Assembly: GCA_040881785.1 (NCBI GenBank)
Contig: JBBECO010000253.1
Span: forward strand, 8,968-61,897
DNA: 52,930 bases
From: Vicinamibacterales bacterium
GTDB taxonomy: Bacteria; Acidobacteriota; Vicinamibacteria; Vicinamibacterales; 2-12-FULL-66-21
Direction: 5' to 3'
The number at the start of each line of letters is the position of its first letter. Within the stretch, counting starts at the first letter, position 1. The notes under the pieces were generated by a model. That model was not told the DNA's origin, did no database searches, and worked only from the letters and a program-made list of their open reading frames with translations. The position numbers and the translations under genes are program-made. Positions 1 to 52,930 of this stretch are shown piece by piece.

Positions 1-8
1 TGCATACG

Positions 9-887
9 ATGTCACTTGCCACCCGTCTCGACGCGCTCTACACCGACTACAACCGCGAAGCGTCGGCGACCGACCCCGTGCACCTGGTCCGGCCGTTCGC
101 GGATCCCGCCGACCGGGAGATCGCCGGCTTCGTGGCCGCGGCGCTCGCGTTCGGGCGCGTCGGCAGCGTGATCAATTCGATCCGGACGCTGCTGGGCATC
201 ATGGGTCCGCACCCGGCGGCGTTCGTCCGTGCCTTCGATCCGTCCGCGCCGCATCCCGAGCTGCGCGCGATGGTCCACCGGTGGACGCGCGGCGTGGATC
301 TCGTGGCGCTCCTCTGGGTCCTGCGGCAGATGCTGGAGCAGCGGGGGAGCATCGAGGGATTCTTCCTCGAAGGCTATGCCGCAGATCACGACGACATCGG
401 CCCGGCGCTCGACAGTTTCTCGACGCGGGCGCTGGCGCTCGATCTGCGGAAGGCGTACGGCAGGGTCCCGAAGCGCGCCGGGGTGTGCTACTTCTTTCCG
501 CGGCCGTCGGCCGGCAGCGCGTGCAAACGGCTGAACCTGTTCCTCCGCTGGATGATCCGGGACGACGAGATCGACCTCGGCGTCTGGACCGGCGTGCCGG
601 CGTCGAAGCTGGTCGTGCCGCTCGACACGCACATCCTGCGGCTCGGCAAGTGCCTGCGGCTGACGCGCTACAACACGGCGGGCTGGAAGATGGCGGCCGA
701 CATCACGGCGTCGCTGCGGGCGCTCGAGCCGGCGGATCCCATCCGCTTCGATTTTTCACTCTGTCACGTCGGCATGATGGGCGCGTGCGGCTACGGCCGT
801 GCGCAGGGAGATACGCAATGTCCGCTTCGAGGATTGTGCCGTCCGCGCGTACGGTCATCGGCGTCGCGCTCGCGAGCGCGGCGCTAG
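9..887 (+). CDS. TIGR02757/DUF2400 family protein (HhH-GPD-like)
   Basis: DPV...D-E-IAGF..A.LAFG at the N-terminus, SACKRLNLFLRWMIR, PLDTH, DPIRFDFSL and a Cys-rich C-terminus. Confidence 0.85.
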   Translation: MSLATRLDALYTDYNREASATDPVHLVRPFADPADREIAGFVAAALAFGRVGSVINSIRTLLGIMGPHPAAFVRAFDPSAPHPELRAMVHRWTRGVDLVALLWVLRQMLEQRGSIEGFFLEGYAADHDDIGPALDSFSTRALALDLRKAYGRVPKRAGVCYFFPRPSAGSACKRLNLFLRWMIRDDEIDLGVWTGVPASKLVVPLDTHILRLGKCLRLTRYNTAGWKMAADITASLRALEPADPIRFDFSLCHVGMMGACGYGRAQGDTQCPLRGLCRPRVRSSASRSRARR

Positions 888-1345
888 CCGGGGCGGCGGG
901 TGTCGGCTGCGGCTACACCGTGGGCAAGCGTGCCGCCGACGAGCCCCGTGAGCTGCTGGCGGCCGCGCCGCCCGCCGGCGGGCGCATCGCGTTCGTCCGG
1001 GAACGGCCGTGCGGACAGGGGCGGTGCCAGACGCTGTGGCTCGGCACCACGCGCGAGGAGTCGACGGAGGTCGCCGCGCTCACCGGAAGCGAACGCTGTG
1101 AAGCGATCGCCTGGTCGCAGGACGGCTACCGCATGGGCTTTCTGGTCAACGGCTACGAGCTGCGCGTATTCGACACGGACCCGCGCCGCCAGGTCGCGCA
1201 GGTCAATCTCGTCGCGCCCGACGGCATCCCCTCGTCGCGCATCGCGCGCGGCATCACGTTTTCGTCCAACGGTACTGCCGTGACGTTCGACGACTGCCCG
1301 CGGGAGACCTCGGGGTGTAGATCCGGCCTGGCCGCGATCCGGTGA
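818..1345 (+). CDS. Hypothetical exported or lipoprotein, WD40/TolB-like beta-rich
   Basis: AGGGAG then ATG at 818; hydrophobic leader ending in GVGC (lipobox-like); IAWSQDG and ITFSSNG motifs; overlaps the 3' end of the upstream gene. Confidence 0.6.
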   Translation: MSASRIVPSARTVIGVALASAALAGAAGVGCGYTVGKRAADEPRELLAAAPPAGGRIAFVRERPCGQGRCQTLWLGTTREESTEVAALTGSERCEAIAWSQDGYRMGFLVNGYELRVFDTDPRRQVAQVNLVAPDGIPSSRIARGITFSSNGTAVTFDDCPRETSGCRSGLAAIR

Positions 1346-1354
1346 CCGTGTCTC

Positions 1355-1609
1355 CGGAGGTTACGGAGGCAACGGAGTTCTTCAACAACGGAGGAACGGA
1401 GTAACGGAGACGCGAACGGAGAAGACAAACAACAATGGGACCGTGCTTCTCGACGCGCCTGGCTTGCGATTTCGGCGCTGGTTACGTGCACGGGTTGGGA
1501 ACGGCCCGCCGATTCCGATTCCCAAAAATTCTTAGAACCTCCGTTCGTGCCTTCGTTTCACTCCGTTCCTCCGTTGTGTAAAACTCCGTTTCCTCCGTAA
1601 CCTCCGTCA
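1355..1609. repeat. ACGGAG-repeat palindromic element (two inverted ~70-bp arms)
   Basis: Left arm 1355-1421 has tandem (A)ACGGAG units; right arm 1538-1609 has the complementary CTCCGT(T) units; lies between convergent genes. Confidence 0.85.
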
Positions 1610-2695
1610 CCTCGACAGGCGCTCGTACACGCTCAACGTCTCGGCGACCATCCGCTCCGCACTGAAGCGCGCGTTCACCAGCGACAACCCGTCGGCCCCC
1701 ATGCGCGCGCGCAGCGCCTCGTCCTTCAACAGCCGCACGACGGCCTCCGCCATCGCGTGAGGATCGCGCGGGGGCACGAGGATCCCGGTGATCCCGTCCT
1801 GGACGACTTCGGGCATGCCCCCGGCGGTCGTGGCGACGATGGGGCGCCCGCAGGCCATCGCGTCCAGCAGCGACGTGCCGAGCCCTTCGGTGACCGAGCT
1901 CATGACGAAGATGTCGAACGCCTTGTGCAGCGACAGGATGTCGGGACGAAAGCCGGCGAGCATCACGTGCTTCTCGAGGCCGAGGTGCTTGATCTGGTGC
2001 TCCAGCGCGCCGCGGAGTTCCCCCTCGCCGGCAATGACGAAACGCGCATCGGGCACCTCGCGGACGACGAGCGCCGCGGCTTCGACCAGGTGCCGCTGTC
2101 CCTTGTGCGGCACGAGCGCGGCGACGTTGCCCACGATCGGCGCCCCATGGGGGAGCCACAGCTCTTCGTGCAGCGGCGCCCGCGGGGCCGCCGCGACGCG
2201 GCCCAGATCGATCCCTTCGTGCACGGTGACCGCCCGCGACGCCGCCACTCCGTCGGCCAGCAGGATCGTCCGGATCGCCTCCGACGCGCAGATGAAGCAA
2301 TCCACCTGGTCGTACTTCCACCGCGAGAGCGCATTGCCTTTCAGCCGGAAGTCCACGCGCCGCGCGGCGACCAGCGGCGGCCGCTTCGGCTGCGTGCTCA
2401 TCGACAGGGCGATGGCCGCCATGGCGACGCCATGCGGATCGTGGGCGTGCACGATGTCGGGCCGCAGCTCCTTGATCGCGCGGGACAGGCGCCACGCCGC
2501 CGACAGGTCCATCTCGGTCCGTGGCGCGAGCGCCAGGAACTCGAGCCCTTCGTCGGCGCGCCGGCGCAGCTCGCCGTCCGCGTGGGCCACGAGCATGGCG
2601 CGATGCCCTGCGGCGCGCATGCCGAGCACGGTGACGAGCACCTGGTTCTGACCGCCGCGCCAGGTGCGGGCCGTATCGATGTGCAGGGAGAACAT
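1607..2695 (-). CDS. Glycosyltransferase family 4 (GT-B)
   Basis: HIDTARTWRGGQ, DIVHAH, KGQRHL, EGLGTSLLDAMACGRPIVAT; ATG overlaps the upstream stop (TGATG). Confidence 0.9.
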   Translation of the reverse strand: MFSLHIDTARTWRGGQNQVLVTVLGMRAAGHRAMLVAHADGELRRRADEGLEFLALAPRTEMDLSAAWRLSRAIKELRPDIVHAHDPHGVAMAAIALSMSTQPKRPPLVAARRVDFRLKGNALSRWKYDQVDCFICASEAIRTILLADGVAASRAVTVHEGIDLGRVAAAPRAPLHEELWLPHGAPIVGNVAALVPHKGQRHLVEAAALVVREVPDARFVIAGEGELRGALEHQIKHLGLEKHVMLAGFRPDILSLHKAFDIFVMSSVTEGLGTSLLDAMACGRPIVATTAGGMPEVVQDGITGILVPPRDPHAMAEAVVRLLKDEALRARMGADGLSLVNARFSAERMVAETLSVYERLSR

Positions 2696-3468
2696 CAGCC
2701 AGGTCCGGGAGGCGAGGTCCGGGACCTCCCCTGGCGTTCCCACAGCTTCGCCAGCTTCAGGAAGACGTAATACGAATTGAGCATCGAGATGATCAGGCCG
2801 GGCGCGCCGTCCCTGAATCCGCCGCGCAGGATGTAGTTCCGGACGAACGCGAACCAGGCGTGCAGGGCCATCGCCAGCGGGTGGGTTCGCCGGCCCTGCT
2901 CGTGCGACTGGTCGGCCACGAGCGTGGTGTACGCGTCGATCTTCCGAAGATGATGGGCGATGTCGCGGTAGGCGTAATGCTGCAGCTCGCCGCGCAGCGT
3001 CGAGGGCGTGCCCTGGTGCAGCCGGAACGATTCGTGGATCCGGAGGCCGTTCCATTCCCCGGCCCGCCGGTTGTACAGGCGGAGCTGGTAATCGGGATAC
3101 CAGTCCGTGCTGCGAATCCAGCGGCCCAGGTAATAACTCACGCGCTGGACCCGGTAGCCGCCGGCATCGGGCCCTTTCGCGAGCAGCGCCCGGACTTCCG
3201 CGGCGAGCTCGGGCGTCACGCGCTCGTCGGCATCCACCGAGAGGATCCACTCGTGGCTGGCGGCCCCGGCCGCGAAGTTTTTCTGCGCGCTGTAGCCGGG
3301 CCACTCCCGTACGACGACACGGGCCCCTCTGGCCCGCGCCAGATCGGCCGTGCCGTCCGTACTGCCGGAATCGACGACGAGGACCTCGTCGGCCCAGGCG
3401 ACCGAATCGAGAGCGTCCTGGATGTGGGCGGCTTCGTTATAGGTGATGACCGTGACGGTCAGTTTCAC
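2695..3468 (-). CDS. Glycosyltransferase family 2 (WaaE/KdtX-like)
   Basis: VITYNEA, VVDSGSTDGT, QKNFA, WILSVDADE, YPDYQLRL, GFRDG. Confidence 0.9.
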   Translation of the reverse strand: MKLTVTVITYNEAAHIQDALDSVAWADEVLVVDSGSTDGTADLARARGARVVVREWPGYSAQKNFAAGAASHEWILSVDADERVTPELAAEVRALLAKGPDAGGYRVQRVSYYLGRWIRSTDWYPDYQLRLYNRRAGEWNGLRIHESFRLHQGTPSTLRGELQHYAYRDIAHHLRKIDAYTTLVADQSHEQGRRTHPLAMALHAWFAFVRNYILRGGFRDGAPGLIISMLNSYYVFLKLAKLWERQGRSRTSPPGPG

Positions 3469-3486
3469 GAAGGGAGTTTAGCCTAC

Positions 3487-3705
3487 GATCGTCGATCGTC
3501 GATTGTCGATTGCGGATTTGAATGAGGATTGCGGATTGGGGATTGGATTGCCGATTGACGATTGCCCGAATGGATTGCCGATTGACGACTGCCGATTCGA
3601 TTGCCGATTGGGGGCTGCGAATCCCCAATCCCCAATCTGCAATCAAATCCGCAATCGTCAATCGCCGATCAAATCCGCAATCGACAATCGACAGTCGACA
3701 ATCGA
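3487..3705. repeat. 7-bp-period GATTG/CAATC palindromic repeat element
   Basis: GATTGNC units in the left half and GNCAATC units in the right half; perfect 24-bp inverted repeat 3498-3521 / 3669-3692. Confidence 0.85.
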
Positions 3706-5346
3706 CTAACGTCCGCCCAGCGGCGCCTGCTGGACGGCCTGGAAGTTCACGAGCGCGCGGTTGTAGTCGATGATCGCGCGCAGCTCCTGCTGGCGGACGT
3801 TCGCGAGATCGCGCTGGGCCTGGAAGTACTGGAACGTCGTGGACAGGCCGACCGTGACGCGCTTCTGCTCGGCTTCGAGGCGGCGCTCGGCGAACTGGCG
3901 CGCACGCTCGGTGGACTGCACCCGTTGCAGGCTCGTGCTGACCTGCCGGCCGGCGTCGCGTACCTGCGCGATGATCCCGACTTCCAGCTCGCGGAGGGTG
4001 TTCTGTTCCTGCTCGCGCTGGAGCCGCGTGGACGCCACCTGGGCCTCCGCCTGGCTGGTGCCGATCGGATAATTGATCTGGAGCTGCACGCTCCAGGTCT
4101 TGAAGTCGTTGCCGAACACGTCCCGGATCGCATCGGCGAAGCTGCGCTGGGACTGGCTTTCGATGATCGGGGGGAAACCGCCGCCGAATTGAAACTGGGT
4201 TCCCGCCACGCCAACCGTGTTGTAGTTCGCGATCAGATTCACGTCCGGGAGCCGCTGGTTGCGGGCGTAATCCAGCGTGATCTGGGTGGACTCGAAGCGC
4301 TTGCGCGCCTGCGCGAGATCGGTACGGGTGGCCAGCGCATTCTGCACCGCAGCTTCGACGTCGAGCGGCTGCGCCGTCAGCGTCGGCCGTTCGGTCGGCA
4401 CCAGCCGTGCCGTCCAGAAGTCGGGCTGCGCGGGATTCATGACGAGCGTGCGCAGGTTGTCTTCCAGCCGTTTGATGTCCGCTTCGGCGATGATCACGGA
4501 CTCTTCGCGCTGGGCCACTTCCGCCTGGGCCTCGAGGATGTCGATCTGCGCCATGGCCCCGACTTCCACGCGCCGCTCGTTCTGCTGCAGCGACGTCTTG
4601 GACAGTTCGAGCGACTGCCGGAACACGTCGAGCCCGGCGATCGCGCCGACCAGATCGTAGTACGCGTTGCGCACGATACGCTCGGTCGTGGTGAGCTGCT
4701 GCCGGAGCTGGAGGTCGGCGATCTCTTCGTTTTTCCGCGCCACCATCAGCTGCTGCCGGGCGCCGTCGATCCTGAAATTCCGCAGCAGGGGCTGCACGTA
4801 CGAGGCGTTCAGGTTCGAGTTGAGCTGCGGATTGAAGCTGGAGGTGAAGTTGACTTCCCGGCGGGAGGCATCGACACCGAAGGTGTATCGGCCGCCGCCC
4901 CAACGGACGTTCTGCGACACGCCGACGCTGGTGGACATCGATTCCGACGTGGTGGTCGTGGAGGTGCCGCCACTGGCCAGAAAGTCGGGCGGCGAGGTGC
5001 TGCTTCGCGTCGAGCTCGTCGAGGTGAGGTTCGGCGTGAACGCGGCACGCGCCTGCGCCACGTTCAAATTGCTGATTTGGGGCTCCAGCCGCTGGGACCG
5101 GACGCCCAGGTTGTTCTCGAGCGCCATCCGCACGGCGTCATCCGCCGTGAGCTGAATTTCGGGTCCGGACGGGACGGCAGGGGCCGGCGGCTGCGCCACC
5201 GGGGCCGCCACTGGCGGCGGCTGCTGCTGTTCGAATGCGAACACCTGCCGGCCGGATGCGAACAGACAGAGGGCCACGGCCGCGGCCGTGCCACACGCCA
5301 GACGGGCCGATATTTCCTGATTCAAACGCATTGCACCTATCTCCAC
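3706..5346 (-). CDS. TolC-family outer membrane protein
   Basis: Signal peptide; LTADDAVRMALENNL; VRNAYYDL; two helical OEP repeats; start may be the ATG at 5331. Confidence 0.85.
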   Translation of the reverse strand: MEIGAMRLNQEISARLACGTAAAVALCLFASGRQVFAFEQQQPPPVAAPVAQPPAPAVPSGPEIQLTADDAVRMALENNLGVRSQRLEPQISNLNVAQARAAFTPNLTSTSSTRSSTSPPDFLASGGTSTTTTSESMSTSVGVSQNVRWGGGRYTFGVDASRREVNFTSSFNPQLNSNLNASYVQPLLRNFRIDGARQQLMVARKNEEIADLQLRQQLTTTERIVRNAYYDLVGAIAGLDVFRQSLELSKTSLQQNERRVEVGAMAQIDILEAQAEVAQREESVIIAEADIKRLEDNLRTLVMNPAQPDFWTARLVPTERPTLTAQPLDVEAAVQNALATRTDLAQARKRFESTQITLDYARNQRLPDVNLIANYNTVGVAGTQFQFGGGFPPIIESQSQRSFADAIRDVFGNDFKTWSVQLQINYPIGTSQAEAQVASTRLQREQEQNTLRELEVGIIAQVRDAGRQVSTSLQRVQSTERARQFAERRLEAEQKRVTVGLSTTFQYFQAQRDLANVRQQELRAIIDYNRALVNFQAVQQAPLGGR

Positions 5347-5510
5347 TTCACATTGGCTGATCCGGCTGACACCCCGGAAAGAGCAAGAACGTCGCCCTGT
5401 CTACCAGGCCGCTGAAAAAGGGCGGCCTGGATGGAAAATGGATGCGTTCTTCAGCCGTCCTGCTGGACGGCCCGTCCCGCCGGTTTGCCCGCAGGTATAC
5501 TGATCGCCGG

Positions 5511-5538
5511 CCTGCCCTGAGCCTGTCGAAGGGGCAGG
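5511..5538. repeat. REP-like hairpin, CCTGAGCCTGTCGAAGGG type
   Basis: CCTGCCC-TGAGCCTGTCGAAG-GGGCAGG stem-loop in the divergent intergenic region. Confidence 0.55.
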
Positions 5539-5579
5539 TTTCCACCATTCGCCGATTCCAAATAACGAAGGATTAGACG

Positions 5580-8033
5580 TTGATGAATCGATTTAGTGCT
5601 GGGATGGCGGCCGCTTTTCTTGCGGCCCTGACGATTTCTTCCCCCTCCGCACAATCGCCGGCACCCACCAAGGCCCCCGCCAGGGTCGAGATGACGATCG
5701 ACAGCATCATGCGCGGCCCGGATCTGGTCGGCTACCCGCCGTCCAGCCTGCGCTGGTCCGGCGACTCCTCGAAGCTCTATTTCTCCTGGCGCAAGCCGGG
5801 CGAGGAGGAAGCGTCCACATACGTGGTCGGCAAGGACGGCGGGCAGCCGAAGAAGCTGACCGAGGCCGAGGCGAAGAACGCGCCCCCCGCCAATGGACGA
5901 TGGGACAAGGCACGCAAGCGGATGCTCGTCAGCGACAGCGGCGACATCGTCATCTACGAAGCCTCCACCGGCGCGCGGCGGCAGATCACGAAGACCAGCG
6001 GCGGGGAAGGGAACCCGCGCTGGGCGCGCAACGACACGCACGTCACCTATGTGAGCGGCGGCAATCTCTTCATCATGCCGGTGGACGGCTCCGGCACGCT
6101 GGTGACGCAGCTCACCGACGTCACGCAGCGCCGTCCGGAGCCGCGCCTCACCGAGAGCCAGAAGTTCATCAAGGACGAGGAGCAGAAGCTGATCGAGGCG
6201 GTCCGCGAGCGCATCGAGCAGCGCGAGAAACGCGAACAGGAGGCGGAGAAGGAGCGTCTCCCCCGGTTCGAGCTGGCCGGGCAGCAGCAGTCCGCCTCCG
6301 ACCTGCAGCTCTCGGCCGACGAAACCCACGTCTTCATCACCGTGAGCGAGCGCCCAGCCGGCGCGAAAAACACCATCGTCCCGAGCTACGTCACCGAGAC
6401 CGGCTACGTGGAAGACATCCCGGCCCGTACGAACGTCGGGGACACGCAGAACCGGACCCTCCTGGCTATTCTGAACCTGAAGACCGGCACGTCCGTCTGG
6501 GCCGACGGGAGTTTCGCGCCGCCGGTGTCCGATGCGGAAAAGCCGGCCGCCAAAGGCACGACCGACGCGCAAGGCAAGCCCGGGCGGGCAGCCGAACGCG
6601 AAATCCGCTGGTCGATGCCCGTCGTCTCCGACGACGGGAAGTTCGTCGTCGCCAGCGCGCGTTCGGCCGACAACAAGGACCGCTGGTTCGTGACGCTCGA
6701 TCCGGCGACCGGGAAGACCAGGGTCATCGACACGCTGCACGACGAGGCGTGGATCCGCGAGATCGGGTTCGGCGGCTCGAGCGTGGACTTCCTGCCCGAT
6801 GACACGCGCGTGTGGTTTCTCTCGGAACGCGACGGCTGGATGCACCTGTACACGCTGGACGTCAGCGCGGACGGGAGCCGGGCGACGCAGCTCACCGAGG
6901 GCAAGTGGGAGATCACGTCGGCGGAGCTCGCGGCTGACGGGAAGAAGTTCTACATCACGTCCACGGAGAACCACCCCGGCGAGCGGCACCTGTACACCGT
7001 GTCGATCGACGGTGGCGCCCGGACGCAGGTGACGGCGATGACGGGCTCCCACGACGCCACCGTCTCGCCCGACCAGTCGATGCTCGGCCTCGTGCACTCC
7101 TACAGCAACAAGCCGCCGGAGGTGTACGTGATGCCGAACACGCCCGGGGCGACGGCGAAGCCGATCACGACGACCCCGTCGGCCGAATGGCGTGCGTTCA
7201 CATGGATCGATCCCAAGGTGATCACGTTCAAGGCGCGGGACGGCGTGGATGTCTACGCGCGGCTCTTCACGCCGGAGATGATCGGCGCGAAGCGCGACGC
7301 CACGCGGCCGGCGGTGGTCTTCGTGCACGGCGCAGGGTACCTGCAGAACGCGCACAAGTACTGGTCCACCTACTTCCGCGAATACATGTTCCACAACCTG
7401 CTCGCCTCGCGCGGCTACGTCGTGCTCGACGTGGATTACCGGGCGAGCTCGGGCTACGGCCGTGACTGGCGGACGGCGATCTACCGGCACATGGGCGGCA
7501 AGGACCTCGAGGACATCGTGGACGGCGCGAAGTACCTCGTCGCGCAGGAGCGGGTGGACCCGAAGCGGATCGGCGTCTACGGCGGCAGCTACGGCGGCTT
7601 CATCACGCTGATGGCGATGTTCACGACGCCGGACGTCTTCGCCGCCGGCGCGGCGCTGCGTCCCGTCACCGACTGGGCGCATTACAACCATGGCTACACG
7701 TCGAACATCCTGAACATCCCGCAGAAGGATGCGGAGGCGTATCGCAAGAGCTCGCCGATCTACTTCGCCGAAGGCCTGAAAGGGGCGCTCCTGATCCTGC
7801 ACGGCATGGTGGACACGAACGTGCACTTCCAGGACTCCGTGCGGCTGGCGCAGCGGCTCATCGAGCTGCGGAAGGAGAACTGGGAGCTGGCGGCGTATCC
7901 CGTGGAGAACCATGGCTTCACGAGGGAAACGAGCTGGGCCGACGAGTACAAGCGGATCCTGAAGCTGTTCGAGCAGAACCTCCGGCTGTCGTCGAGCCGG
8001 CGGGCCACCTCGACGAACGGGTCGCAGCGATGA
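5580..8033 (+). CDS. S9 family peptidase (DPP-IV / prolyl oligopeptidase-like), secreted
   Basis: Signal peptide, beta-propeller region, nucleophile motif GGSYGG, HGMVDTNVH (Asp) and ENHGF (His). Confidence 0.92.
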   Translation: MMNRFSAGMAAAFLAALTISSPSAQSPAPTKAPARVEMTIDSIMRGPDLVGYPPSSLRWSGDSSKLYFSWRKPGEEEASTYVVGKDGGQPKKLTEAEAKNAPPANGRWDKARKRMLVSDSGDIVIYEASTGARRQITKTSGGEGNPRWARNDTHVTYVSGGNLFIMPVDGSGTLVTQLTDVTQRRPEPRLTESQKFIKDEEQKLIEAVRERIEQREKREQEAEKERLPRFELAGQQQSASDLQLSADETHVFITVSERPAGAKNTIVPSYVTETGYVEDIPARTNVGDTQNRTLLAILNLKTGTSVWADGSFAPPVSDAEKPAAKGTTDAQGKPGRAAEREIRWSMPVVSDDGKFVVASARSADNKDRWFVTLDPATGKTRVIDTLHDEAWIREIGFGGSSVDFLPDDTRVWFLSERDGWMHLYTLDVSADGSRATQLTEGKWEITSAELAADGKKFYITSTENHPGERHLYTVSIDGGARTQVTAMTGSHDATVSPDQSMLGLVHSYSNKPPEVYVMPNTPGATAKPITTTPSAEWRAFTWIDPKVITFKARDGVDVYARLFTPEMIGAKRDATRPAVVFVHGAGYLQNAHKYWSTYFREYMFHNLLASRGYVVLDVDYRASSGYGRDWRTAIYRHMGGKDLEDIVDGAKYLVAQERVDPKRIGVYGGSYGGFITLMAMFTTPDVFAAGAALRPVTDWAHYNHGYTSNILNIPQKDAEAYRKSSPIYFAEGLKGALLILHGMVDTNVHFQDSVRLAQRLIELRKENWELAAYPVENHGFTRETSWADEYKRILKLFEQNLRLSSSRRATSTNGSQR

Positions 8034-8611
8034 CGAGCGTCCTGTCAGGCCCGGACTGTCTCGAGCTGTTTCGACAGTCCGGCGCCCTGCTCGAAGGGCA
8101 CTTCCGGCTGTCGTCGGGGCTGCACTCCGAGCGCTATCTTCAGAGCGCGCTCGTCCTGCAGCATCCGGGGTTTGCGTCGGCGCTCGGGGAAGCGCTCGCG
8201 GCGCGCACGCGCCATCTCGATCCGACGGTGGTGCTCTCGCCGGCGCTGGGCGGCATCGTGATCGGGCAGGAAGTGGCGCGGGCGCTCAGCGTGCGCGCGA
8301 TCTTCGCCGAGCGCCAGGAGGGGACGCTCACGCTGCGTCGCGGGTTCACGCTGGCCCCGGCGGATCGCGTACTGGTGGTCGAAGACGTGATCACGACCGG
8401 CCTCTCGACGCGCGAGACCGTCGATGTGGCTCGCGCAGCGGGTGCGACGGTCGTCGGCGCCGCGGCGATCATCGATCGCGGCCACAACGACGCGACGCTG
8501 GGCGTCCCGCTCCACGCGCTGGTGAAGCTGGACGTGCCGACCCACTCGCCGGACAGCTGTCCCCTGTGCGCGAAGGGGGATCCGGTGGTGAAACCCGGGT
8601 CGCGGGTGTGA
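8030..8611 (+). CDS. pyrE: Orotate phosphoribosyltransferase
   Basis: GHFRLSSGLHS; PRPP motif VLVVEDVITTG; C-terminal CPLC..KPGSR. Confidence 0.92.
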   Translation: MTSVLSGPDCLELFRQSGALLEGHFRLSSGLHSERYLQSALVLQHPGFASALGEALAARTRHLDPTVVLSPALGGIVIGQEVARALSVRAIFAERQEGTLTLRRGFTLAPADRVLVVEDVITTGLSTRETVDVARAAGATVVGAAAIIDRGHNDATLGVPLHALVKLDVPTHSPDSCPLCAKGDPVVKPGSRV

Positions 8612-8635
8612 GTGAACGCGCCGACGGCCCTTAAT

Positions 8636-8733
8636 CACAATGACCACCAAGGCCACGAAGAACACCAAGACGGACACAAGAAACCTATTGGGTTTTCTTC
8701 CTTGTGTTCTTGGTGCTCTTGGTGGCCTTCGTG
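8636..8733. repeat. 9-bp-period CAC(C/G)AAG / CTT(G/C)GTG palindromic repeat
   Basis: caccaaggc-cacgaagaa-caccaagac ... cttggtgct-cttggtggc-cttcgtg around an AT-rich centre. Confidence 0.8.
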
Positions 8734-8751
8734 CCTGAAGGCCGTCAGCCC

Positions 8752-9516
8752 GTGCAGCGGACCCTCAAGCTCACCCTCCAGTACGACGGCACCGATTTCG
8801 TCGGCTGGCAGCGCCAGGCGTCGGGCACCTCGATCCAGGGGCTCCTCGAGGATGCGCTGCGGCGCATCGAAGGCGCGGCCGTCACCGTCCACGGCGCCGG
8901 GCGCACCGATGCCGGCGTGCATGCCCTCGGGCAGGTCTGCAGCGTCTCCCTCACCGCGTCCATCGATCCCGCGGCGCTCGCGCGCGCCCTCAACGCGGTG
9001 CTGCCTCCCGACGTCCGGGTCTCGCAGTCGGAGGTCGTGCCCGATGACTTCCACGCGCGCTTCAGCGCCTCCGGCAAGATCTACGACTACCGCATCGTGA
9101 GCGCACCGTTCGTCTCACCCTTCGTGCGCCGCTACGTGTGGCATGTCGTCCAGCACCTGGATCAGTCGGCCATGCAGCAGGCCACGGCGGTGCTCGTCGG
9201 CGAGCACGATTTCGCGGCATTCCAGGCCGCGGGCACCGGCGTGCACAGCTCGATTCGCACGATCCGTCGCGTCGAGTGGCGCGGCGCCGGCTCGTCCGAG
9301 GATCCCCTGGTCATGCAGCTCGAGGGGGACGGGTTCCTGCGCCACATGGTCCGCAACCTGGCTGGGACGGTGGTCGAGATCGGCGTCGGGCGGCGGCCGG
9401 TGGACGCCATGGCAGAGATCCTGGCGTCGCGCAGCCGCGCGCGCGCCGGTGCCACGGCGCCGGCGTCGGGACTGTTTCTGCGGCAAGTACTGTATTCCGC
9501 TAAAATATTGGCCTAG
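8752..9516 (+). CDS. truA: tRNA pseudouridine(38-40) synthase
   Basis: YDGTDFVGWQRQ, GAGRTDAGVHA, FHARFSA, GDGFLRHMVR, TAPASGLFL; GTG start at 8752. Confidence 0.95.
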   Translation: MQRTLKLTLQYDGTDFVGWQRQASGTSIQGLLEDALRRIEGAAVTVHGAGRTDAGVHALGQVCSVSLTASIDPAALARALNAVLPPDVRVSQSEVVPDDFHARFSASGKIYDYRIVSAPFVSPFVRRYVWHVVQHLDQSAMQQATAVLVGEHDFAAFQAAGTGVHSSIRTIRRVEWRGAGSSEDPLVMQLEGDGFLRHMVRNLAGTVVEIGVGRRPVDAMAEILASRSRARAGATAPASGLFLRQVLYSAKILA

Positions 9517-10302
9517 ATGTCGCTCGACAACCTGCTCGCGGCGGTTCCGGCCGGGTCGCCCGAGGAGACGCTCGCGCGGCAGGTGAACTTCGACCGCCTG
9601 CCGCAGCACATCGCGGTGATCATGGACGGCAACGGACGATGGGCCGCCCAGCGGCACCTGCCGCGCGTCGAGGGGCACCGGGCCGGCATCGACGCCGTCC
9701 GCGACATCGTCGAAACCTCCGCGCGCCTGGGCATCCCGGTGCTGACGCTCTACGCGTTTTCCGTCGAGAACTGGAAGCGCCCCGTCACCGAAGTCTCGAC
9801 GCTCATGTCGCTGCTCAAGCGCTACCTGCGGTCGGAGCTCAACACGCTCCTCCGCAACAACATTCGTTTCAAGGTCATCGGCCGGTTCGAGGAGCTGGCG
9901 CCCGACGTGCAGGCGGAGCTGAAGGCCGCCGAAGACCGCACGGCCGCCAACACCGGCATGCGGTTCAACATTGCGCTGAACTACGGCGGCCGCGCCGAGA
10001 TCGTGGAGGCGGCGCGGCGGATACTCACGGCGGACCTGGATCCCGATTCGCTGGACGAGGACCGGTTCGCCGGCTTCCTCTACACGGCCGGCCAGCCCGA
10101 TCCGGATCTGCTGATTCGCACCAGCGGCGAGATGCGCGTCAGTAACTTCCTGCTCTGGCAGATCGCGTACGCGGAGATCTGGGTGACCGAGACGCTCTGG
10201 CCTGACTTCCGCGCGCGCCACCTGCTCGAAGGGATCCTCGAATACCAGAAGCGCGACCGGCGGTACGGCGGCATCACGCAGCCCGTGGGCGCCGGCCGCT
10301 GA
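9517..10302 (+). CDS. uppS: Undecaprenyl diphosphate synthase (cis-prenyltransferase)
   Basis: HIAVIMDGNGRWA, YAFSVENWKRP, NYGGR, DLLIRTSGEMRVSNFLLWQ. Confidence 0.95.
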   Translation: MSLDNLLAAVPAGSPEETLARQVNFDRLPQHIAVIMDGNGRWAAQRHLPRVEGHRAGIDAVRDIVETSARLGIPVLTLYAFSVENWKRPVTEVSTLMSLLKRYLRSELNTLLRNNIRFKVIGRFEELAPDVQAELKAAEDRTAANTGMRFNIALNYGGRAEIVEAARRILTADLDPDSLDEDRFAGFLYTAGQPDPDLLIRTSGEMRVSNFLLWQIAYAEIWVTETLWPDFRARHLLEGILEYQKRDRRYGGITQPVGAGR

Positions 10303-11090
10303 TGGCGCGGGTTCTCAGCGCCCTCGTCCTGCTGCCGCTCGTCGTGGGCGTGGTCTGGTTCCTGCCGCCGGCCGCGACGCTTGCGCTGGCCGTCGTCGCG
10401 GCCCTCCTCGCCTTTTGGGAGTACACCGTCATCGTCGCGGCACTCGAGGCCCGCGTGCCGCGGCTGATCATCGGGGCGGCGGTCGTCGCCGCGTGCGTCT
10501 CGGTGGGTGCGGGGTTGTTCGCCGCCGAGACCATCCTGATGAGCACGCTCATCGTCGTGGGTGCGCTGGCGGTGGCGGGCGGCTCACCAGGGCCGGCCGT
10601 CCTGCGCGACAGCGCGGCCTCGATCCTTCCGGTCGTCTACATCGGCCTTCCGCTCGGCGCGATCGCGGCCGTTCGGGCGTTCGCCGGGCGGGAAGCCGTC
10701 CTCCTGCTGATGCTCACGATCGTCATCAGCGATTCGGCGCAGTATTACTGCGGGCGCGCGTTCGGCCGGCGGCCGCTGGCGCCGTCGATCAGTCCGAAGA
10801 AGACCCTCGAAGGGGCCATCGGCGGCCTGCTGTTCGGGACGCTGGCGATGACGGTCGGCGGACGCTGGGTGTTCCCGGAGGCGCCGGTCCTGCTGCTGGT
10901 CCTGGTCAGCGCCTGCGTCTCGGCGCTGGGGATCGTCGGCGACCTGTTCGAATCGCTGCTCAAGCGCAGCGCCGGCGTCAAGGATTCCTCGAACATCATT
11001 CCCGGCCACGGTGGCGTACTGGACCGGATCGACAGCTGGCTGTTCGCCGCGCCGCTCTACTACGTCTTCATCCGCTACCTGCGCCTCTGA
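10302..11090 (+). CDS. cdsA: Phosphatidate cytidylyltransferase
   Basis: ISPKKTLEG, GDLFESLLKRSAGVKDS, PGHGGVLDRIDS. Confidence 0.95.
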   Translation: MARVLSALVLLPLVVGVVWFLPPAATLALAVVAALLAFWEYTVIVAALEARVPRLIIGAAVVAACVSVGAGLFAAETILMSTLIVVGALAVAGGSPGPAVLRDSAASILPVVYIGLPLGAIAAVRAFAGREAVLLLMLTIVISDSAQYYCGRAFGRRPLAPSISPKKTLEGAIGGLLFGTLAMTVGGRWVFPEAPVLLLVLVSACVSALGIVGDLFESLLKRSAGVKDSSNIIPGHGGVLDRIDSWLFAAPLYYVFIRYLRL

Positions 11091-12274
11091 TGACACGCGT
11101 GGCCATTCTCGGCGCGACGGGCTCGATCGGTCAGAGCGCGCTCGCGGTCGTGGCGGCCCACCGCGACCGCCTGCACGTGGTCGCCATGGCGGCGGGGGAG
11201 AATGCCGCCCTGTTCGCGGACCAGGTCGCCGAGGCCGCGCCCGACACCATCGCGATGGCCTCCGCCCAGGCGCTCGACGAGCTGAGGACCGCACTGAAGT
11301 CGCGCGGCGGTCCGCCAAAGACGATGCTGGCCGGTGCCGAAGGTCTGATCGCCGTGGCGACGCATCCGGAGGCGGACGTCGTGCTGTTTGCGTCCTCGGG
11401 GACGGCCGCGCTCGACGCCGTGCTGGCCGCGATCGAGGCGGGGAAGACCATCGCCCTCGCCAACAAGGAAATCCTGGTGATGGCGGGCGCGATCGTCATG
11501 AAGGCCGCGCGCGAACGCGGCGTGCTCGTGCTGCCGGTGGACAGCGAGCACAACGCGATTCACCAGTGCCTGCACGGGCGCGACATCCGCGAGATCAGGC
11601 GGCTGATCCTCACCGCCTCGGGCGGGCCGTTCCGTGGCATGTCCGGCGAGGCCCTGGAGACCGTCACCCGCGACGATGCCCTGCGGCACCCGACGTGGCG
11701 GATGGGACCGAAGATCACGATCGATTCCGCGACGCTGATGAACAAGGGGCTCGAGGTGATCGAGGCCCGCTGGCTCTTCGACGTCGGCCCGGACCGGATC
11801 GAGGTCGTCGTGCACCCGCAGTCGGTGGTCCATTCGATGGTGGAGCTGACCGACGGCTCGATCATCGCGCAGCTGGGCGTGACCGACATGCGGCTGCCGA
11901 TCCAGTACGCCTTCTCCTACCCGGAGCGATGGGCGGCGCCGTTGCCGCCGCTCGACCTGGTGCAGGCGGGCCGCCTCGATTTCGAGCGGCCCGATACGGA
12001 CCGTTTCCCGTGCCTTGCGCTGGCGTTCCGGGCGCTCCGGGGGGATCCCGGGCTGCCGATCGTGCTCAATGCCGCCAACGAGGTCGCCGTCGCCGCGTTC
12101 CTGGAGGAACGGCTGGCGTTTCCGTCGATCGGCCGGCTCATCGGGGCCTCGATGGACGAATACGAGCGCCTGGGCAGCCGGGACGTCCGGAACCTCGAGG
12201 ACGTGCGCGCCATCGACCGCTGGGCCCGTGAGTTCGCTGGGCGCCAGAGCCGTGCGGTACAATTGAATCCCTAG
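11090..12274 (+). CDS. dxr: 1-deoxy-D-xylulose-5-phosphate reductoisomerase
   Basis: ILGATGSIG, LANKE, PVDSEH, TASGGPF, HPTWRMGPKITIDSATLMNKGLE, NAANE. Confidence 0.97.
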   Translation: MTRVAILGATGSIGQSALAVVAAHRDRLHVVAMAAGENAALFADQVAEAAPDTIAMASAQALDELRTALKSRGGPPKTMLAGAEGLIAVATHPEADVVLFASSGTAALDAVLAAIEAGKTIALANKEILVMAGAIVMKAARERGVLVLPVDSEHNAIHQCLHGRDIREIRRLILTASGGPFRGMSGEALETVTRDDALRHPTWRMGPKITIDSATLMNKGLEVIEARWLFDVGPDRIEVVVHPQSVVHSMVELTDGSIIAQLGVTDMRLPIQYAFSYPERWAAPLPPLDLVQAGRLDFERPDTDRFPCLALAFRALRGDPGLPIVLNAANEVAVAAFLEERLAFPSIGRLIGASMDEYERLGSRDVRNLEDVRAIDRWAREFAGRQSRAVQLNP

Positions 12275-12316
12275 CGAGACCGATCAACTTCGTTGCCCGA
12301 AGTCTCGGTGCAACAC

Positions 12317-12364
12317 AGCCTGCCTCGCCGAAGCCCAAACAGCGAAGTCGGGGGCGAAGGCGGG
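12317..12364 (+). repeat. Dispersed AGCCTGCCTCGCCGAAGCC...GGCGAAGGCGGG repeat, copy 1
   Basis: Matches the reverse complement of 15613-15670 except for a shorter middle section. Confidence 0.75.
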
Positions 12365-12386
12365 TTCAACACTGGAAGACCTTTTC

Positions 12387-13709
12387 GTGCAGACATTGAT
12401 CTCGTTCGTTTTCGTCCTGGGCGTGCTCATCTTCGTCCACGAGCTCGGCCATTTCCTGATGGCGCGGCGGATCGGCGTCCGTGTGCTGACGTTTTCGCTC
12501 GGCTTCGGCCCGAAGCTGCTGAAGTTCACGCGCGGCGACACGGAGTACTGCGTCAGCGCGATCCCCCTCGGCGGCTACGTCAAGATGGCCGGCGAGAACC
12601 CGGAAGACAGCCGGACCGGTGCGTCCGACGAGTTCATGTCCAAGACCAAGTGGCAGCGCTTCCAGGTCCTCGTCATGGGCCCGGTGATGAACATCGTCCT
12701 GGCGCTCGTCATCATGACCGTCGTGCTCTATCAGGGTGCGCCGGTGCCTGCCTACGACAAGCACCCGGTGGTGATCGGCGGGTTCGCCGAGGAGTCGGTC
12801 GCGCGCGACGCGGGCCTGCAGGTGGACGATCACATCGTCGCCATCGACGGCGAACCGGTCACCGACTGGGAAGATTTCATGATCGAGGTCGTTCCCAAAG
12901 CCAACCGTCAGGTGACGCTGCGAATCGAGCGCGATGGCGCCACGCTCGAGAAGCAGCTCACGCCAGCGGCTCAGGGCAAGTTCGAGATCGGTACGATCGG
13001 GATCGTTCCGATTGTGAATCCGCAGGTGGCCGCCGTCATCCCCGGTGAAGCGGCGGACGCCGCGGGCCTCAAGGCGGGGGACGTCATCGTCGAGGCTGGC
13101 GGGGAACGCAATGCGAAGTACGAGCGCGTCCTCGAGCTGATCAAGGCGCACGGCGGGAAACCGCTGCCGCTCGGCATCCGCCGGGACGGAAATATCCTGT
13201 CGATCGACGTCACCCCGCGTCTGGAGGGGGACACCGGCAAGGTCGGCGCGACGATCAGATCGGCCGAATACCGCTTTGCCGATCCCGGCCCGCTCGAAGC
13301 CGTGAAGCTGAGCGCCATCCAGAACTGGGAATGGACGAAGCTCATTGGCAAGACCCTCAAGGGCCTGTTCACGCGCGACACGCCCATGAATCAGCTGGTG
13401 GGCCCGATCGGCATCGCCGAGCTGTCGGGCGGCGCCGCACAGGCCGGATGGCTGTCGCTCTTCGGCTTCATGGCGATGATCAGCCTGAACCTCGGGCTGA
13501 TCAACCTGATGCCGATCCCCGTCCTCGACGGCGGCCACATCCTGATCCTGGCGCTCGAGGGGGTCTCGCGCCGTGATTTCTCCATGAAGGTCAAGGAGAA
13601 GATGCTGCTCGTCGGGTTCGTCCTGCTGCTCACGCTGATGGTGACGGTCATCTACAACGACCTGGCACGCGTGGAGTGGATCCAGAAGCTGATGGTATGG
13701 CGAAGCTAG
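12387..13709 (+). CDS. rseP: RIP metalloprotease RseP (M50, two PDZ domains)
   Basis: HELGH, IPLGGYVKM, NLMPIPVLDGG; follows dxr. Confidence 0.95.
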   Translation: MQTLISFVFVLGVLIFVHELGHFLMARRIGVRVLTFSLGFGPKLLKFTRGDTEYCVSAIPLGGYVKMAGENPEDSRTGASDEFMSKTKWQRFQVLVMGPVMNIVLALVIMTVVLYQGAPVPAYDKHPVVIGGFAEESVARDAGLQVDDHIVAIDGEPVTDWEDFMIEVVPKANRQVTLRIERDGATLEKQLTPAAQGKFEIGTIGIVPIVNPQVAAVIPGEAADAAGLKAGDVIVEAGGERNAKYERVLELIKAHGGKPLPLGIRRDGNILSIDVTPRLEGDTGKVGATIRSAEYRFADPGPLEAVKLSAIQNWEWTKLIGKTLKGLFTRDTPMNQLVGPIGIAELSGGAAQAGWLSLFGFMAMISLNLGLINLMPIPVLDGGHILILALEGVSRRDFSMKVKEKMLLVGFVLLLTLMVTVIYNDLARVEWIQKLMVWRS

Positions 13710-13735
13710 CAGGACCTGAAACCGTACGTCCTGCA

Positions 13736-14497
13736 ATGGGAAATGGGAAATGTCTGCTTTCTCTTGCGCTGCTGTTGTGCCTGATCCTCGTGGTCACGCC
13801 GCAGGCGCAGGAACCGCTGCCGGATCCGGTCGGCACATTCTCGATCCTCGGCTTTGATCCGGCGACGGGCGAGGTCGGCGGCGCCGTGCAGTCGCGCGTG
13901 TTCTCGGTCGGCAACGGCGTCCTGTGGGCCGAGGCGGACGCCGGCATCGTCACGACGCAGGCGATCGTGGACGTGAGCTACGGTCCGAAAGGGCTGGCGC
14001 TGCTGCGCGCGGGGATGAAGCCGGAGGCCATCATCCGTGCCATCCTCGACAGCGACCCGGATCCTGGCTATCGCGGGCAGCCGTGGCCTAAGGCTGGACG
14101 CCAATTCGCCGTGATGGACGCGCAGGGACACTACGCCGTCCATACCGGGCCGGAGGCGTCGACGTGGGCGGGTCACAAGACCGGGAAGTTCTGCACGGCG
14201 CAGGGCAACATCCTGGCGGGGGAGGCCGTCGTCAACGGGATGGTCGAGGCGTTCGAGAAGACGGAAGGCCATCTGTCGATGCGGCTGATGGCCGCGCTCG
14301 ACGCCGGGCAGGCGGCCGGCGGCGATACCCGCGGCATGCAGTCGGCCGCGATGCTCATCGTCAAGAAGAACGCCGGCGTGTGGCTGAACAACGATGTCGT
14401 GCTGCGGCTCCAGGTGGACCACAGCCCCGACACCGCCTTGCAGGAGCTTCGGCGGATCGTCGAGTACTGGAACGGCCGTCGGCGTCCGCGCGGCTGA
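13736..14497 (+). CDS. DUF1028 family protein (Ntn-hydrolase-like), exported
   Basis: Signal peptide then TFSILGFDPATGEVGGAVQS, QGNILAG, GGDTRGMQSAA, LQVD; start approximate. Confidence 0.85.
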   Translation: MGNGKCLLSLALLLCLILVVTPQAQEPLPDPVGTFSILGFDPATGEVGGAVQSRVFSVGNGVLWAEADAGIVTTQAIVDVSYGPKGLALLRAGMKPEAIIRAILDSDPDPGYRGQPWPKAGRQFAVMDAQGHYAVHTGPEASTWAGHKTGKFCTAQGNILAGEAVVNGMVEAFEKTEGHLSMRLMAALDAGQAAGGDTRGMQSAAMLIVKKNAGVWLNNDVVLRLQVDHSPDTALQELRRIVEYWNGRRRPRG

Positions 14498-14507
14498 ATC
14501 TCGTAAC

Positions 14508-14564
14508 GCCCGACCTGAAGGTCGGGCCTACCTTCGGCCCGTAGGCCCGGCCTTCAGGCCGGGC
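14508..14564. repeat. GTAG-type REP doublet
   Basis: GCCCGACCTGAAGGTCGGGCCTAC (14508-14531) and the inverted GTAGGCCCGGCCTTCAGGCCGGGC (14541-14564). Confidence 0.85.
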
Positions 14565-14644
14565 GCACTCGTGACGTGTCTCCCCTGGAGGTCATCGCAG
14601 GCTTCAGGCTTGCGAAATTTCCCCGATTTTCGGCCCGGCCCTTC

Positions 14645-14659
14645 TGGCACAGCCGTTGC
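14645..14659 (+). promoter_or_regulatory. Putative sigma-54 -24/-12 promoter
   Basis: TGGCAC-AGCCG-TTGC matches TGGCAC-N5-TTGC; AGGAGG SD and ATG 14688 follow. Confidence 0.65.
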
Positions 14660-14687
14660 GCTCTCTCGGCCGTCCAGGAGGACGCTC

Positions 14688-15611
14688 ATGCGTCGTATCA
14701 GCGCTCTGGCGGTGGCCCTCATCGCCTCCATCCTCTTTACGCTCGATCTCCGGGCCGTCCAGCAACCACCCGCTTCTTCCGGCGCGACCTGCGATCCAGC
14801 CCTCATCAATCCCGACAGCTATCGCCTGACGACTGAGGCGCAGGCGCTCAACGCGCTGCGCCCGCGGGAGCCGTGGTGGGAGCCCTATGGCATCTGGAAG
14901 GAGCCGCGGGAGATCGGCGATCCCAACGAAGGGGCCACGACGCTTGCGGAGCGCGCCAGGGAGCTCGACGAGAAAAACCTGCTCGCGCACGGCCAGCTCG
15001 CGCGCCAGTACGTCGTCATGGCGGTCGATGCCCGCAAGGCTGACGACGCCTGGCAGCGTGTGCTCGACAGCGGCGGCGCGGTCGTGTGGCCGGCGACGCT
15101 CTACGATGTGGACCCGAGGAGCGTGTTCGTGTTCGCGTTCGATCGCACGAGCATCAGGATCTTCCGGCTCGGTCAGCTGGCCGGCGCGCTCGACACTCAC
15201 TTCGGCGTTCCGGAGTTTCCCGGTCCCGAGACGGTCGAGTTCTGGCGGGCGCTGGGCGGCTGCCTGCCTCCGAACGTCGCACCGGAGGCCGAGATCGCCT
15301 GGGGGGAGATCACGGAGATCGGGGGCCACAGCTGGGCGCTGCGATTCGAGCTGTCGCGAAAGGTCAGCGTCACGTCCGACCGCGGCAATCGCCGCAACGA
15401 CGACCGGCTCGAGGTCGCGCTCCACGGCCAGCCTGGCTTCGTGGATTTTCGCTTTGCGATGACCCGGTTCGGCCCACGGCCGCTCTTCGTGCGGCCGGTC
15501 GGACCGGATCCGGTGCTATATCAGGAGCGCCTACGCCACATGCTGACGAAGTCTTTCGATCCCGCAGGACGAATCAGGCTTCCAAAGCTGGGCCGCAGCT
15601 TCACCTGGTAG
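14688..15611 (+). CDS. Hypothetical secreted protein
   Basis: Strong SD; signal peptide MRRISALAVALIAS; 307 aa; no family recognised. Confidence 0.75.
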   Translation: MRRISALAVALIASILFTLDLRAVQQPPASSGATCDPALINPDSYRLTTEAQALNALRPREPWWEPYGIWKEPREIGDPNEGATTLAERARELDEKNLLAHGQLARQYVVMAVDARKADDAWQRVLDSGGAVVWPATLYDVDPRSVFVFAFDRTSIRIFRLGQLAGALDTHFGVPEFPGPETVEFWRALGGCLPPNVAPEAEIAWGEITEIGGHSWALRFELSRKVSVTSDRGNRRNDDRLEVALHGQPGFVDFRFAMTRFGPRPLFVRPVGPDPVLYQERLRHMLTKSFDPAGRIRLPKLGRSFTW

Positions 15612-15612
15612 G

Positions 15613-15670
15613 CCCGCCTTCGCCCCGACTTCGCTCTTCGAGCTTCGTCGAGGCTTCGGCGAGGCAGGCT
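15613..15670 (-). repeat. Dispersed AGCCTGCCTCGCCGAAGCC...GGCGAAGGCGGG repeat, copy 2
   Basis: Inverted relative to 12317-12364; lies between convergent genes. Confidence 0.75.
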
Positions 15671-15678
15671 CTGGACAG

Positions 15679-16596
15679 CTAGCGAAGCCGCGCGAGGTCG
15701 GCTTCCGCGGCGATGTAGCCGAAGCCCGCCCATTGCGTGTCGGCGTACTTGTCCACGAGGTTCGCCAGGATGGCGCGCGCGTCCTCCTTGCGGCCGTGAT
15801 ACAGATGCCAGTTCGCGACACCGTAGCCGATCGTGACGGCGTTGAGCGCTTCGGAGGTCGAGGCGTCGAGCAGGGCTCCGGCGGCGGTGGCGCCCTTGTA
15901 CATCATCAGGAGTCGATGGTAGGAGTCGTTCTCGATCACGGTCATGTCCGCTGTGATGGGGGCCAGCACTGCGGCCGCCTCCGCGTCACGATCCATCCGC
16001 CGCAGCGTCATGTACTGCCAGTGTGCGGTCGCCACCTGCATGTCGGCGTTCTTCGAATGCGCCATGCAGAGCCGATACGCGTCGGCCGCCTCCGCGAACT
16101 CCCCCTTCAGGTAGTGCGCAAGGCCAAGGTGGTAGTAGATATTCGTCTTCAACGTGCTCGTGGGAATGTTCTTCGCGTTCGGCTGGCCGTCCGGCTCGAC
16201 CTCGTCGGGACGTCCCTCTACGAGCGACGCGGCTTTCGAGAGGTCCGCTACGGCCTTGTCGAAGTCACGCACGCTGATGTATCGGTGACCGCGATGCCGA
16301 TACAGCCTCGGGTCCGCCGGATGCTTCTCGATGGCTGCTGAGAAGATGCGGATCGCATCGCGGTAGCGCCCGAGGTACGCCGTGCGGCGTCCCACCCAGA
16401 TCGCGGCGTCCGCGCTCGAGGGATCCTTGTCGAACGCCGCCTGCGCATCGGCGAGGTCCTTCTCCATCGCCGCCCGCCGCTCGGCCGGGATCGCCGGCGC
16501 GAAGAGCGGCTTGCCCAGGAGCGACGTCGCCTCCGGCGTACGCGTCTCCTGGGGACTGACGACCAGTGCCGCCAGCACGAGGATCATCTGCAACAT
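15679..16596 (-). CDS. Tetratricopeptide repeat protein, secreted
   Basis: Signal peptide; TPR-like helices (IWVGRRTAYLGRYRDAI, LYRHRGHRYI, IYYHLGLAHYLKG). Confidence 0.8.
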   Translation of the reverse strand: MLQMILVLAALVVSPQETRTPEATSLLGKPLFAPAIPAERRAAMEKDLADAQAAFDKDPSSADAAIWVGRRTAYLGRYRDAIRIFSAAIEKHPADPRLYRHRGHRYISVRDFDKAVADLSKAASLVEGRPDEVEPDGQPNAKNIPTSTLKTNIYYHLGLAHYLKGEFAEAADAYRLCMAHSKNADMQVATAHWQYMTLRRMDRDAEAAAVLAPITADMTVIENDSYHRLLMMYKGATAAGALLDASTSEALNAVTIGYGVANWHLYHGRKEDARAILANLVDKYADTQWAGFGYIAAEADLARLR

Positions 16597-16652
16597 GCGA
16601 GAAGCATACTCCGGGCATCCCGCATCCCGCACCCCGGTACAATCGACTTTGA

Positions 16653-18026
16653 ATGCCCCCGTCGCTTCACGATCTGCGTGGCGAGTTTCGCCCGATGCTC
16701 ACGCTCGCCCTTCCGGTCGTCTTTGCCGAACTGGGCTGGATGACGATGGGGATGGTGGACACGCTGATGGTAGGGCGCCTGAGCCCCGAGGCCATCGGTG
16801 CCGTCGGTCTCGGTTCGTCCATCTTCTTCGGCGTCTGCATCTTTGCGATGGGCCTGCTGCTTGGTCTCGATACGCTCGTCTCGCAGGCGTTCGGCGCCGA
16901 CGACGTCGATGCATGTCATCGGTGGCTCGTCCACGGCGTCGTACTGGCCGTCGGCCTCAGCATTCCGGTGAGCGGGCTGCTCTGGTGGATCGACAGCGGG
17001 CTGGACGCGTGGGGGCTCGATCCGACCGTCCTTGCCCTCACGCGTCCCTACCTCGGGATCGTCAGCTGGAGCGTGCTGCCGCTGCTGCTCTACGCGGCCT
17101 TCCGCCGCTACCTTCAGGGCATGGGCATCGTGCGCCCGGTCATGTTTGCGCTGCTGGCCGCCAACGTCGTGAACGTCGTCGTGAACTGGATCCTGATCTT
17201 CGGCAACCTGGGTGCGCCGGCGCTGGGCGTTGCCGGTGCCGCGTGGGCGACGGTGTTCTCGCGCGTGGCGATGATGGGTTTTCTGCTGGCGACGATCCTG
17301 TACCGGGAACGGGAGCAGCGACGCACGCGTGCCGGCGTGACCGGAGGCGTCTTCGGCGCGCTGACGCTCGAGATGGCCTGGTTCCGCCGCCTGCTCGCGC
17401 TTGGCACGCCGGCTGCCACCCAGCTGACGCTGGAAGTCGGCGCGTTTGCCGCCGCCACGGCGCTTGCCGGACGCCTGGCTCCGGTCTCACTGGCCGCGCA
17501 CCAGATCGCGATCAACTACGCGGCGCTGTCGTTCATGGTTCCGCTGGGGATTGCCTCTGCAGGCGCGGTGCGTGTCGGTCATGCGGTCGGCCGCCGCGAC
17601 GCCGCCGGCGCGGCGCGGGCGGGCTGGACGGCGCTGCTCTTCGGCGTGCTCTTCATGTCGGCGGCGGCCGCCGTGTTTTTCACGGTCCCGCGCCTGCTGC
17701 TGCGCGCGTTTACGGCCGACGCCGGCGTGCTGGAAGTCGGGGTCACGCTGCTGTTCGTCGCGGCGATCTTTCAGCTCTTCGACGGTGTGCAGGGGGTCGC
17801 CACTGGCGCGCTCCGCGGCCTCGGCGATACCCGAACGCCGATGCTGTGGAACCTCGCGGGGCACTGGTTCATTGGCCTGCCCCTCGGCTACTCGTTGTGT
17901 TTCCTGCTCGGGTTCGGTGTCATCGGACTGTGGTGGGGTTTGTCGCTGGGGCTGATGATCTGCGGTGTGGCGCTCTCCATCGTCTGGGCCCGCCGTATTC
18001 ATCAGCTCGAACGCGCCCTGTCGTGA
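16653..18026 (+). CDS. MATE family efflux transporter (NorM-like)
   Basis: MGMVDTLMVGRL, SQAFGA, GVAGAAWAT, AAHQIA, FQLFDGVQGVATGALRGLGDT; about 12 TM segments. Confidence 0.92.
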   Translation: MPPSLHDLRGEFRPMLTLALPVVFAELGWMTMGMVDTLMVGRLSPEAIGAVGLGSSIFFGVCIFAMGLLLGLDTLVSQAFGADDVDACHRWLVHGVVLAVGLSIPVSGLLWWIDSGLDAWGLDPTVLALTRPYLGIVSWSVLPLLLYAAFRRYLQGMGIVRPVMFALLAANVVNVVVNWILIFGNLGAPALGVAGAAWATVFSRVAMMGFLLATILYREREQRRTRAGVTGGVFGALTLEMAWFRRLLALGTPAATQLTLEVGAFAAATALAGRLAPVSLAAHQIAINYAALSFMVPLGIASAGAVRVGHAVGRRDAAGAARAGWTALLFGVLFMSAAAAVFFTVPRLLLRAFTADAGVLEVGVTLLFVAAIFQLFDGVQGVATGALRGLGDTRTPMLWNLAGHWFIGLPLGYSLCFLLGFGVIGLWWGLSLGLMICGVALSIVWARRIHQLERALS

Positions 18027-18050
18027 CGGCAGTACGACAACACGCAAGGA

Positions 18051-19280
18051 TCACCGGCGCTGCGGATATCTCGTCTCGACATAGTGGTCGACGAGATCCT
18101 TGAAGGCGGCGGCGAGCTCTTCGTACGTCCCCTTGAGCGTCGTGTGGAGCTCGCCGTCGATGAACACGGGGCAGTGCGGGGCTTCGCCGGTACCGGGCAG
18201 GCTGATCCCGATGTTCGCGGCTTTGGATTCCCCCGGTCCATTGACGACACAGCCCATGACCGCGAGCGTCATGGTTTCCACGCCCTCATGGCGCTTCTTC
18301 CAGTCCGGCATCCGCTCGCGGATGTAGTCCTGCGTGCGTTCGGCGAGCTCCTGGAACGTGCTGCTCGTCGTGCGTCCGCAGCCGGGGCAGGCCGTCACGC
18401 TCGGCGAAAACGACCGCAGGCCAAGTGCCTGCAGCAGCTCGCAGGCCGCATAGACCTCTTCGCGGCGGTCGCCGCCCGGCCTCGGCGTGAGCGAGACGCG
18501 GATCGTGTCGCCGATCCCCTCGTTGAGCAGCACGCCCATCGCCGCTGCCGACCACACCAGCCCCTTCGTGCCCATCCCGGCTTCGGTGAGGCCGAGATGC
18601 AGCGGCTGCTCGGTTCTGCGCGACAGCTCGCGGTACACGGCAATCAGGTCCCGCGGCCGCGAGGTCTTGCACGAGATGATGATCTGATCGCGGCGAAGGC
18701 CTGATTCGAGCGCGAGCTCGGTGGACTGCACGGCCGACAGCACCATGCACTCGTTGATGATTTCCTCCGACGTCCGTCCGAGGTCGCGGTCGGTGTTCTC
18801 CTGCATCTTCGCCAGGACCAGCTCCTGGTTCAGGGAACCGCCGTTGACGCCTATGCGCACGGGCCGGCCGTGATCCACGGCCACTTTGCAGATCGTCGAA
18901 AACTGCTCGTCGCGCCGCCGGCCCGTGCCGACGTTGCCGGGGTTGATCCGATACTTGTCGAGCGCCTCGGCGCAGGCCGGGTACCGCGTCAGCAGCAGGT
19001 GACCGTTGTAGTGAAAATCACCGATGAGCGGCGCCGTGACCCCGGCGTCCAGCATCCGCTGCTTGATTTCCGGGACGGCTGCCGCCGCTTCCGGAAGGTT
19101 CACGGTGACTCGCACCATCTCGGACCCCGCCTGTGCGAGCTCGATGCACTGCTGGGCCGTCGACGCCGGATCCGCGGTGTCCGTCATGGTCATCGACTGG
19201 ACGACGACCGGCGCGCCACCGCCCACCTGAACGGCGCCCACGCGCACGCCGACCGTCTTGTGAACCTTGAGAAAAGCCAT
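18051..19280 (-). CDS. ispG: (E)-4-hydroxy-3-methylbut-2-enyl-diphosphate synthase
   Basis: [57 protein letters not shown]. Confidence 0.97.
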
Positions 19281-19413
19281 TGATTCCTTTAATTTTAGCA
19301 GGAGGCCGTGAAGCCGCCGCATCCGTCTGATATGTATAGACAAGATGAGCTCAGCAGGCTCGCGTTTTGCAGATCCCACCGTGGCAGCCGGCTTTCGCCT
19401 GCTGGAAAGAGGA

Positions 19414-20379
19414 ATGATGAACATCCAGACAGTTACTTCGGGACGATTTCTGACCGCGGTCGCCATGACGATCGCGCTCCTGGCGCCGGCGGCCGCCGCC
19501 GCCCAGATGGGCCAGCGCAACCAGCGCACTCAGATGTCGGTCACCACCACCGATATCCAGCGGCTCCAGGACGAGCTGTTCCAGGCGGGCAGCGACCTGT
19601 CGCGCCTGCGCAGCACGGACCCCAACGCGGCGTCTTCCGTACAGGCCGAACTCGACGAACTGCGCGAAGAGGTGATCTATCTCAAGGTCAAGCTGCGCAA
19701 GGAAGGCAGCGTGACGCAGAGAGACTACGCCGACGTGCGGGACCGCATCGCGGCGGCTCGCTCGCAAGCGCGCGGGGACCTCGCGGCTGACCGTCGCGGC
19801 GCCTGGACCGGTGGTACGCAGGGCGGAGTCTCAGGGGGCGTGGCGGGCGGCACGCAGGGCGATACCCGGCGCTCGCAGGGGACAACGGTCATTCCCGCGG
19901 GGCAGGAGATCGACGTGCGACTGCAGACCCGGCTCAGCTCCGCCACCGCGGAGGTTGAAGAACGCTTCGAAGCGACGACCGTCGTCGATCTGTATCGCGG
20001 CAACGACGTGCTGATTCCGGCCGGTTCGGTTCTGCGCGGCGTCGTGCGCACCGTCGAGCGCGCCACGCGAACGGACCGCAAAGGCGAAATGACGGTCTCG
20101 TTCGACCAGATCACCGCGCGCGGCCGCACCTATCCGATGCGCGGCACCGTGACCGAGGCGATCGAGAGCGAAGGCGTCAAGGGTGAAGCCGGCCGCATCG
20201 GCGCCGGCGCCGGCGTCGGCGCGATCATCGGCGGGATCATCGGCGGCGTGAAAGGCGCGCTGCTCGGCGTGCTCATCGGCGGCGGCGGCACGATCGCGGC
20301 CACCGAGGGCAAGGACGTGACGCTCGAGCCGGGCACGATCCTGCGCGTCCGTCTGGATACGCCGCCGGCGATCAGATAA
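19414..20379 (+). CDS. Secreted protein with coiled-coil N-terminus and glycine-zipper C-terminal domain
   Basis: Signal peptide; [14 protein letters not shown] beta domain; [23 protein letters not shown] glycine zipper. Confidence 0.75.
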
Positions 20380-20390
20380 CTGAAAGGCAG

Positions 20391-20444
20391 CCACGGTTCA
20401 ACACGGTTCAACACGGTTTCCCGATAGAAACCAAAACCGTGTTG
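20391..20444. repeat. 10-bp-period ACACGGTTCA tandem repeat with one inverted arm
   Basis: Three CACGGTT units; CAACACGGTTT (20409-20419) pairs with AAACCGTGTTG (20434-20444). Confidence 0.7.
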
Positions 20445-20459
20445 GGCCGAGCAAGGTTG

Positions 20460-20531
20460 GCAGGGCTAAAGCCCTGCGCTACACGTCCTTATCTTGTAGA
20501 TGAGAGGTGTAGCGCAGGCCTTTAGGCCTGC
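20460..20531. repeat. GTAG-type REP doublet
   Basis: GCAGGGCTAAAGCCCTGCGCTAC (20460-20482) and GTAGCGCAGGCCTTTAGGCCTGC (20509-20531); the second supplies the hemL stop codon. Confidence 0.85.
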
Positions 20532-21829
20532 CCCAGCATGGCAAATACGCTCCGCGCTGCGCGGAGCGTGTGCTCGACGTCGCGCGACGTGTGCGCGCCG
20601 GAGAGAAACCACGCCTCGAACTGCGACGGCGGCAGATAGATCCCGCGCGCCAGCATGGCGCGATGGAACGCGCCGTAGCGCGCGGTATCGGCCGTCAGCG
20701 CCGACTCGTAATCCCGCACAGGACGATCGGTGAAGAAGGGCGTGAGCAGCGAGCCGTGCGCGTTGACCTGCAGAGGCACGTTCGCCTCGCGTGCGGCGTC
20801 GGCGAGCCCGGACGCCAGGTGCGCTGTGAGCTTCGCCATGTGCCTGTAGAGCTTCGCTGACAGGTTTTCGAGCGACCAGAGCCCCGCGGTCATGGCCAGC
20901 GGGTTGCCCGACAACGTCCCGGCCTGGTACACGGGTCCGGCGGGCGCCACGAGGTTCATCAGATCGCTCCGGCCGCCGTACGCGCCGACGGGAAGACCGC
21001 CCCCGATGATCTTGCCGAGGACGGTCAGATCCGGCCGGATCCCCAGCACCTTCTGCGCCCCGCCCGTGGACGCGCGGAAGCCCGAGATGACTTCGTCGAG
21101 GATGAGCAGCACGCCGTCGCGATCGCACCGCGCGCGCAGCCCTTCGAGAAATCCCGCCTGCGGCAGTACGAGCCCCATGTTGCCGGCGATCGGCTCGACG
21201 ATGACGGCTGCCACCTCCCCGCGGTTCGCCGAGAGGACCCGTTCGACGGAGTCGAGGTCGTTGTAGCGCGCGAGCAGCGTGTCGGCTGCGGCCCCCTTCG
21301 CGACGCCCGGACTCGTCGGCACGCCGAGCGTCATGGCGCCGGAACCCGCCTGCACGAGGAACGGATCCGCGTGCCCGTGGTAACAGCCTTCGAACTTGAC
21401 GATGCGGTCGCGCTTCGTCGCGGCGCGCGCCACCCGCACGGCGCTCATGGCGGCTTCCGTGCCGGAGCTCACGAACCGGATCCGCTCGATGGACGGCATC
21501 AGCATCGCCACGCGCTGCGCCAGCGCGGTCTCGAGCTCCGTCGGGGCGCCGAAGCTCGTGCCTCGCGCGGCCGCCTGCGCGAGCGCCTTCAGCAGCCCCT
21601 TCGGCGCATGGCCATGGATCAGCGGTCCCCACGACATCACGTAATCGATGTACGTGTGGCCGTCGGCATCCTCGATGTGCGCCCCGCGGCCGCGCTCGAT
21701 GAAGATTGGTGTCGCGCCCACCGACTTGAAGGCGCGGACGGGACTGTTGACGCCGCCGGCGAGGATGCGCGAGGCGGCGGCGAAGAGGCGTTCGGATCTG
21801 GGATAGCGGGAGCGGGGTTGGCGGGCCAT
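20522..21829 (-). CDS. hemL: Glutamate-1-semialdehyde 2,1-aminomutase
   Basis: GGVNSPVRAF, SGTEAAMSA, GCYHGH, DEVISGFR, LGKIIGGGLPVGA, YQAGTLSGNP, PPSQFEAWF. Confidence 0.97.
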   Translation of the reverse strand: MARQPRSRYPRSERLFAAASRILAGGVNSPVRAFKSVGATPIFIERGRGAHIEDADGHTYIDYVMSWGPLIHGHAPKGLLKALAQAAARGTSFGAPTELETALAQRVAMLMPSIERIRFVSSGTEAAMSAVRVARAATKRDRIVKFEGCYHGHADPFLVQAGSGAMTLGVPTSPGVAKGAAADTLLARYNDLDSVERVLSANRGEVAAVIVEPIAGNMGLVLPQAGFLEGLRARCDRDGVLLILDEVISGFRASTGGAQKVLGIRPDLTVLGKIIGGGLPVGAYGGRSDLMNLVAPAGPVYQAGTLSGNPLAMTAGLWSLENLSAKLYRHMAKLTAHLASGLADAAREANVPLQVNAHGSLLTPFFTDRPVRDYESALTADTARYGAFHRAMLARGIYLPPSQFEAWFLSGAHTSRDVEHTLRAARSVFAMLGQA

Positions 21830-22079
21830 GCTCCGACGATAGCACGCTCGTTCCACGCCGCCCTCTCGATGTGACCCGCCGGTCGATTCGTGCTGACGTG
21901 CGATATTCCCGGCGAGTACGATTGGCCACGACCTCGTTGTTTCGGGATCGCGTTCACATGTCGCTCTTCATCGCGTCACCGCCGTTCGGTCCGAGCCTGC
22001 TCCCCCTCACGGTGAGCCGCTACGCGACGAGACCCAGGACAGCCGCAGACGCCAAGGCTCCGGGCGTCCTGGAGGTCCG

Positions 22080-22682
22080 ATGAATCCGGCACGGCTCGCG
22101 GAGATCCTGGCCGACTGGGGCTACGCGACCTACCTGTTTCTGTTGGCCGTGACGGGCGTGGGCTCTCCCATTCCGGAGGATCTGATTCTCGCGACCGCCG
22201 GGTACCTGATCGCGGCGAAGATCTTCACCTGGCCCGCCGCCTACGCCGCGGGCGTCGTCGGCGTCATCGGCAGCGACGCCTTGCTCTACGCGTGGGGGCG
22301 CCGCCTGCGCTCGGGGGCCAACGCAGGGTGGATGAGCCGGTTCGTGCGGCCGCATCACCTGGCCACGGCGGACCGCTGGCTGACCCGGTTTGGCGACCGT
22401 GCCGTCTTTTTCGCGCGTCTCGTGCCGGGCACGCGTGCCGTCATGTTCCTGGGGGCGGGTCTCCGGCAGATGCCGTTCGGACGTTTCCTGCTGTACGACG
22501 CCGCCGGCGCGCTCCTCTGGGTCCCCATCGTCCTGTTCGCGGGCGCGCAGATCGGCGAAGAAATCGGAGGGCTCGACCAGCTCGGCGCGACGATCGGCCG
22601 CTTCATAGCGTGGATCGTCGGGGGCCTCGTCCTGCTGATGCTGCTCTGGCGCTGGTGGCGGGTGGAAGAATCGAAGCTCTGA
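22080..22682 (+). CDS. DedA family membrane protein
   Basis: GSPIPEDLIL..G, FFARLVPGTR, GLRQMPFGRFLLYD. Confidence 0.9.
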   Translation: MNPARLAEILADWGYATYLFLLAVTGVGSPIPEDLILATAGYLIAAKIFTWPAAYAAGVVGVIGSDALLYAWGRRLRSGANAGWMSRFVRPHHLATADRWLTRFGDRAVFFARLVPGTRAVMFLGAGLRQMPFGRFLLYDAAGALLWVPIVLFAGAQIGEEIGGLDQLGATIGRFIAWIVGGLVLLMLLWRWWRVEESKL

Positions 22683-22694
22683 GGCCGGGCGCGG

Positions 22695-23693
22695 TCAGCC
22701 GCGCAGCGCGCGCGCGGCCTCCCGGGCGTAATACGTGATGATGATATCGGCGCCGGCGCGGCGGATTGCCGTCAGCGTCTCCATCATCGCGCGCGGCTCG
22801 TCGAGCCAGCCATTTTTCGCCGCGGCCTTCAGCATCGCGTACTCGCCGCTGACGTGATACGCGGCCGTCGGCACGCCGAACTCCGATTTCACCCGGGCGA
22901 TGACGTCGAGATAGGTCATCGCCGGCTTCACCATCACGATGTCGGCTCCTTCCTCGAGGTCCAGCTCCACTTCACGCAGCGCTTCCTCGACGTTGGCCGG
23001 GTCCATCTGGTGGGAGCGCCGGTCGCCGAACGACGGCGCGGAACCGGCCGCGTCGCGGAAGGGGCCATAGAAGGCCGAGCAGTACTTTGCCGCGTAGGAC
23101 ATGATCGCCGTGCCGGTGAACCCCGCCTCGTCGAGCACTTCGCGGATGCGCCCCACACGGCCGTCCATCATGTCGGACGGCGCCACGATGTCGGCCCCGG
23201 CGGCCGCGTGCGACAGCGCCACCCGCGCCAGCTGCTCGACGCTCGCGTCGTTGAGGATCTCCTCACCGTCCAGGACGCCGCAGTGCCCGTGCGACGTGTA
23301 TTCGCAGAGACAGACGTCGGTGATCACGAGCAGGTCCGGGACTTGCTGCTTGAGGGCGTGCACGGCGGCCTGCACGGGGCCTTCGGGATCCCACGCCGCG
23401 TCCCCCGTCTCGTCCTTCTGGTCCGGGAGACCAAACAGCAGCACGCCGGGCACCCCGTCTTCACGCGCGGCCCGCGCCTCCTTCACGGCTTCATCCACCG
23501 ACAGCTGGTAGACGCCAGGCATCGACGCGACTTCCCGCCGCTGTCCCTCGCCCGTGCAGACAAAGAGCGGATAGACCAGCATCTCCGGCGACAGCCGCGT
23601 CTCGCGGACCATGCCCCGAATCGCGGCGGAGCGCCGCAGCCGGCGAGGACGTCTGACCAGATCCAGTGACACCTGAGGTTTTCTACCGGCCAT
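22695..23693 (-). CDS. hemB: Porphobilinogen synthase (Zn-type)
   Basis: [48 protein letters not shown]. Confidence 0.97.
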
Positions 23694-25224
23694 GGGCTCG
23701 CGGCTCCTTCCCGCGGAAGTGTTCGACCAGCGCATCCACCAGGTCGGGGATCGTGTACCGCGCCGGCATCACCGTGGTCGCGATACCGAGTTGCTGGGCC
23801 GCTTCGGCTGTGACCGGCCCGATCGAGGCGACCACGGTGCCGCGCAGCAGGTCCGCGGCCTGTTCGGCCCCGTGGATCTGGGCGAAATTCCGGACGGTCG
23901 AGGCGCTCGTGAACGTCACCGCATCGATCTGTCCATCGAGCAGCATCCGGTAGATGTCCCGGTCGCCGCTCCGCTCGCCCTGTGCGAGCGTCGTTCGATA
24001 GGCCACGACTTCGGTGACGATGGCGCCGGCCTGCGCCAGGCCGTCCGAGAGCAGGTCGCGGGCGATGTCGGCGCGCGGCAGCAGCACGCGCGTCCCCGTC
24101 AGGGGGCCCTCAGCCTTCATGGCCTCCACGACCGCTTCGGCGCGGTACTCCGCCGGCATGAGGTCGACGCGCATCCCGTACCGCTGGAGCCGCGATGCCG
24201 TGGACGGCCCGACGGTCCCGAGCTTCACGCCCTTCAGCTCGCGGACGTCGCCGCTGGCGAGCAGCCGCGACATGTAGCTGTCCACGGCGTTCGCGCTGGC
24301 GAAGATGATCCAGTCGAAGCTCGAGACTTCGGCCACCGCCGCTTCGAGCGGGCCGGTATCGTCGGGCGGTGCGATGCGGATGGTCGGCGCCGCGATCGCT
24401 TCGGCGCCGCGGTCCTCGAGCATGTCGATCAGGTCGCCCGCCTGTTCGCGGGAGCGCGTCACGACGATCCGGCGCCCGAAGAGCGGACGATCGTCGAACC
24501 ACCGCAGGTGTTCGCGCAGCGCCGCCACGCGCCCGATGACGAACAGCGCCGGCCGGTCGATCCGGGCCTCCGACGCGATCGTGCCGAGCCCGCCCGTCAC
24601 GGTGTGTTGCGCCGGTGTCGTCGCGTGGTAGATCAGCGCCGACGGTTCATCCGTCGCCCGTCCGTGCGCGACGAGCGCTCTGGCAATCGCGCCGATCTGC
24701 CGCGCGCCGGCGTAGCACACGATCGTGCCGCCGACGCTGGCGAGCCCGCTCCAGTTGACTTCGGGCGCCTCCTCACTTTCGCCTTCGTGCCCTCGCACGA
24801 AGATGAGCACGTCGTCGGCGCCGGGGTAGGTGAGCGGGATGCCGGCGTACGCCGCGCCGCCGACCGCGGCCGGAATGCCGGGAACGACTTCGAACGGCAC
24901 GCCCTGCTCGCGCAGCAGCAGCGCTTCCTTGCCGCCGCTGTCGAAGACGAAGGGGTCCCCCCACTTCAGACGCGCCACCGACTTGCCCTCCGCGACCTTC
25001 TCGGCGAGCAGGATGCTGATCGCCTCCTGGTCCAGGACGCCGGGTGCCGCGGGGCCGACGTCGATCCGCTCGGCGGCGGGCCGCGCCGCGCGAAGCAGTG
25101 CCGGATGCACCTGGTGGTCGTAGACGACGACGTCCACTTCCTCGAGGATCCGCCGGCCGCGGACGCTGATCAACGAGGGATCACCGGGTCCGGCGCCGAC
25201 GAGGTAAACGCAGGGCGTGTTCAT
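23683..25224 (-). CDS. cobA/hemD: Uroporphyrinogen-III C-methyltransferase / uroporphyrinogen-III synthase fusion
   Basis: N-terminal [11 protein letters not shown] and VVPGI; C-terminal [32 protein letters not shown]. Confidence 0.9.
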
Positions 25225-26141
25225 GAGTGGAGCAACTCCATGGCGCCGCGGGACGCAAGGTCCTGCGCGACGCGCGCGCCGGTCCCGGCCGCGTCGGCCT
25301 CGGCGCCTGTGGCGTGAGCGTGCACGGTCCGGGTGCCGTCGAGCGACGCGGCCACCGCGCGCAGGTCGATCCGGCCGTCGGTGACCGTGGCGAAGGCGCC
25401 GAGCGGCAGCTGGCACCCGCCACCGAGCGCCGCGACGACGGCCTGCTCGGCGGCCAGCGCCGCGCGGCTCGGCGCGTCGTTGAGCGCCGCCACGACCTCG
25501 CGCGCGCGGGCGTCGTCTTCACGCACCTCGATGGCGATGATGCCCTGGCCCGGCGCGGGCACGCAGCCGTCGACGGGCAGCGGCTGCGAAATTCGATCGG
25601 CGAGACCGAGACGGCGCAGCCCGGCGCACGCCAGGACGAGCGCATCCACCTCACCGGCATCCAGTTTGCGGAGGCGCGTATCGACGTTGCCGCGGATGGG
25701 TTCGAAGCGCGCCGCGGGGTAGGACTGCCGCAGTTGCGCGATGCGTCGCGGGCTGCCCGTGCCGATCACCGCCATTTTCTCCATGGGTGACGTGTAGCGC
25801 AGCCCTTCAGGGCTGCCAACAGGGAACACGAACGCATCGCGGGGATCTTCCCGCGGCAACACCGCTGCGATCATGAGACCGTCGGGTGAGACCGCGGCCA
25901 TGTCTTTCGCACTGTGGACGGCGACGTCGATGTCGCCGCGCCGCATGGCGTCGTGGATCTCGGTCACGAACACCCCTTTGCCGCCGATGGCCGCCAGCGG
26001 GGCATCCTGCCGGGCGTCCCCTCGCGTGGTGATCGTGACGAGCTCCACGGCCGTTCCGGCGCGCTCGAGCGCGGCCGCCACGGTGCGCGCCTGCCACAAC
26101 GCCAGCGCGCTGCCGCGCGTGCCGATCCTCAACGGTCTCAT
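25221..26141 (-). CDS. hemC: Hydroxymethylbilane synthase
   Basis: RIGTRGSALALWQ, GGKGVF, AVHSAKD, REDPRD, IRGNVDTRL, PAPGQG, GGGCQLP (cofactor Cys). Confidence 0.95.
   Translation of the reverse strand: MRPLRIGTRGSALALWQARTVAAALERAGTAVELVTITTRGDARQDAPLAAIGGKGVFVTEIHDAMRRGDIDVAVHSAKDMAAVSPDGLMIAAVLPREDPRDAFVFPVGSPEGLRYTSPMEKMAVIGTGSPRRIAQLRQSYPAARFEPIRGNVDTRLRKLDAGEVDALVLACAGLRRLGLADRISQPLPVDGCVPAPGQGIIAIEVREDDARAREVVAALNDAPSRAALAAEQAVVAALGGGCQLPLGAFATVTDGRIDLRAVAASLDGTRTVHAHATGAEADAAGTGARVAQDLASRGAMELLHS
25794..25816 (+). repeat. Single GTAG-type REP inside hemC
   Basis: GTAGCGCAGCCCTTCAGGGCTGC, same family as the REPs at 20460-20531. Confidence 0.75.
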
Positions 26142-27454
26142 GTGGCGTTCCGCGGCTTCACGACGACCGGCTCTTCGGCGAGCGGATCTTCTGATGGCGG
26201 AAGGCTGAACAGCCGGTTGAGGGCGTCTGAGTAGCTCGCGGCCAGGGCGTCGTCGCTCACCGCCTTGAGCTGCTCGGTCGGCGTGAGCAGCAGCTTTTCG
26301 ACGATCAGTTTCGTGATGTGGTCGACCTGGGCCTGCGCCTCCGGCGGGAGGCCCGTGAGCTTGTGCTGGAGCCGGTCGAGCTCGGCCCGGCGGATCGACT
26401 CGAACCGTTCCCGCAGCGCCACCACCGTGGGAATGATCTCGCGCGATTGCAGCCACGCGGCGAACTTCGCCGCCTCGCTGCTGACGATCGCATCCGCGCG
26501 CGCCAGCTCCGCGGTGCGGCGTGCGAGGTTCTTCTTCACGATGCCCTGCAGATCGTCCAGGTTGTAGAGAAACACCTGTTCCAGGGTGCCGGCGTCGGGA
26601 TCCACGTCTCGTGGCAGCGCGATGTCGATGAGGAACAGCGGGCGCTCGGGGCGCGTCTTCATCACACGCTGGATGTCCGCCTTCGTGAGGATCGCGGCCT
26701 GCGCACCCGTGGCCGTGACGACAATGTCGGCCCGGCCGAGCGCCGTGTCGAGGTCCGCCCAGTCGCAGGCCGCGCCTTCGATCTGCTCGGCGAGCCGATC
26801 GGCCGTCGCACGCGTACGGCTGGCCACGGTGATCCCGCGAACGCCCTGCGCGCGCAGGTGCAGCCCCGTCAGCTTGCCCATCTCGCCGGTGCCGAGGATA
26901 AGCACTTCCAGCCGTGAGAGATCGCCGAAGATCTTCTTCGCCAGCGAGATCGCCGCGTAGCTCACCGACACGGCTCCCTCGCCAAGGCCGGTTTCCGATC
27001 GCACGCGCTTGCCGGCGGAGAAGGCGAGGTGGAACAGCCGGTTCAGCACCGTCCCGGTGTAGTGCTGATCGCTCGCCACGGTGTAGGCGGACTTCACCTG
27101 CCCGAGGATCTGGGGCTCACCCACGACCAGCGATTCGAGCCCTGCCGCCACCCGGAACAGATGGCGGGCGGCGTCCGCGCCGCGGTGCACGTACAGGTGT
27201 GACTGCAGGTCGGCCGGCGAAACGCCGTGGTACTCGCCGAAAAACCTCGCCACCAGGTCCACCGCGTCGTCGGTGTCGGCCGCGACGTACACCTCCGCGC
27301 GGTTGCACGTCGAGAGGACCGCCATTTCCCTGGCGATGTTGCGCGCGGCCAGGCCCGCAAGGGCCGCCTCGAGCCCGTCGCGGGCGAAGTCCACCCGCTC
27401 GCGCAGCTCGATGGGCGCGGTCTGGTGGCTCAAGCCGATCGCGAAGAGCCGCAC
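26138..27454 (-). CDS. hemA: Glutamyl-tRNA reductase
   Basis: GLSHQTAP, LSTCNRAE, HLFRVAAGLESLVVGEPQILGQ, GTGEMG, DIALPRD; GTG start. Confidence 0.96.
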   Translation of the reverse strand: MRLFAIGLSHQTAPIELRERVDFARDGLEAALAGLAARNIAREMAVLSTCNRAEVYVAADTDDAVDLVARFFGEYHGVSPADLQSHLYVHRGADAARHLFRVAAGLESLVVGEPQILGQVKSAYTVASDQHYTGTVLNRLFHLAFSAGKRVRSETGLGEGAVSVSYAAISLAKKIFGDLSRLEVLILGTGEMGKLTGLHLRAQGVRGITVASRTRATADRLAEQIEGAACDWADLDTALGRADIVVTATGAQAAILTKADIQRVMKTRPERPLFLIDIALPRDVDPDAGTLEQVFLYNLDDLQGIVKKNLARRTAELARADAIVSSEAAKFAAWLQSREIIPTVVALRERFESIRRAELDRLQHKLTGLPPEAQAQVDHITKLIVEKLLLTPTEQLKAVSDDALAASYSDALNRLFSLPPSEDPLAEEPVVVKPRNAT

Positions 27455-27456
27455 GC

Positions 27457-28275
27457 TCAAAAGTTGTGGCTCCTGGTCATGAAGTAGCCGATCGGCAGCA
27501 GGTTGAAGAGGATGATGGCGAAGCCGACGGCCGACAGCACCGCGGCCCGCCGCCCGTTCCAGCCGATCACCCGGCGGGCGTAGAGCGCAAAGGAATACAG
27601 CACCCACGAGACGACCGCCACCAGGATCTTCGGGTCGGCGAGCGACATGTTCTGCGCGCGCGGATCGGGCGAGCTCTGCACCTGCGACGCCCACACGGCC
27701 CCGACGACCAGGCCGATCGTGAGGAAGATCCACCCGACCGCGACCGCGCGTCCGTTCATGACGTCCAGCACGCCGAGCGACGGCAGCCGCGTGTAGAAGA
27801 CCCCGAGATGCTTCGCCTTGATTTCCTTGAACAGCAGCACGTACGTGACGCCGAGCACGGACGCCAGCGCGAAACTGGCGTACGCCAGCAGCATCGACAT
27901 GACGTGGATCGTGAAGAGCGGGCTGCGCAGGACCTCCGGCCGCTGCGCCACCTCGCCGTCGAGCGCGGGAATGATGCCCAGCGTGGCGAGCAGGACGGCC
28001 ACGAACAGCCCCATGGACCGCTCGTTCGACGTGAGCTCCAGGTAGAGGTAGGCGAGCCCGAGCAGCCACACGAACGCCGAGATGGCGGCGGTCGTGCCGA
28101 CGAGCGGGGCGTGGCCGACCTGCACCGTCTGCATCCCGATCAGAAAGGTGTGCGCCAGGAGGCCGCCGGCCAGCAGTCCCGTCGCCAGCCGCCCCACGCG
28201 GGGATCCCGCCAGGCGAAGTGCGCCCCGTAGGCGGCCGCGGCCGCGGCGTACAAGAGCAGGGGAATCGCGCGCAT
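27457..28275 (-). CDS. Cytochrome c assembly protein CcsA / HemX-like
   Basis: Multi-TM protein with conserved His residues, LPSL..LD, G.VWA and DPK motifs; directly upstream of hemA. Confidence 0.85.
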   Translation of the reverse strand: MRAIPLLLYAAAAAAYGAHFAWRDPRVGRLATGLLAGGLLAHTFLIGMQTVQVGHAPLVGTTAAISAFVWLLGLAYLYLELTSNERSMGLFVAVLLATLGIIPALDGEVAQRPEVLRSPLFTIHVMSMLLAYASFALASVLGVTYVLLFKEIKAKHLGVFYTRLPSLGVLDVMNGRAVAVGWIFLTIGLVVGAVWASQVQSSPDPRAQNMSLADPKILVAVVSWVLYSFALYARRVIGWNGRRAAVLSAVGFAIILFNLLPIGYFMTRSHNF

Positions 28276-28276
28276 G

Positions 28277-29194
28277 TCAGGGTGCCGAGGGCCCGTAGTA
28301 GCCCTGGCGCGTGCGGGCGACATGCTCCGGCCGCGCGATGCGAACGACAATGCGGCGCCAGGCGCCGTTGCGAAGAGGGTTCTTCGAGGAGTACGCGACG
28401 GAGTACAGCGTGGACAACTCCTGCGAGATCTGCTCGTAGATCTTTGGCAGCTCGTTGACGCTGGTTGGGAAGAAGGACCGCCCGCCGGTCTCCTGCGCGA
28501 GCTGCTTCAGGACGAACTCCGCTTCCTTGAAGCTCGAGCGGCCCCCTAAATACTCCTGCCGCAGACCGATCGTGTAGACGGCGGTTTCGGAACGCTTCGC
28601 CAGGTCCAACACCTCTTCGTAGGGCATCAGGCTGGAGGTGTCGTCGCCGTCCGACAGCACCACGATGGCCTGGCGCCGGATTTCGTCTTCGGTGCGTGCC
28701 TTGATCTTCTTCAGTTCCTTCAACGAGATGTAGATCGCGTTGTACATCGCCGTGGAACCGTCGGCATTCGTGCCTCGGATGGCCCGTTCGAGTGCCGCGG
28801 CATCGTTTGTGAAGTCCTGCAGGATCTCCACCTGGCTGTTGAACTCGATCACCTCCGCAACGTCCTCCGGCGTCAACCGCCGGGCGAAACCGACCGCCGC
28901 CTCCTGCGCGGTCCCGAGCTTTCCCTCCATGCTGTTGCTGGTGTCGAGCAGGATCGCCAGGGCGATCGGCTGCTGTTTGCGCGAGAAGAACGTGACGTTC
29001 TGTTTGGCGCCGTCCTCGAACACTTCGAATTCTTCCTGCTCGAGGTCGGTGATGTACTTGCCCGCGGCCGTCACCGAGACGTTCAGCGACACCAGCTCGA
29101 CGCCCGAGCGGAGTTTGGGCGGCTGCTGGGCGGCCAGCAGGCCGGCGAGGCCGGCGATCGCGAGCGCGGTGAGTCCCGGAAGGAGCATCGTCAC
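28277..29194 (-). CDS. VWA domain protein (Acidobacterial VWFA-related)
   Basis: LVSLNVSV, FEVFEDG, MIDAS DTSNSM, TAMYNAI, LSDGDD, LAQETGG, R.GYY. Confidence 0.88.
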   Translation of the reverse strand: MTMLLPGLTALAIAGLAGLLAAQQPPKLRSGVELVSLNVSVTAAGKYITDLEQEEFEVFEDGAKQNVTFFSRKQQPIALAILLDTSNSMEGKLGTAQEAAVGFARRLTPEDVAEVIEFNSQVEILQDFTNDAAALERAIRGTNADGSTAMYNAIYISLKELKKIKARTEDEIRRQAIVVLSDGDDTSSLMPYEEVLDLAKRSETAVYTIGLRQEYLGGRSSFKEAEFVLKQLAQETGGRSFFPTSVNELPKIYEQISQELSTLYSVAYSSKNPLRNGAWRRIVVRIARPEHVARTRQGYYGPSAP

Positions 29195-30084
29195 TTGGTC
29201 TTCGGCAGACGCGTCCTCGCGCGCGCGGTCAGGCCGGCCTTCTTCACCGTGACCGCGATCTTTTCCGGGGGAATGAGCGACTCGGGACGGCCGTACGTCA
29301 CGACGTATTGATGGAGCAGTTCGTCGGCGAGCTTGTCGAGCGCGCCGGGGATCGACATCTCGGCCAGCAACTGTTCCCGCCGCCCGCCGGTGGCTTCGGT
29401 GCCTTCCGCGATCACGATGTTCCGGTTCCGGATCTCCTCGGAGGTCCCGCTGGAGGGCGGCCCGATGGCCAGCACGTGCAGCGTGGCGCCGCTCGCGTAC
29501 AGTGCCTCGAGCACCTGCTGGTACGACGCGTTGCTGAACTCCACGCCTTCCATCGTCAGCACGACGATCACGGGGCGGACGGTGTCTCGCTTCTGGAGTC
29601 CGCGGCTCACGTCGACGAGCCCCTCGAGCAGGTACGCCCCCGTCCCCTGGCGCGCAAAGACGCGGGAGACGCCCTTCTTCAGCGCCGCGATGTCGGTGGT
29701 TCGTTCCGCCACCGACGTCGGCCGCTCGCCGACCGTGACGATGCCGATGGCGGCCTTGCCCTGGAGCCGATCGACGAACTTCGCCAGACCGTCGCGGAGG
29801 TAGGGGATCGCGCCGGCGGCCGCCTGGCTGTCATCCACCAGGAGGACGAGATCGAGCGGCTCAGTCGCCGGCACGGCGCGCAGCACCTCGCGGCTGACGC
29901 CGTCCTCGCTGACCGCGAAGTCGGCAGCCGTCAGACCCGTGGCGGCCGCCCCCTTCGCGTCGACGACACTGACGTACACGCTGCGCGACCGGGCGTCGCT
30001 CGCCTGCGGCGGCCGCGGTTCCTGCGCGGCTGTCGAGGCGGCCGCAATGGCGCTAAGCGCTAGCAAATACAGGGTCTTCGTCAT
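29191..30084 (-). CDS. VWA domain protein (divergent, MIDAS incomplete)
   Basis: VYVSVVD.KG, FAVSEDG, LLVDDSQ, ATGG, QYVVTY; translationally coupled to the next VWA gene. Confidence 0.75.
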   Translation of the reverse strand: MTKTLYLLALSAIAAASTAAQEPRPPQASDARSRSVYVSVVDAKGAAATGLTAADFAVSEDGVSREVLRAVPATEPLDLVLLVDDSQAAAGAIPYLRDGLAKFVDRLQGKAAIGIVTVGERPTSVAERTTDIAALKKGVSRVFARQGTGAYLLEGLVDVSRGLQKRDTVRPVIVVLTMEGVEFSNASYQQVLEALYASGATLHVLAIGPPSSGTSEEIRNRNIVIAEGTEATGGRREQLLAEMSIPGALDKLADELLHQYVVTYGRPESLIPPEKIAVTVKKAGLTARARTRLPKTK

Positions 30085-30102
30085 TTGTAGGCCTCTCCGA
30101 GC

Positions 30103-30112
30103 GAGTATACTC
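30103..30112. promoter_or_regulatory. Palindromic bidirectional -10 element GAGTATACTC
   Basis: TATACT on both strands within a 33-bp divergent gap; 6 nt upstream of GTG 30118. Confidence 0.55.
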
Positions 30113-30117
30113 CGACG

Positions 30118-30351
30118 GTGACCGACGACCCCTCCAAACGGTCCGGCCTTGCCGACAGCGTGCGCACGATCGGGGCGCTGAGCACGGTCGGGTTCTCGTT
30201 CGTCCTGGCGATCATGATCGGCGCCGGCGCCGGCTACCTGCTGATGACCCGCTTCGGCCTCGGCAGCTGGGTGTTCTTCCTGGGGTTCGCACTTGGCGTC
30301 GTCGCAGGGATTCTCAACGTCTACCGCGCGGCGGGGCGGTTCCTCAAGTAG
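30118..30351 (+). CDS. AtpZ/AtpI family protein
   Basis: Two TM segments with a G..GY...G pattern; first gene of the Fo cluster. Confidence 0.8.
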   Translation: MTDDPSKRSGLADSVRTIGALSTVGFSFVLAIMIGAGAGYLLMTRFGLGSWVFFLGFALGVVAGILNVYRAAGRFLK

Positions 30352-30356
30352 ACGCT

Positions 30357-30737
30357 GTGGATCCGCTCGTGAGGCGCATCGGGCGGGATTCGATCCTCAT
30401 CTGTCTGGGGGCGGCGGGGGCGGCGCAGTGGTTGTCCGGCTGGACCCTGGCCTCCGGGGTGCTCGGCGGCGGCCTGCTGATTGCGATCAGCTTCTATACG
30501 CTCGGGCATGGCGTGGCGGCGATCGTCCTTCAGGCGACGGGCGGAGGGTCGAGCCGGCGGGCGGTGGCGGGAGCGGTCGCGAAACTGGTGCTTCGCTACG
30601 CTTTACTCGGTTTTCTGGCGTACGTTATGATTGCGCGTTTGCGCCTGCACCCGATGGGGCTGCTGGTGGGCGCATCATCAGTGACCGCGGCCGCGTTCGT
30701 CGAAGCGGTCCGCCTTCTCGCGAAGAATCGTCCGTGA
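30357..30737 (+). CDS. atpI: ATP synthase subunit I
   Basis: About 4 TM segments, LRYALLG; directly upstream of atpB. Confidence 0.75.
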   Translation: MDPLVRRIGRDSILICLGAAGAAQWLSGWTLASGVLGGGLLIAISFYTLGHGVAAIVLQATGGGSSRRAVAGAVAKLVLRYALLGFLAYVMIARLRLHPMGLLVGASSVTAAAFVEAVRLLAKNRP

Positions 30738-30777
30738 TGTCCGGACCCGGGCCAAGCCCGGCCGGGCGAGAGTCTGA

Positions 30778-31593
30778 ATGGCCGCATCTGCAATAGAACA
30801 TCCTCTGTTGATCGTCGACGCCGTGAACGCGACCCTCGGGCCGGTCGTGCTGAAGGCGGGCGAGGCGGTCGGCTATCACTTCGAGAATCCGGCCGAACCG
30901 ATCCCCAACTACATGGTGATGATCGGCCTGATCACCGTCGTCATCACGGGTGTCGGGCTCCTGATCCGGTCGCGCCTCAGTGTCGAGAATCCCGGGAAGT
31001 TCCAGATCCTCCTGGAGGACGGCATAAACGCCGTCAAAGGACTACTGGAAGAGTGGATCGGGCCGTCCGGCGCGCGCTTTCTGCCGCTCATTGCGACGCT
31101 CGGCCTGTTCATCCTGATGGGCAACTACATGGGCCTGGTGCCGGGCCTGATGGCGCCGACGAGCAGCATCAATACGACGCTCGGCTGCGCGATCACCATC
31201 TGGGTCTACTACCACTACCAGGGCATCAAGGCGCAGGGGATCGGCGCATATCTGAAACACTTTGCCGTGCCGCCTGGCGCCCCGATCTTCATTGCGCCGA
31301 TCATGCTGCCGATCGAGCTGATCAGCCACTTCTCGCGCGTGATGTCGCTGTCGCTCCGGTTGTTCGGCAATGTGTTTGGCGAGGAGCTGGTCATTGCCAT
31401 CCTGTTCATGATCATTCCCTTCCTGGTGCCGCTGCCGATGATGCTGCTCGGCCTGGTGACCGGGGGCCTGCAGGCGTTCATCTTCATGCTGCTGTCGATC
31501 ATCTACCTGCAGGGCGCCGTGGCGGTGGAGCACCACCACGACGAGCACGGACATGATGCGCCGCATGGACATCAGGCGCCCGCAGCGGCGTGA
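30778..31593 (+). CDS. atpB: F0 ATP synthase subunit a
   Basis: PGKFQ..LE, N.MGLVPG, PTSSIN, SRVMSLSLRLFGN, LQAFIF. Confidence 0.96.
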   Translation: MAASAIEHPLLIVDAVNATLGPVVLKAGEAVGYHFENPAEPIPNYMVMIGLITVVITGVGLLIRSRLSVENPGKFQILLEDGINAVKGLLEEWIGPSGARFLPLIATLGLFILMGNYMGLVPGLMAPTSSINTTLGCAITIWVYYHYQGIKAQGIGAYLKHFAVPPGAPIFIAPIMLPIELISHFSRVMSLSLRLFGNVFGEELVIAILFMIIPFLVPLPMMLLGLVTGGLQAFIFMLLSIIYLQGAVAVEHHHDEHGHDAPHGHQAPAAA

Positions 31594-31658
31594 TCCGCGG
31601 GTCGCATCGGATTCATCGTTCGTCATTTTTGATTGGTCGTTCAGAGGAGGCTGGGATC

Positions 31659-31997
31659 GTGAGTAAACGTTCAGTTCTGACAACCGCTCTCGTGATCGTC
31701 GCGGGCGCATTCTTCGCACCCGTCTACGCGCAGGAGGCCGTGAAGCTCGCGGACTCGAACCCGGACGTCGCGAGGTGGTCGATCATCACGGCCGGCTTCG
31801 CGCTGGCGTTCGCGGCGGGTCTCGCGGCGCTCGCGCAGGGCCGGGCCGTCGCGTCGGCCAGCGAGGCGATCGCGCGCAATCCCGGCGCGGCCGGCGACAT
31901 CCGCGGCGCGCTGCTGATCGGCCTCGTGCTGATCGAGTCCCTCGCGATCTACGTCCTGCTGATCGCGCTGATCCTGTTCTTCATCAAGCCCTTCTAA
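31659..31997 (+). CDS. atpE: F0 ATP synthase subunit c with N-terminal extension
   Basis: GAGGAGG SD and GTG start; AQG, IARNP loop, LIESLAIY. Confidence 0.95.
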   Translation: MSKRSVLTTALVIVAGAFFAPVYAQEAVKLADSNPDVARWSIITAGFALAFAAGLAALAQGRAVASASEAIARNPGAAGDIRGALLIGLVLIESLAIYVLLIALILFFIKPF

Positions 31998-32073
31998 GGC
32001 TCGATCGAACCAGAGACCGTACGACGGGCAGGGAGGCGTTGCGCGCCTTCCTGCCCGAACGTCCGTTCCCCCC

Positions 32074-32997
32074 GTGGCTTCCCGCCGCTTTTCGTTCATC
32101 GACGTCCTGCTGCTCCTGATGACCATCATCTGGGGCACGAACTTCTCGATCGTCAAACATGCGTTCGTCCAGATGGATCCGCAGGCGTTCAATGCCGTGC
32201 GGATGCTCGTGGCCTCGGCCGCCTTTCTGACGATCATCGTGGCCGCCCGCCGGCTGCGGGGATCCGGCGGCAGGCTCGTCAGCGTCGTCGTCACGCCGGC
32301 GCCGATTACGCGGCGCGACTGGATGACCCTGGCGCTGCTCGGGCTGATCGGGCATGCGGGGTACCAGTTCTTCTTCATCGGGGGCCTCGCCCGGACGAGC
32401 GTCGCGAACAGTTCGCTGATGCTCGCCGCCACGCCCGTCGTCATCGCCATGATCTCGGCGGCCCTGGGGCACGAGCGGATCGGCCGGCTGCACTGGCTCG
32501 GGGCGGCGCTGTCGATGTTCGGCATCTACCTGGTCGTCGGCCACGGGGCGCGCAGCGGCGGTTCGAGCGTCACCGGCGACGCCATGATGTTCGGCGGCGT
32601 GATCTGCTGGGCGATCTACACGCTGGGGAGCCGCCATCTCATGCTGCGACATTCACCCGTGGGGGTGACGGGCGTGTCGATGGCGATCGGCACGCTGATC
32701 TACGTCCCGCTGGTGGCAGGGAAGGTGCTGGCGACCGACTGGGGCGCCGTGACCGGAAGCACATGGTTCGCGCTGATCTACTCGGCCCTCTTTGCGCTCT
32801 TCGTGGCGTACACGATCTGGTACGTCGCGGTCCGCGAGATCGGCAGCGCGCGCACCGCCGTGTATTCGAATCTCGTCCCGATCGTCGCGATGGTGACGGC
32901 GGTGGTGATGCTGGGGGAGCGGCTGACCGTCACGCGGCTCCTGGGGGCGGCCGCGGTGCTGCTGGGGGTGGCGTTGACGCGAGTTGGGCGGCGGTAA
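32074..32997 (+). CDS. EamA/DMT family transporter
   Basis: IWGTNF, ALGHER, WAIYT, Y.NLVP, LGERL; about 10 TM segments in two repeats. Confidence 0.9.
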   Translation: MASRRFSFIDVLLLLMTIIWGTNFSIVKHAFVQMDPQAFNAVRMLVASAAFLTIIVAARRLRGSGGRLVSVVVTPAPITRRDWMTLALLGLIGHAGYQFFFIGGLARTSVANSSLMLAATPVVIAMISAALGHERIGRLHWLGAALSMFGIYLVVGHGARSGGSSVTGDAMMFGGVICWAIYTLGSRHLMLRHSPVGVTGVSMAIGTLIYVPLVAGKVLATDWGAVTGSTWFALIYSALFALFVAYTIWYVAVREIGSARTAVYSNLVPIVAMVTAVVMLGERLTVTRLLGAAAVLLGVALTRVGRR

Positions 32998-33066
32998 CGG
33001 AGGGGGCGGAGGGAACGGAGTTTTTTCACAACGGAGGAACGAAGAAAACGGAGACACGAACGGAGG
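32874..33066 (+). repeat. Direct repeat copy 1: EamA 3' end plus ACGGAG arm
   Basis: Collinear with 39236-39426. Confidence 0.9.
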
Positions 33067-33127
33067 ACAATTTTTCAAACCGTGCGGGAACCCGACCAGC
33101 CCGCATCGACGGTCCCCGGGGTTGGGA

Positions 33128-33538
33128 TTACACTTGCCCATGAATCCTTGCAATGCCGCAGGCTTGGCCGCCGCGGCTGTGGCGGCCCTCACGGTCGTCG
33201 TTCCAGCGCAGCGGATCGCCGATCCGAACTTCGACACAACGATCGCCAAGCCCGCGTACGCGACCCGAGGCCCGCGCGTCCTCTTCGACGAGGCGCATCG
33301 GCAAGCGACGAAGGTCGACATCGTTGGCGTCGCGGCGGTCGGAGACGCGCGCGACGCGCACCTGTGCGTCTGACCGGCTGCCGGGATGGGCCTCCAGGTA
33401 CGCGGTCAACAGGACTCGAATTGCGCGTTCAGCCTGGGCATGACTGTCCGCCGCGACATAGACCGGCAGGCCGGGCACGTAGGCGCTCACGGCGCCGCTC
33501 GCCTCGGTCTCGAAGACAATTGGATAGTGGACCGTCAT
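33128..33538 (-). CDS. HicB-like antitoxin with disrupted C-terminus
   Basis: MTVHYPIVFETEASGAVSAYVPGLP..AADS..AERAIR matches the HicB N-terminal pattern; ATGA overlap with a HicA-like stop. Confidence 0.7.
   Translation of the reverse strand: MTVHYPIVFETEASGAVSAYVPGLPVYVAADSHAQAERAIRVLLTAYLEAHPGSRSDAQVRVARVSDRRDANDVDLRRLPMRLVEEDARASGRVRGLGDRCVEVRIGDPLRWNDDREGRHSRGGQACGIARIHGQV
33140..33298 (+). pseudogene. 5' fragment of an exported protein (DUF4350/GATase-like N-terminus)
   Basis: Signal peptide then ADPNFDT.IAKPAY...GPRVLFDEAH, after which it runs into hicB on the opposite strand; family assignment from memory. Confidence 0.5.
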
Positions 33539-33680
33539 GCGACACCTGCCTCGCGCAGGATGCGGTTGCCCAGCCGCCCGGCGTCCTTCTTCGCGTGAAC
33601 GGCAACCCAGCACGTGCCCGCCATTGGCGCTCCATTTGCTCCGGTGGCCCCTGGCTCGCTGAAAACCGGCGAGATCCACG
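33535..33680 (-). pseudogene. HicA-like toxin remnant
   Basis: C-terminus WVAVHAKKDAGRLGNRILREAGVA* is HicA-like; the upstream AGF...GH segment is in another frame; 5' boundary approximate. Confidence 0.55.
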
Positions 33681-33749
33681 GCCTGCTGACGGCATCCCGG
33701 CAGCCAGCCCGCCGTGCGCCGTGCCGACTGCCGGAAATCCAGAGGCCCC

Positions 33750-34889
33750 ATGGCGAAGCATCGGATTGCGTGGCTCCCCGGCGACGGTATCGGCGTGGAC
33801 GTGCTCGATGCCGCCCGCCTCGTGCTGGACGGCATCGACCTGGACGCGGAATACGTCCATGGCGACATCGGGTGGGAGTTCTGGCGCCGCGAAGGTGACG
33901 CCCTGCCGGAGCGGACGATCGAGCTGTTGGGCTCGGTCAATACGGCGCTGTTCGGGGCGATCACGTCCAAGCCGGCGCGACAGGCCGAAGCGGAACTCCC
34001 GAGCGGCCTCCGCGGCCATGGGCGCGTGTACCGCTCGCCCATCGTCCGGATGCGCCAGCTGTTCGACCTCTATGTCTGCCTGCGGCCCTGCAAGACCTAT
34101 CCGGGCAGCCCGCTGAACTACAAGGAGAATATCGACCTCGTGGTGTTCCGCGAGAACACCGAGGACCTGTACGCCGGCGTCGAGTTCAGCCCGGTACCGA
34201 CGGCGCTGGCCGACATGCTCGAGTCGATCTCGACGCCGTTCGCGCCGTTCGCACGCCTCTCAGGCGACCAGTACGCCATCTCCTGCAAGATCAACACGAA
34301 ACACGGCTCCGAGCGCATCGTCCGCGCGGCCTTCGACTACGCGCGTGCGCGGGGGCGCCACAAGGTGACCGTCGTCCACAAGGCCAACGTCGTGCGCGCC
34401 ACCGACGGGCTCTTCCTCGAGGCCGCACGTGACGTGGCGCGGGACTTCCCCGAGATCACGTTCGACGAAGCGAACGTCGACGCCATCACGATGTGGCTGC
34501 TGAAGGACCCGCACAACTACGACGTGCTGGTCGCGCCGAACCTGTACGGCGACATCATCTCGGACCTGTGCGCCCAGATGGTCGGCGGCCTCGGGTTCGG
34601 GTGCTCGGCGAACATCGGGAAGACGCTGGCCGTGTTCGAGCCCACGCACGGCTCGGCGCCGAAGTACGCCGGGCAGTACAAGGTCAACCCGCTCGCGACC
34701 ATCCTGACGCTGGTGATGATGCTCGACTGGCTCGGCGAGACCGACAAGGCCCGCCGGCTCGAGCTGGCGGTCGCGACGGTGCTGGCCGAGGGCCAGGTTC
34801 GGACGTACGACATGGGCGGCCCGAACTCGACGCTCGAGATGGCTGCCGCCGTCTGCGCGGCCATCCCCGAACCCGCGATGATCGCCTGA
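33750..34889 (+). CDS. Isocitrate/isopropylmalate/homoisocitrate family beta-decarboxylating dehydrogenase
   Basis: LPGDGIG, LFGAITS, SPIVRMR, RENTEDLY, HKANV, NLYGDIISD, FEPTHGSAPKYAG. Confidence 0.92.
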   Translation: MAKHRIAWLPGDGIGVDVLDAARLVLDGIDLDAEYVHGDIGWEFWRREGDALPERTIELLGSVNTALFGAITSKPARQAEAELPSGLRGHGRVYRSPIVRMRQLFDLYVCLRPCKTYPGSPLNYKENIDLVVFRENTEDLYAGVEFSPVPTALADMLESISTPFAPFARLSGDQYAISCKINTKHGSERIVRAAFDYARARGRHKVTVVHKANVVRATDGLFLEAARDVARDFPEITFDEANVDAITMWLLKDPHNYDVLVAPNLYGDIISDLCAQMVGGLGFGCSANIGKTLAVFEPTHGSAPKYAGQYKVNPLATILTLVMMLDWLGETDKARRLELAVATVLAEGQVRTYDMGGPNSTLEMAAAVCAAIPEPAMIA

Positions 34890-34908
34890 TACGTGCCACG
34901 CACGTCGC

Positions 34909-35823
34909 ATGGATTCCGAGATGCCCACTGTTCTCATTCACGAAGTCGGGATGCGCGACGGCCTTCAGGTCGAGCAGGCGATCGTGCCGATCGAACGGAA
35001 GTTCGCGTGGATCGAGGCGCTCGTCGCCTCGGGCGTGGACGTCGTGCAGGCAGGCTCGTTCGTCAACCCGGCGGTCGTGCCGCAGATGGCCGACACCGAT
35101 GCCGTGTTCCGTCACTTCAACGGACGGCGGACAGGAAAGACGAGGCTGTCGGCGCTCGTGCTCAACGAGAAGGGGCTCGACCGGGGCCTCGCGGCCGGCG
35201 TTACGTTCTTCTGCATGGGCGTGTCGGCGAGCGACACGCACAGCCGGAAGAACACCGGCCTTGGCACCGCGGACGCCATGACCCGCGTGCTCGGGGCCGC
35301 ACGCCGCGCGGTTGACGCGGGGGTGACGGTTCAGCTGTCGGTGCAGTCGGCGTTCGGCTGCGGCTACGAGGGCGCCATCCCGATGTCGCGCGTGCTCGAG
35401 ATGGCCCAGCTCTACCTCGACGCCGGCTTCCGCACCGTCAGCCTCGCCGACACCGCCGGGCATGCGACGCCGGACCGCGTAAAGATGGTGTTCGAGCGGC
35501 TGATGACCTCGGCGCCTGACGCCTCGTTCGCCTGCCACTTTCACGATGCCTACGGCCTCGCCATGGCGAACGCGTGCGCCGCGCTGGAGATGGGCGTCCG
35601 CTCGTTCGAGACCGCATTCGCCGGCCTTGGCGGCTGCCCCTTCACTGCCGTCGCGTCTGGCAATCTGTGCACCGAGGACTTCGTGCACATGCTCCAGATG
35701 CAGCACCTGCGGACCGACATCGACCTGGCGCCGCTCGTCGACCTGGCGCGCGAGGCCGAGGCATTCTTCGAGCGTCTGCTGCCGGGCAACGTGTATCGCG
35801 TGGGGGCCCGGCAATGCCAGTGA
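34909..35823 (+). CDS. HMG-CoA lyase-like DRE-TIM acyl-CoA lyase
   Basis: EVGMRDGLQ, SLADTAG, HFHD, GLGGCPF, GNLCTED; about 300 aa with no regulatory domain. Confidence 0.88.
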   Translation: MDSEMPTVLIHEVGMRDGLQVEQAIVPIERKFAWIEALVASGVDVVQAGSFVNPAVVPQMADTDAVFRHFNGRRTGKTRLSALVLNEKGLDRGLAAGVTFFCMGVSASDTHSRKNTGLGTADAMTRVLGAARRAVDAGVTVQLSVQSAFGCGYEGAIPMSRVLEMAQLYLDAGFRTVSLADTAGHATPDRVKMVFERLMTSAPDASFACHFHDAYGLAMANACAALEMGVRSFETAFAGLGGCPFTAVASGNLCTEDFVHMLQMQHLRTDIDLAPLVDLAREAEAFFERLLPGNVYRVGARQCQ

Positions 35824-37046
35824 GACTGCTCGACGGCATCCGCGTGCTCGACCTCACGAACGTGCTGGCGGGGCCGTTCGCCACTGCCCACCTCGCGCTG
35901 CTCGGCGCCGACGTGATCAAGATCGAGAACCCGGACGACGGGGACCTGGCGCGGAAGCTGGGCGCGGTGCCGGCGCTCAACGCGGCGCTGATGGGGACGA
36001 GCTTTCTCGCGCAGAACGCCAACAAGCGATCGCTCACGCTGAACCTGAAGGACGAGGCCGCGCGCGGGATCTTTCGCCGGCTCGTCCGCGACGCGGACGT
36101 CCTCGTCGAGAACTTCCGGCCCGGCGTGATGGCGCGCCTGGGCCTGTCGTGGGAGGCGCTGCGCGAGCTGAACCCGCGGCTCGTCTACTGCGCCATCTCC
36201 GGCTTCGGGCAGGATGGGCCAGACGCGCACAAGCCCGCGTACGACCAGATCATCCAGGGCCTGAGCGGCGTGATGGCCATCAACGGTGACGAGCGGCTCA
36301 ACCCGCTGCGCTGCGGCTTCCCGGTCTGCGACACGGTCGGCGGCCTCAACGCGGCGTTCGCCATCATGGGCGCGCTCTACCACCGCGAGCGGTCGGGCCA
36401 CGGCCAGTTCATCGACATCGCGCTGCTCGACTCCATCCTGCCGCTGCTCGGGTGGGTCGCGGCCAACTGGCTCATCGGGAAGCAGCCGCCGGTGCCGATG
36501 GGCAACGACAACTTCACGGCCGCCCCGTCCGGCACGTTCGTCACCGCCGACGGCCATATCAACATCGCGGCGAATCAGCAGGCGCACTGGGAGAGCGTGG
36601 CGGATATTCTCGGCGTGCCGGAGCTGAAGCACGATCCGCGTTTCGCGGCACGCGACGCCCGCAACCGCAACCGCGCCGCGCTCACGCCGCTGCTCGAGGC
36701 GAAGCTCGTGGAACGCCCGACGCACGAGTGGGTGGACCGGCTGACGCGCGCGGGCGTGCCGGCCGGCGGCATCCCGACGCTTCAGGAGGCGCTGGAGTCG
36801 CCGCAGATCGCGCACCGTGGCACCTTCCAGACCGTCCACGCCCCGGGCATCGGCGACCTGCGGCTGTTCACGATGACCGCGAAGTTCGAGCGCACACCCG
36901 GCTCGATCGACACCCCGCCCCCGCGACTCGGCGCCGACACCGACGTCGTCCTCCGCGAGGCGGGTTATTCGCCGGAGGAGATCGACGCCTTCCGCGAAGC
37001 CGGCGCGATCGGAAGCCCGGCAGTCAACGCGCCGATGACCCGATGA
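35814..37046 (+). CDS. CaiB/BaiF family III CoA-transferase
   Basis: LDGIRVLDLT..LAGP, LGADVIKIE, NANKRS, DVLVENFRPG, SGFGQDGP, catalytic YD, PPRLG. Confidence 0.93.
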   Translation: MPVRLLDGIRVLDLTNVLAGPFATAHLALLGADVIKIENPDDGDLARKLGAVPALNAALMGTSFLAQNANKRSLTLNLKDEAARGIFRRLVRDADVLVENFRPGVMARLGLSWEALRELNPRLVYCAISGFGQDGPDAHKPAYDQIIQGLSGVMAINGDERLNPLRCGFPVCDTVGGLNAAFAIMGALYHRERSGHGQFIDIALLDSILPLLGWVAANWLIGKQPPVPMGNDNFTAAPSGTFVTADGHINIAANQQAHWESVADILGVPELKHDPRFAARDARNRNRAALTPLLEAKLVERPTHEWVDRLTRAGVPAGGIPTLQEALESPQIAHRGTFQTVHAPGIGDLRLFTMTAKFERTPGSIDTPPPRLGADTDVVLREAGYSPEEIDAFREAGAIGSPAVNAPMTR

Positions 37047-38341
37047 CCCGATGGACCGATGATATGACTATTGCCCAGAAGATCCTCGCCCGCGCCAGCG
37101 GGCGCCCGCACGTCGCCGTCGGCGACGTCGTCGAGCCGGCCGTCGACCTCGCGATGTCACACGAGAACGCCGCGCTCGTGATCAACCAGTTCGCCGGGAT
37201 GTTCGAGGGAACGAGCCGCGAGCCGAGGGTCTGGGATCCGGAACGGATCGCCATCGTCTTCGACCACCGCGTCCCGGCCGAGAGCGCGAAGACCGCGACC
37301 AACCAGAAGCGGGTCCGCGAGTTCGTGCGGCAGCAGGGGATCGCGAAGTTCCACGACATCCGCGGCGACGAGGGGGGCATCTGCCACCAGATCCTCGCCG
37401 AGTCGGGCTACGACCGCCCGGGCGCCGTCATCGTCGGCACCGACAGCCACACGACGACGCACGGCGCGTTCGGCGCCTTTGCGTTCGGGATCGGCGCGAC
37501 CGAGATGGCGGCCGTGTGGGCGCTGGGGCGCGTGCTGAACGTCGAAGTGCCGGCCACGATCAAGGTCGTCGTGCGCGGCGCGCTGCCGCGCGGCGTCGAA
37601 CCGAAGGACGTCGTGCTGCGCCTCATCGGCCAGATCGGCGCCGAGGGGGCGAACTACCGTGTCCTCGAGTTCCACGGCGACACGATCGCCCGCCTGCCGA
37701 TGTCGGGCCGCCTGGTGCTGTGCAACATGGCCGTCGAGGCGGGGGCGACATCCGGGATTGTGCCCGCCGACGAGGTCACGCTGCACTACCTGCGGGCCGA
37801 GTGCGGCGTGACGGACCCGGTGGAGATCGCGCCGCCCGGCGGGGGCGCCGAGTACGAGCGGGTCGTGGAGGTCGATGCCGGGAACCTGGCTCCGCAGGTC
37901 GCGTGCCCCCACACGGTCGATCGCGTGAAGCCGGTCACCGACGTCGCCGGCACGCGCGTCGACCAGATTGTGATCGGCTCGTGCACGAACGGGCGGCTGG
38001 ACGACCTCGAGACGGCCGCGACGATCGTCGCCGGCCATCACATCGCGCGCGACGTGCGCATGCTCGTCTTCCCCGCGTCCTGGCGCATCTACCGCGAGGC
38101 GATGCGGCGCGGGTATCTGGAAACGCTGACGCACGCCGGCGCCGTCGTCATGAACCCGGGCTGCGGTTGCTGCCTCGGCGTGCACCAGGGGGCGCTCGGC
38201 GACGGCGAGGTCGCGCTGTCGACGACGAACCGGAACTTCAAGGGGCGGATGGGCAATCCGAAGGCGGATGTTTACTTGTGCTCGCCCGCCGTCGCCGCCG
38301 CCAGCGCCCTCACCGGCGTCATCACCGATCCGCGCGGGTGA
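37043..38341 (+). CDS. LeuC/HacA-like aconitase-family large subunit
   Basis: MTIAQKIL, FDH, GICHQ, GTDSHT.T.GA, CNM.VEAGA, IGSCTNGR, PGCGCC, STTNRNF.GRMG; alternative start at 37064. Confidence 0.93.
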   Translation: MTRWTDDMTIAQKILARASGRPHVAVGDVVEPAVDLAMSHENAALVINQFAGMFEGTSREPRVWDPERIAIVFDHRVPAESAKTATNQKRVREFVRQQGIAKFHDIRGDEGGICHQILAESGYDRPGAVIVGTDSHTTTHGAFGAFAFGIGATEMAAVWALGRVLNVEVPATIKVVVRGALPRGVEPKDVVLRLIGQIGAEGANYRVLEFHGDTIARLPMSGRLVLCNMAVEAGATSGIVPADEVTLHYLRAECGVTDPVEIAPPGGGAEYERVVEVDAGNLAPQVACPHTVDRVKPVTDVAGTRVDQIVIGSCTNGRLDDLETAATIVAGHHIARDVRMLVFPASWRIYREAMRRGYLETLTHAGAVVMNPGCGCCLGVHQGALGDGEVALSTTNRNFKGRMGNPKADVYLCSPAVAAASALTGVITDPRG

Positions 38342-38349
38342 GGTCCTAC

Positions 38350-38859
38350 ATGCCAACTGTCGTGTTCGTTCTGGGCGACGATGTCTCGACCGATGCCATC
38401 TATCCGGGCCGCTTCATGGCCACCGTGCTGCCGTCCGAGACGCCGCAGCACGCGTTCGCCGACCACACGGCTTTCAACGCGAAGCTCAGGGCAGGCGAGG
38501 TCCCGCCCGGCAGCGTCATCGTGGCCGGGCAGAACTTCGGCTGTGGCTCGTCGCGCGAGCAGGCGGCGTCCTGCCTGAGAGGCCCCGACCTGACCGTCGT
38601 CGCGCGCGGCTTCGCCCGGATCTTTCTTCAGAACGCCATTAACCTGGGGCTCAGGACGATCATCTGCCCCGAGGTTGAGGCGTCGGAGGGGGACGAGCTG
38701 GAAATCGAGGCCGGCGAGGTGATCAACCGGGCGACGGGGAAGCGGTTCGAGATCGTACCGCTCCCCGCCGCGCGGCAGGCCATCGTGGATGCCGGCGGGC
38801 TAATCCCGTTCGTGCGCCAGTCGCTGATGCCAAAGCCGGGCGCGAGCATGCGGCGGTAG
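38350..38859 (+). CDS. LeuD/HacB-like small subunit
   Basis: GDDVSTDAIYP, NFGCGSSREQA, FARIFLQNAINLGL, AGGL. Confidence 0.93.
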   Translation: MPTVVFVLGDDVSTDAIYPGRFMATVLPSETPQHAFADHTAFNAKLRAGEVPPGSVIVAGQNFGCGSSREQAASCLRGPDLTVVARGFARIFLQNAINLGLRTIICPEVEASEGDELEIEAGEVINRATGKRFEIVPLPAARQAIVDAGGLIPFVRQSLMPKPGASMRR

Positions 38860-39235
38860 ACTGCACCCCCTTCGCGGCGGCAACGGTGCCGCTGATCTCG
38901 ACATGGGAGTTTGCCGCTCCTTTCCGTGCCTGTCAGTTCCCGCCTTGGCGCGGGTTTCCGTGCGGGCCGCCAGCGTCAGCGCCTTGTTCGTGGCCGCGTC
39001 GAACAGATGCAGACGCCAGCCCGGCTGCAGGTCGCGCTCGATGGGAAAGAACCGGAAGGCGGAATCGGCGGCCCAGTCGATCTCCACCAGCGCGCGGGCC
39101 GCGCCGCGCACGAGGGCCCTGCGGAACGTGGTGTCCCGTTCCCATTCGCCGTGGCGCGAGATGGGGTCGACCGGCTGCATTGATTGTAGCAGCCGCAACA
39201 GGGGACTTCGATGTCGATGATTAAACCCCATCCGC

Positions 39236-39426
39236 CGTCCCGATTGTCGCGATGGTGACGGCGGTCGTCATGCTGGGCGAGCGACTGACCATCCCGCGGG
39301 TCGCCGGGGTCGCCGCCGTGCTGCTCGGCGTGGCCCTGACGCGCGTGGGGCGGCGGTAACGGAGGGGACGGAGGGAACGGAGTTTTTCACAACGGAGGTA
39401 CGGGGCTAACGGAGGTACGAACGGAG
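39236..39426 (+). repeat. Direct repeat copy 2: orphan EamA 3' end (40 codons plus TAA) and ACGGAG arm
   Basis: Encodes VPIVAMVTAVVMLGERLTIPRVAGVAAVLLGVALTRVGRR*, 35/40 aa identical to the EamA C-terminus. Confidence 0.9.
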
Positions 39427-39560
39427 AAGGCACTTTTCTAGAACGCCGATGGGGCAGCAGCGGACCCGACACGTGCGTCTCGTCACCCACCGCCACTATC
39501 GTGTGGCCGGCTTGTTTCCAAGCGCTGGGATGTGCACGGATAGTGGCTGTGTCCCTGTCG

Positions 39561-39893
39561 TCATAAGACATTTGAACCGCGATCCCCGGAATGAATCTCG
39601 ACCGCCTCCTCGACTCGGATGACGAACACTTTTCCGTCTCCGGGCCGACCAGTGCCGGCGACCTCCTGAACGGTGCCAAGGATCTGCTGCAGCAGCTCCT
39701 CGGGTACGACCGTCTCAAGTTTGGCCATCTCCGTCTCGCCGTACTGCGGCGCATCGTCTGATGTGGCCGGCGTGCGTTTCCCGTAGCCACGGACGACAGA
39801 GACGGTGATTCCAGGAACGTTCGGGATCTCGTGTAACGCCTGAATCACTGAAGCCACGCGCTCCGGCCGAATGATCGACTTCACCTCGTACAT
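39561..39893 (-). CDS. PII-family protein linked to metal efflux
   Basis: KSIIRP, GITVS.V.GYG, KLETVV, TGRPGDGKVFV; ATG overlaps the czcA stop. Confidence 0.88.
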   Translation of the reverse strand: MYEVKSIIRPERVASVIQALHEIPNVPGITVSVVRGYGKRTPATSDDAPQYGETEMAKLETVVPEELLQQILGTVQEVAGTGRPGDGKVFVIRVEEAVEIHSGDRGSNVL

Positions 39894-42800
39894 CACAGTT
39901 CCACCTCCGGTCGTTCGCGCTCGAACCACCGATAGAGCGACGGAAGGACAAGCAACGTCAGCGCGGTCGACGTGATGAGGCCGCCGATGACGACAGTTGC
40001 AAGCGGTCGCTGCACCTCTGCACCCGCGCCGGTCGACAGCGCCATGGGCACAAAGCCCAGACCTGCAACGAGAGGCGCCATGATCATGGCCCGCATCTTT
40101 TCCATCGATCCGCGGATCGTCGCTTCGTGAAGACTCAGGCCCGTCTTGCGAAGCTCGTCGATGTGCGCGAGCAGCACGAGCCCGTTCATCACGGCCACGC
40201 CGAACAGCGCAATGAAACCGACACCGGCTGAGATGCTGAACGCCATGCCTCGCAGGAAGAGCGCGACGACCCCGCCCGTCGCGGCAATCGGAATGTTGAA
40301 ATAGATCAACACCGCCGGTTTCACGGCGTTGAAGGTGATGAACAGAAGAACGAAGATCAGGAACAGCGCGACTGGAAGCACCAGCGTGAGCCGCTTTGTG
40401 GCGCGTTGAAGGTTCTCGAACTGGCCCCCGTATTCGATGTAGTACCCCGTCGGCAGCTCGACCTGCGCCGAGATGGCCCGCTGCACGTCGGCGATGAAGC
40501 CACCAAGGTCGCGGCCCCGGACGTTCGCTTCGACGGCGATACGGCGGTGGATGTTCTCGCGGCTGATCTGGGCCGGTCCTTCCTCCAGGGTGATGTCGGC
40601 GAGTTGGGACAGTGGAATCATGCGCCCCTGCGCGTCGGAGACTTTGAGATTCCTGATGCTGTCCACGTTCTGCCGGTCCGCCAATGTGAACCGCGCCTGC
40701 AGCGTAAACCGGCGTTGTCCCTCGAGGACTTCTCCGACCTCGCGCCCGCCGATCGTCTGCACGACGTCCAGCACCTGAGATGCGTTGATCCCGTAACGCG
40801 CGATCTCATCGCGACGGATCTTCAATCGCAGATACGGGAGGCCGCCGGTCTGTTCCAGCTTGACGTCCGCGGCGCCCGGCACGCCGCTGGTGACGCGCGC
40901 GATCTCTGCGCCCACGCGTCGCAGTTCCTCCAGATCCTCACCAAACAACGTCACGGCCACGTCGGACCGAACGCCGGCAATCAGCTCCTGCACCCGCAGC
41001 TCGATGGGCTGCGAATAGCTGAACACGTTGCCGGGTACTTCCCTCTCCAGAGCCTCGTTGAACGCGGCGATGAGGTCTTCCTTGTGGCCGGCCGTCGTCC
41101 ATTCGTCCGGATCTTTGAGGATCACGTAAATGTCGCTCGTTTCGAGCCCCATGGGGTCGGTAGGGATCTCGGCCACACCTGTCCGTGACACGACCGTCAG
41201 CACTTCCGGGAAACGCTTCAACGTCTTTTCGATCAACGTCGTGCTCTTGATCGACTCGGTAAGAGAGACGCTCGGCAGCCGCCACGCCTGAAGAGCAACG
41301 GCACCTTCATCAAGCTTGGGGATGAACTCGCTGCCCATGAACGGCACGAGCAGGAGCGAAAGGGCGAACACGGCGACCGACACCGCAGCCGTGAGCCCCG
41401 GATGCGCCAGACTCCGGACCAGCATCGGCTGGTAGCGGGCCTTCAGCCACTCCATGATTCGAGGCTCGCGGTCGCTCATCTTGCCGCGAAACAGCAGCGC
41501 GGCCAGGACCGGCATCAGCGTGAGCGCGAGAATCAGCGAACCGACGAGCGCGAAGACGACCGTGAGCGCCATCGGCCTGAACATCTTCCCCTCAACTCCC
41601 TGCAGCGTCAGGATGGGGAGGTAGACGATGGTGATGATCAGAACGGCAAAGAATATCGGGCGGGCGACTTCTCGCCCTGCGTCTCGGATGATCTCCTCTC
41701 TCGAGGCGCCCGTGCGATGTTTCTCGCCGAGCCGTCGGACGATGTTCTCGATCATCACCACCGACCCGTCGACGATGAGGCCGAAGTCGATCGCGCCCAG
41801 GCTCATAAGGTTCCCCGACAGACCCGCCTGCACCATCCCGGTGAAGGCGAACAGCATCGAGAGCGGAATCGCCGCCGCGACGATGAGCCCGCCGCGCACG
41901 TTGCCGAGCAGCACCAGCAGCACGGCCACGACGAGAATGCCGCCTTCGATCAGGTTGGTCTCGACCGTGGCGATGGTTTTCTGGACGAGCTCCGTACGGT
42001 CGTAAAACGAATCAATTTCCACACCCTTCGGGAGACTCTGTTTGATCGTCTCGAGCTCCTCTCGCACGCGGGCCGCGACGACGCGGGAATTTTCACCCAT
42101 CAGCATCATCACGACGCCCGTCACGACCTCGCCCCGGCCGTCCCGCGTCACCGCCCCCTGGCGGATCCTCGGCGCGAAGACGGTCGTGCCCAGATTCTTG
42201 ATATAGACCGGGGTGCCCCCCTGTTCTGCCTTGACGACGATGTTGTCGATGTCCGATAACTTCTCGACGAGGCCCTCGGCGCGGATGACGTACTGCTCCT
42301 GCGCGCGTTCGATGTACCCACCGCCAGCATTGGCGTTGTTGCGTTCGAGCGCCTCGAAGACCTCGCTGAGCGGCACGTTGTACGACACGAGCTTGTTCGG
42401 ATCGAGCTGCACTTCGTATGTCTTCAGCTCGCCCCCGAAGGAGTTCACTTCGACGACGCCGGGTACGGACCGCAGCTTGAACGCAATATCCCATTCGAGG
42501 ATGCTGCGCAGCTCCATCGGCGACAGGCCCTCGCCCCGCACCTCGAATTGGTAGATTTCGCCGAGGCCGGTGCTGATTGGTCCCATCGTGGGCGTGCCGA
42601 GCCCCTCGGGGATGGCTTCGCGCGCGTCGGGCAGGCGCTCGAGCACGAGCCGGCGCGCGAAGTACAGATCCATGTCTTCGCGGAAGTAGATATAGACGGA
42701 GGACAGCCCGAACCTGGACACCGATCGGATCTCCTCGATGCCAGGCAGACCGCTCATGGCGGTCTCCACCGGGAACGTGATGAAGCGTTCGATCTCCAGC

Positions 42801-42970
42801 GGTCCAAGCCCAGGCGCCGTTGTCAGAACGAGCACCTGGTTTGGGGTCACGTCCGGCACCGCGTCGATCGGCAGGCGCAGCATCGAATTGACGCCGATGC
42901 CGATCAGCACCGCCGTCAGAATCAGGACGATGAACTTGTTTCGCAGCGAAAAATCGATGAGTCTGTGCAT
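39893..42970 (-). CDS. czcA: CzcA/CusA family heavy-metal RND permease
   Basis: IDAVPDVT, PISTGLGEIYQF, NLMSLGAIDFGLIVDGSVVMIEN, EGKMFRPMA, QRPLATVVIGG. Confidence 0.93.
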   Translation of the reverse strand: MHRLIDFSLRNKFIVLILTAVLIGIGVNSMLRLPIDAVPDVTPNQVLVLTTAPGLGPLEIERFITFPVETAMSGLPGIEEIRSVSRFGLSSVYIYFREDMDLYFARRLVLERLPDAREAIPEGLGTPTMGPISTGLGEIYQFEVRGEGLSPMELRSILEWDIAFKLRSVPGVVEVNSFGGELKTYEVQLDPNKLVSYNVPLSEVFEALERNNANAGGGYIERAQEQYVIRAEGLVEKLSDIDNIVVKAEQGGTPVYIKNLGTTVFAPRIRQGAVTRDGRGEVVTGVVMMLMGENSRVVAARVREELETIKQSLPKGVEIDSFYDRTELVQKTIATVETNLIEGGILVVAVLLVLLGNVRGGLIVAAAIPLSMLFAFTGMVQAGLSGNLMSLGAIDFGLIVDGSVVMIENIVRRLGEKHRTGASREEIIRDAGREVARPIFFAVLIITIVYLPILTLQGVEGKMFRPMALTVVFALVGSLILALTLMPVLAALLFRGKMSDREPRIMEWLKARYQPMLVRSLAHPGLTAAVSVAVFALSLLLVPFMGSEFIPKLDEGAVALQAWRLPSVSLTESIKSTTLIEKTLKRFPEVLTVVSRTGVAEIPTDPMGLETSDIYVILKDPDEWTTAGHKEDLIAAFNEALEREVPGNVFSYSQPIELRVQELIAGVRSDVAVTLFGEDLEELRRVGAEIARVTSGVPGAADVKLEQTGGLPYLRLKIRRDEIARYGINASQVLDVVQTIGGREVGEVLEGQRRFTLQARFTLADRQNVDSIRNLKVSDAQGRMIPLSQLADITLEEGPAQISRENIHRRIAVEANVRGRDLGGFIADVQRAISAQVELPTGYYIEYGGQFENLQRATKRLTLVLPVALFLIFVLLFITFNAVKPAVLIYFNIPIAATGGVVALFLRGMAFSISAGVGFIALFGVAVMNGLVLLAHIDELRKTGLSLHEATIRGSMEKMRAMIMAPLVAGLGFVPMALSTGAGAEVQRPLATVVIGGLITSTALTLLVLPSLYRWFERERPEVEL

Positions 42971-42983
42971 GTGCGCTCCCGCC

Positions 42984-44285
42984 TCAGTGCTCGTCGCCGA
43001 TGCGTTCACGCAGCAGCGCGGTCTTCAAGTAGAAACTGCCGGCGCCGACGACCATCTCCCCGGCCTTCACGCCGGACGCCAACTCGACCAGGTCGCCAGC
43101 GGTTGTACCGGTCTGCACGATTCGGCGCTCGAAGCGGGTCGCGGACTGCCTCACGAACACCACGCGTTGGTCATCGACCGTCTGTACGGCGCTCACGGGA
43201 ACGACAACCGCCGATCGCCGATCGCTGGTTGGGATCACAACTTTCACGAACATGTCGAGTTTGAGCGCGCCGTCGGCATTCGGGACGACGCACCGCACTT
43301 TGGCGGTGCGTGACGTCGGGTCAATGACGTCACTGACGTACGTCAGACGGCCCGTGAAGGCGCGGTCCGGATAGGCATCTGCCTTGATGGCGACATCCAC
43401 GTCCTTCCGGACCTTGCCCAGGTCCTTCTCGTACACATCCGCCTGGATCCAGACTGTCGAGAGATCAATAATGGTGAACAGCTCGCGCTCGGGTTCCACC
43501 ACCTCGCCGGCCGCGACGTCATATTTCGTGATGACGCCCGCAAACGGCGCGCGCAACACGCTGTGCGACGCCACCCGGTGGCCCGTGCGCCCCTCCTCGT
43601 CGGGCGAGAGGTTGGCGAGGTCCGTATCAGAAAGGCCAAAGCGGTGGATCTGCTCTTCCACCTTGGAGACGCGAGCTTTCTGGCTCGCGACGGCGGCCTC
43701 GGCGTTGCGAAACTCCGCCCGTCGCTGCTCGAGCTGCTGCTGGGCGATCGCTTCCAACTTGATGAGCGCTTCTGATCGCTCGAGCACCTTCTGTTTGACG
43801 TTGCGGTCGGTCTCGGCTTGGCGCAGCGAGGCGGCCTCGCTGAGATACTCCCCGATGAGCTCGCCGAGCGCGATGTTGTCGTAGACGACGAGGGGCTGCC
43901 CTGCCTGGACACGAGCCCCAAGACTCACGGACACTTTTTCGATCAGGCCGCGCGCGAGTGGGCGAACGTGCGCCACACGCGATTCCACCGGCGCCACGAC
44001 GCCTGTGACGTCGATGACTGCTGGCAGCACCTGCGTGTCCGCGCGCACGACTTCCAGCGACGCGTTGTTTTGCGCTGCTTCCGGGATCTCGACGACGCCT
44101 TGCGGCAGATCCGCGTTGTGCGTCGTTTCCTCAACGGGAGCGGCAGCGGTCGCAGGGTCGTTCTTGAGGAGCCAAATCGCCGCTGCGCCGGCCAAGCCAC
44201 CGGCGAAGACTGCCAGCGCCAGGGCCGCCGCTGTGAAGCGCCGTCCTGACGCCGCCGTGGATGGGGGTGTCGATGATGCGTTCAT
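42984..44285 (-). CDS. czcB: RND periplasmic adaptor (CzcB-like)
   Basis: N-terminal TM; LRAPFAG, DLSTVW..DVYE, SRTAKVR, VP.SAV. Confidence 0.9.
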   Translation of the reverse strand: MNASSTPPSTAASGRRFTAAALALAVFAGGLAGAAAIWLLKNDPATAAAPVEETTHNADLPQGVVEIPEAAQNNASLEVVRADTQVLPAVIDVTGVVAPVESRVAHVRPLARGLIEKVSVSLGARVQAGQPLVVYDNIALGELIGEYLSEAASLRQAETDRNVKQKVLERSEALIKLEAIAQQQLEQRRAEFRNAEAAVASQKARVSKVEEQIHRFGLSDTDLANLSPDEEGRTGHRVASHSVLRAPFAGVITKYDVAAGEVVEPERELFTIIDLSTVWIQADVYEKDLGKVRKDVDVAIKADAYPDRAFTGRLTYVSDVIDPTSRTAKVRCVVPNADGALKLDMFVKVVIPTSDRRSAVVVPVSAVQTVDDQRVVFVRQSATRFERRIVQTGTTAGDLVELASGVKAGEMVVGAGSFYLKTALLRERIGDEH

Positions 44286-44292
44286 ATACTCC

Positions 44293-45588
44293 TCAAGGCT
44301 GAATGGCTGGCGCGCCGATCGCCGCAGCCAGTTGGAACGTGCTGATGCGGGCCTCGTACAGGGCTCGGTTGTAGGTCCGGAGCGTGTCTCGAAATGCCCG
44401 CTGCGCGTCCAGGAAGTCGATCAGGTCGGCAGTGCCGAGACGATACGAGGCAAGCACGATGTCGCGAGATTCACGTGACCGGTTCAGATACTCGCGCTCG
44501 ATGTAGCTCACACGGGCGCGGCTCACCTCGACCGTGTGGACAGCCTGCTGCACGTCGAGCAGAACTCCTGTCGCGGTCGCGGCGGCGCGGTTGGCCGCCT
44601 GCCGGCGCTCAGCATCAGCGCGTTGCACGCCACCCTGGTTGCGGTTGAAGAGCGGAAGTGGCACGGTGACGCCGAAAACGACCGCGTCCGAACCGAAATC
44701 GCGCTTGTACCCGCCGCCGACCGTGATGTTCGGCGTCCGAAGAGCCCGCTGGAGGCGTGTTTCGGTGTCAGCGCGCTGGACCTCGCGCTGGGCGGCGACG
44801 AGATCCGGTCGGGCGGCGAGAGCCTGTGTTCGCAGCGAAGCCGCATTGACTGTCGGCGCCGGGGACACAGTCTGGCCTGCCGGGGCACCGGAATCGGTCA
44901 CGTTGAGTCTTTCAGCCACGTCGAACTCGACACTCAAGTCTGGTGCGTTGAAGAGCGCCAGCAGCGCGCTGCGGGCATTCCGTAGCGCGAGTTCCGCGGC
45001 AAACAGATCATCGACGAACGTCAGACGCTCGACCTGAACCCGCCGCAGCTCGCCGCCGGAGATCTCGCCGTGTTCGTAGCGGGCGCGGTTCAGCCCGATC
45101 ACTTTGTCGATCTCGTCCAGCGCCGCGCGGGCGACCTCGAGGTCCGCCTTCGCGAGGACCACGCCCAAGTACGTACGTCGCACCTCGAATTCGAGTCGCC
45201 GGCGCTGATCCTGAAATCCCGCCTCGGCCACAGCGATGCCCGTTTCGGCCGCCTGTGTGCGCAAGCGCCGGCGGCCGGCAAGCTCGATCTCCTGGTCGAT
45301 GCGGAAGGTCAGCTCCTGGTTGTTGACGAATGCCGGGCGCGACGGCTCGAAGAGCGGATAGCTCTCGGACTCGAACGACACCGCCGGGTTGGGGCGGAGC
45401 CTGGCATCCAGGCGCTGGGCCTGCGCGATCTCAACGGTGTTGCGCGCGGCAGCCAGGTTGGGATTGCGCTCGGTCGCAAGGCGCACGGCCTCCTCGAGCG
45501 AGAGCCGTGCTGGGACGACGAGGTCCTGCCCGCGCGCGTAGGCAGCCGTCGTCATGAACAGGACGGAAAACAGCAGTACACGAATCAT
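44293..45588 (-). CDS. czcC: Outer membrane factor (CzcC-like)
   Basis: Signal peptide; PNP, QEIELAGRRRLR, VPLPLFNRNQG, FLDAQR. Confidence 0.9.
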   Translation of the reverse strand: MIRVLLFSVLFMTTAAYARGQDLVVPARLSLEEAVRLATERNPNLAAARNTVEIAQAQRLDARLRPNPAVSFESESYPLFEPSRPAFVNNQELTFRIDQEIELAGRRRLRTQAAETGIAVAEAGFQDQRRRLEFEVRRTYLGVVLAKADLEVARAALDEIDKVIGLNRARYEHGEISGGELRRVQVERLTFVDDLFAAELALRNARSALLALFNAPDLSVEFDVAERLNVTDSGAPAGQTVSPAPTVNAASLRTQALAARPDLVAAQREVQRADTETRLQRALRTPNITVGGGYKRDFGSDAVVFGVTVPLPLFNRNQGGVQRADAERRQAANRAAATATGVLLDVQQAVHTVEVSRARVSYIEREYLNRSRESRDIVLASYRLGTADLIDFLDAQRAFRDTLRTYNRALYEARISTFQLAAAIGAPAIQP

Positions 45589-45687
45589 TCAAAACTCCAG
45601 GACTGACGGCCCTCCCGGAAAGAGGGCGTGGCCGTACAAACGGACGAATCGCGTAGCCTTACGCGATCAAGCTCGTCTTCGCTGAAG

Positions 45688-46035
45688 TTAGGCGAGAGGA
45701 GGGCGGTAGAGAGGAGAACCGAACAGCCGCGGGGCAGCAAGGTCCAGCGGCGTGCGTTGCAGCGCCACAGGCATCACGAGTGTCGCGGGCGCGAAAGCCT
45801 GCACATCGACGCAATGCGAGCAGCAGAAACAGTCGTCGATGTGCCGTTGGGGCGTCTGGTCAGGAGCGGGAGCATCGGAACCGCCGGAAAGGGTGGCACG
45901 GGCGCTGAAGGACACCGCGTACTCGCCCTCAGTGTCCAAGGCACACAAACTCGCATTGCTCAGGTCCGCGGCTGTCCACAGCAGCAGGAGCATCACGACC
46001 CCCTGGACGAGCCGACATTTGCGCCACCAACGCAT
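45688..46035 (-). CDS. DUF2946/CzcI-like leader protein
   Basis: Hydrophobic N-terminus, HIDDCFCCSHC motif, C-terminal PLYRPP; TGcTATACT 8 nt upstream of the ATG. Confidence 0.7.
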   Translation of the reverse strand: MRWWRKCRLVQGVVMLLLLWTAADLSNASLCALDTEGEYAVSFSARATLSGGSDAPAPDQTPQRHIDDCFCCSHCVDVQAFAPATLVMPVALQRTPLDLAAPRLFGSPLYRPPLA

Positions 46036-46169
46036 GGGGAGTGAGTATAGCAGACGCGGGTGAGACCGTGAGCACGTTGACGCAAGTGCTGCTCTTGCTC
46101 TTCACGCTGGTCTCAGTTGGCCTCGAGTCTGCGCTGGGACCGGGCGAGTGAGTATCAACGCGTGGGCGA

Positions 46170-48045
46170 CTAATAGCGCAGCAAACGCAGGGCATTGCCG
46201 ACGACGAGGAGCGTACTGCCCTCGTGGACGAACACCGCTGGCCCGATCCCGACGACCCCCGTGGTCGTGGCGAGGATCAGCAATGCGATAACCGCCGTCG
46301 AAAGCCACAGATTCTGCCGGATGATGGCGCGTGCCTGCCGGGACAGGCCGATGGCGAAGGGGAGCCGGCCGAGATCGTCGGCCATGAGCGCGACGTCGGC
46401 TGTCTCGAGCGCCGCCGCCGTTCCGGCCCCACCCATCGCGATGCCGACTGTGGCCTGCGCCAGTGCGGGCGCGTCGTTCACACCGTCGCCCACCATCGCG
46501 ACGCTGCCGTGCTGTTGCAGCAGTTCCTTGATGGCCGTGACTTTGGCTTCCGGCAGCAATTCGGCGCGCACCGCATCCACCCCCACCTGCTGACCGATCG
46601 CCTCGCCAACGCTTCGATGATCGCCGGTCAGCATCACCACAGGAGCAACGCCCAGTCTGCGAATGCTTTCGAGAATCTGTCGTACGTCCTGCCGCGGCTG
46701 GTCGGCCATGCCGAGGACGCCAAGCCACTCGGGGCCACGACGCACGATCATCACGCTGCGGCCGGCATCCTGTAATCGCGTGACGGCACCTCGTACATCG
46801 GCCGAGAGCTCCACGCTGGCTTCCGCAAACAGGCGGAGATTGCCGATCTCGACCCGCTGCCCATCGACGGTGGCGCGGATCCCTCGTCCCGTAACGCTCT
46901 CGACGGAATCCGCCATCGACGAAGGCACCCCCTCCGCGTCTGCCTTCCGCACGACGGCTTGCGCCAATGGGTGCTGCGACTGCCGCTCAACGGCGGCGGA
47001 GACCCGGAGCAATTCTGCCGCAGTAATAGTCCCCGCAGGCATGATATCGGTCACCTCCGGCTGGCCGACGGTCAGCGTACCCGTCTTGTCCAGCGCGAGC
47101 GCACGAATGGTTCCCAGGTTTTCAAGATGGACGCCGCCTTTGACGAGTACGCCTCGCCGTGCGGCCCGAGCGATTGCTGCCAATACGGTTGCGGGAGTGC
47201 CCAGGGCGAGCGCGCACGGCGACGCGGCGACCAGCAATGCCATCGCGCGATAGAAGCTCGTGCTCCAGGTCCATAGCCCGAGCAAGGGCGGAAGGGTCAT
47301 CAGAGCGATATCTGCCACGAGCACCGTCGGCACGAAGACTCGTTCGAATCGCTCGGTAAACAGCTGCGTCGGCGCCTTGGCGGTCTGCGCCTCTTCTACG
47401 AGCTTCATCACGCGATCCAGGGTGCGATCGCCGACGGCACGGGTTGTCACGATGGTGAGCACGCCTTCGCCGTTGATGGTGCCCGCGTAGACCTCGTCAC
47501 CTGCGACCTTGTCCACCGGCACGGATTCTCCGGTAATCGGCGCCTGATTGACTGTGGATTGCCCCGTTTGCACCTGACCATCAACGGGGATACGGTCAGC
47601 GGGTCGCACGAGCACAACGTCACCCGCCTTGACGTCTTCGACCAAGACTTCCACGACATTCCCGCCGCGCTGCACGCGCGCGATCGGCGGCGCGAGATCG
47701 GCCAACGCCCGGATCGATGCGCGTGCCCTGCCGAGCGCATAGTGCTCGAGCGAGTGGGCCAGGGAGAACAAGAACAAAAGGAAGGCGCAACGGGACGACG
47801 TAATGGCCGACCCGTGCGTGGATGTCGGCGCCGGCGGACTCCGCGAGCTGCCTGACGTCTTCACCGGTGGTCAACGCCGGGTCGTAGTGCACGCACAGCT
47901 CAGCCCGGCCGTTCCGACCACGCACGTGTGTTCGCAGGACGCCGCGTCGAGGCGTGAACACGGCCTGCAGACGCGCCACACAGGCGTCACGTAGATCCGG
48001 CACATTAGGCAGCAGGAGGGGAAGGTCGATACGCAGTCTTTGCAT
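46170..48045 (-). pseudogene. P1B-4-type heavy-metal ATPase with internal deletion and frameshift
   Basis: C-terminal frame has TGES, SPC, DKTGTLT, HP, GDGVNDAP and HEGST; the N-terminal frame from ATG 48045 (LPLLLP...DAC...LCVHYDP) joins out of frame near 47786; the first TM helices are missing. Confidence 0.8.
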
Positions 48046-48395
48046 TGGCGTCCTGAACCGAGTCTAGCGGCTCCGCGTCTGTAGTGGCCCAAACCGCTCG
48101 TCAGAGGCGAGGTCGGCGGCATGCCCGCGCATCACTTGCACGCACTGGAGTACCCCACGTCGGTCTTCGCAGTTGGGAAGGTGCAGTTCGGGTACGTTCG
48201 TCACCTGAGGGCGACGAAGGGATTGCTGCCGGGGATCGGAGGCATGTTCGCGGTGAGCCTCCTGTCCCCTGAGTTGGCACCGCGATACTCGGGTCGCGCC
48301 GCCCCAAGCTTCGGCGTCTTCTTCAGCCTGCAGGCTGCGAGACACCAAATGTAAGGCCGTCGGAATGGTTGAACTCGCGGTACGATTGGCATCGC

Positions 48396-48716
48396 ATGGC
48401 CTTCGGATTCTTCGTCGCCGCGGCATTCTTCGAGATCGCGGGCTGCTTCGCTTTCTGGAGCTACTTCCGGCTCGGGCGGCCTGCCTGGACCCTCGGGGTG
48501 GGCGTCGTGTCCTTGGTTCTGTTCGCATACGCCCTTACGCGGGTTGACGCGGCCTTTGCGGGTCGAGCATACGCGGCGTATGGAGGCATCTACATCGCCG
48601 CCTCACTCGTCTGGCTGCGGGCGGTCGAAGGTGTCCGGCCAGACCGATGGGACCTGACTGGCGCGACGATCGCCGTTGTGGGCGCGCTGGTGATCATCTT
48701 CGGTCGCCGCGGATAG
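48396..48716 (+). CDS. ynfA: YnfA family SMR-like membrane protein
   Basis: [31 protein letters not shown]. Confidence 0.92.
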
Positions 48717-48816
48717 AACTCAGAATGACGCCCCCGTTGGAATCAACACGGCAATCGCCGCAGCCGTCGGAGTCTCCTCCGAGGTCCGCATGGAGCCATG
48801 AAGGCTCAGAGCTCTT

Positions 48817-48846
48817 TTGACGTTTTTCCCGCTCGTCCCATAGACT
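48817..48846 (+). promoter_or_regulatory. Putative sigma-70 promoter
   Basis: TTGACG-N18-TAGACT, 7 nt upstream of GTG 48854. Confidence 0.5.
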
Positions 48847-48965
48847 CAGATCCGTGCACCGTATCCTCGCCTTGCTGCTCACCCCGGCGGCGATTGCCGC
48901 CGATCTGGGCGTGTCGCTGGTCGTCATGCCAGCGCGCTGCATCTGCTGAGAGTGGGAGCCTGAGC

Positions 48966-49070
48966 ATGCGGCGTCCCGAGTTCAGCGACCTCCTGCTGTT
49001 TCTTCTGCTGCTGGTCATCGCGTTGTTTCTCACATTCGAGCTGTGGGCGCCGCACGCGTGGCCGCATTAG
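48966..49070 (+). CDS. Putative 34-aa single-TM small protein
   Basis: GGGAG SD; MRRPEFSDLLLFLLLLVIALFLTFELWAPHAWPH. Confidence 0.4.
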   Translation: MRRPEFSDLLLFLLLLVIALFLTFELWAPHAWPH

Positions 49071-49549
49071 CGGACGGCCACCGGAACGTTTTCTTCGATC
49101 CGGGAGGGCACCGTCGATCCTGTCTCGATCGCGTCCAACGCGATGACCCAGTGATAGGTACCGCGATCAGCTGTGGCGAGGCCGTTCACACTGACATTGA
49201 TTGGCCGACCTCCCGGAGACACCGTCTGTCCGATTTCCTTCATCGAGCGTTCCGCGGCTCCCGCGAAGAACGGCACCCGCATCAGGCCGAGATAGCTGGT
49301 TTCGCGCTTCGAGGCGTGCAGCGCAAGATGCACGGTCGCCGCAGTGCTAGCGCTCAGGTCACAAGAGGGCTGCTGTTCGTCTGAGGAACACACCAGCCGC
49401 TCGTCCCCGAAATCGCCACCGGATCGAATCTCCCACGAAATGTGTGGTCGGTTCTCCTCGGTCGCGGCGTGCTGCATCCCATGCGCGCATCCCGTCGCAA
49501 CGGCACAGACCAGGACAATCGGTGAGAGACGCGGCCCACGCATGTGCAT
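49067..49549 (-). CDS. Hypothetical lipoprotein
   Basis: AGAGGA SD; hydrophobic leader with ATGC lipobox; beta-rich body with a Cys pair. Confidence 0.6.
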   Translation of the reverse strand: MHMRGPRLSPIVLVCAVATGCAHGMQHAATEENRPHISWEIRSGGDFGDERLVCSSDEQQPSCDLSASTAATVHLALHASKRETSYLGLMRVPFFAGAAERSMKEIGQTVSPGGRPINVSVNGLATADRGTYHWVIALDAIETGSTVPSRIEENVPVAVR

Positions 49550-49847
49550 CCTCTATCGCCTTTCAGCGAAAAACTCGAATCTGTAGGACCCCTGTCAGCA
49601 GCAGCGCTGCCGGCAACGGTCAGCGTCAGGATCGGAAGAGTCGTCCTTCTCGCGAGCGGAGAATAGGATAGACGGTATCCGATAGATTCTGCGGAGGAGG
49701 CAGGTTTCCGAAGCCCCGGATCCGTCGAGTGATTGGGGTCCTAGAGGACCAGTAGAGCGCAGCCCCGTCATAGCTCAGCCGTGCCATGATCTCGCCTCAG
49801 AAACAGCGAGCCTCTGCGGACCTCACTACCGTCCAACCGCGGCGGGC

Positions 49848-51233
49848 CTACCGGCGGATCGCCTGCAGGATGCCCTCTTCCTTCATCAGCGCTTCGATCT
49901 CCGCGACCGTCCGCGGCGCGCCCGCCGACAGGACCTCACGCCCTGATGCGGTGATCGCGACGGTGTCCTCAATGCGGATGCCGATGTGCTCGTCGATCCG
50001 AAAGAGCTGAATGTCGCAGGCGAAGACAAAGCCGGGCTGCAGCACTTCGTCGGGTCCGGCAAACGTGCCCATGACGTCGTGCGTCGCCAGGCCGATCGAG
50101 TGGTTGTAGCCGCCGTAGCGGATGATGCTGGCAAAGTCGCTCGCAAACCGCTCGAGCCCGTTCGCCTTGAGCGCCTCTTCCATTCTCTGGCCCACCTGGC
50201 GCAGGGTGATGCCGGGCCGGTAGTGATCAATGGCCGCGTTGCGTACGACGAGCGCGGCCTCATACAGCTCACGCTGTCTCGCCGAGAACCTCCCCGACAC
50301 GGGGAACGTGGTGGAGATATCCACGTGATAGTTGCCGACGTCTGGTCCCGCGTCGAGGATCACGAAGTCGCCGTCGGCCAGCACGCGGTCGTACGCGTGG
50401 TAGTGGCCGTACGCGTGGTTCTTCCCCGACATGATGATCGTGTAGTAGGCCAGCCCGCGGCTGCCGCCAAGCGCCGAGACGAAGTCGAACACGGCCGCCA
50501 GCGACCGCTCGGCGACGCCAGGCTGAGTCGACCGGATCAAGGCCTTGTGGGCCTCGACGCCGAGTTGTGCCGCCTCGCGCATGATCGCCAGCTCGGCCGG
50601 CGACTTGTACTTGCGCAGGTTCCAGACGAGCGGCGAACTGTCGCGAACGTCGGCCTGAGGAAACCGCTCGCGCAGCAGCTTCACGAACTGCAGTTCCCGC
50701 GTGAGTCGTCCGTCCCACACGTTCATGGTCATCGATCGCTGCAGCGCGTTGAACTTTTCGTTGCTGCTTTCAGGACCGATCTCTTCGGGCCTGAACAGGG
50801 TGTAGATCGGCGTGTTCCGGCGAACCAGGCCGGCGAGATACCCGTGGAACCCCTCGGCCGGCATGACGCGCTCGATGCCGGTGGCAGTGGTTGGCGCACG
50901 GACCAGGTCCACGGGAAGACCAAGACCATCGGCGGTCTTCTCGTCCATCGTGAAGAAGAGCACGCTTTCCTTCCGCATGCCATCGACGACCAGGACGGCG
51001 TCTGGCATCTCAACGCCGGTCATGTAGAAGAAGTCGTGCCCCTGCCGGAACGCGACGTCACTGGCCGGCGTCGTCGCCCCCAGAAAGATCGCGACGCCGT
51101 TGCCGATGCCGCCCATCAACCGGCTGCGCCGCGCCGCGTACTCCGCCGTATCGAGTGCGCGTGCCGCGGGCCCCGCGGCGATCAGCGACACGGCCACACA
51201 CACGAATGCCACCGCCAGAAGATGTCGTCTCAT
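49848..51233 (-). CDS. Xaa-Pro aminopeptidase family (M24B), secreted
   Basis: Signal peptide; FFYMTG, KSPAEL, ILDAG...Y.VDISTTFP, HSIGL..HDV, GIRIED. Confidence 0.88.
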   Translation of the reverse strand: MRRHLLAVAFVCVAVSLIAAGPAARALDTAEYAARRSRLMGGIGNGVAIFLGATTPASDVAFRQGHDFFYMTGVEMPDAVLVVDGMRKESVLFFTMDEKTADGLGLPVDLVRAPTTATGIERVMPAEGFHGYLAGLVRRNTPIYTLFRPEEIGPESSNEKFNALQRSMTMNVWDGRLTRELQFVKLLRERFPQADVRDSSPLVWNLRKYKSPAELAIMREAAQLGVEAHKALIRSTQPGVAERSLAAVFDFVSALGGSRGLAYYTIIMSGKNHAYGHYHAYDRVLADGDFVILDAGPDVGNYHVDISTTFPVSGRFSARQRELYEAALVVRNAAIDHYRPGITLRQVGQRMEEALKANGLERFASDFASIIRYGGYNHSIGLATHDVMGTFAGPDEVLQPGFVFACDIQLFRIDEHIGIRIEDTVAITASGREVLSAGAPRTVAEIEALMKEEGILQAIRR

Positions 51234-51294
51234 CGCAGCTCTCCCCCTTGCGGCGCATCATACGCGGGACGCCCCTCCGGCGTATCATGCCGCC

Positions 51295-52930
51295 ATGCGA
51301 ACGAAGGCTCTCGTCCTCCTGATGGTGCTTCTGGGGAGCCTCCCCCTGGCAGCCGATACGTACCCGCGTCAGCCGCTCGATGTGGAGCACTACCGCTTCG
51401 CCCTGACGCTCTCCGACACGACCGACCGCGTCTCAGGCGAGGCAACCGTGCGCGTGCGCATGCTGGCGGCGGGCGTGCGGGCAGTGACGCTGGACCTGGC
51501 AGGCGCGACGTCTGCGCGCGCCGGTCGCGGCATGACCGTCGAGCGCGTGACCGCCGACGGCGCATCAGCGACCTTCACGCACACCGCCGACCGCCTGACC
51601 ATCACCCTGCCGGCGCCGTCGCACGATCGGCAGCGAATCGCGCTCGTCATTCGTTATGCCGGCATTCCGGCCGATGGGCTGCAGATCAAGCCGAACCGGC
51701 ACGGCGACCGCACATTCTTCAGCGACAACTGGCCCGACAAGGCCCGCCAATGGCTGCCGACCATCGACCACATCTCCGACAAGGCGACGATGGAGATGGT
51801 GGTGGATGCGCCGGCGCACTATCAGGTGGTGTCCAACGGCCGACAGGTCGAGAAGACGGATCTGCCGGACGGCATGCGGCGGACGGTGTGGCACGAGTCC
51901 GTGCCAATTTCGCCGTGGCTCTACGCCCTGGGTGTGGCGCGGTTTGCGGTGCAGCATGTCGGCGACTACAACGGCGTGCCGATCGAGACGTGGGTCTTCG
52001 CGCAGGATCGCGACGCCGGGTTCCACGACTTCGCGGAGCCGACTCGCCAGGCGTTGGCCTTCTACAGCGAGCACGTGGGCCCCTACTCGTACGAGAAACT
52101 GGCCAACGTCCAGTCGAACTCGGTCAGCGGCGGGATGGAAGCCGCGTCGGTCCTCTTCTACGCCCCGGGCAGCGTCGTCGGCGACCGGAACACCCGGTGG
52201 CGGAACGTGGTCATCCACGAGATCGCTCATCAGTGGTTCGGCAACGCCGTCACCGAGCACGACTGGGATGATGTGTGGTTGAGCGAAGGGTTCGCGACGT
52301 ACTTCACGCAGCTCTTCATCGAACACGCCTACGGCCGCGACGAGTTCGTCGAGAACATGCGTCGCTCGCGACAAACGATTCTCGACTTCTATGCCAAGAC
52401 ACCGGACTACCGCATCGTCCACGACAACCTTGATGACATGTCTCGGGTCACCACGGGCATGACCTATCAGAAGGGCGCGTGGGTGCTGCACATGCTGCGG
52501 CAGCGGATGGGCGACGAGCGATTCTGGGCCGGTATCCGTACCTACTATCAGCGGTACAAAGACGCCAGTGCCTCGACGGCCGACTTCCGCGAGGTGATGG
52601 AGCAAACGTCAGGCGAGTCGCTGACGGCGTTCTTCGACCAGTGGCTCTATCGCGGCGGCATCCCGCGGCTGTCGGTCACCTGGGCCTGGGATTCCACCGC
52701 GCGCACCGTGACGGTCGACGTGACACAGGTGCAGCCCGGTGTCCCTTTCCTGCTGACCCTTGATCTGGGTGTGCGGACGGCCAGAGGAGCGACACGCATC
52801 GAGCGCATCGACATGACAGGGCCGTCGGCCACCGCGACGTTCAAGGCAGAGCAGGAGCCGGCCGCCATTGTCGTGGACCCGAACGTACGCCTGCTTGGTG
52901 GGGCTGAGTCGACAGCCCGCCGCAGCGTGT
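51295..52930 (+). CDS. M1 family aminopeptidase, secreted (runs off the window end)
   Basis: Absent from the ORF track because it has no stop. Reads MRTKALVLLMVLLGSLPLAADTYPRQ..., GGMEA, HEIAHQWFGN-(x)-WLSEGFATY, YQKGAWVLHMLR. Confidence 0.92.
   Translation, partial: MRTKALVLLMVLLGSLPLAADTYPRQPLDVEHYRFALTLSDTTDRVSGEATVRVRMLAAGVRAVTLDLAGATSARAGRGMTVERVTADGASATFTHTADRLTITLPAPSHDRQRIALVIRYAGIPADGLQIKPNRHGDRTFFSDNWPDKARQWLPTIDHISDKATMEMVVDAPAHYQVVSNGRQVEKTDLPDGMRRTVWHESVPISPWLYALGVARFAVQHVGDYNGVPIETWVFAQDRDAGFHDFAEPTRQALAFYSEHVGPYSYEKLANVQSNSVSGGMEAASVLFYAPGSVVGDRNTRWRNVVIHEIAHQWFGNAVTEHDWDDVWLSEGFATYFTQLFIEHAYGRDEFVENMRRSRQTILDFYAKTPDYRIVHDNLDDMSRVTTGMTYQKGAWVLHMLRQRMGDERFWAGIRTYYQRYKDASASTADFREVMEQTSGESLTAFFDQWLYRGGIPRLSVTWAWDSTARTVTVDVTQVQPGVPFLLTLDLGVRTARGATRIERIDMTGPSATATFKAEQEPAAIVVDPNVRLLGGAESTARRSV

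Follow-up and report, generated by a model that had tools for sequence, protein, structure and literature searches.

A conserved five-gene cluster of Vicinamibacterales and other bacteria that looks like an undescribed route between 2-oxoacids and acetyl-CoA

The window analysed is a stretch of 52,930 nt from a Vicinamibacterales bacterium (contig JBBECO010000253.1, positions 8,968 to 61,897). Five co-directional genes, dh-hmgl-cot-leuC-leuD, span positions 33750-38859, with two overlapping pairs: the hmgl stop overlaps the cot start by 10 nt and the cot stop overlaps the leuC start by 4 nt (ATGA), while leuC and leuD are separated by 8 nt. The catalytic motifs of all five proteins appear intact. 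Pfam and NCBIfam searches bore out the gene content given in a sequence-only reading of this DNA, namely a dehydrogenase, an HMGL-type lyase, a family III CoA-transferase, LeuC and LeuD. That reading had also stated that the cluster lacks a synthase and any other leu, ilv or lys gene, and both points held: the cluster hmgl was the sole match in an HMGL-like search of the window's contig, and a Pfam scan of 30 further ORFs of the window brought up no leu, ilv or lys gene. An Rfam search of the window and of five loci detected no T-box, leader or other element. Upstream of the cluster, at a distance of 750 nt, is a gene for an EamA transporter.

The first gene, dh (33750-34889, + strand, 379 aa; Pfam Iso_dh, 8.2e-88), encodes a putative beta-decarboxylating dehydrogenase of the isocitrate/isopropylmalate dehydrogenase family, with a predicted preference for NADP(H) and a 3-alkylmalate as predicted substrate. 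No NCBIfam equivalog cut-off was reached (best: AksF2, 332 bits vs a cut-off of 540), and the closest solved structures were the small NAD-IDHs 6ltf and 6m3s (254 bits) and the Thermus homoisocitrate dehydrogenase (HICDH, 245 bits). When aligned to E. coli Icd, dh retains R119, R129, R153, Y160, K230, D283, D307 and D311, and also S113; N115 is replaced by I and A117 by R, an extra conserved Arg. Icd residues K344, Y345, V351 and Y391 are retained as well (R395 is G), and because these four are named as NADP determinants in two papers (PMC10574006, PMC5397045), dh is predicted to use NADP(H). LeuB, DmlA, Thermus HICDH and 6ltf carry D-I at Icd positions 344/345, where dh has K-Y. The motif YRSPIVRMRQ was found in 59 of 61 dh orthologue rows (one with L for M, one more divergent), and the APK start of the APKY.G motif was retained in every variant listed. 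Icd Asn115, which we take to bind the gamma-carboxylate, corresponds to Ile in all 61 rows and to Leu in E. coli LeuB and DmlA; this near-invariant replacement would argue against isocitrate as the dh substrate. Thermus HICDH Arg85, presumably a substrate-specificity residue and weighed here against homoisocitrate, is aligned with Val in dh.

At the other end of the cluster, leuC (37043-38341, + strand, 432 aa; Pfam Aconitase, 6.2e-98) is predicted to encode the large [4Fe-4S] subunit of an archaeal-type isopropylmalate/citramalate/homoaconitate isomerase, and leuD (38350-38859, + strand, 169 aa; Pfam Aconitase_C, 1.8e-11) the small subunit, which would bear the substrate-recognition loop. LeuC exceeded the cut-offs of three NCBIfam models (PRK00402, 548 bits vs 385; hacA_fam, 518 vs 386; IPMI_arch, 515 vs 410) and reached no equivalog cut-off; five Cys columns, including 314, 374 and 377, were at least 95% conserved over 54 rows. 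LeuD scored above the LEUD_arch cut-off (119 vs 109 bits), and among PDB structures it came closest to 3vba, the small subunit of the M. jannaschii isopropylmalate/citramalate isomerase (107 bits), while 2pkp, a homoaconitase small subunit, scored less (94 bits). The motif GCGSSREQA was present in all 52 leuD rows and IYPGR[FY]MATVLP in 51 of them, with one Cys variant. The substrate loop of leuD (IYPGRFMATVLP) carries Ala at a position occupied by Arg in 2pkp and by Val in 3vba, which would speak against methanogen-type homoaconitate. The loop evidence is soft, because the Pyrococcus small subunit also lacks this Arg and, according to one paper (PMC7308503), can replace a homoaconitase subunit.

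These residues bear on a tricarboxylate version of the pathway, in which citrate/isocitrate or homocitrate/homoisocitrate would undergo ATP-independent cleavage or synthesis via citryl-CoA; if true, it would amount to a novel form of the TCA cycle's oxidative or reductive branch, or else to the alpha-aminoadipate branch in reverse. Citrate differs from HMG in having a carboxyl in place of the methyl group, so that HMG-type enzymes would need only small changes, and the structural neighbours of dh, its Ser113 and Icd-type NADP motif, and the hacA_fam score of leuC point the same way. We nevertheless consider this version very unlikely, and both citrate/isocitrate and homocitrate, raised earlier as substrates, appear disfavoured by the invariant Ile of dh, its Val at the HICDH Arg85 position and the Arg-less LeuD loop. 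Furthermore, the window genome (G000) encodes its own citrate synthase, AcnA and NADP-IDH, and the oxidoreductase that adjoins some related clusters (see below) is of VorB type, not 2-oxoglutarate type.

The gene hmgl (34909-35823, + strand, 304 aa; Pfam HMGL-like, 7.1e-40) starts four codons further downstream in public gene calls, at residue 5 (300 aa). Its product is a putative DRE-TIM metallolyase of the HMG-CoA lyase subfamily, predicted to act as a 2-alkylmalyl-CoA (citramalyl-CoA-like) lyase: it scored above the cut-off of NCBIfam NF004283 (HMG-CoA lyase subfamily, 267 vs 246 bits) and at most 69 bits against the LeuA, CimA and homocitrate synthase models, and its closest PDB structure was the B. 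subtilis HMG-CoA lyase 1ydo (196 bits). Over 80 rows, the RDGLQ and H.H motifs were retained in the listed variants (REGLQ in one row), and GLGGCPF was present in 78. The adjoining cot (35814-37046, + strand, 410 aa; Pfam CoA_transf_3, 1.2e-124) encodes a putative family III (CaiB/BaiF/Frc-type) CoA-transferase, predicted to load CoA onto a 2-alkylmalate. It reached no NCBIfam equivalog cut-off (best: succinate-glutarate CoA-transferase, 302 bits vs a cut-off of 750), and its closest PDB structure was the human succinate-hydroxymethylglutarate CoA-transferase 9br6 (252 bits). The motif KPAYDQIIQGLSG, which presumably holds the catalytic Asp, was identical in 60 of 62 cot rows. The analogy with Chloroflexus Sct/Ccl drawn in the sequence-only reading stands as a likeness of cot and hmgl at family level rather than as demonstrated orthology.

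Among the 80 best related loci, 54 carried all five genes on one strand, under at least seven phylum labels, and the median identity to the window proteins was 58-73% across these labels. Gene order was the same in 51 of the 54 full loci and leuCD-dh-hmgl-cot in the other three. Twelve of the 80 loci were cut by contig ends, with the remaining genes fitting the same order, and in 11 the two sub-modules (hmgl-cot and dh-leuCD) lay apart. Genomes of the phylum supplied 14 further regions, of which 12 had all five genes; in two of these 12, dh-leuCD was convergent on cot-hmgl. Where hmgl-cot stood alone, dh-leuC-leuD was located elsewhere in two of the five genomes checked (71-75% identity), and leuCD in one more of the five. 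Because the five families recur together in these loci and regions, the arrangement is far beyond chance, and the grouping described earlier for the window is conserved elsewhere. The specificity positions of the set are near-invariant.

"Hydroxymethylglutaryl-CoA lyase" was every source name seen for hmgl among the 120 best homologues. This name, the subfamily score and the human structure closest to cot would suit two co-travelling functions: a true HMG-CoA lyase with a succinyl-CoA:HMG (or acetoacetate/glutarate) CoA-transferase, and dh + leuCD as a separate isomerase/dehydrogenase pair. The loci with separated sub-modules also fit, as does the finding that the cluster hmgl was the sole HMGL homologue (E<=1e-20) in all five near-complete cluster bearers checked. 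This reading is quite improbable in our view, as HMG cannot be a LeuCD substrate, because its carbinol carbon bears no carboxyl, and the constant linkage (54 of 80 loci, separated halves sharing genomes, the 4 nt cot/leuC overlap in the window) would be left unexplained. In addition, G000 possesses a leucine-type HMG-CoA lyase besides the cluster hmgl: this second HMGL adjoins a biotin carboxylase, shares 40% identity with the cluster enzyme and scored 424 bits vs 267.

The commonest neighbour family was a 2-oxoacid:ferredoxin oxidoreductase, which lay beside 10 of the 55 full clusters, arranged in two different ways, and was confined to rows labelled Ignavibacteriota or Bacteroidota. Its alpha subunit scored above the VorB subfamily cut-off (545 vs 399 bits; 2-oxoglutarate synthase model, 213), and a methionine-gamma-lyase-like gene (below cut-off) accompanied seven of these 10 clusters. 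No transporter or regulator family was conserved beside the cluster (55 full clusters; 14 phylum regions), and EamA adjoined none of the 80 related loci; a LytS/LytTR pair adjoined four loci of one genus and one other locus in the 14 regions. Dedicated catabolism of external citraconate or alkylmalates, another earlier suggestion, fits these surroundings poorly. In such a catabolic island for branched dicarboxylates (citraconate, (R)-citramalate, 3-methylmalate, other alkylmalates, maleate/D-malate), LeuCD would serve as hydratase/isomerase, cot and hmgl would cleave the tertiary alcohol, and dh would provide a second exit by oxidative decarboxylation of the secondary-alcohol isomer. A family III transferase and an HMGL-type lyase of Chloroflexus reportedly cleave (R)-citramalate (Friedmann et al., 2006 and 2007), which speaks for an island, as do the LeuD relative 3vba, the EamA gene upstream in the window and the LytS/LytTR pairs. 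We think it unlikely all the same: the top neighbour is an oxidoreductase rather than a conserved transporter or regulator, the EamA gene does not recur in the 80 related loci, a single substrate with two parallel exits is an unparsimonious arrangement, and five genes so highly conserved across phyla suggest a linear pathway of five steps.

The phyletic survey drew on 301 genomes from the phylum, each at least 90% complete, with cross-tabulations compiled by hand from search lists, in which related genomes are not independent. A cot orthologue was found in 54 genomes. The IlvC domain occurred in 25/54 cluster bearers vs 117/247 others, the LeuA_dimer domain in 24/54 vs 68/247, and canonical HMG-CoA lyase in 8/54 vs 45/247, without complementarity; 51/54 bearers had a B12 mutase. 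The IlvC domain was not found in 29 of the 54 bearers, some of them single-contig genomes, nor the LeuA_dimer domain in G000, in 30 of the 54 bearers or in four of five bearers from other phyla. Neither domain was found in the near-complete bearers G123, G163, G017 and G256 (1-3 contigs). Over the 301 genomes, the cluster occurs independently of IlvC, of the LeuA domain, of B12 mutase and of canonical HMG-CoA lyase, and it is therefore not a de novo Leu/Ile route; the synthase-free biosynthesis of these amino acids envisaged earlier is disfavoured.

The same chemistry could run forward outside de novo synthesis, as a synthase-free, thioester-conserving 2-oxoacid elongation. Acetyl-CoA and pyruvate (or 2-oxoisovalerate) would give an alkylmalyl-CoA, the CoA would pass to succinate or acetate, and isomerisation with NADP-linked oxidative decarboxylation would yield 2-oxobutyrate (or 2-oxoisocaproate), for propionyl-/isovaleryl-CoA supply (e.g. 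fatty-acid primers), amino-acid interconversion in auxotrophs or NADPH formation. To our knowledge, every well-known LeuCD + LeuB-type pathway runs in this elongating, oxidative direction. A review (PMC8307300) considers that a lyase plus Sct could in theory lead indirectly to (R)-citramalate. The VorB-type oxidoreductase beside 10 of 55 clusters could convert the product to acyl-CoA, and the many bearers with no LeuA_dimer match would suit elongation. We find it plausible but doubtful: without IlvC, 29 of 54 bearers could not feed de novo Ile, and Leu would need imported valine; the cluster is not complementary to LeuA_dimer; no Rfam element was detected with it in the loci scanned; and one synthase is the simpler, universal solution. 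Condensation of acetyl-CoA with a ketone also leaves a very low steady-state acyl-CoA.

Our preferred reading, held tentatively, is that the five genes form one self-contained, reversible alkylmalate/alkylmalyl-CoA pathway, accessory and non-biosynthetic, chiefly for the cleavage of amino-acid-derived 2-oxoacids; its substrate and direction we infer. Overall, a 2-oxoacid one CH2 longer and CO2 would be interconverted with a shorter 2-oxoacid and acetyl-CoA, via free alkylmalates and alkylmalyl-CoA. Judging from family chemistry, four steps would be involved: dh would interconvert R-CH2-CO-COOH + CO2 + NADPH with 3-R-malate; LeuCD would isomerise 3-R-malate to 2-R-malate through 2-R-maleate; cot would form 2-R-malyl-CoA from 2-R-malate and an acyl-CoA donor (succinyl- or acetyl-CoA); and hmgl would split 2-R-malyl-CoA into R-CO-COOH and acetyl-CoA, each step being reversible. 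The likeliest R is a small alkyl group, with methyl as first choice (2-oxobutyrate to 3-methylmalate, citraconate, (R)-citramalate, citramalyl-CoA and pyruvate) and isopropyl as second (2-oxoisocaproate to 2-oxoisovalerate). The idea first put forward from the sequence, that the lyase and transferase would take the place of the synthase reversibly and with conservation of CoA, is coherent as proposed chemistry.

By rough thermodynamics, the whole chain should be near equilibrium, because no step hydrolyses a thioester. Reductive carboxylations usually use NADPH as reductant; the direction does not follow from the NADP motif, as NADP-IDH acts oxidatively too. The lyase and transferase would be obligatory for cleavage and merely optional for condensation. 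The cleavage direction is probably the one used: 2-oxobutyrate or 2-oxoisocaproate, CO2 and NADPH would give pyruvate or 2-oxoisovalerate and acetyl-CoA, and the main physiological role would be the chain shortening of amino-acid-derived 2-oxoacids.

A need for the pathway is not evident in its bearers, because the same carbon can take other routes (B12 mutase, leucine-type HMG-CoA lyase). As the sequence-only reading had supposed, no characterised pathway with this combination was found in a full-text literature search, nor did the source names given for the 120 top homologues point to one. The five-gene combination resembles a route not yet described, by which 2-oxoacids and acetyl-CoA would exchange two-carbon units, and would be an accessory module in bacteria of many phyla, outside amino-acid biosynthesis.

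The cluster occupies positions 33750-38859 of the forward strand of the window, in a metagenome-assembled genome (G000; 3.87 Mb, 288 contigs, 91% complete), and is organised as follows: a dehydrogenase gene of the Iso_dh family (dh, 33750-34889, 379 aa), an HMG-CoA-lyase-family gene (hmgl, 34909-35823, 304 aa; its start lies four codons further downstream in public gene calls), a family III CoA-transferase gene (cot, 35814-37046, 410 aa) and two isomerase subunit genes, leuC (37043-38341, 432 aa) and leuD (38350-38859, 169 aa). The end of hmgl overlaps cot by 10 nt and that of cot overlaps leuC by 4 nt; an 8-nt gap separates leuC from leuD. The five proteins were matched, in this order, by the Pfam families Iso_dh, HMGL-like, CoA_transf_3, Aconitase and Aconitase_C (E-values 1e-11 to 1e-124). 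With the NCBIfam models, Hmgl scored 267 bits on NF004283 (HMG-CoA lyase subfamily, cut-off 246), and none of the LeuA, CimA or homocitrate synthase models gave it more than 69 bits; archaeal-type models at subfamily level, and nothing more specific, were passed by LeuC and LeuD, and no equivalog cut-off by Dh or Cot. The sequence-only reading had described five tightly packed genes of these families, with neither a synthase nor any other leu/ilv/lys gene. Content and arrangement proved right in every detail checked (coordinates, overlaps, Pfam, NCBIfam), and both absences were borne out: Hmgl is the only DRE-TIM protein of the cluster, no second HMGL-like match was found on the window's contig by profile search, and no leu, ilv or lys gene was present among the 30 other window ORFs scanned.

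The surroundings of the cluster consist of housekeeping or otherwise unrelated genes (haem synthesis, IspG, UppS, CdsA, RseP, atpI/B/E-like genes, an EamA transporter, VWA proteins and an RND efflux operon). An AtpI-like gene (PF09527) and the ATP synthase a and c genes stand alone at 30118-31997 (+), followed by the EamA gene and no remaining atp operon. A 750-nt gap (32998-33749) lies upstream of the cluster; an ORF in this region (33128-34042, -) has an N-terminus that looks HicB-antitoxin-like, with no Pfam match at E<=0.01. Directly after leuD, the ORFs 38886-39224 (+) and 39221-39790 (-) had no Pfam match, and the RND efflux operon (AcrB-type pump, HlyD-type adaptor and outer-membrane factor; 39893-45588, -) follows just downstream; a second outer-membrane factor gene is located far upstream (3706-5400, -). 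The promoter and terminator scan was uninformative (no promoter-like site; four terminator-like sites, 2.9 expected), and no Rfam family was found in the window or in five loci.

Conservation was assessed with the lyase as query and one genome per species, which gave 576 relatives, and the 80 best loci were examined. All five genes were on one strand in 54 of these 80 loci, in the order dh-hmgl-cot-leuC-leuD in 51 cases and leuC-leuD-dh-hmgl-cot in three. Another 12 loci were cut by a contig end, and their remaining genes agreed with the dh-hmgl-cot-leuC-leuD order. The other 14 were incomplete despite sufficient room (11 with hmgl-cot only, two without dh and one with hmgl alone). Median identities to the window proteins were 73% for Dh (60 aligned orthologues), 58% for Hmgl (80), 69% for Cot (71), 71% for LeuC (54) and 67% for LeuD (56). 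The record titles of the 80 loci named Acidobacteriota, Ignavibacteriota, Bacteroidota, Verrucomicrobiota, Chloroflexota, Calditrichota, Gemmatimonadota, Latescibacterota, Chlorobiota and others. The five genes are thus kept together elsewhere, under many phylum labels, and the neighbourhood is more than chance.

Five genomes with a solitary hmgl-cot pair were followed up: dh-leuC-leuD was encoded elsewhere at 71-75% identity in two, the third had leuC-leuD elsewhere, the fourth had a 52%-identical leuC beside a dh, and the fifth yielded nothing close. Among regions from genomes of G000's own phylum, 12 of 14 contained all five genes, two of them with dh-leuCD convergent on cot-hmgl. The set thus behaves like a pair of sub-operons, one of dh-leuCD and one of hmgl-cot, that stay associated. 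That they serve two unrelated functions which merely travel together is improbable, because the linkage is constant and HMG cannot be a substrate of LeuCD.

A quick maximum-likelihood tree of 41 Cot sequences grouped largely by phylum label (11 label changes, against 20.2 with shuffled labels), with Ignavibacteriota and Bacteroidota labels intermixed. The Cot of the window fell beside sequences labelled Vicinamibacterales (Acidobacteriota), which suggests such a placement for G000. For a survey of G000's phylum (301 genomes, at least 90% complete), Cot orthologues were accepted at an identity of at least 61% and E<=1e-100, and were present in 54 of the 301 genomes and 33 of the 192 genera. Only three genomes of G000's own order carried one, most being without; the cluster is an accessory module. 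In 513 plasmid records, every Cot homologue was below 60% identity. The best (55%, Azoarcus) was rejected as the same cluster, as it adjoins a CitE-type 'citryl-CoA lyase' and shikimate genes.

Enzymes of the LeuCD type isomerise 2-substituted malates to 3-substituted ones and back, those of the Iso_dh family work reversibly between 3-substituted malates and 2-oxoacids plus CO2, lyases of the HMGL type split 3-hydroxy-3-substituted acyl-CoAs into acetyl-CoA and a carbonyl compound, and family III transferases put CoA on carboxylic acids. Since there is only one way of chaining all four chemistries, the following scheme was adopted: Dh would convert a 2-oxoacid (n+1), CO2 and NAD(P)H reversibly to a 3-R-malate, LeuCD would isomerise this to the 2-R-malate, Cot would form the 2-R-malyl-CoA and Hmgl would split it to acetyl-CoA and a 2-oxoacid (n), each step being reversible. 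The families, motifs and linkage of the genes are observed, whereas all substrates, the CoA donor and the direction are inferred, and the whole reading, a single alkylmalate/alkylmalyl-CoA pathway with cleavage favoured, is held tentatively, at somewhat less than an even chance. The scheme of the sequence-only reading is the best available explanation and was retained in this narrowed form, with alkyl substrates, NADP(H) and a role outside biosynthesis.

The catalytic equipment of the five proteins is complete, as judged from conserved motifs. The R-D, H-x-H and GGCP motifs of the lyase, whose functional assignment we take as given, were conserved among the 80 Hmgl sequences. Cot matched CoA_transf_3 at full length (residues 6-376 on profile positions 1-366 of 366), and its motif KPAYDQIIQGLSG, which presumably holds the catalytic Asp, was identical in 60 of 62 sequences. 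LeuC retained the conserved Cys columns, and LeuD had GSSRE in 52 of 52 sequences. In the alignment of Dh to E. coli isocitrate dehydrogenase (Icd), the positions R119, R129, R153, Y160, K230, D283, D307 and D311 were all retained.

Positions that set specificity in the relatives are near-invariant among the cluster orthologues. Icd Ser113 and Asn115 are presumably located at the gamma-carboxylate of isocitrate, with Asn115 binding the distal carboxylate; Dh keeps the Ser and has Ile in place of Asn115 in 61 of 61 sequences. E. coli LeuB and DmlA (D-malate dehydrogenase) have Leu where Dh has this Ile, so that Icd positions 115-116 read Ile-Val in Dh and Leu-Leu in the other two. At Icd Ala117, Dh has a conserved Arg and DmlA a Lys. 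Arg85 of Thermus homoisocitrate dehydrogenase (HICDH), which we take to bind the distal carboxylate, aligned with a Val of Dh. On TIGR00169 (3-isopropylmalate dehydrogenase), Dh scored 191 (cut-off 353). Isocitrate dehydrogenase is disfavoured as the identity of Dh on account of the Asn115 to Ile exchange and because no IDH equivalog cut-off was passed.

For the cofactor, the available text of two papers attributes NADP specificity to K344, Y345, V351 and Y391, and describes D-I-A as the motif for NAD (PMC10574006, PMC5397045). All four residues were present in Dh, with Gly in place of Arg395, and the motif was conserved among orthologues, whereas LeuB, DmlA, Thermus HICDH and the NAD-IDH 6ltf have D-I at Icd 344/345. 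From K-Y, V351 and Y391, Dh is predicted to use NADP(H), which would be unusual for a LeuB-like enzyme.

In the small isomerase subunit, the recognition loop reads F-M-A-T, kept in 51 of 52 sequences; the corresponding M. jannaschii subunits have Y-L-V-Y (isopropylmalate/citramalate isomerase, 3vba) and Y-L-R-T (homoaconitase, 2pkp). LeuD shares with both the fold, the GSSRE motif and alignability over nearly the whole length, scoring best against 3vba (107 bits; 94 bits for 2pkp), and differs from both in having a third, near-invariant loop type. The Arg of Y-L-R-T reportedly has a role in substrate recognition by the methanogen-type homoaconitase small subunit (Jeyakanthan et al. 2010). A subunit of this type is disfavoured for LeuD, which has Ala at the Arg position and scored 98-111 bits on HacB models (cut-off 230). 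In its accessible sections, one paper that cites the M. jannaschii work states that the small-subunit loop sets substrate preference, and that a Pyrococcus small subunit can replace a homoaconitase subunit (PMC7308503). In our alignment the loop of the Pyrococcus subunit is likewise without Arg, so the loop argument is suggestive, not decisive.

Neighbour clustering revealed no gene family that is common beyond related lineages, except for an oxidoreductase set. Of 55 full clusters, 10 have a four-subunit 2-oxoacid:ferredoxin oxidoreductase as a neighbour, and all ten carry the label Ignavibacteriota or Bacteroidota; the oxidoreductase genes precede the cluster on its own strand in eight and follow it on the other strand in two. 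Its alpha subunit scored 545 bits on the VorB subfamily (cut-off 399) and just 213 on the 2-oxoglutarate synthase model, which would tie the cluster to short or branched 2-oxoacids and not to 2-oxoglutarate. Seven of these ten loci also carried a PLP enzyme of Cys/Met metabolism, whose best models were methionine gamma-lyases, below cut-offs. At L019:5922-6677, and also at loci L025 and L033, an ORF of about 250 aa without Pfam or NCBIfam match was noted between the oxidoreductase gamma gene and dh.

A version of the pathway that acts on citrate or homocitrate is made very improbable by the residue evidence together with the VorB-type neighbour. A small alkyl group is favoured as R, methyl first and isopropyl second, because of the Ile-Val of Dh, the Ala of the LeuD loop, the VorB-type neighbour and the citramalate isomerase as the nearest solved relative of LeuD. 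Precedent from the HMGL family, an enzyme of which cleaves (R)-citramalyl-CoA, points the same way.

Catabolism of citraconate or alkylmalates, also entertained by the sequence-only reading, was considered in the form of an island for substrates supplied from outside. Neighbour clustering showed no transporter or regulator generally associated with the cluster, the EamA gene of the window recurred in none of the 80 loci, and such an island would have two exits; we consider this explanation rather improbable. A histidine kinase of the LytS type (PF06580), paired with a LytTR response regulator, was noted beside the cluster only in loci L122, L123, L125 and L131 (one genus) and in L128, and could be a lead to an inducing signal.

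The links of the cluster to known metabolism were examined in G000 and across its phylum. G000 encodes its own citrate synthase, AcnA and NADP-IDH. Its sole gene over a 3-isopropylmalate dehydrogenase equivalog cut-off (403 bits, cut-off 393; contig C86, L091:1477-2520, -) is outside any leu operon, flanked by acetyl-CoA acyltransferase (thiolase) genes at 250-1464 and 2558-3766. A 483-aa LeuA/homocitrate-synthase-like protein without LeuA_dimer (contig C188, L085:1201-2652, +) scored about 200 bits, under every cut-off, and some 1.5 kb away from its gene the opposite strand carries a citrate synthase gene. Profile searches of G000 found an IlvA-type regulatory domain and neither a LeuA_dimer nor an IlvC domain, absences that are weak evidence at 91% completeness.

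Cross-tabulation of the 301 genomes, which are not independent by descent, was manual; domain absence means 'not found', and the tallies include three unpublished genomes (G048, G145 and G023), none of which bears the cluster or affects a conclusion. The IlvC C-terminal domain was present in 142 genomes (25 of 54 cluster bearers, 117 of 247 others), LeuA_dimer in 92 (24 of 54, 68 of 247), the MM_CoA_mutase domain of B12-dependent mutase in 279 (51 of 54, 228 of 247) and a canonical HMG-CoA lyase in 53 (8 of 54, 45 of 247). By these tallies, presence of the cluster does not depend on branched-chain amino-acid biosynthesis, the methylmalonyl-CoA route or the leucine (Liu) pathway, and the idea that it stands in for either of the latter two finds no support. 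Four near-complete bearers (G123, G163, G017 and G256; 1-3 contigs) had no IlvC, LeuA_dimer or IlvA regulatory domain and the cluster gene as their sole HMGL homologue; Thr_dehydrat_C was not found in any of five near-complete bearers, and LeuA_dimer was not found in four of five bearers from other phyla. Given the lack of complementarity with LeuA_dimer or IlvC and of Thr_dehydrat_C, de novo Leu/Ile biosynthesis was rejected as the main role; for these two amino acids, the synthase-free biosynthetic route suggested earlier is disfavoured. LeuA_dimer and IlvC were both found in all 14 control genomes, and their low counts in the phylum may reflect either very common branched-chain auxotrophy or a very common short LeuA without regulatory domain. 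Most genomes of G000's own order have IlvC, with LeuA_dimer missing.

Three points favour cleavage as the main direction: the pathway has no tie to amino-acid biosynthesis, the lyase and transferase are indispensable for cleavage only, and Dh has an NADP-type motif while cells keep NADPH reduced. The net reaction is thioester-conserving and by rough energetics near equilibrium, so that the pathway may truly run both ways. Forward, thioester-saving 2-oxoacid elongation is unlikely, though less remote than the other alternatives. In the cleavage direction, the cluster might represent a natural 'reverse 2-oxoacid elongation' in bacteria of many phyla, with NADPH-dependent reductive carboxylation, LeuCD isomerisation, CoA transfer and retro-Claisen cleavage, by which 2-oxobutyrate would yield pyruvate and acetyl-CoA, or 2-oxoisocaproate would yield 2-oxoisovalerate and acetyl-CoA; we regard this full version as possible but doubtful.

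The cluster was compared with known systems. With the 2-oxoacid elongation module (LeuA/CimA/homocitrate synthase, LeuCD/HacAB and LeuB/HICDH) it shares an archaeal-type two-subunit [4Fe-4S] isomerase and a beta-decarboxylating dehydrogenase, with full catalytic sets in one operon. Unlike that module, it is without the Claisen synthase, the module's defining feature, in whose place stand an HMG-CoA-lyase-subfamily enzyme and a family III CoA-transferase; its dehydrogenase has K-Y and not the D-I of LeuB/HICDH, and its presence does not depend on IlvC and LeuA domains.

Among solved structures, HMG-CoA lyase (1ydo, 2cw6) is nearest to Hmgl and succinate-hydroxymethylglutarate CoA-transferase (SUGCT; 9br6) to Cot, and the lyase motifs are kept. 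In contrast to the leucine-type HMG-CoA lyase of G000, which scored 424 bits and is encoded next to biotin carboxylase, the 40% identical Hmgl scored 267, and it shows constant linkage to LeuCD and Dh, enzymes for which HMG cannot be a substrate. This context argues against an action of Hmgl on HMG-CoA in leucine catabolism or ketogenesis. The source names of the 120 best lyase homologues were all 'hydroxymethylglutaryl-CoA lyase'.

Chloroflexus aurantiacus reportedly encodes, side by side, a succinyl-CoA:(R)-citramalate CoA-transferase (Sct) and an (R)-citramalyl-CoA lyase (Ccl) of the families of Cot and Hmgl. Their chemistry is that proposed here for these two steps, the likeness being one of family, and a link of Sct/Ccl to LeuCD and a dehydrogenase has, to our knowledge, not been reported. 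The class of the sole Chloroflexota-labelled bearer was sampled with 81 genomes; only that bearer had a Cot homologue above 44% identity, and no HMGL gene was found within 1.5 kb of any of 15 weaker Cot homologues.

The accessible part of a review describes EC 4.1.3.46 and EC 2.8.3.20, and discusses the pairing of the lyase with Sct as an indirect way of reaching citramalate in theory (PMC8307300). A 2026 preprint proposes, in the portion available, a synthetic CO2-fixation segment in which 2-oxobutyrate is carboxylated and converted through citramalate and citramalyl-CoA to pyruvate and acetyl-CoA, with an engineered ATP-dependent carboxylase and by way of methylaspartate and mesaconate (10.1101/2025.11.21.689712). 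The cluster, if run that way, would instead use NADPH-linked reductive carboxylation and a LeuCD-type isomerase. Full-text searches found no paper on the gene combination, in line with the earlier remark that it was not recognised as a characterised pathway, and the accessible parts of the review and the preprint do not describe the cluster; neither 'isopropylmalyl-CoA' nor 'homocitryl-CoA' occurred among the matches listed.

The cluster is real, conserved and apparently uncharacterised, and apparently combines known enzyme families in a widely conserved, undescribed pathway architecture. If the five enzymes form one pathway, the elongation chemistry of Leu, Ile and Lys biosynthesis would exist in nature in a fully reversible, thioester-conserving form outside amino-acid biosynthesis, as a new node in the central and amino-acid carbon metabolism of Acidobacteriota, Ignavibacteriota/Bacteroidota, Chloroflexota and others. 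The genes are now automatically annotated in these groups as HMG-CoA lyase, CoA transferase, isopropylmalate dehydratase and isocitrate dehydrogenase, and genome-scale models would therefore misassign them to leucine metabolism and the TCA cycle. The pathway would also provide parts for engineering (an NADP-type 3-alkylmalate dehydrogenase/carboxylase, an alkylmalate CoA-transferase and an alkylmalyl-CoA lyase), which could serve citramalyl-CoA-based synthetic CO2 fixation or ATP-saving 2-oxoacid elongation. Should reverse elongation be true, it would be a natural counterpart of a carbon-fixation segment that, going by the available portion of the preprint, has so far been proposed only on paper (10.1101/2025.11.21.689712), and would give these bacteria a B12-free, ATP-free, CO2-incorporating catabolism of Thr, Met and propionate carbon or of Leu carbon.
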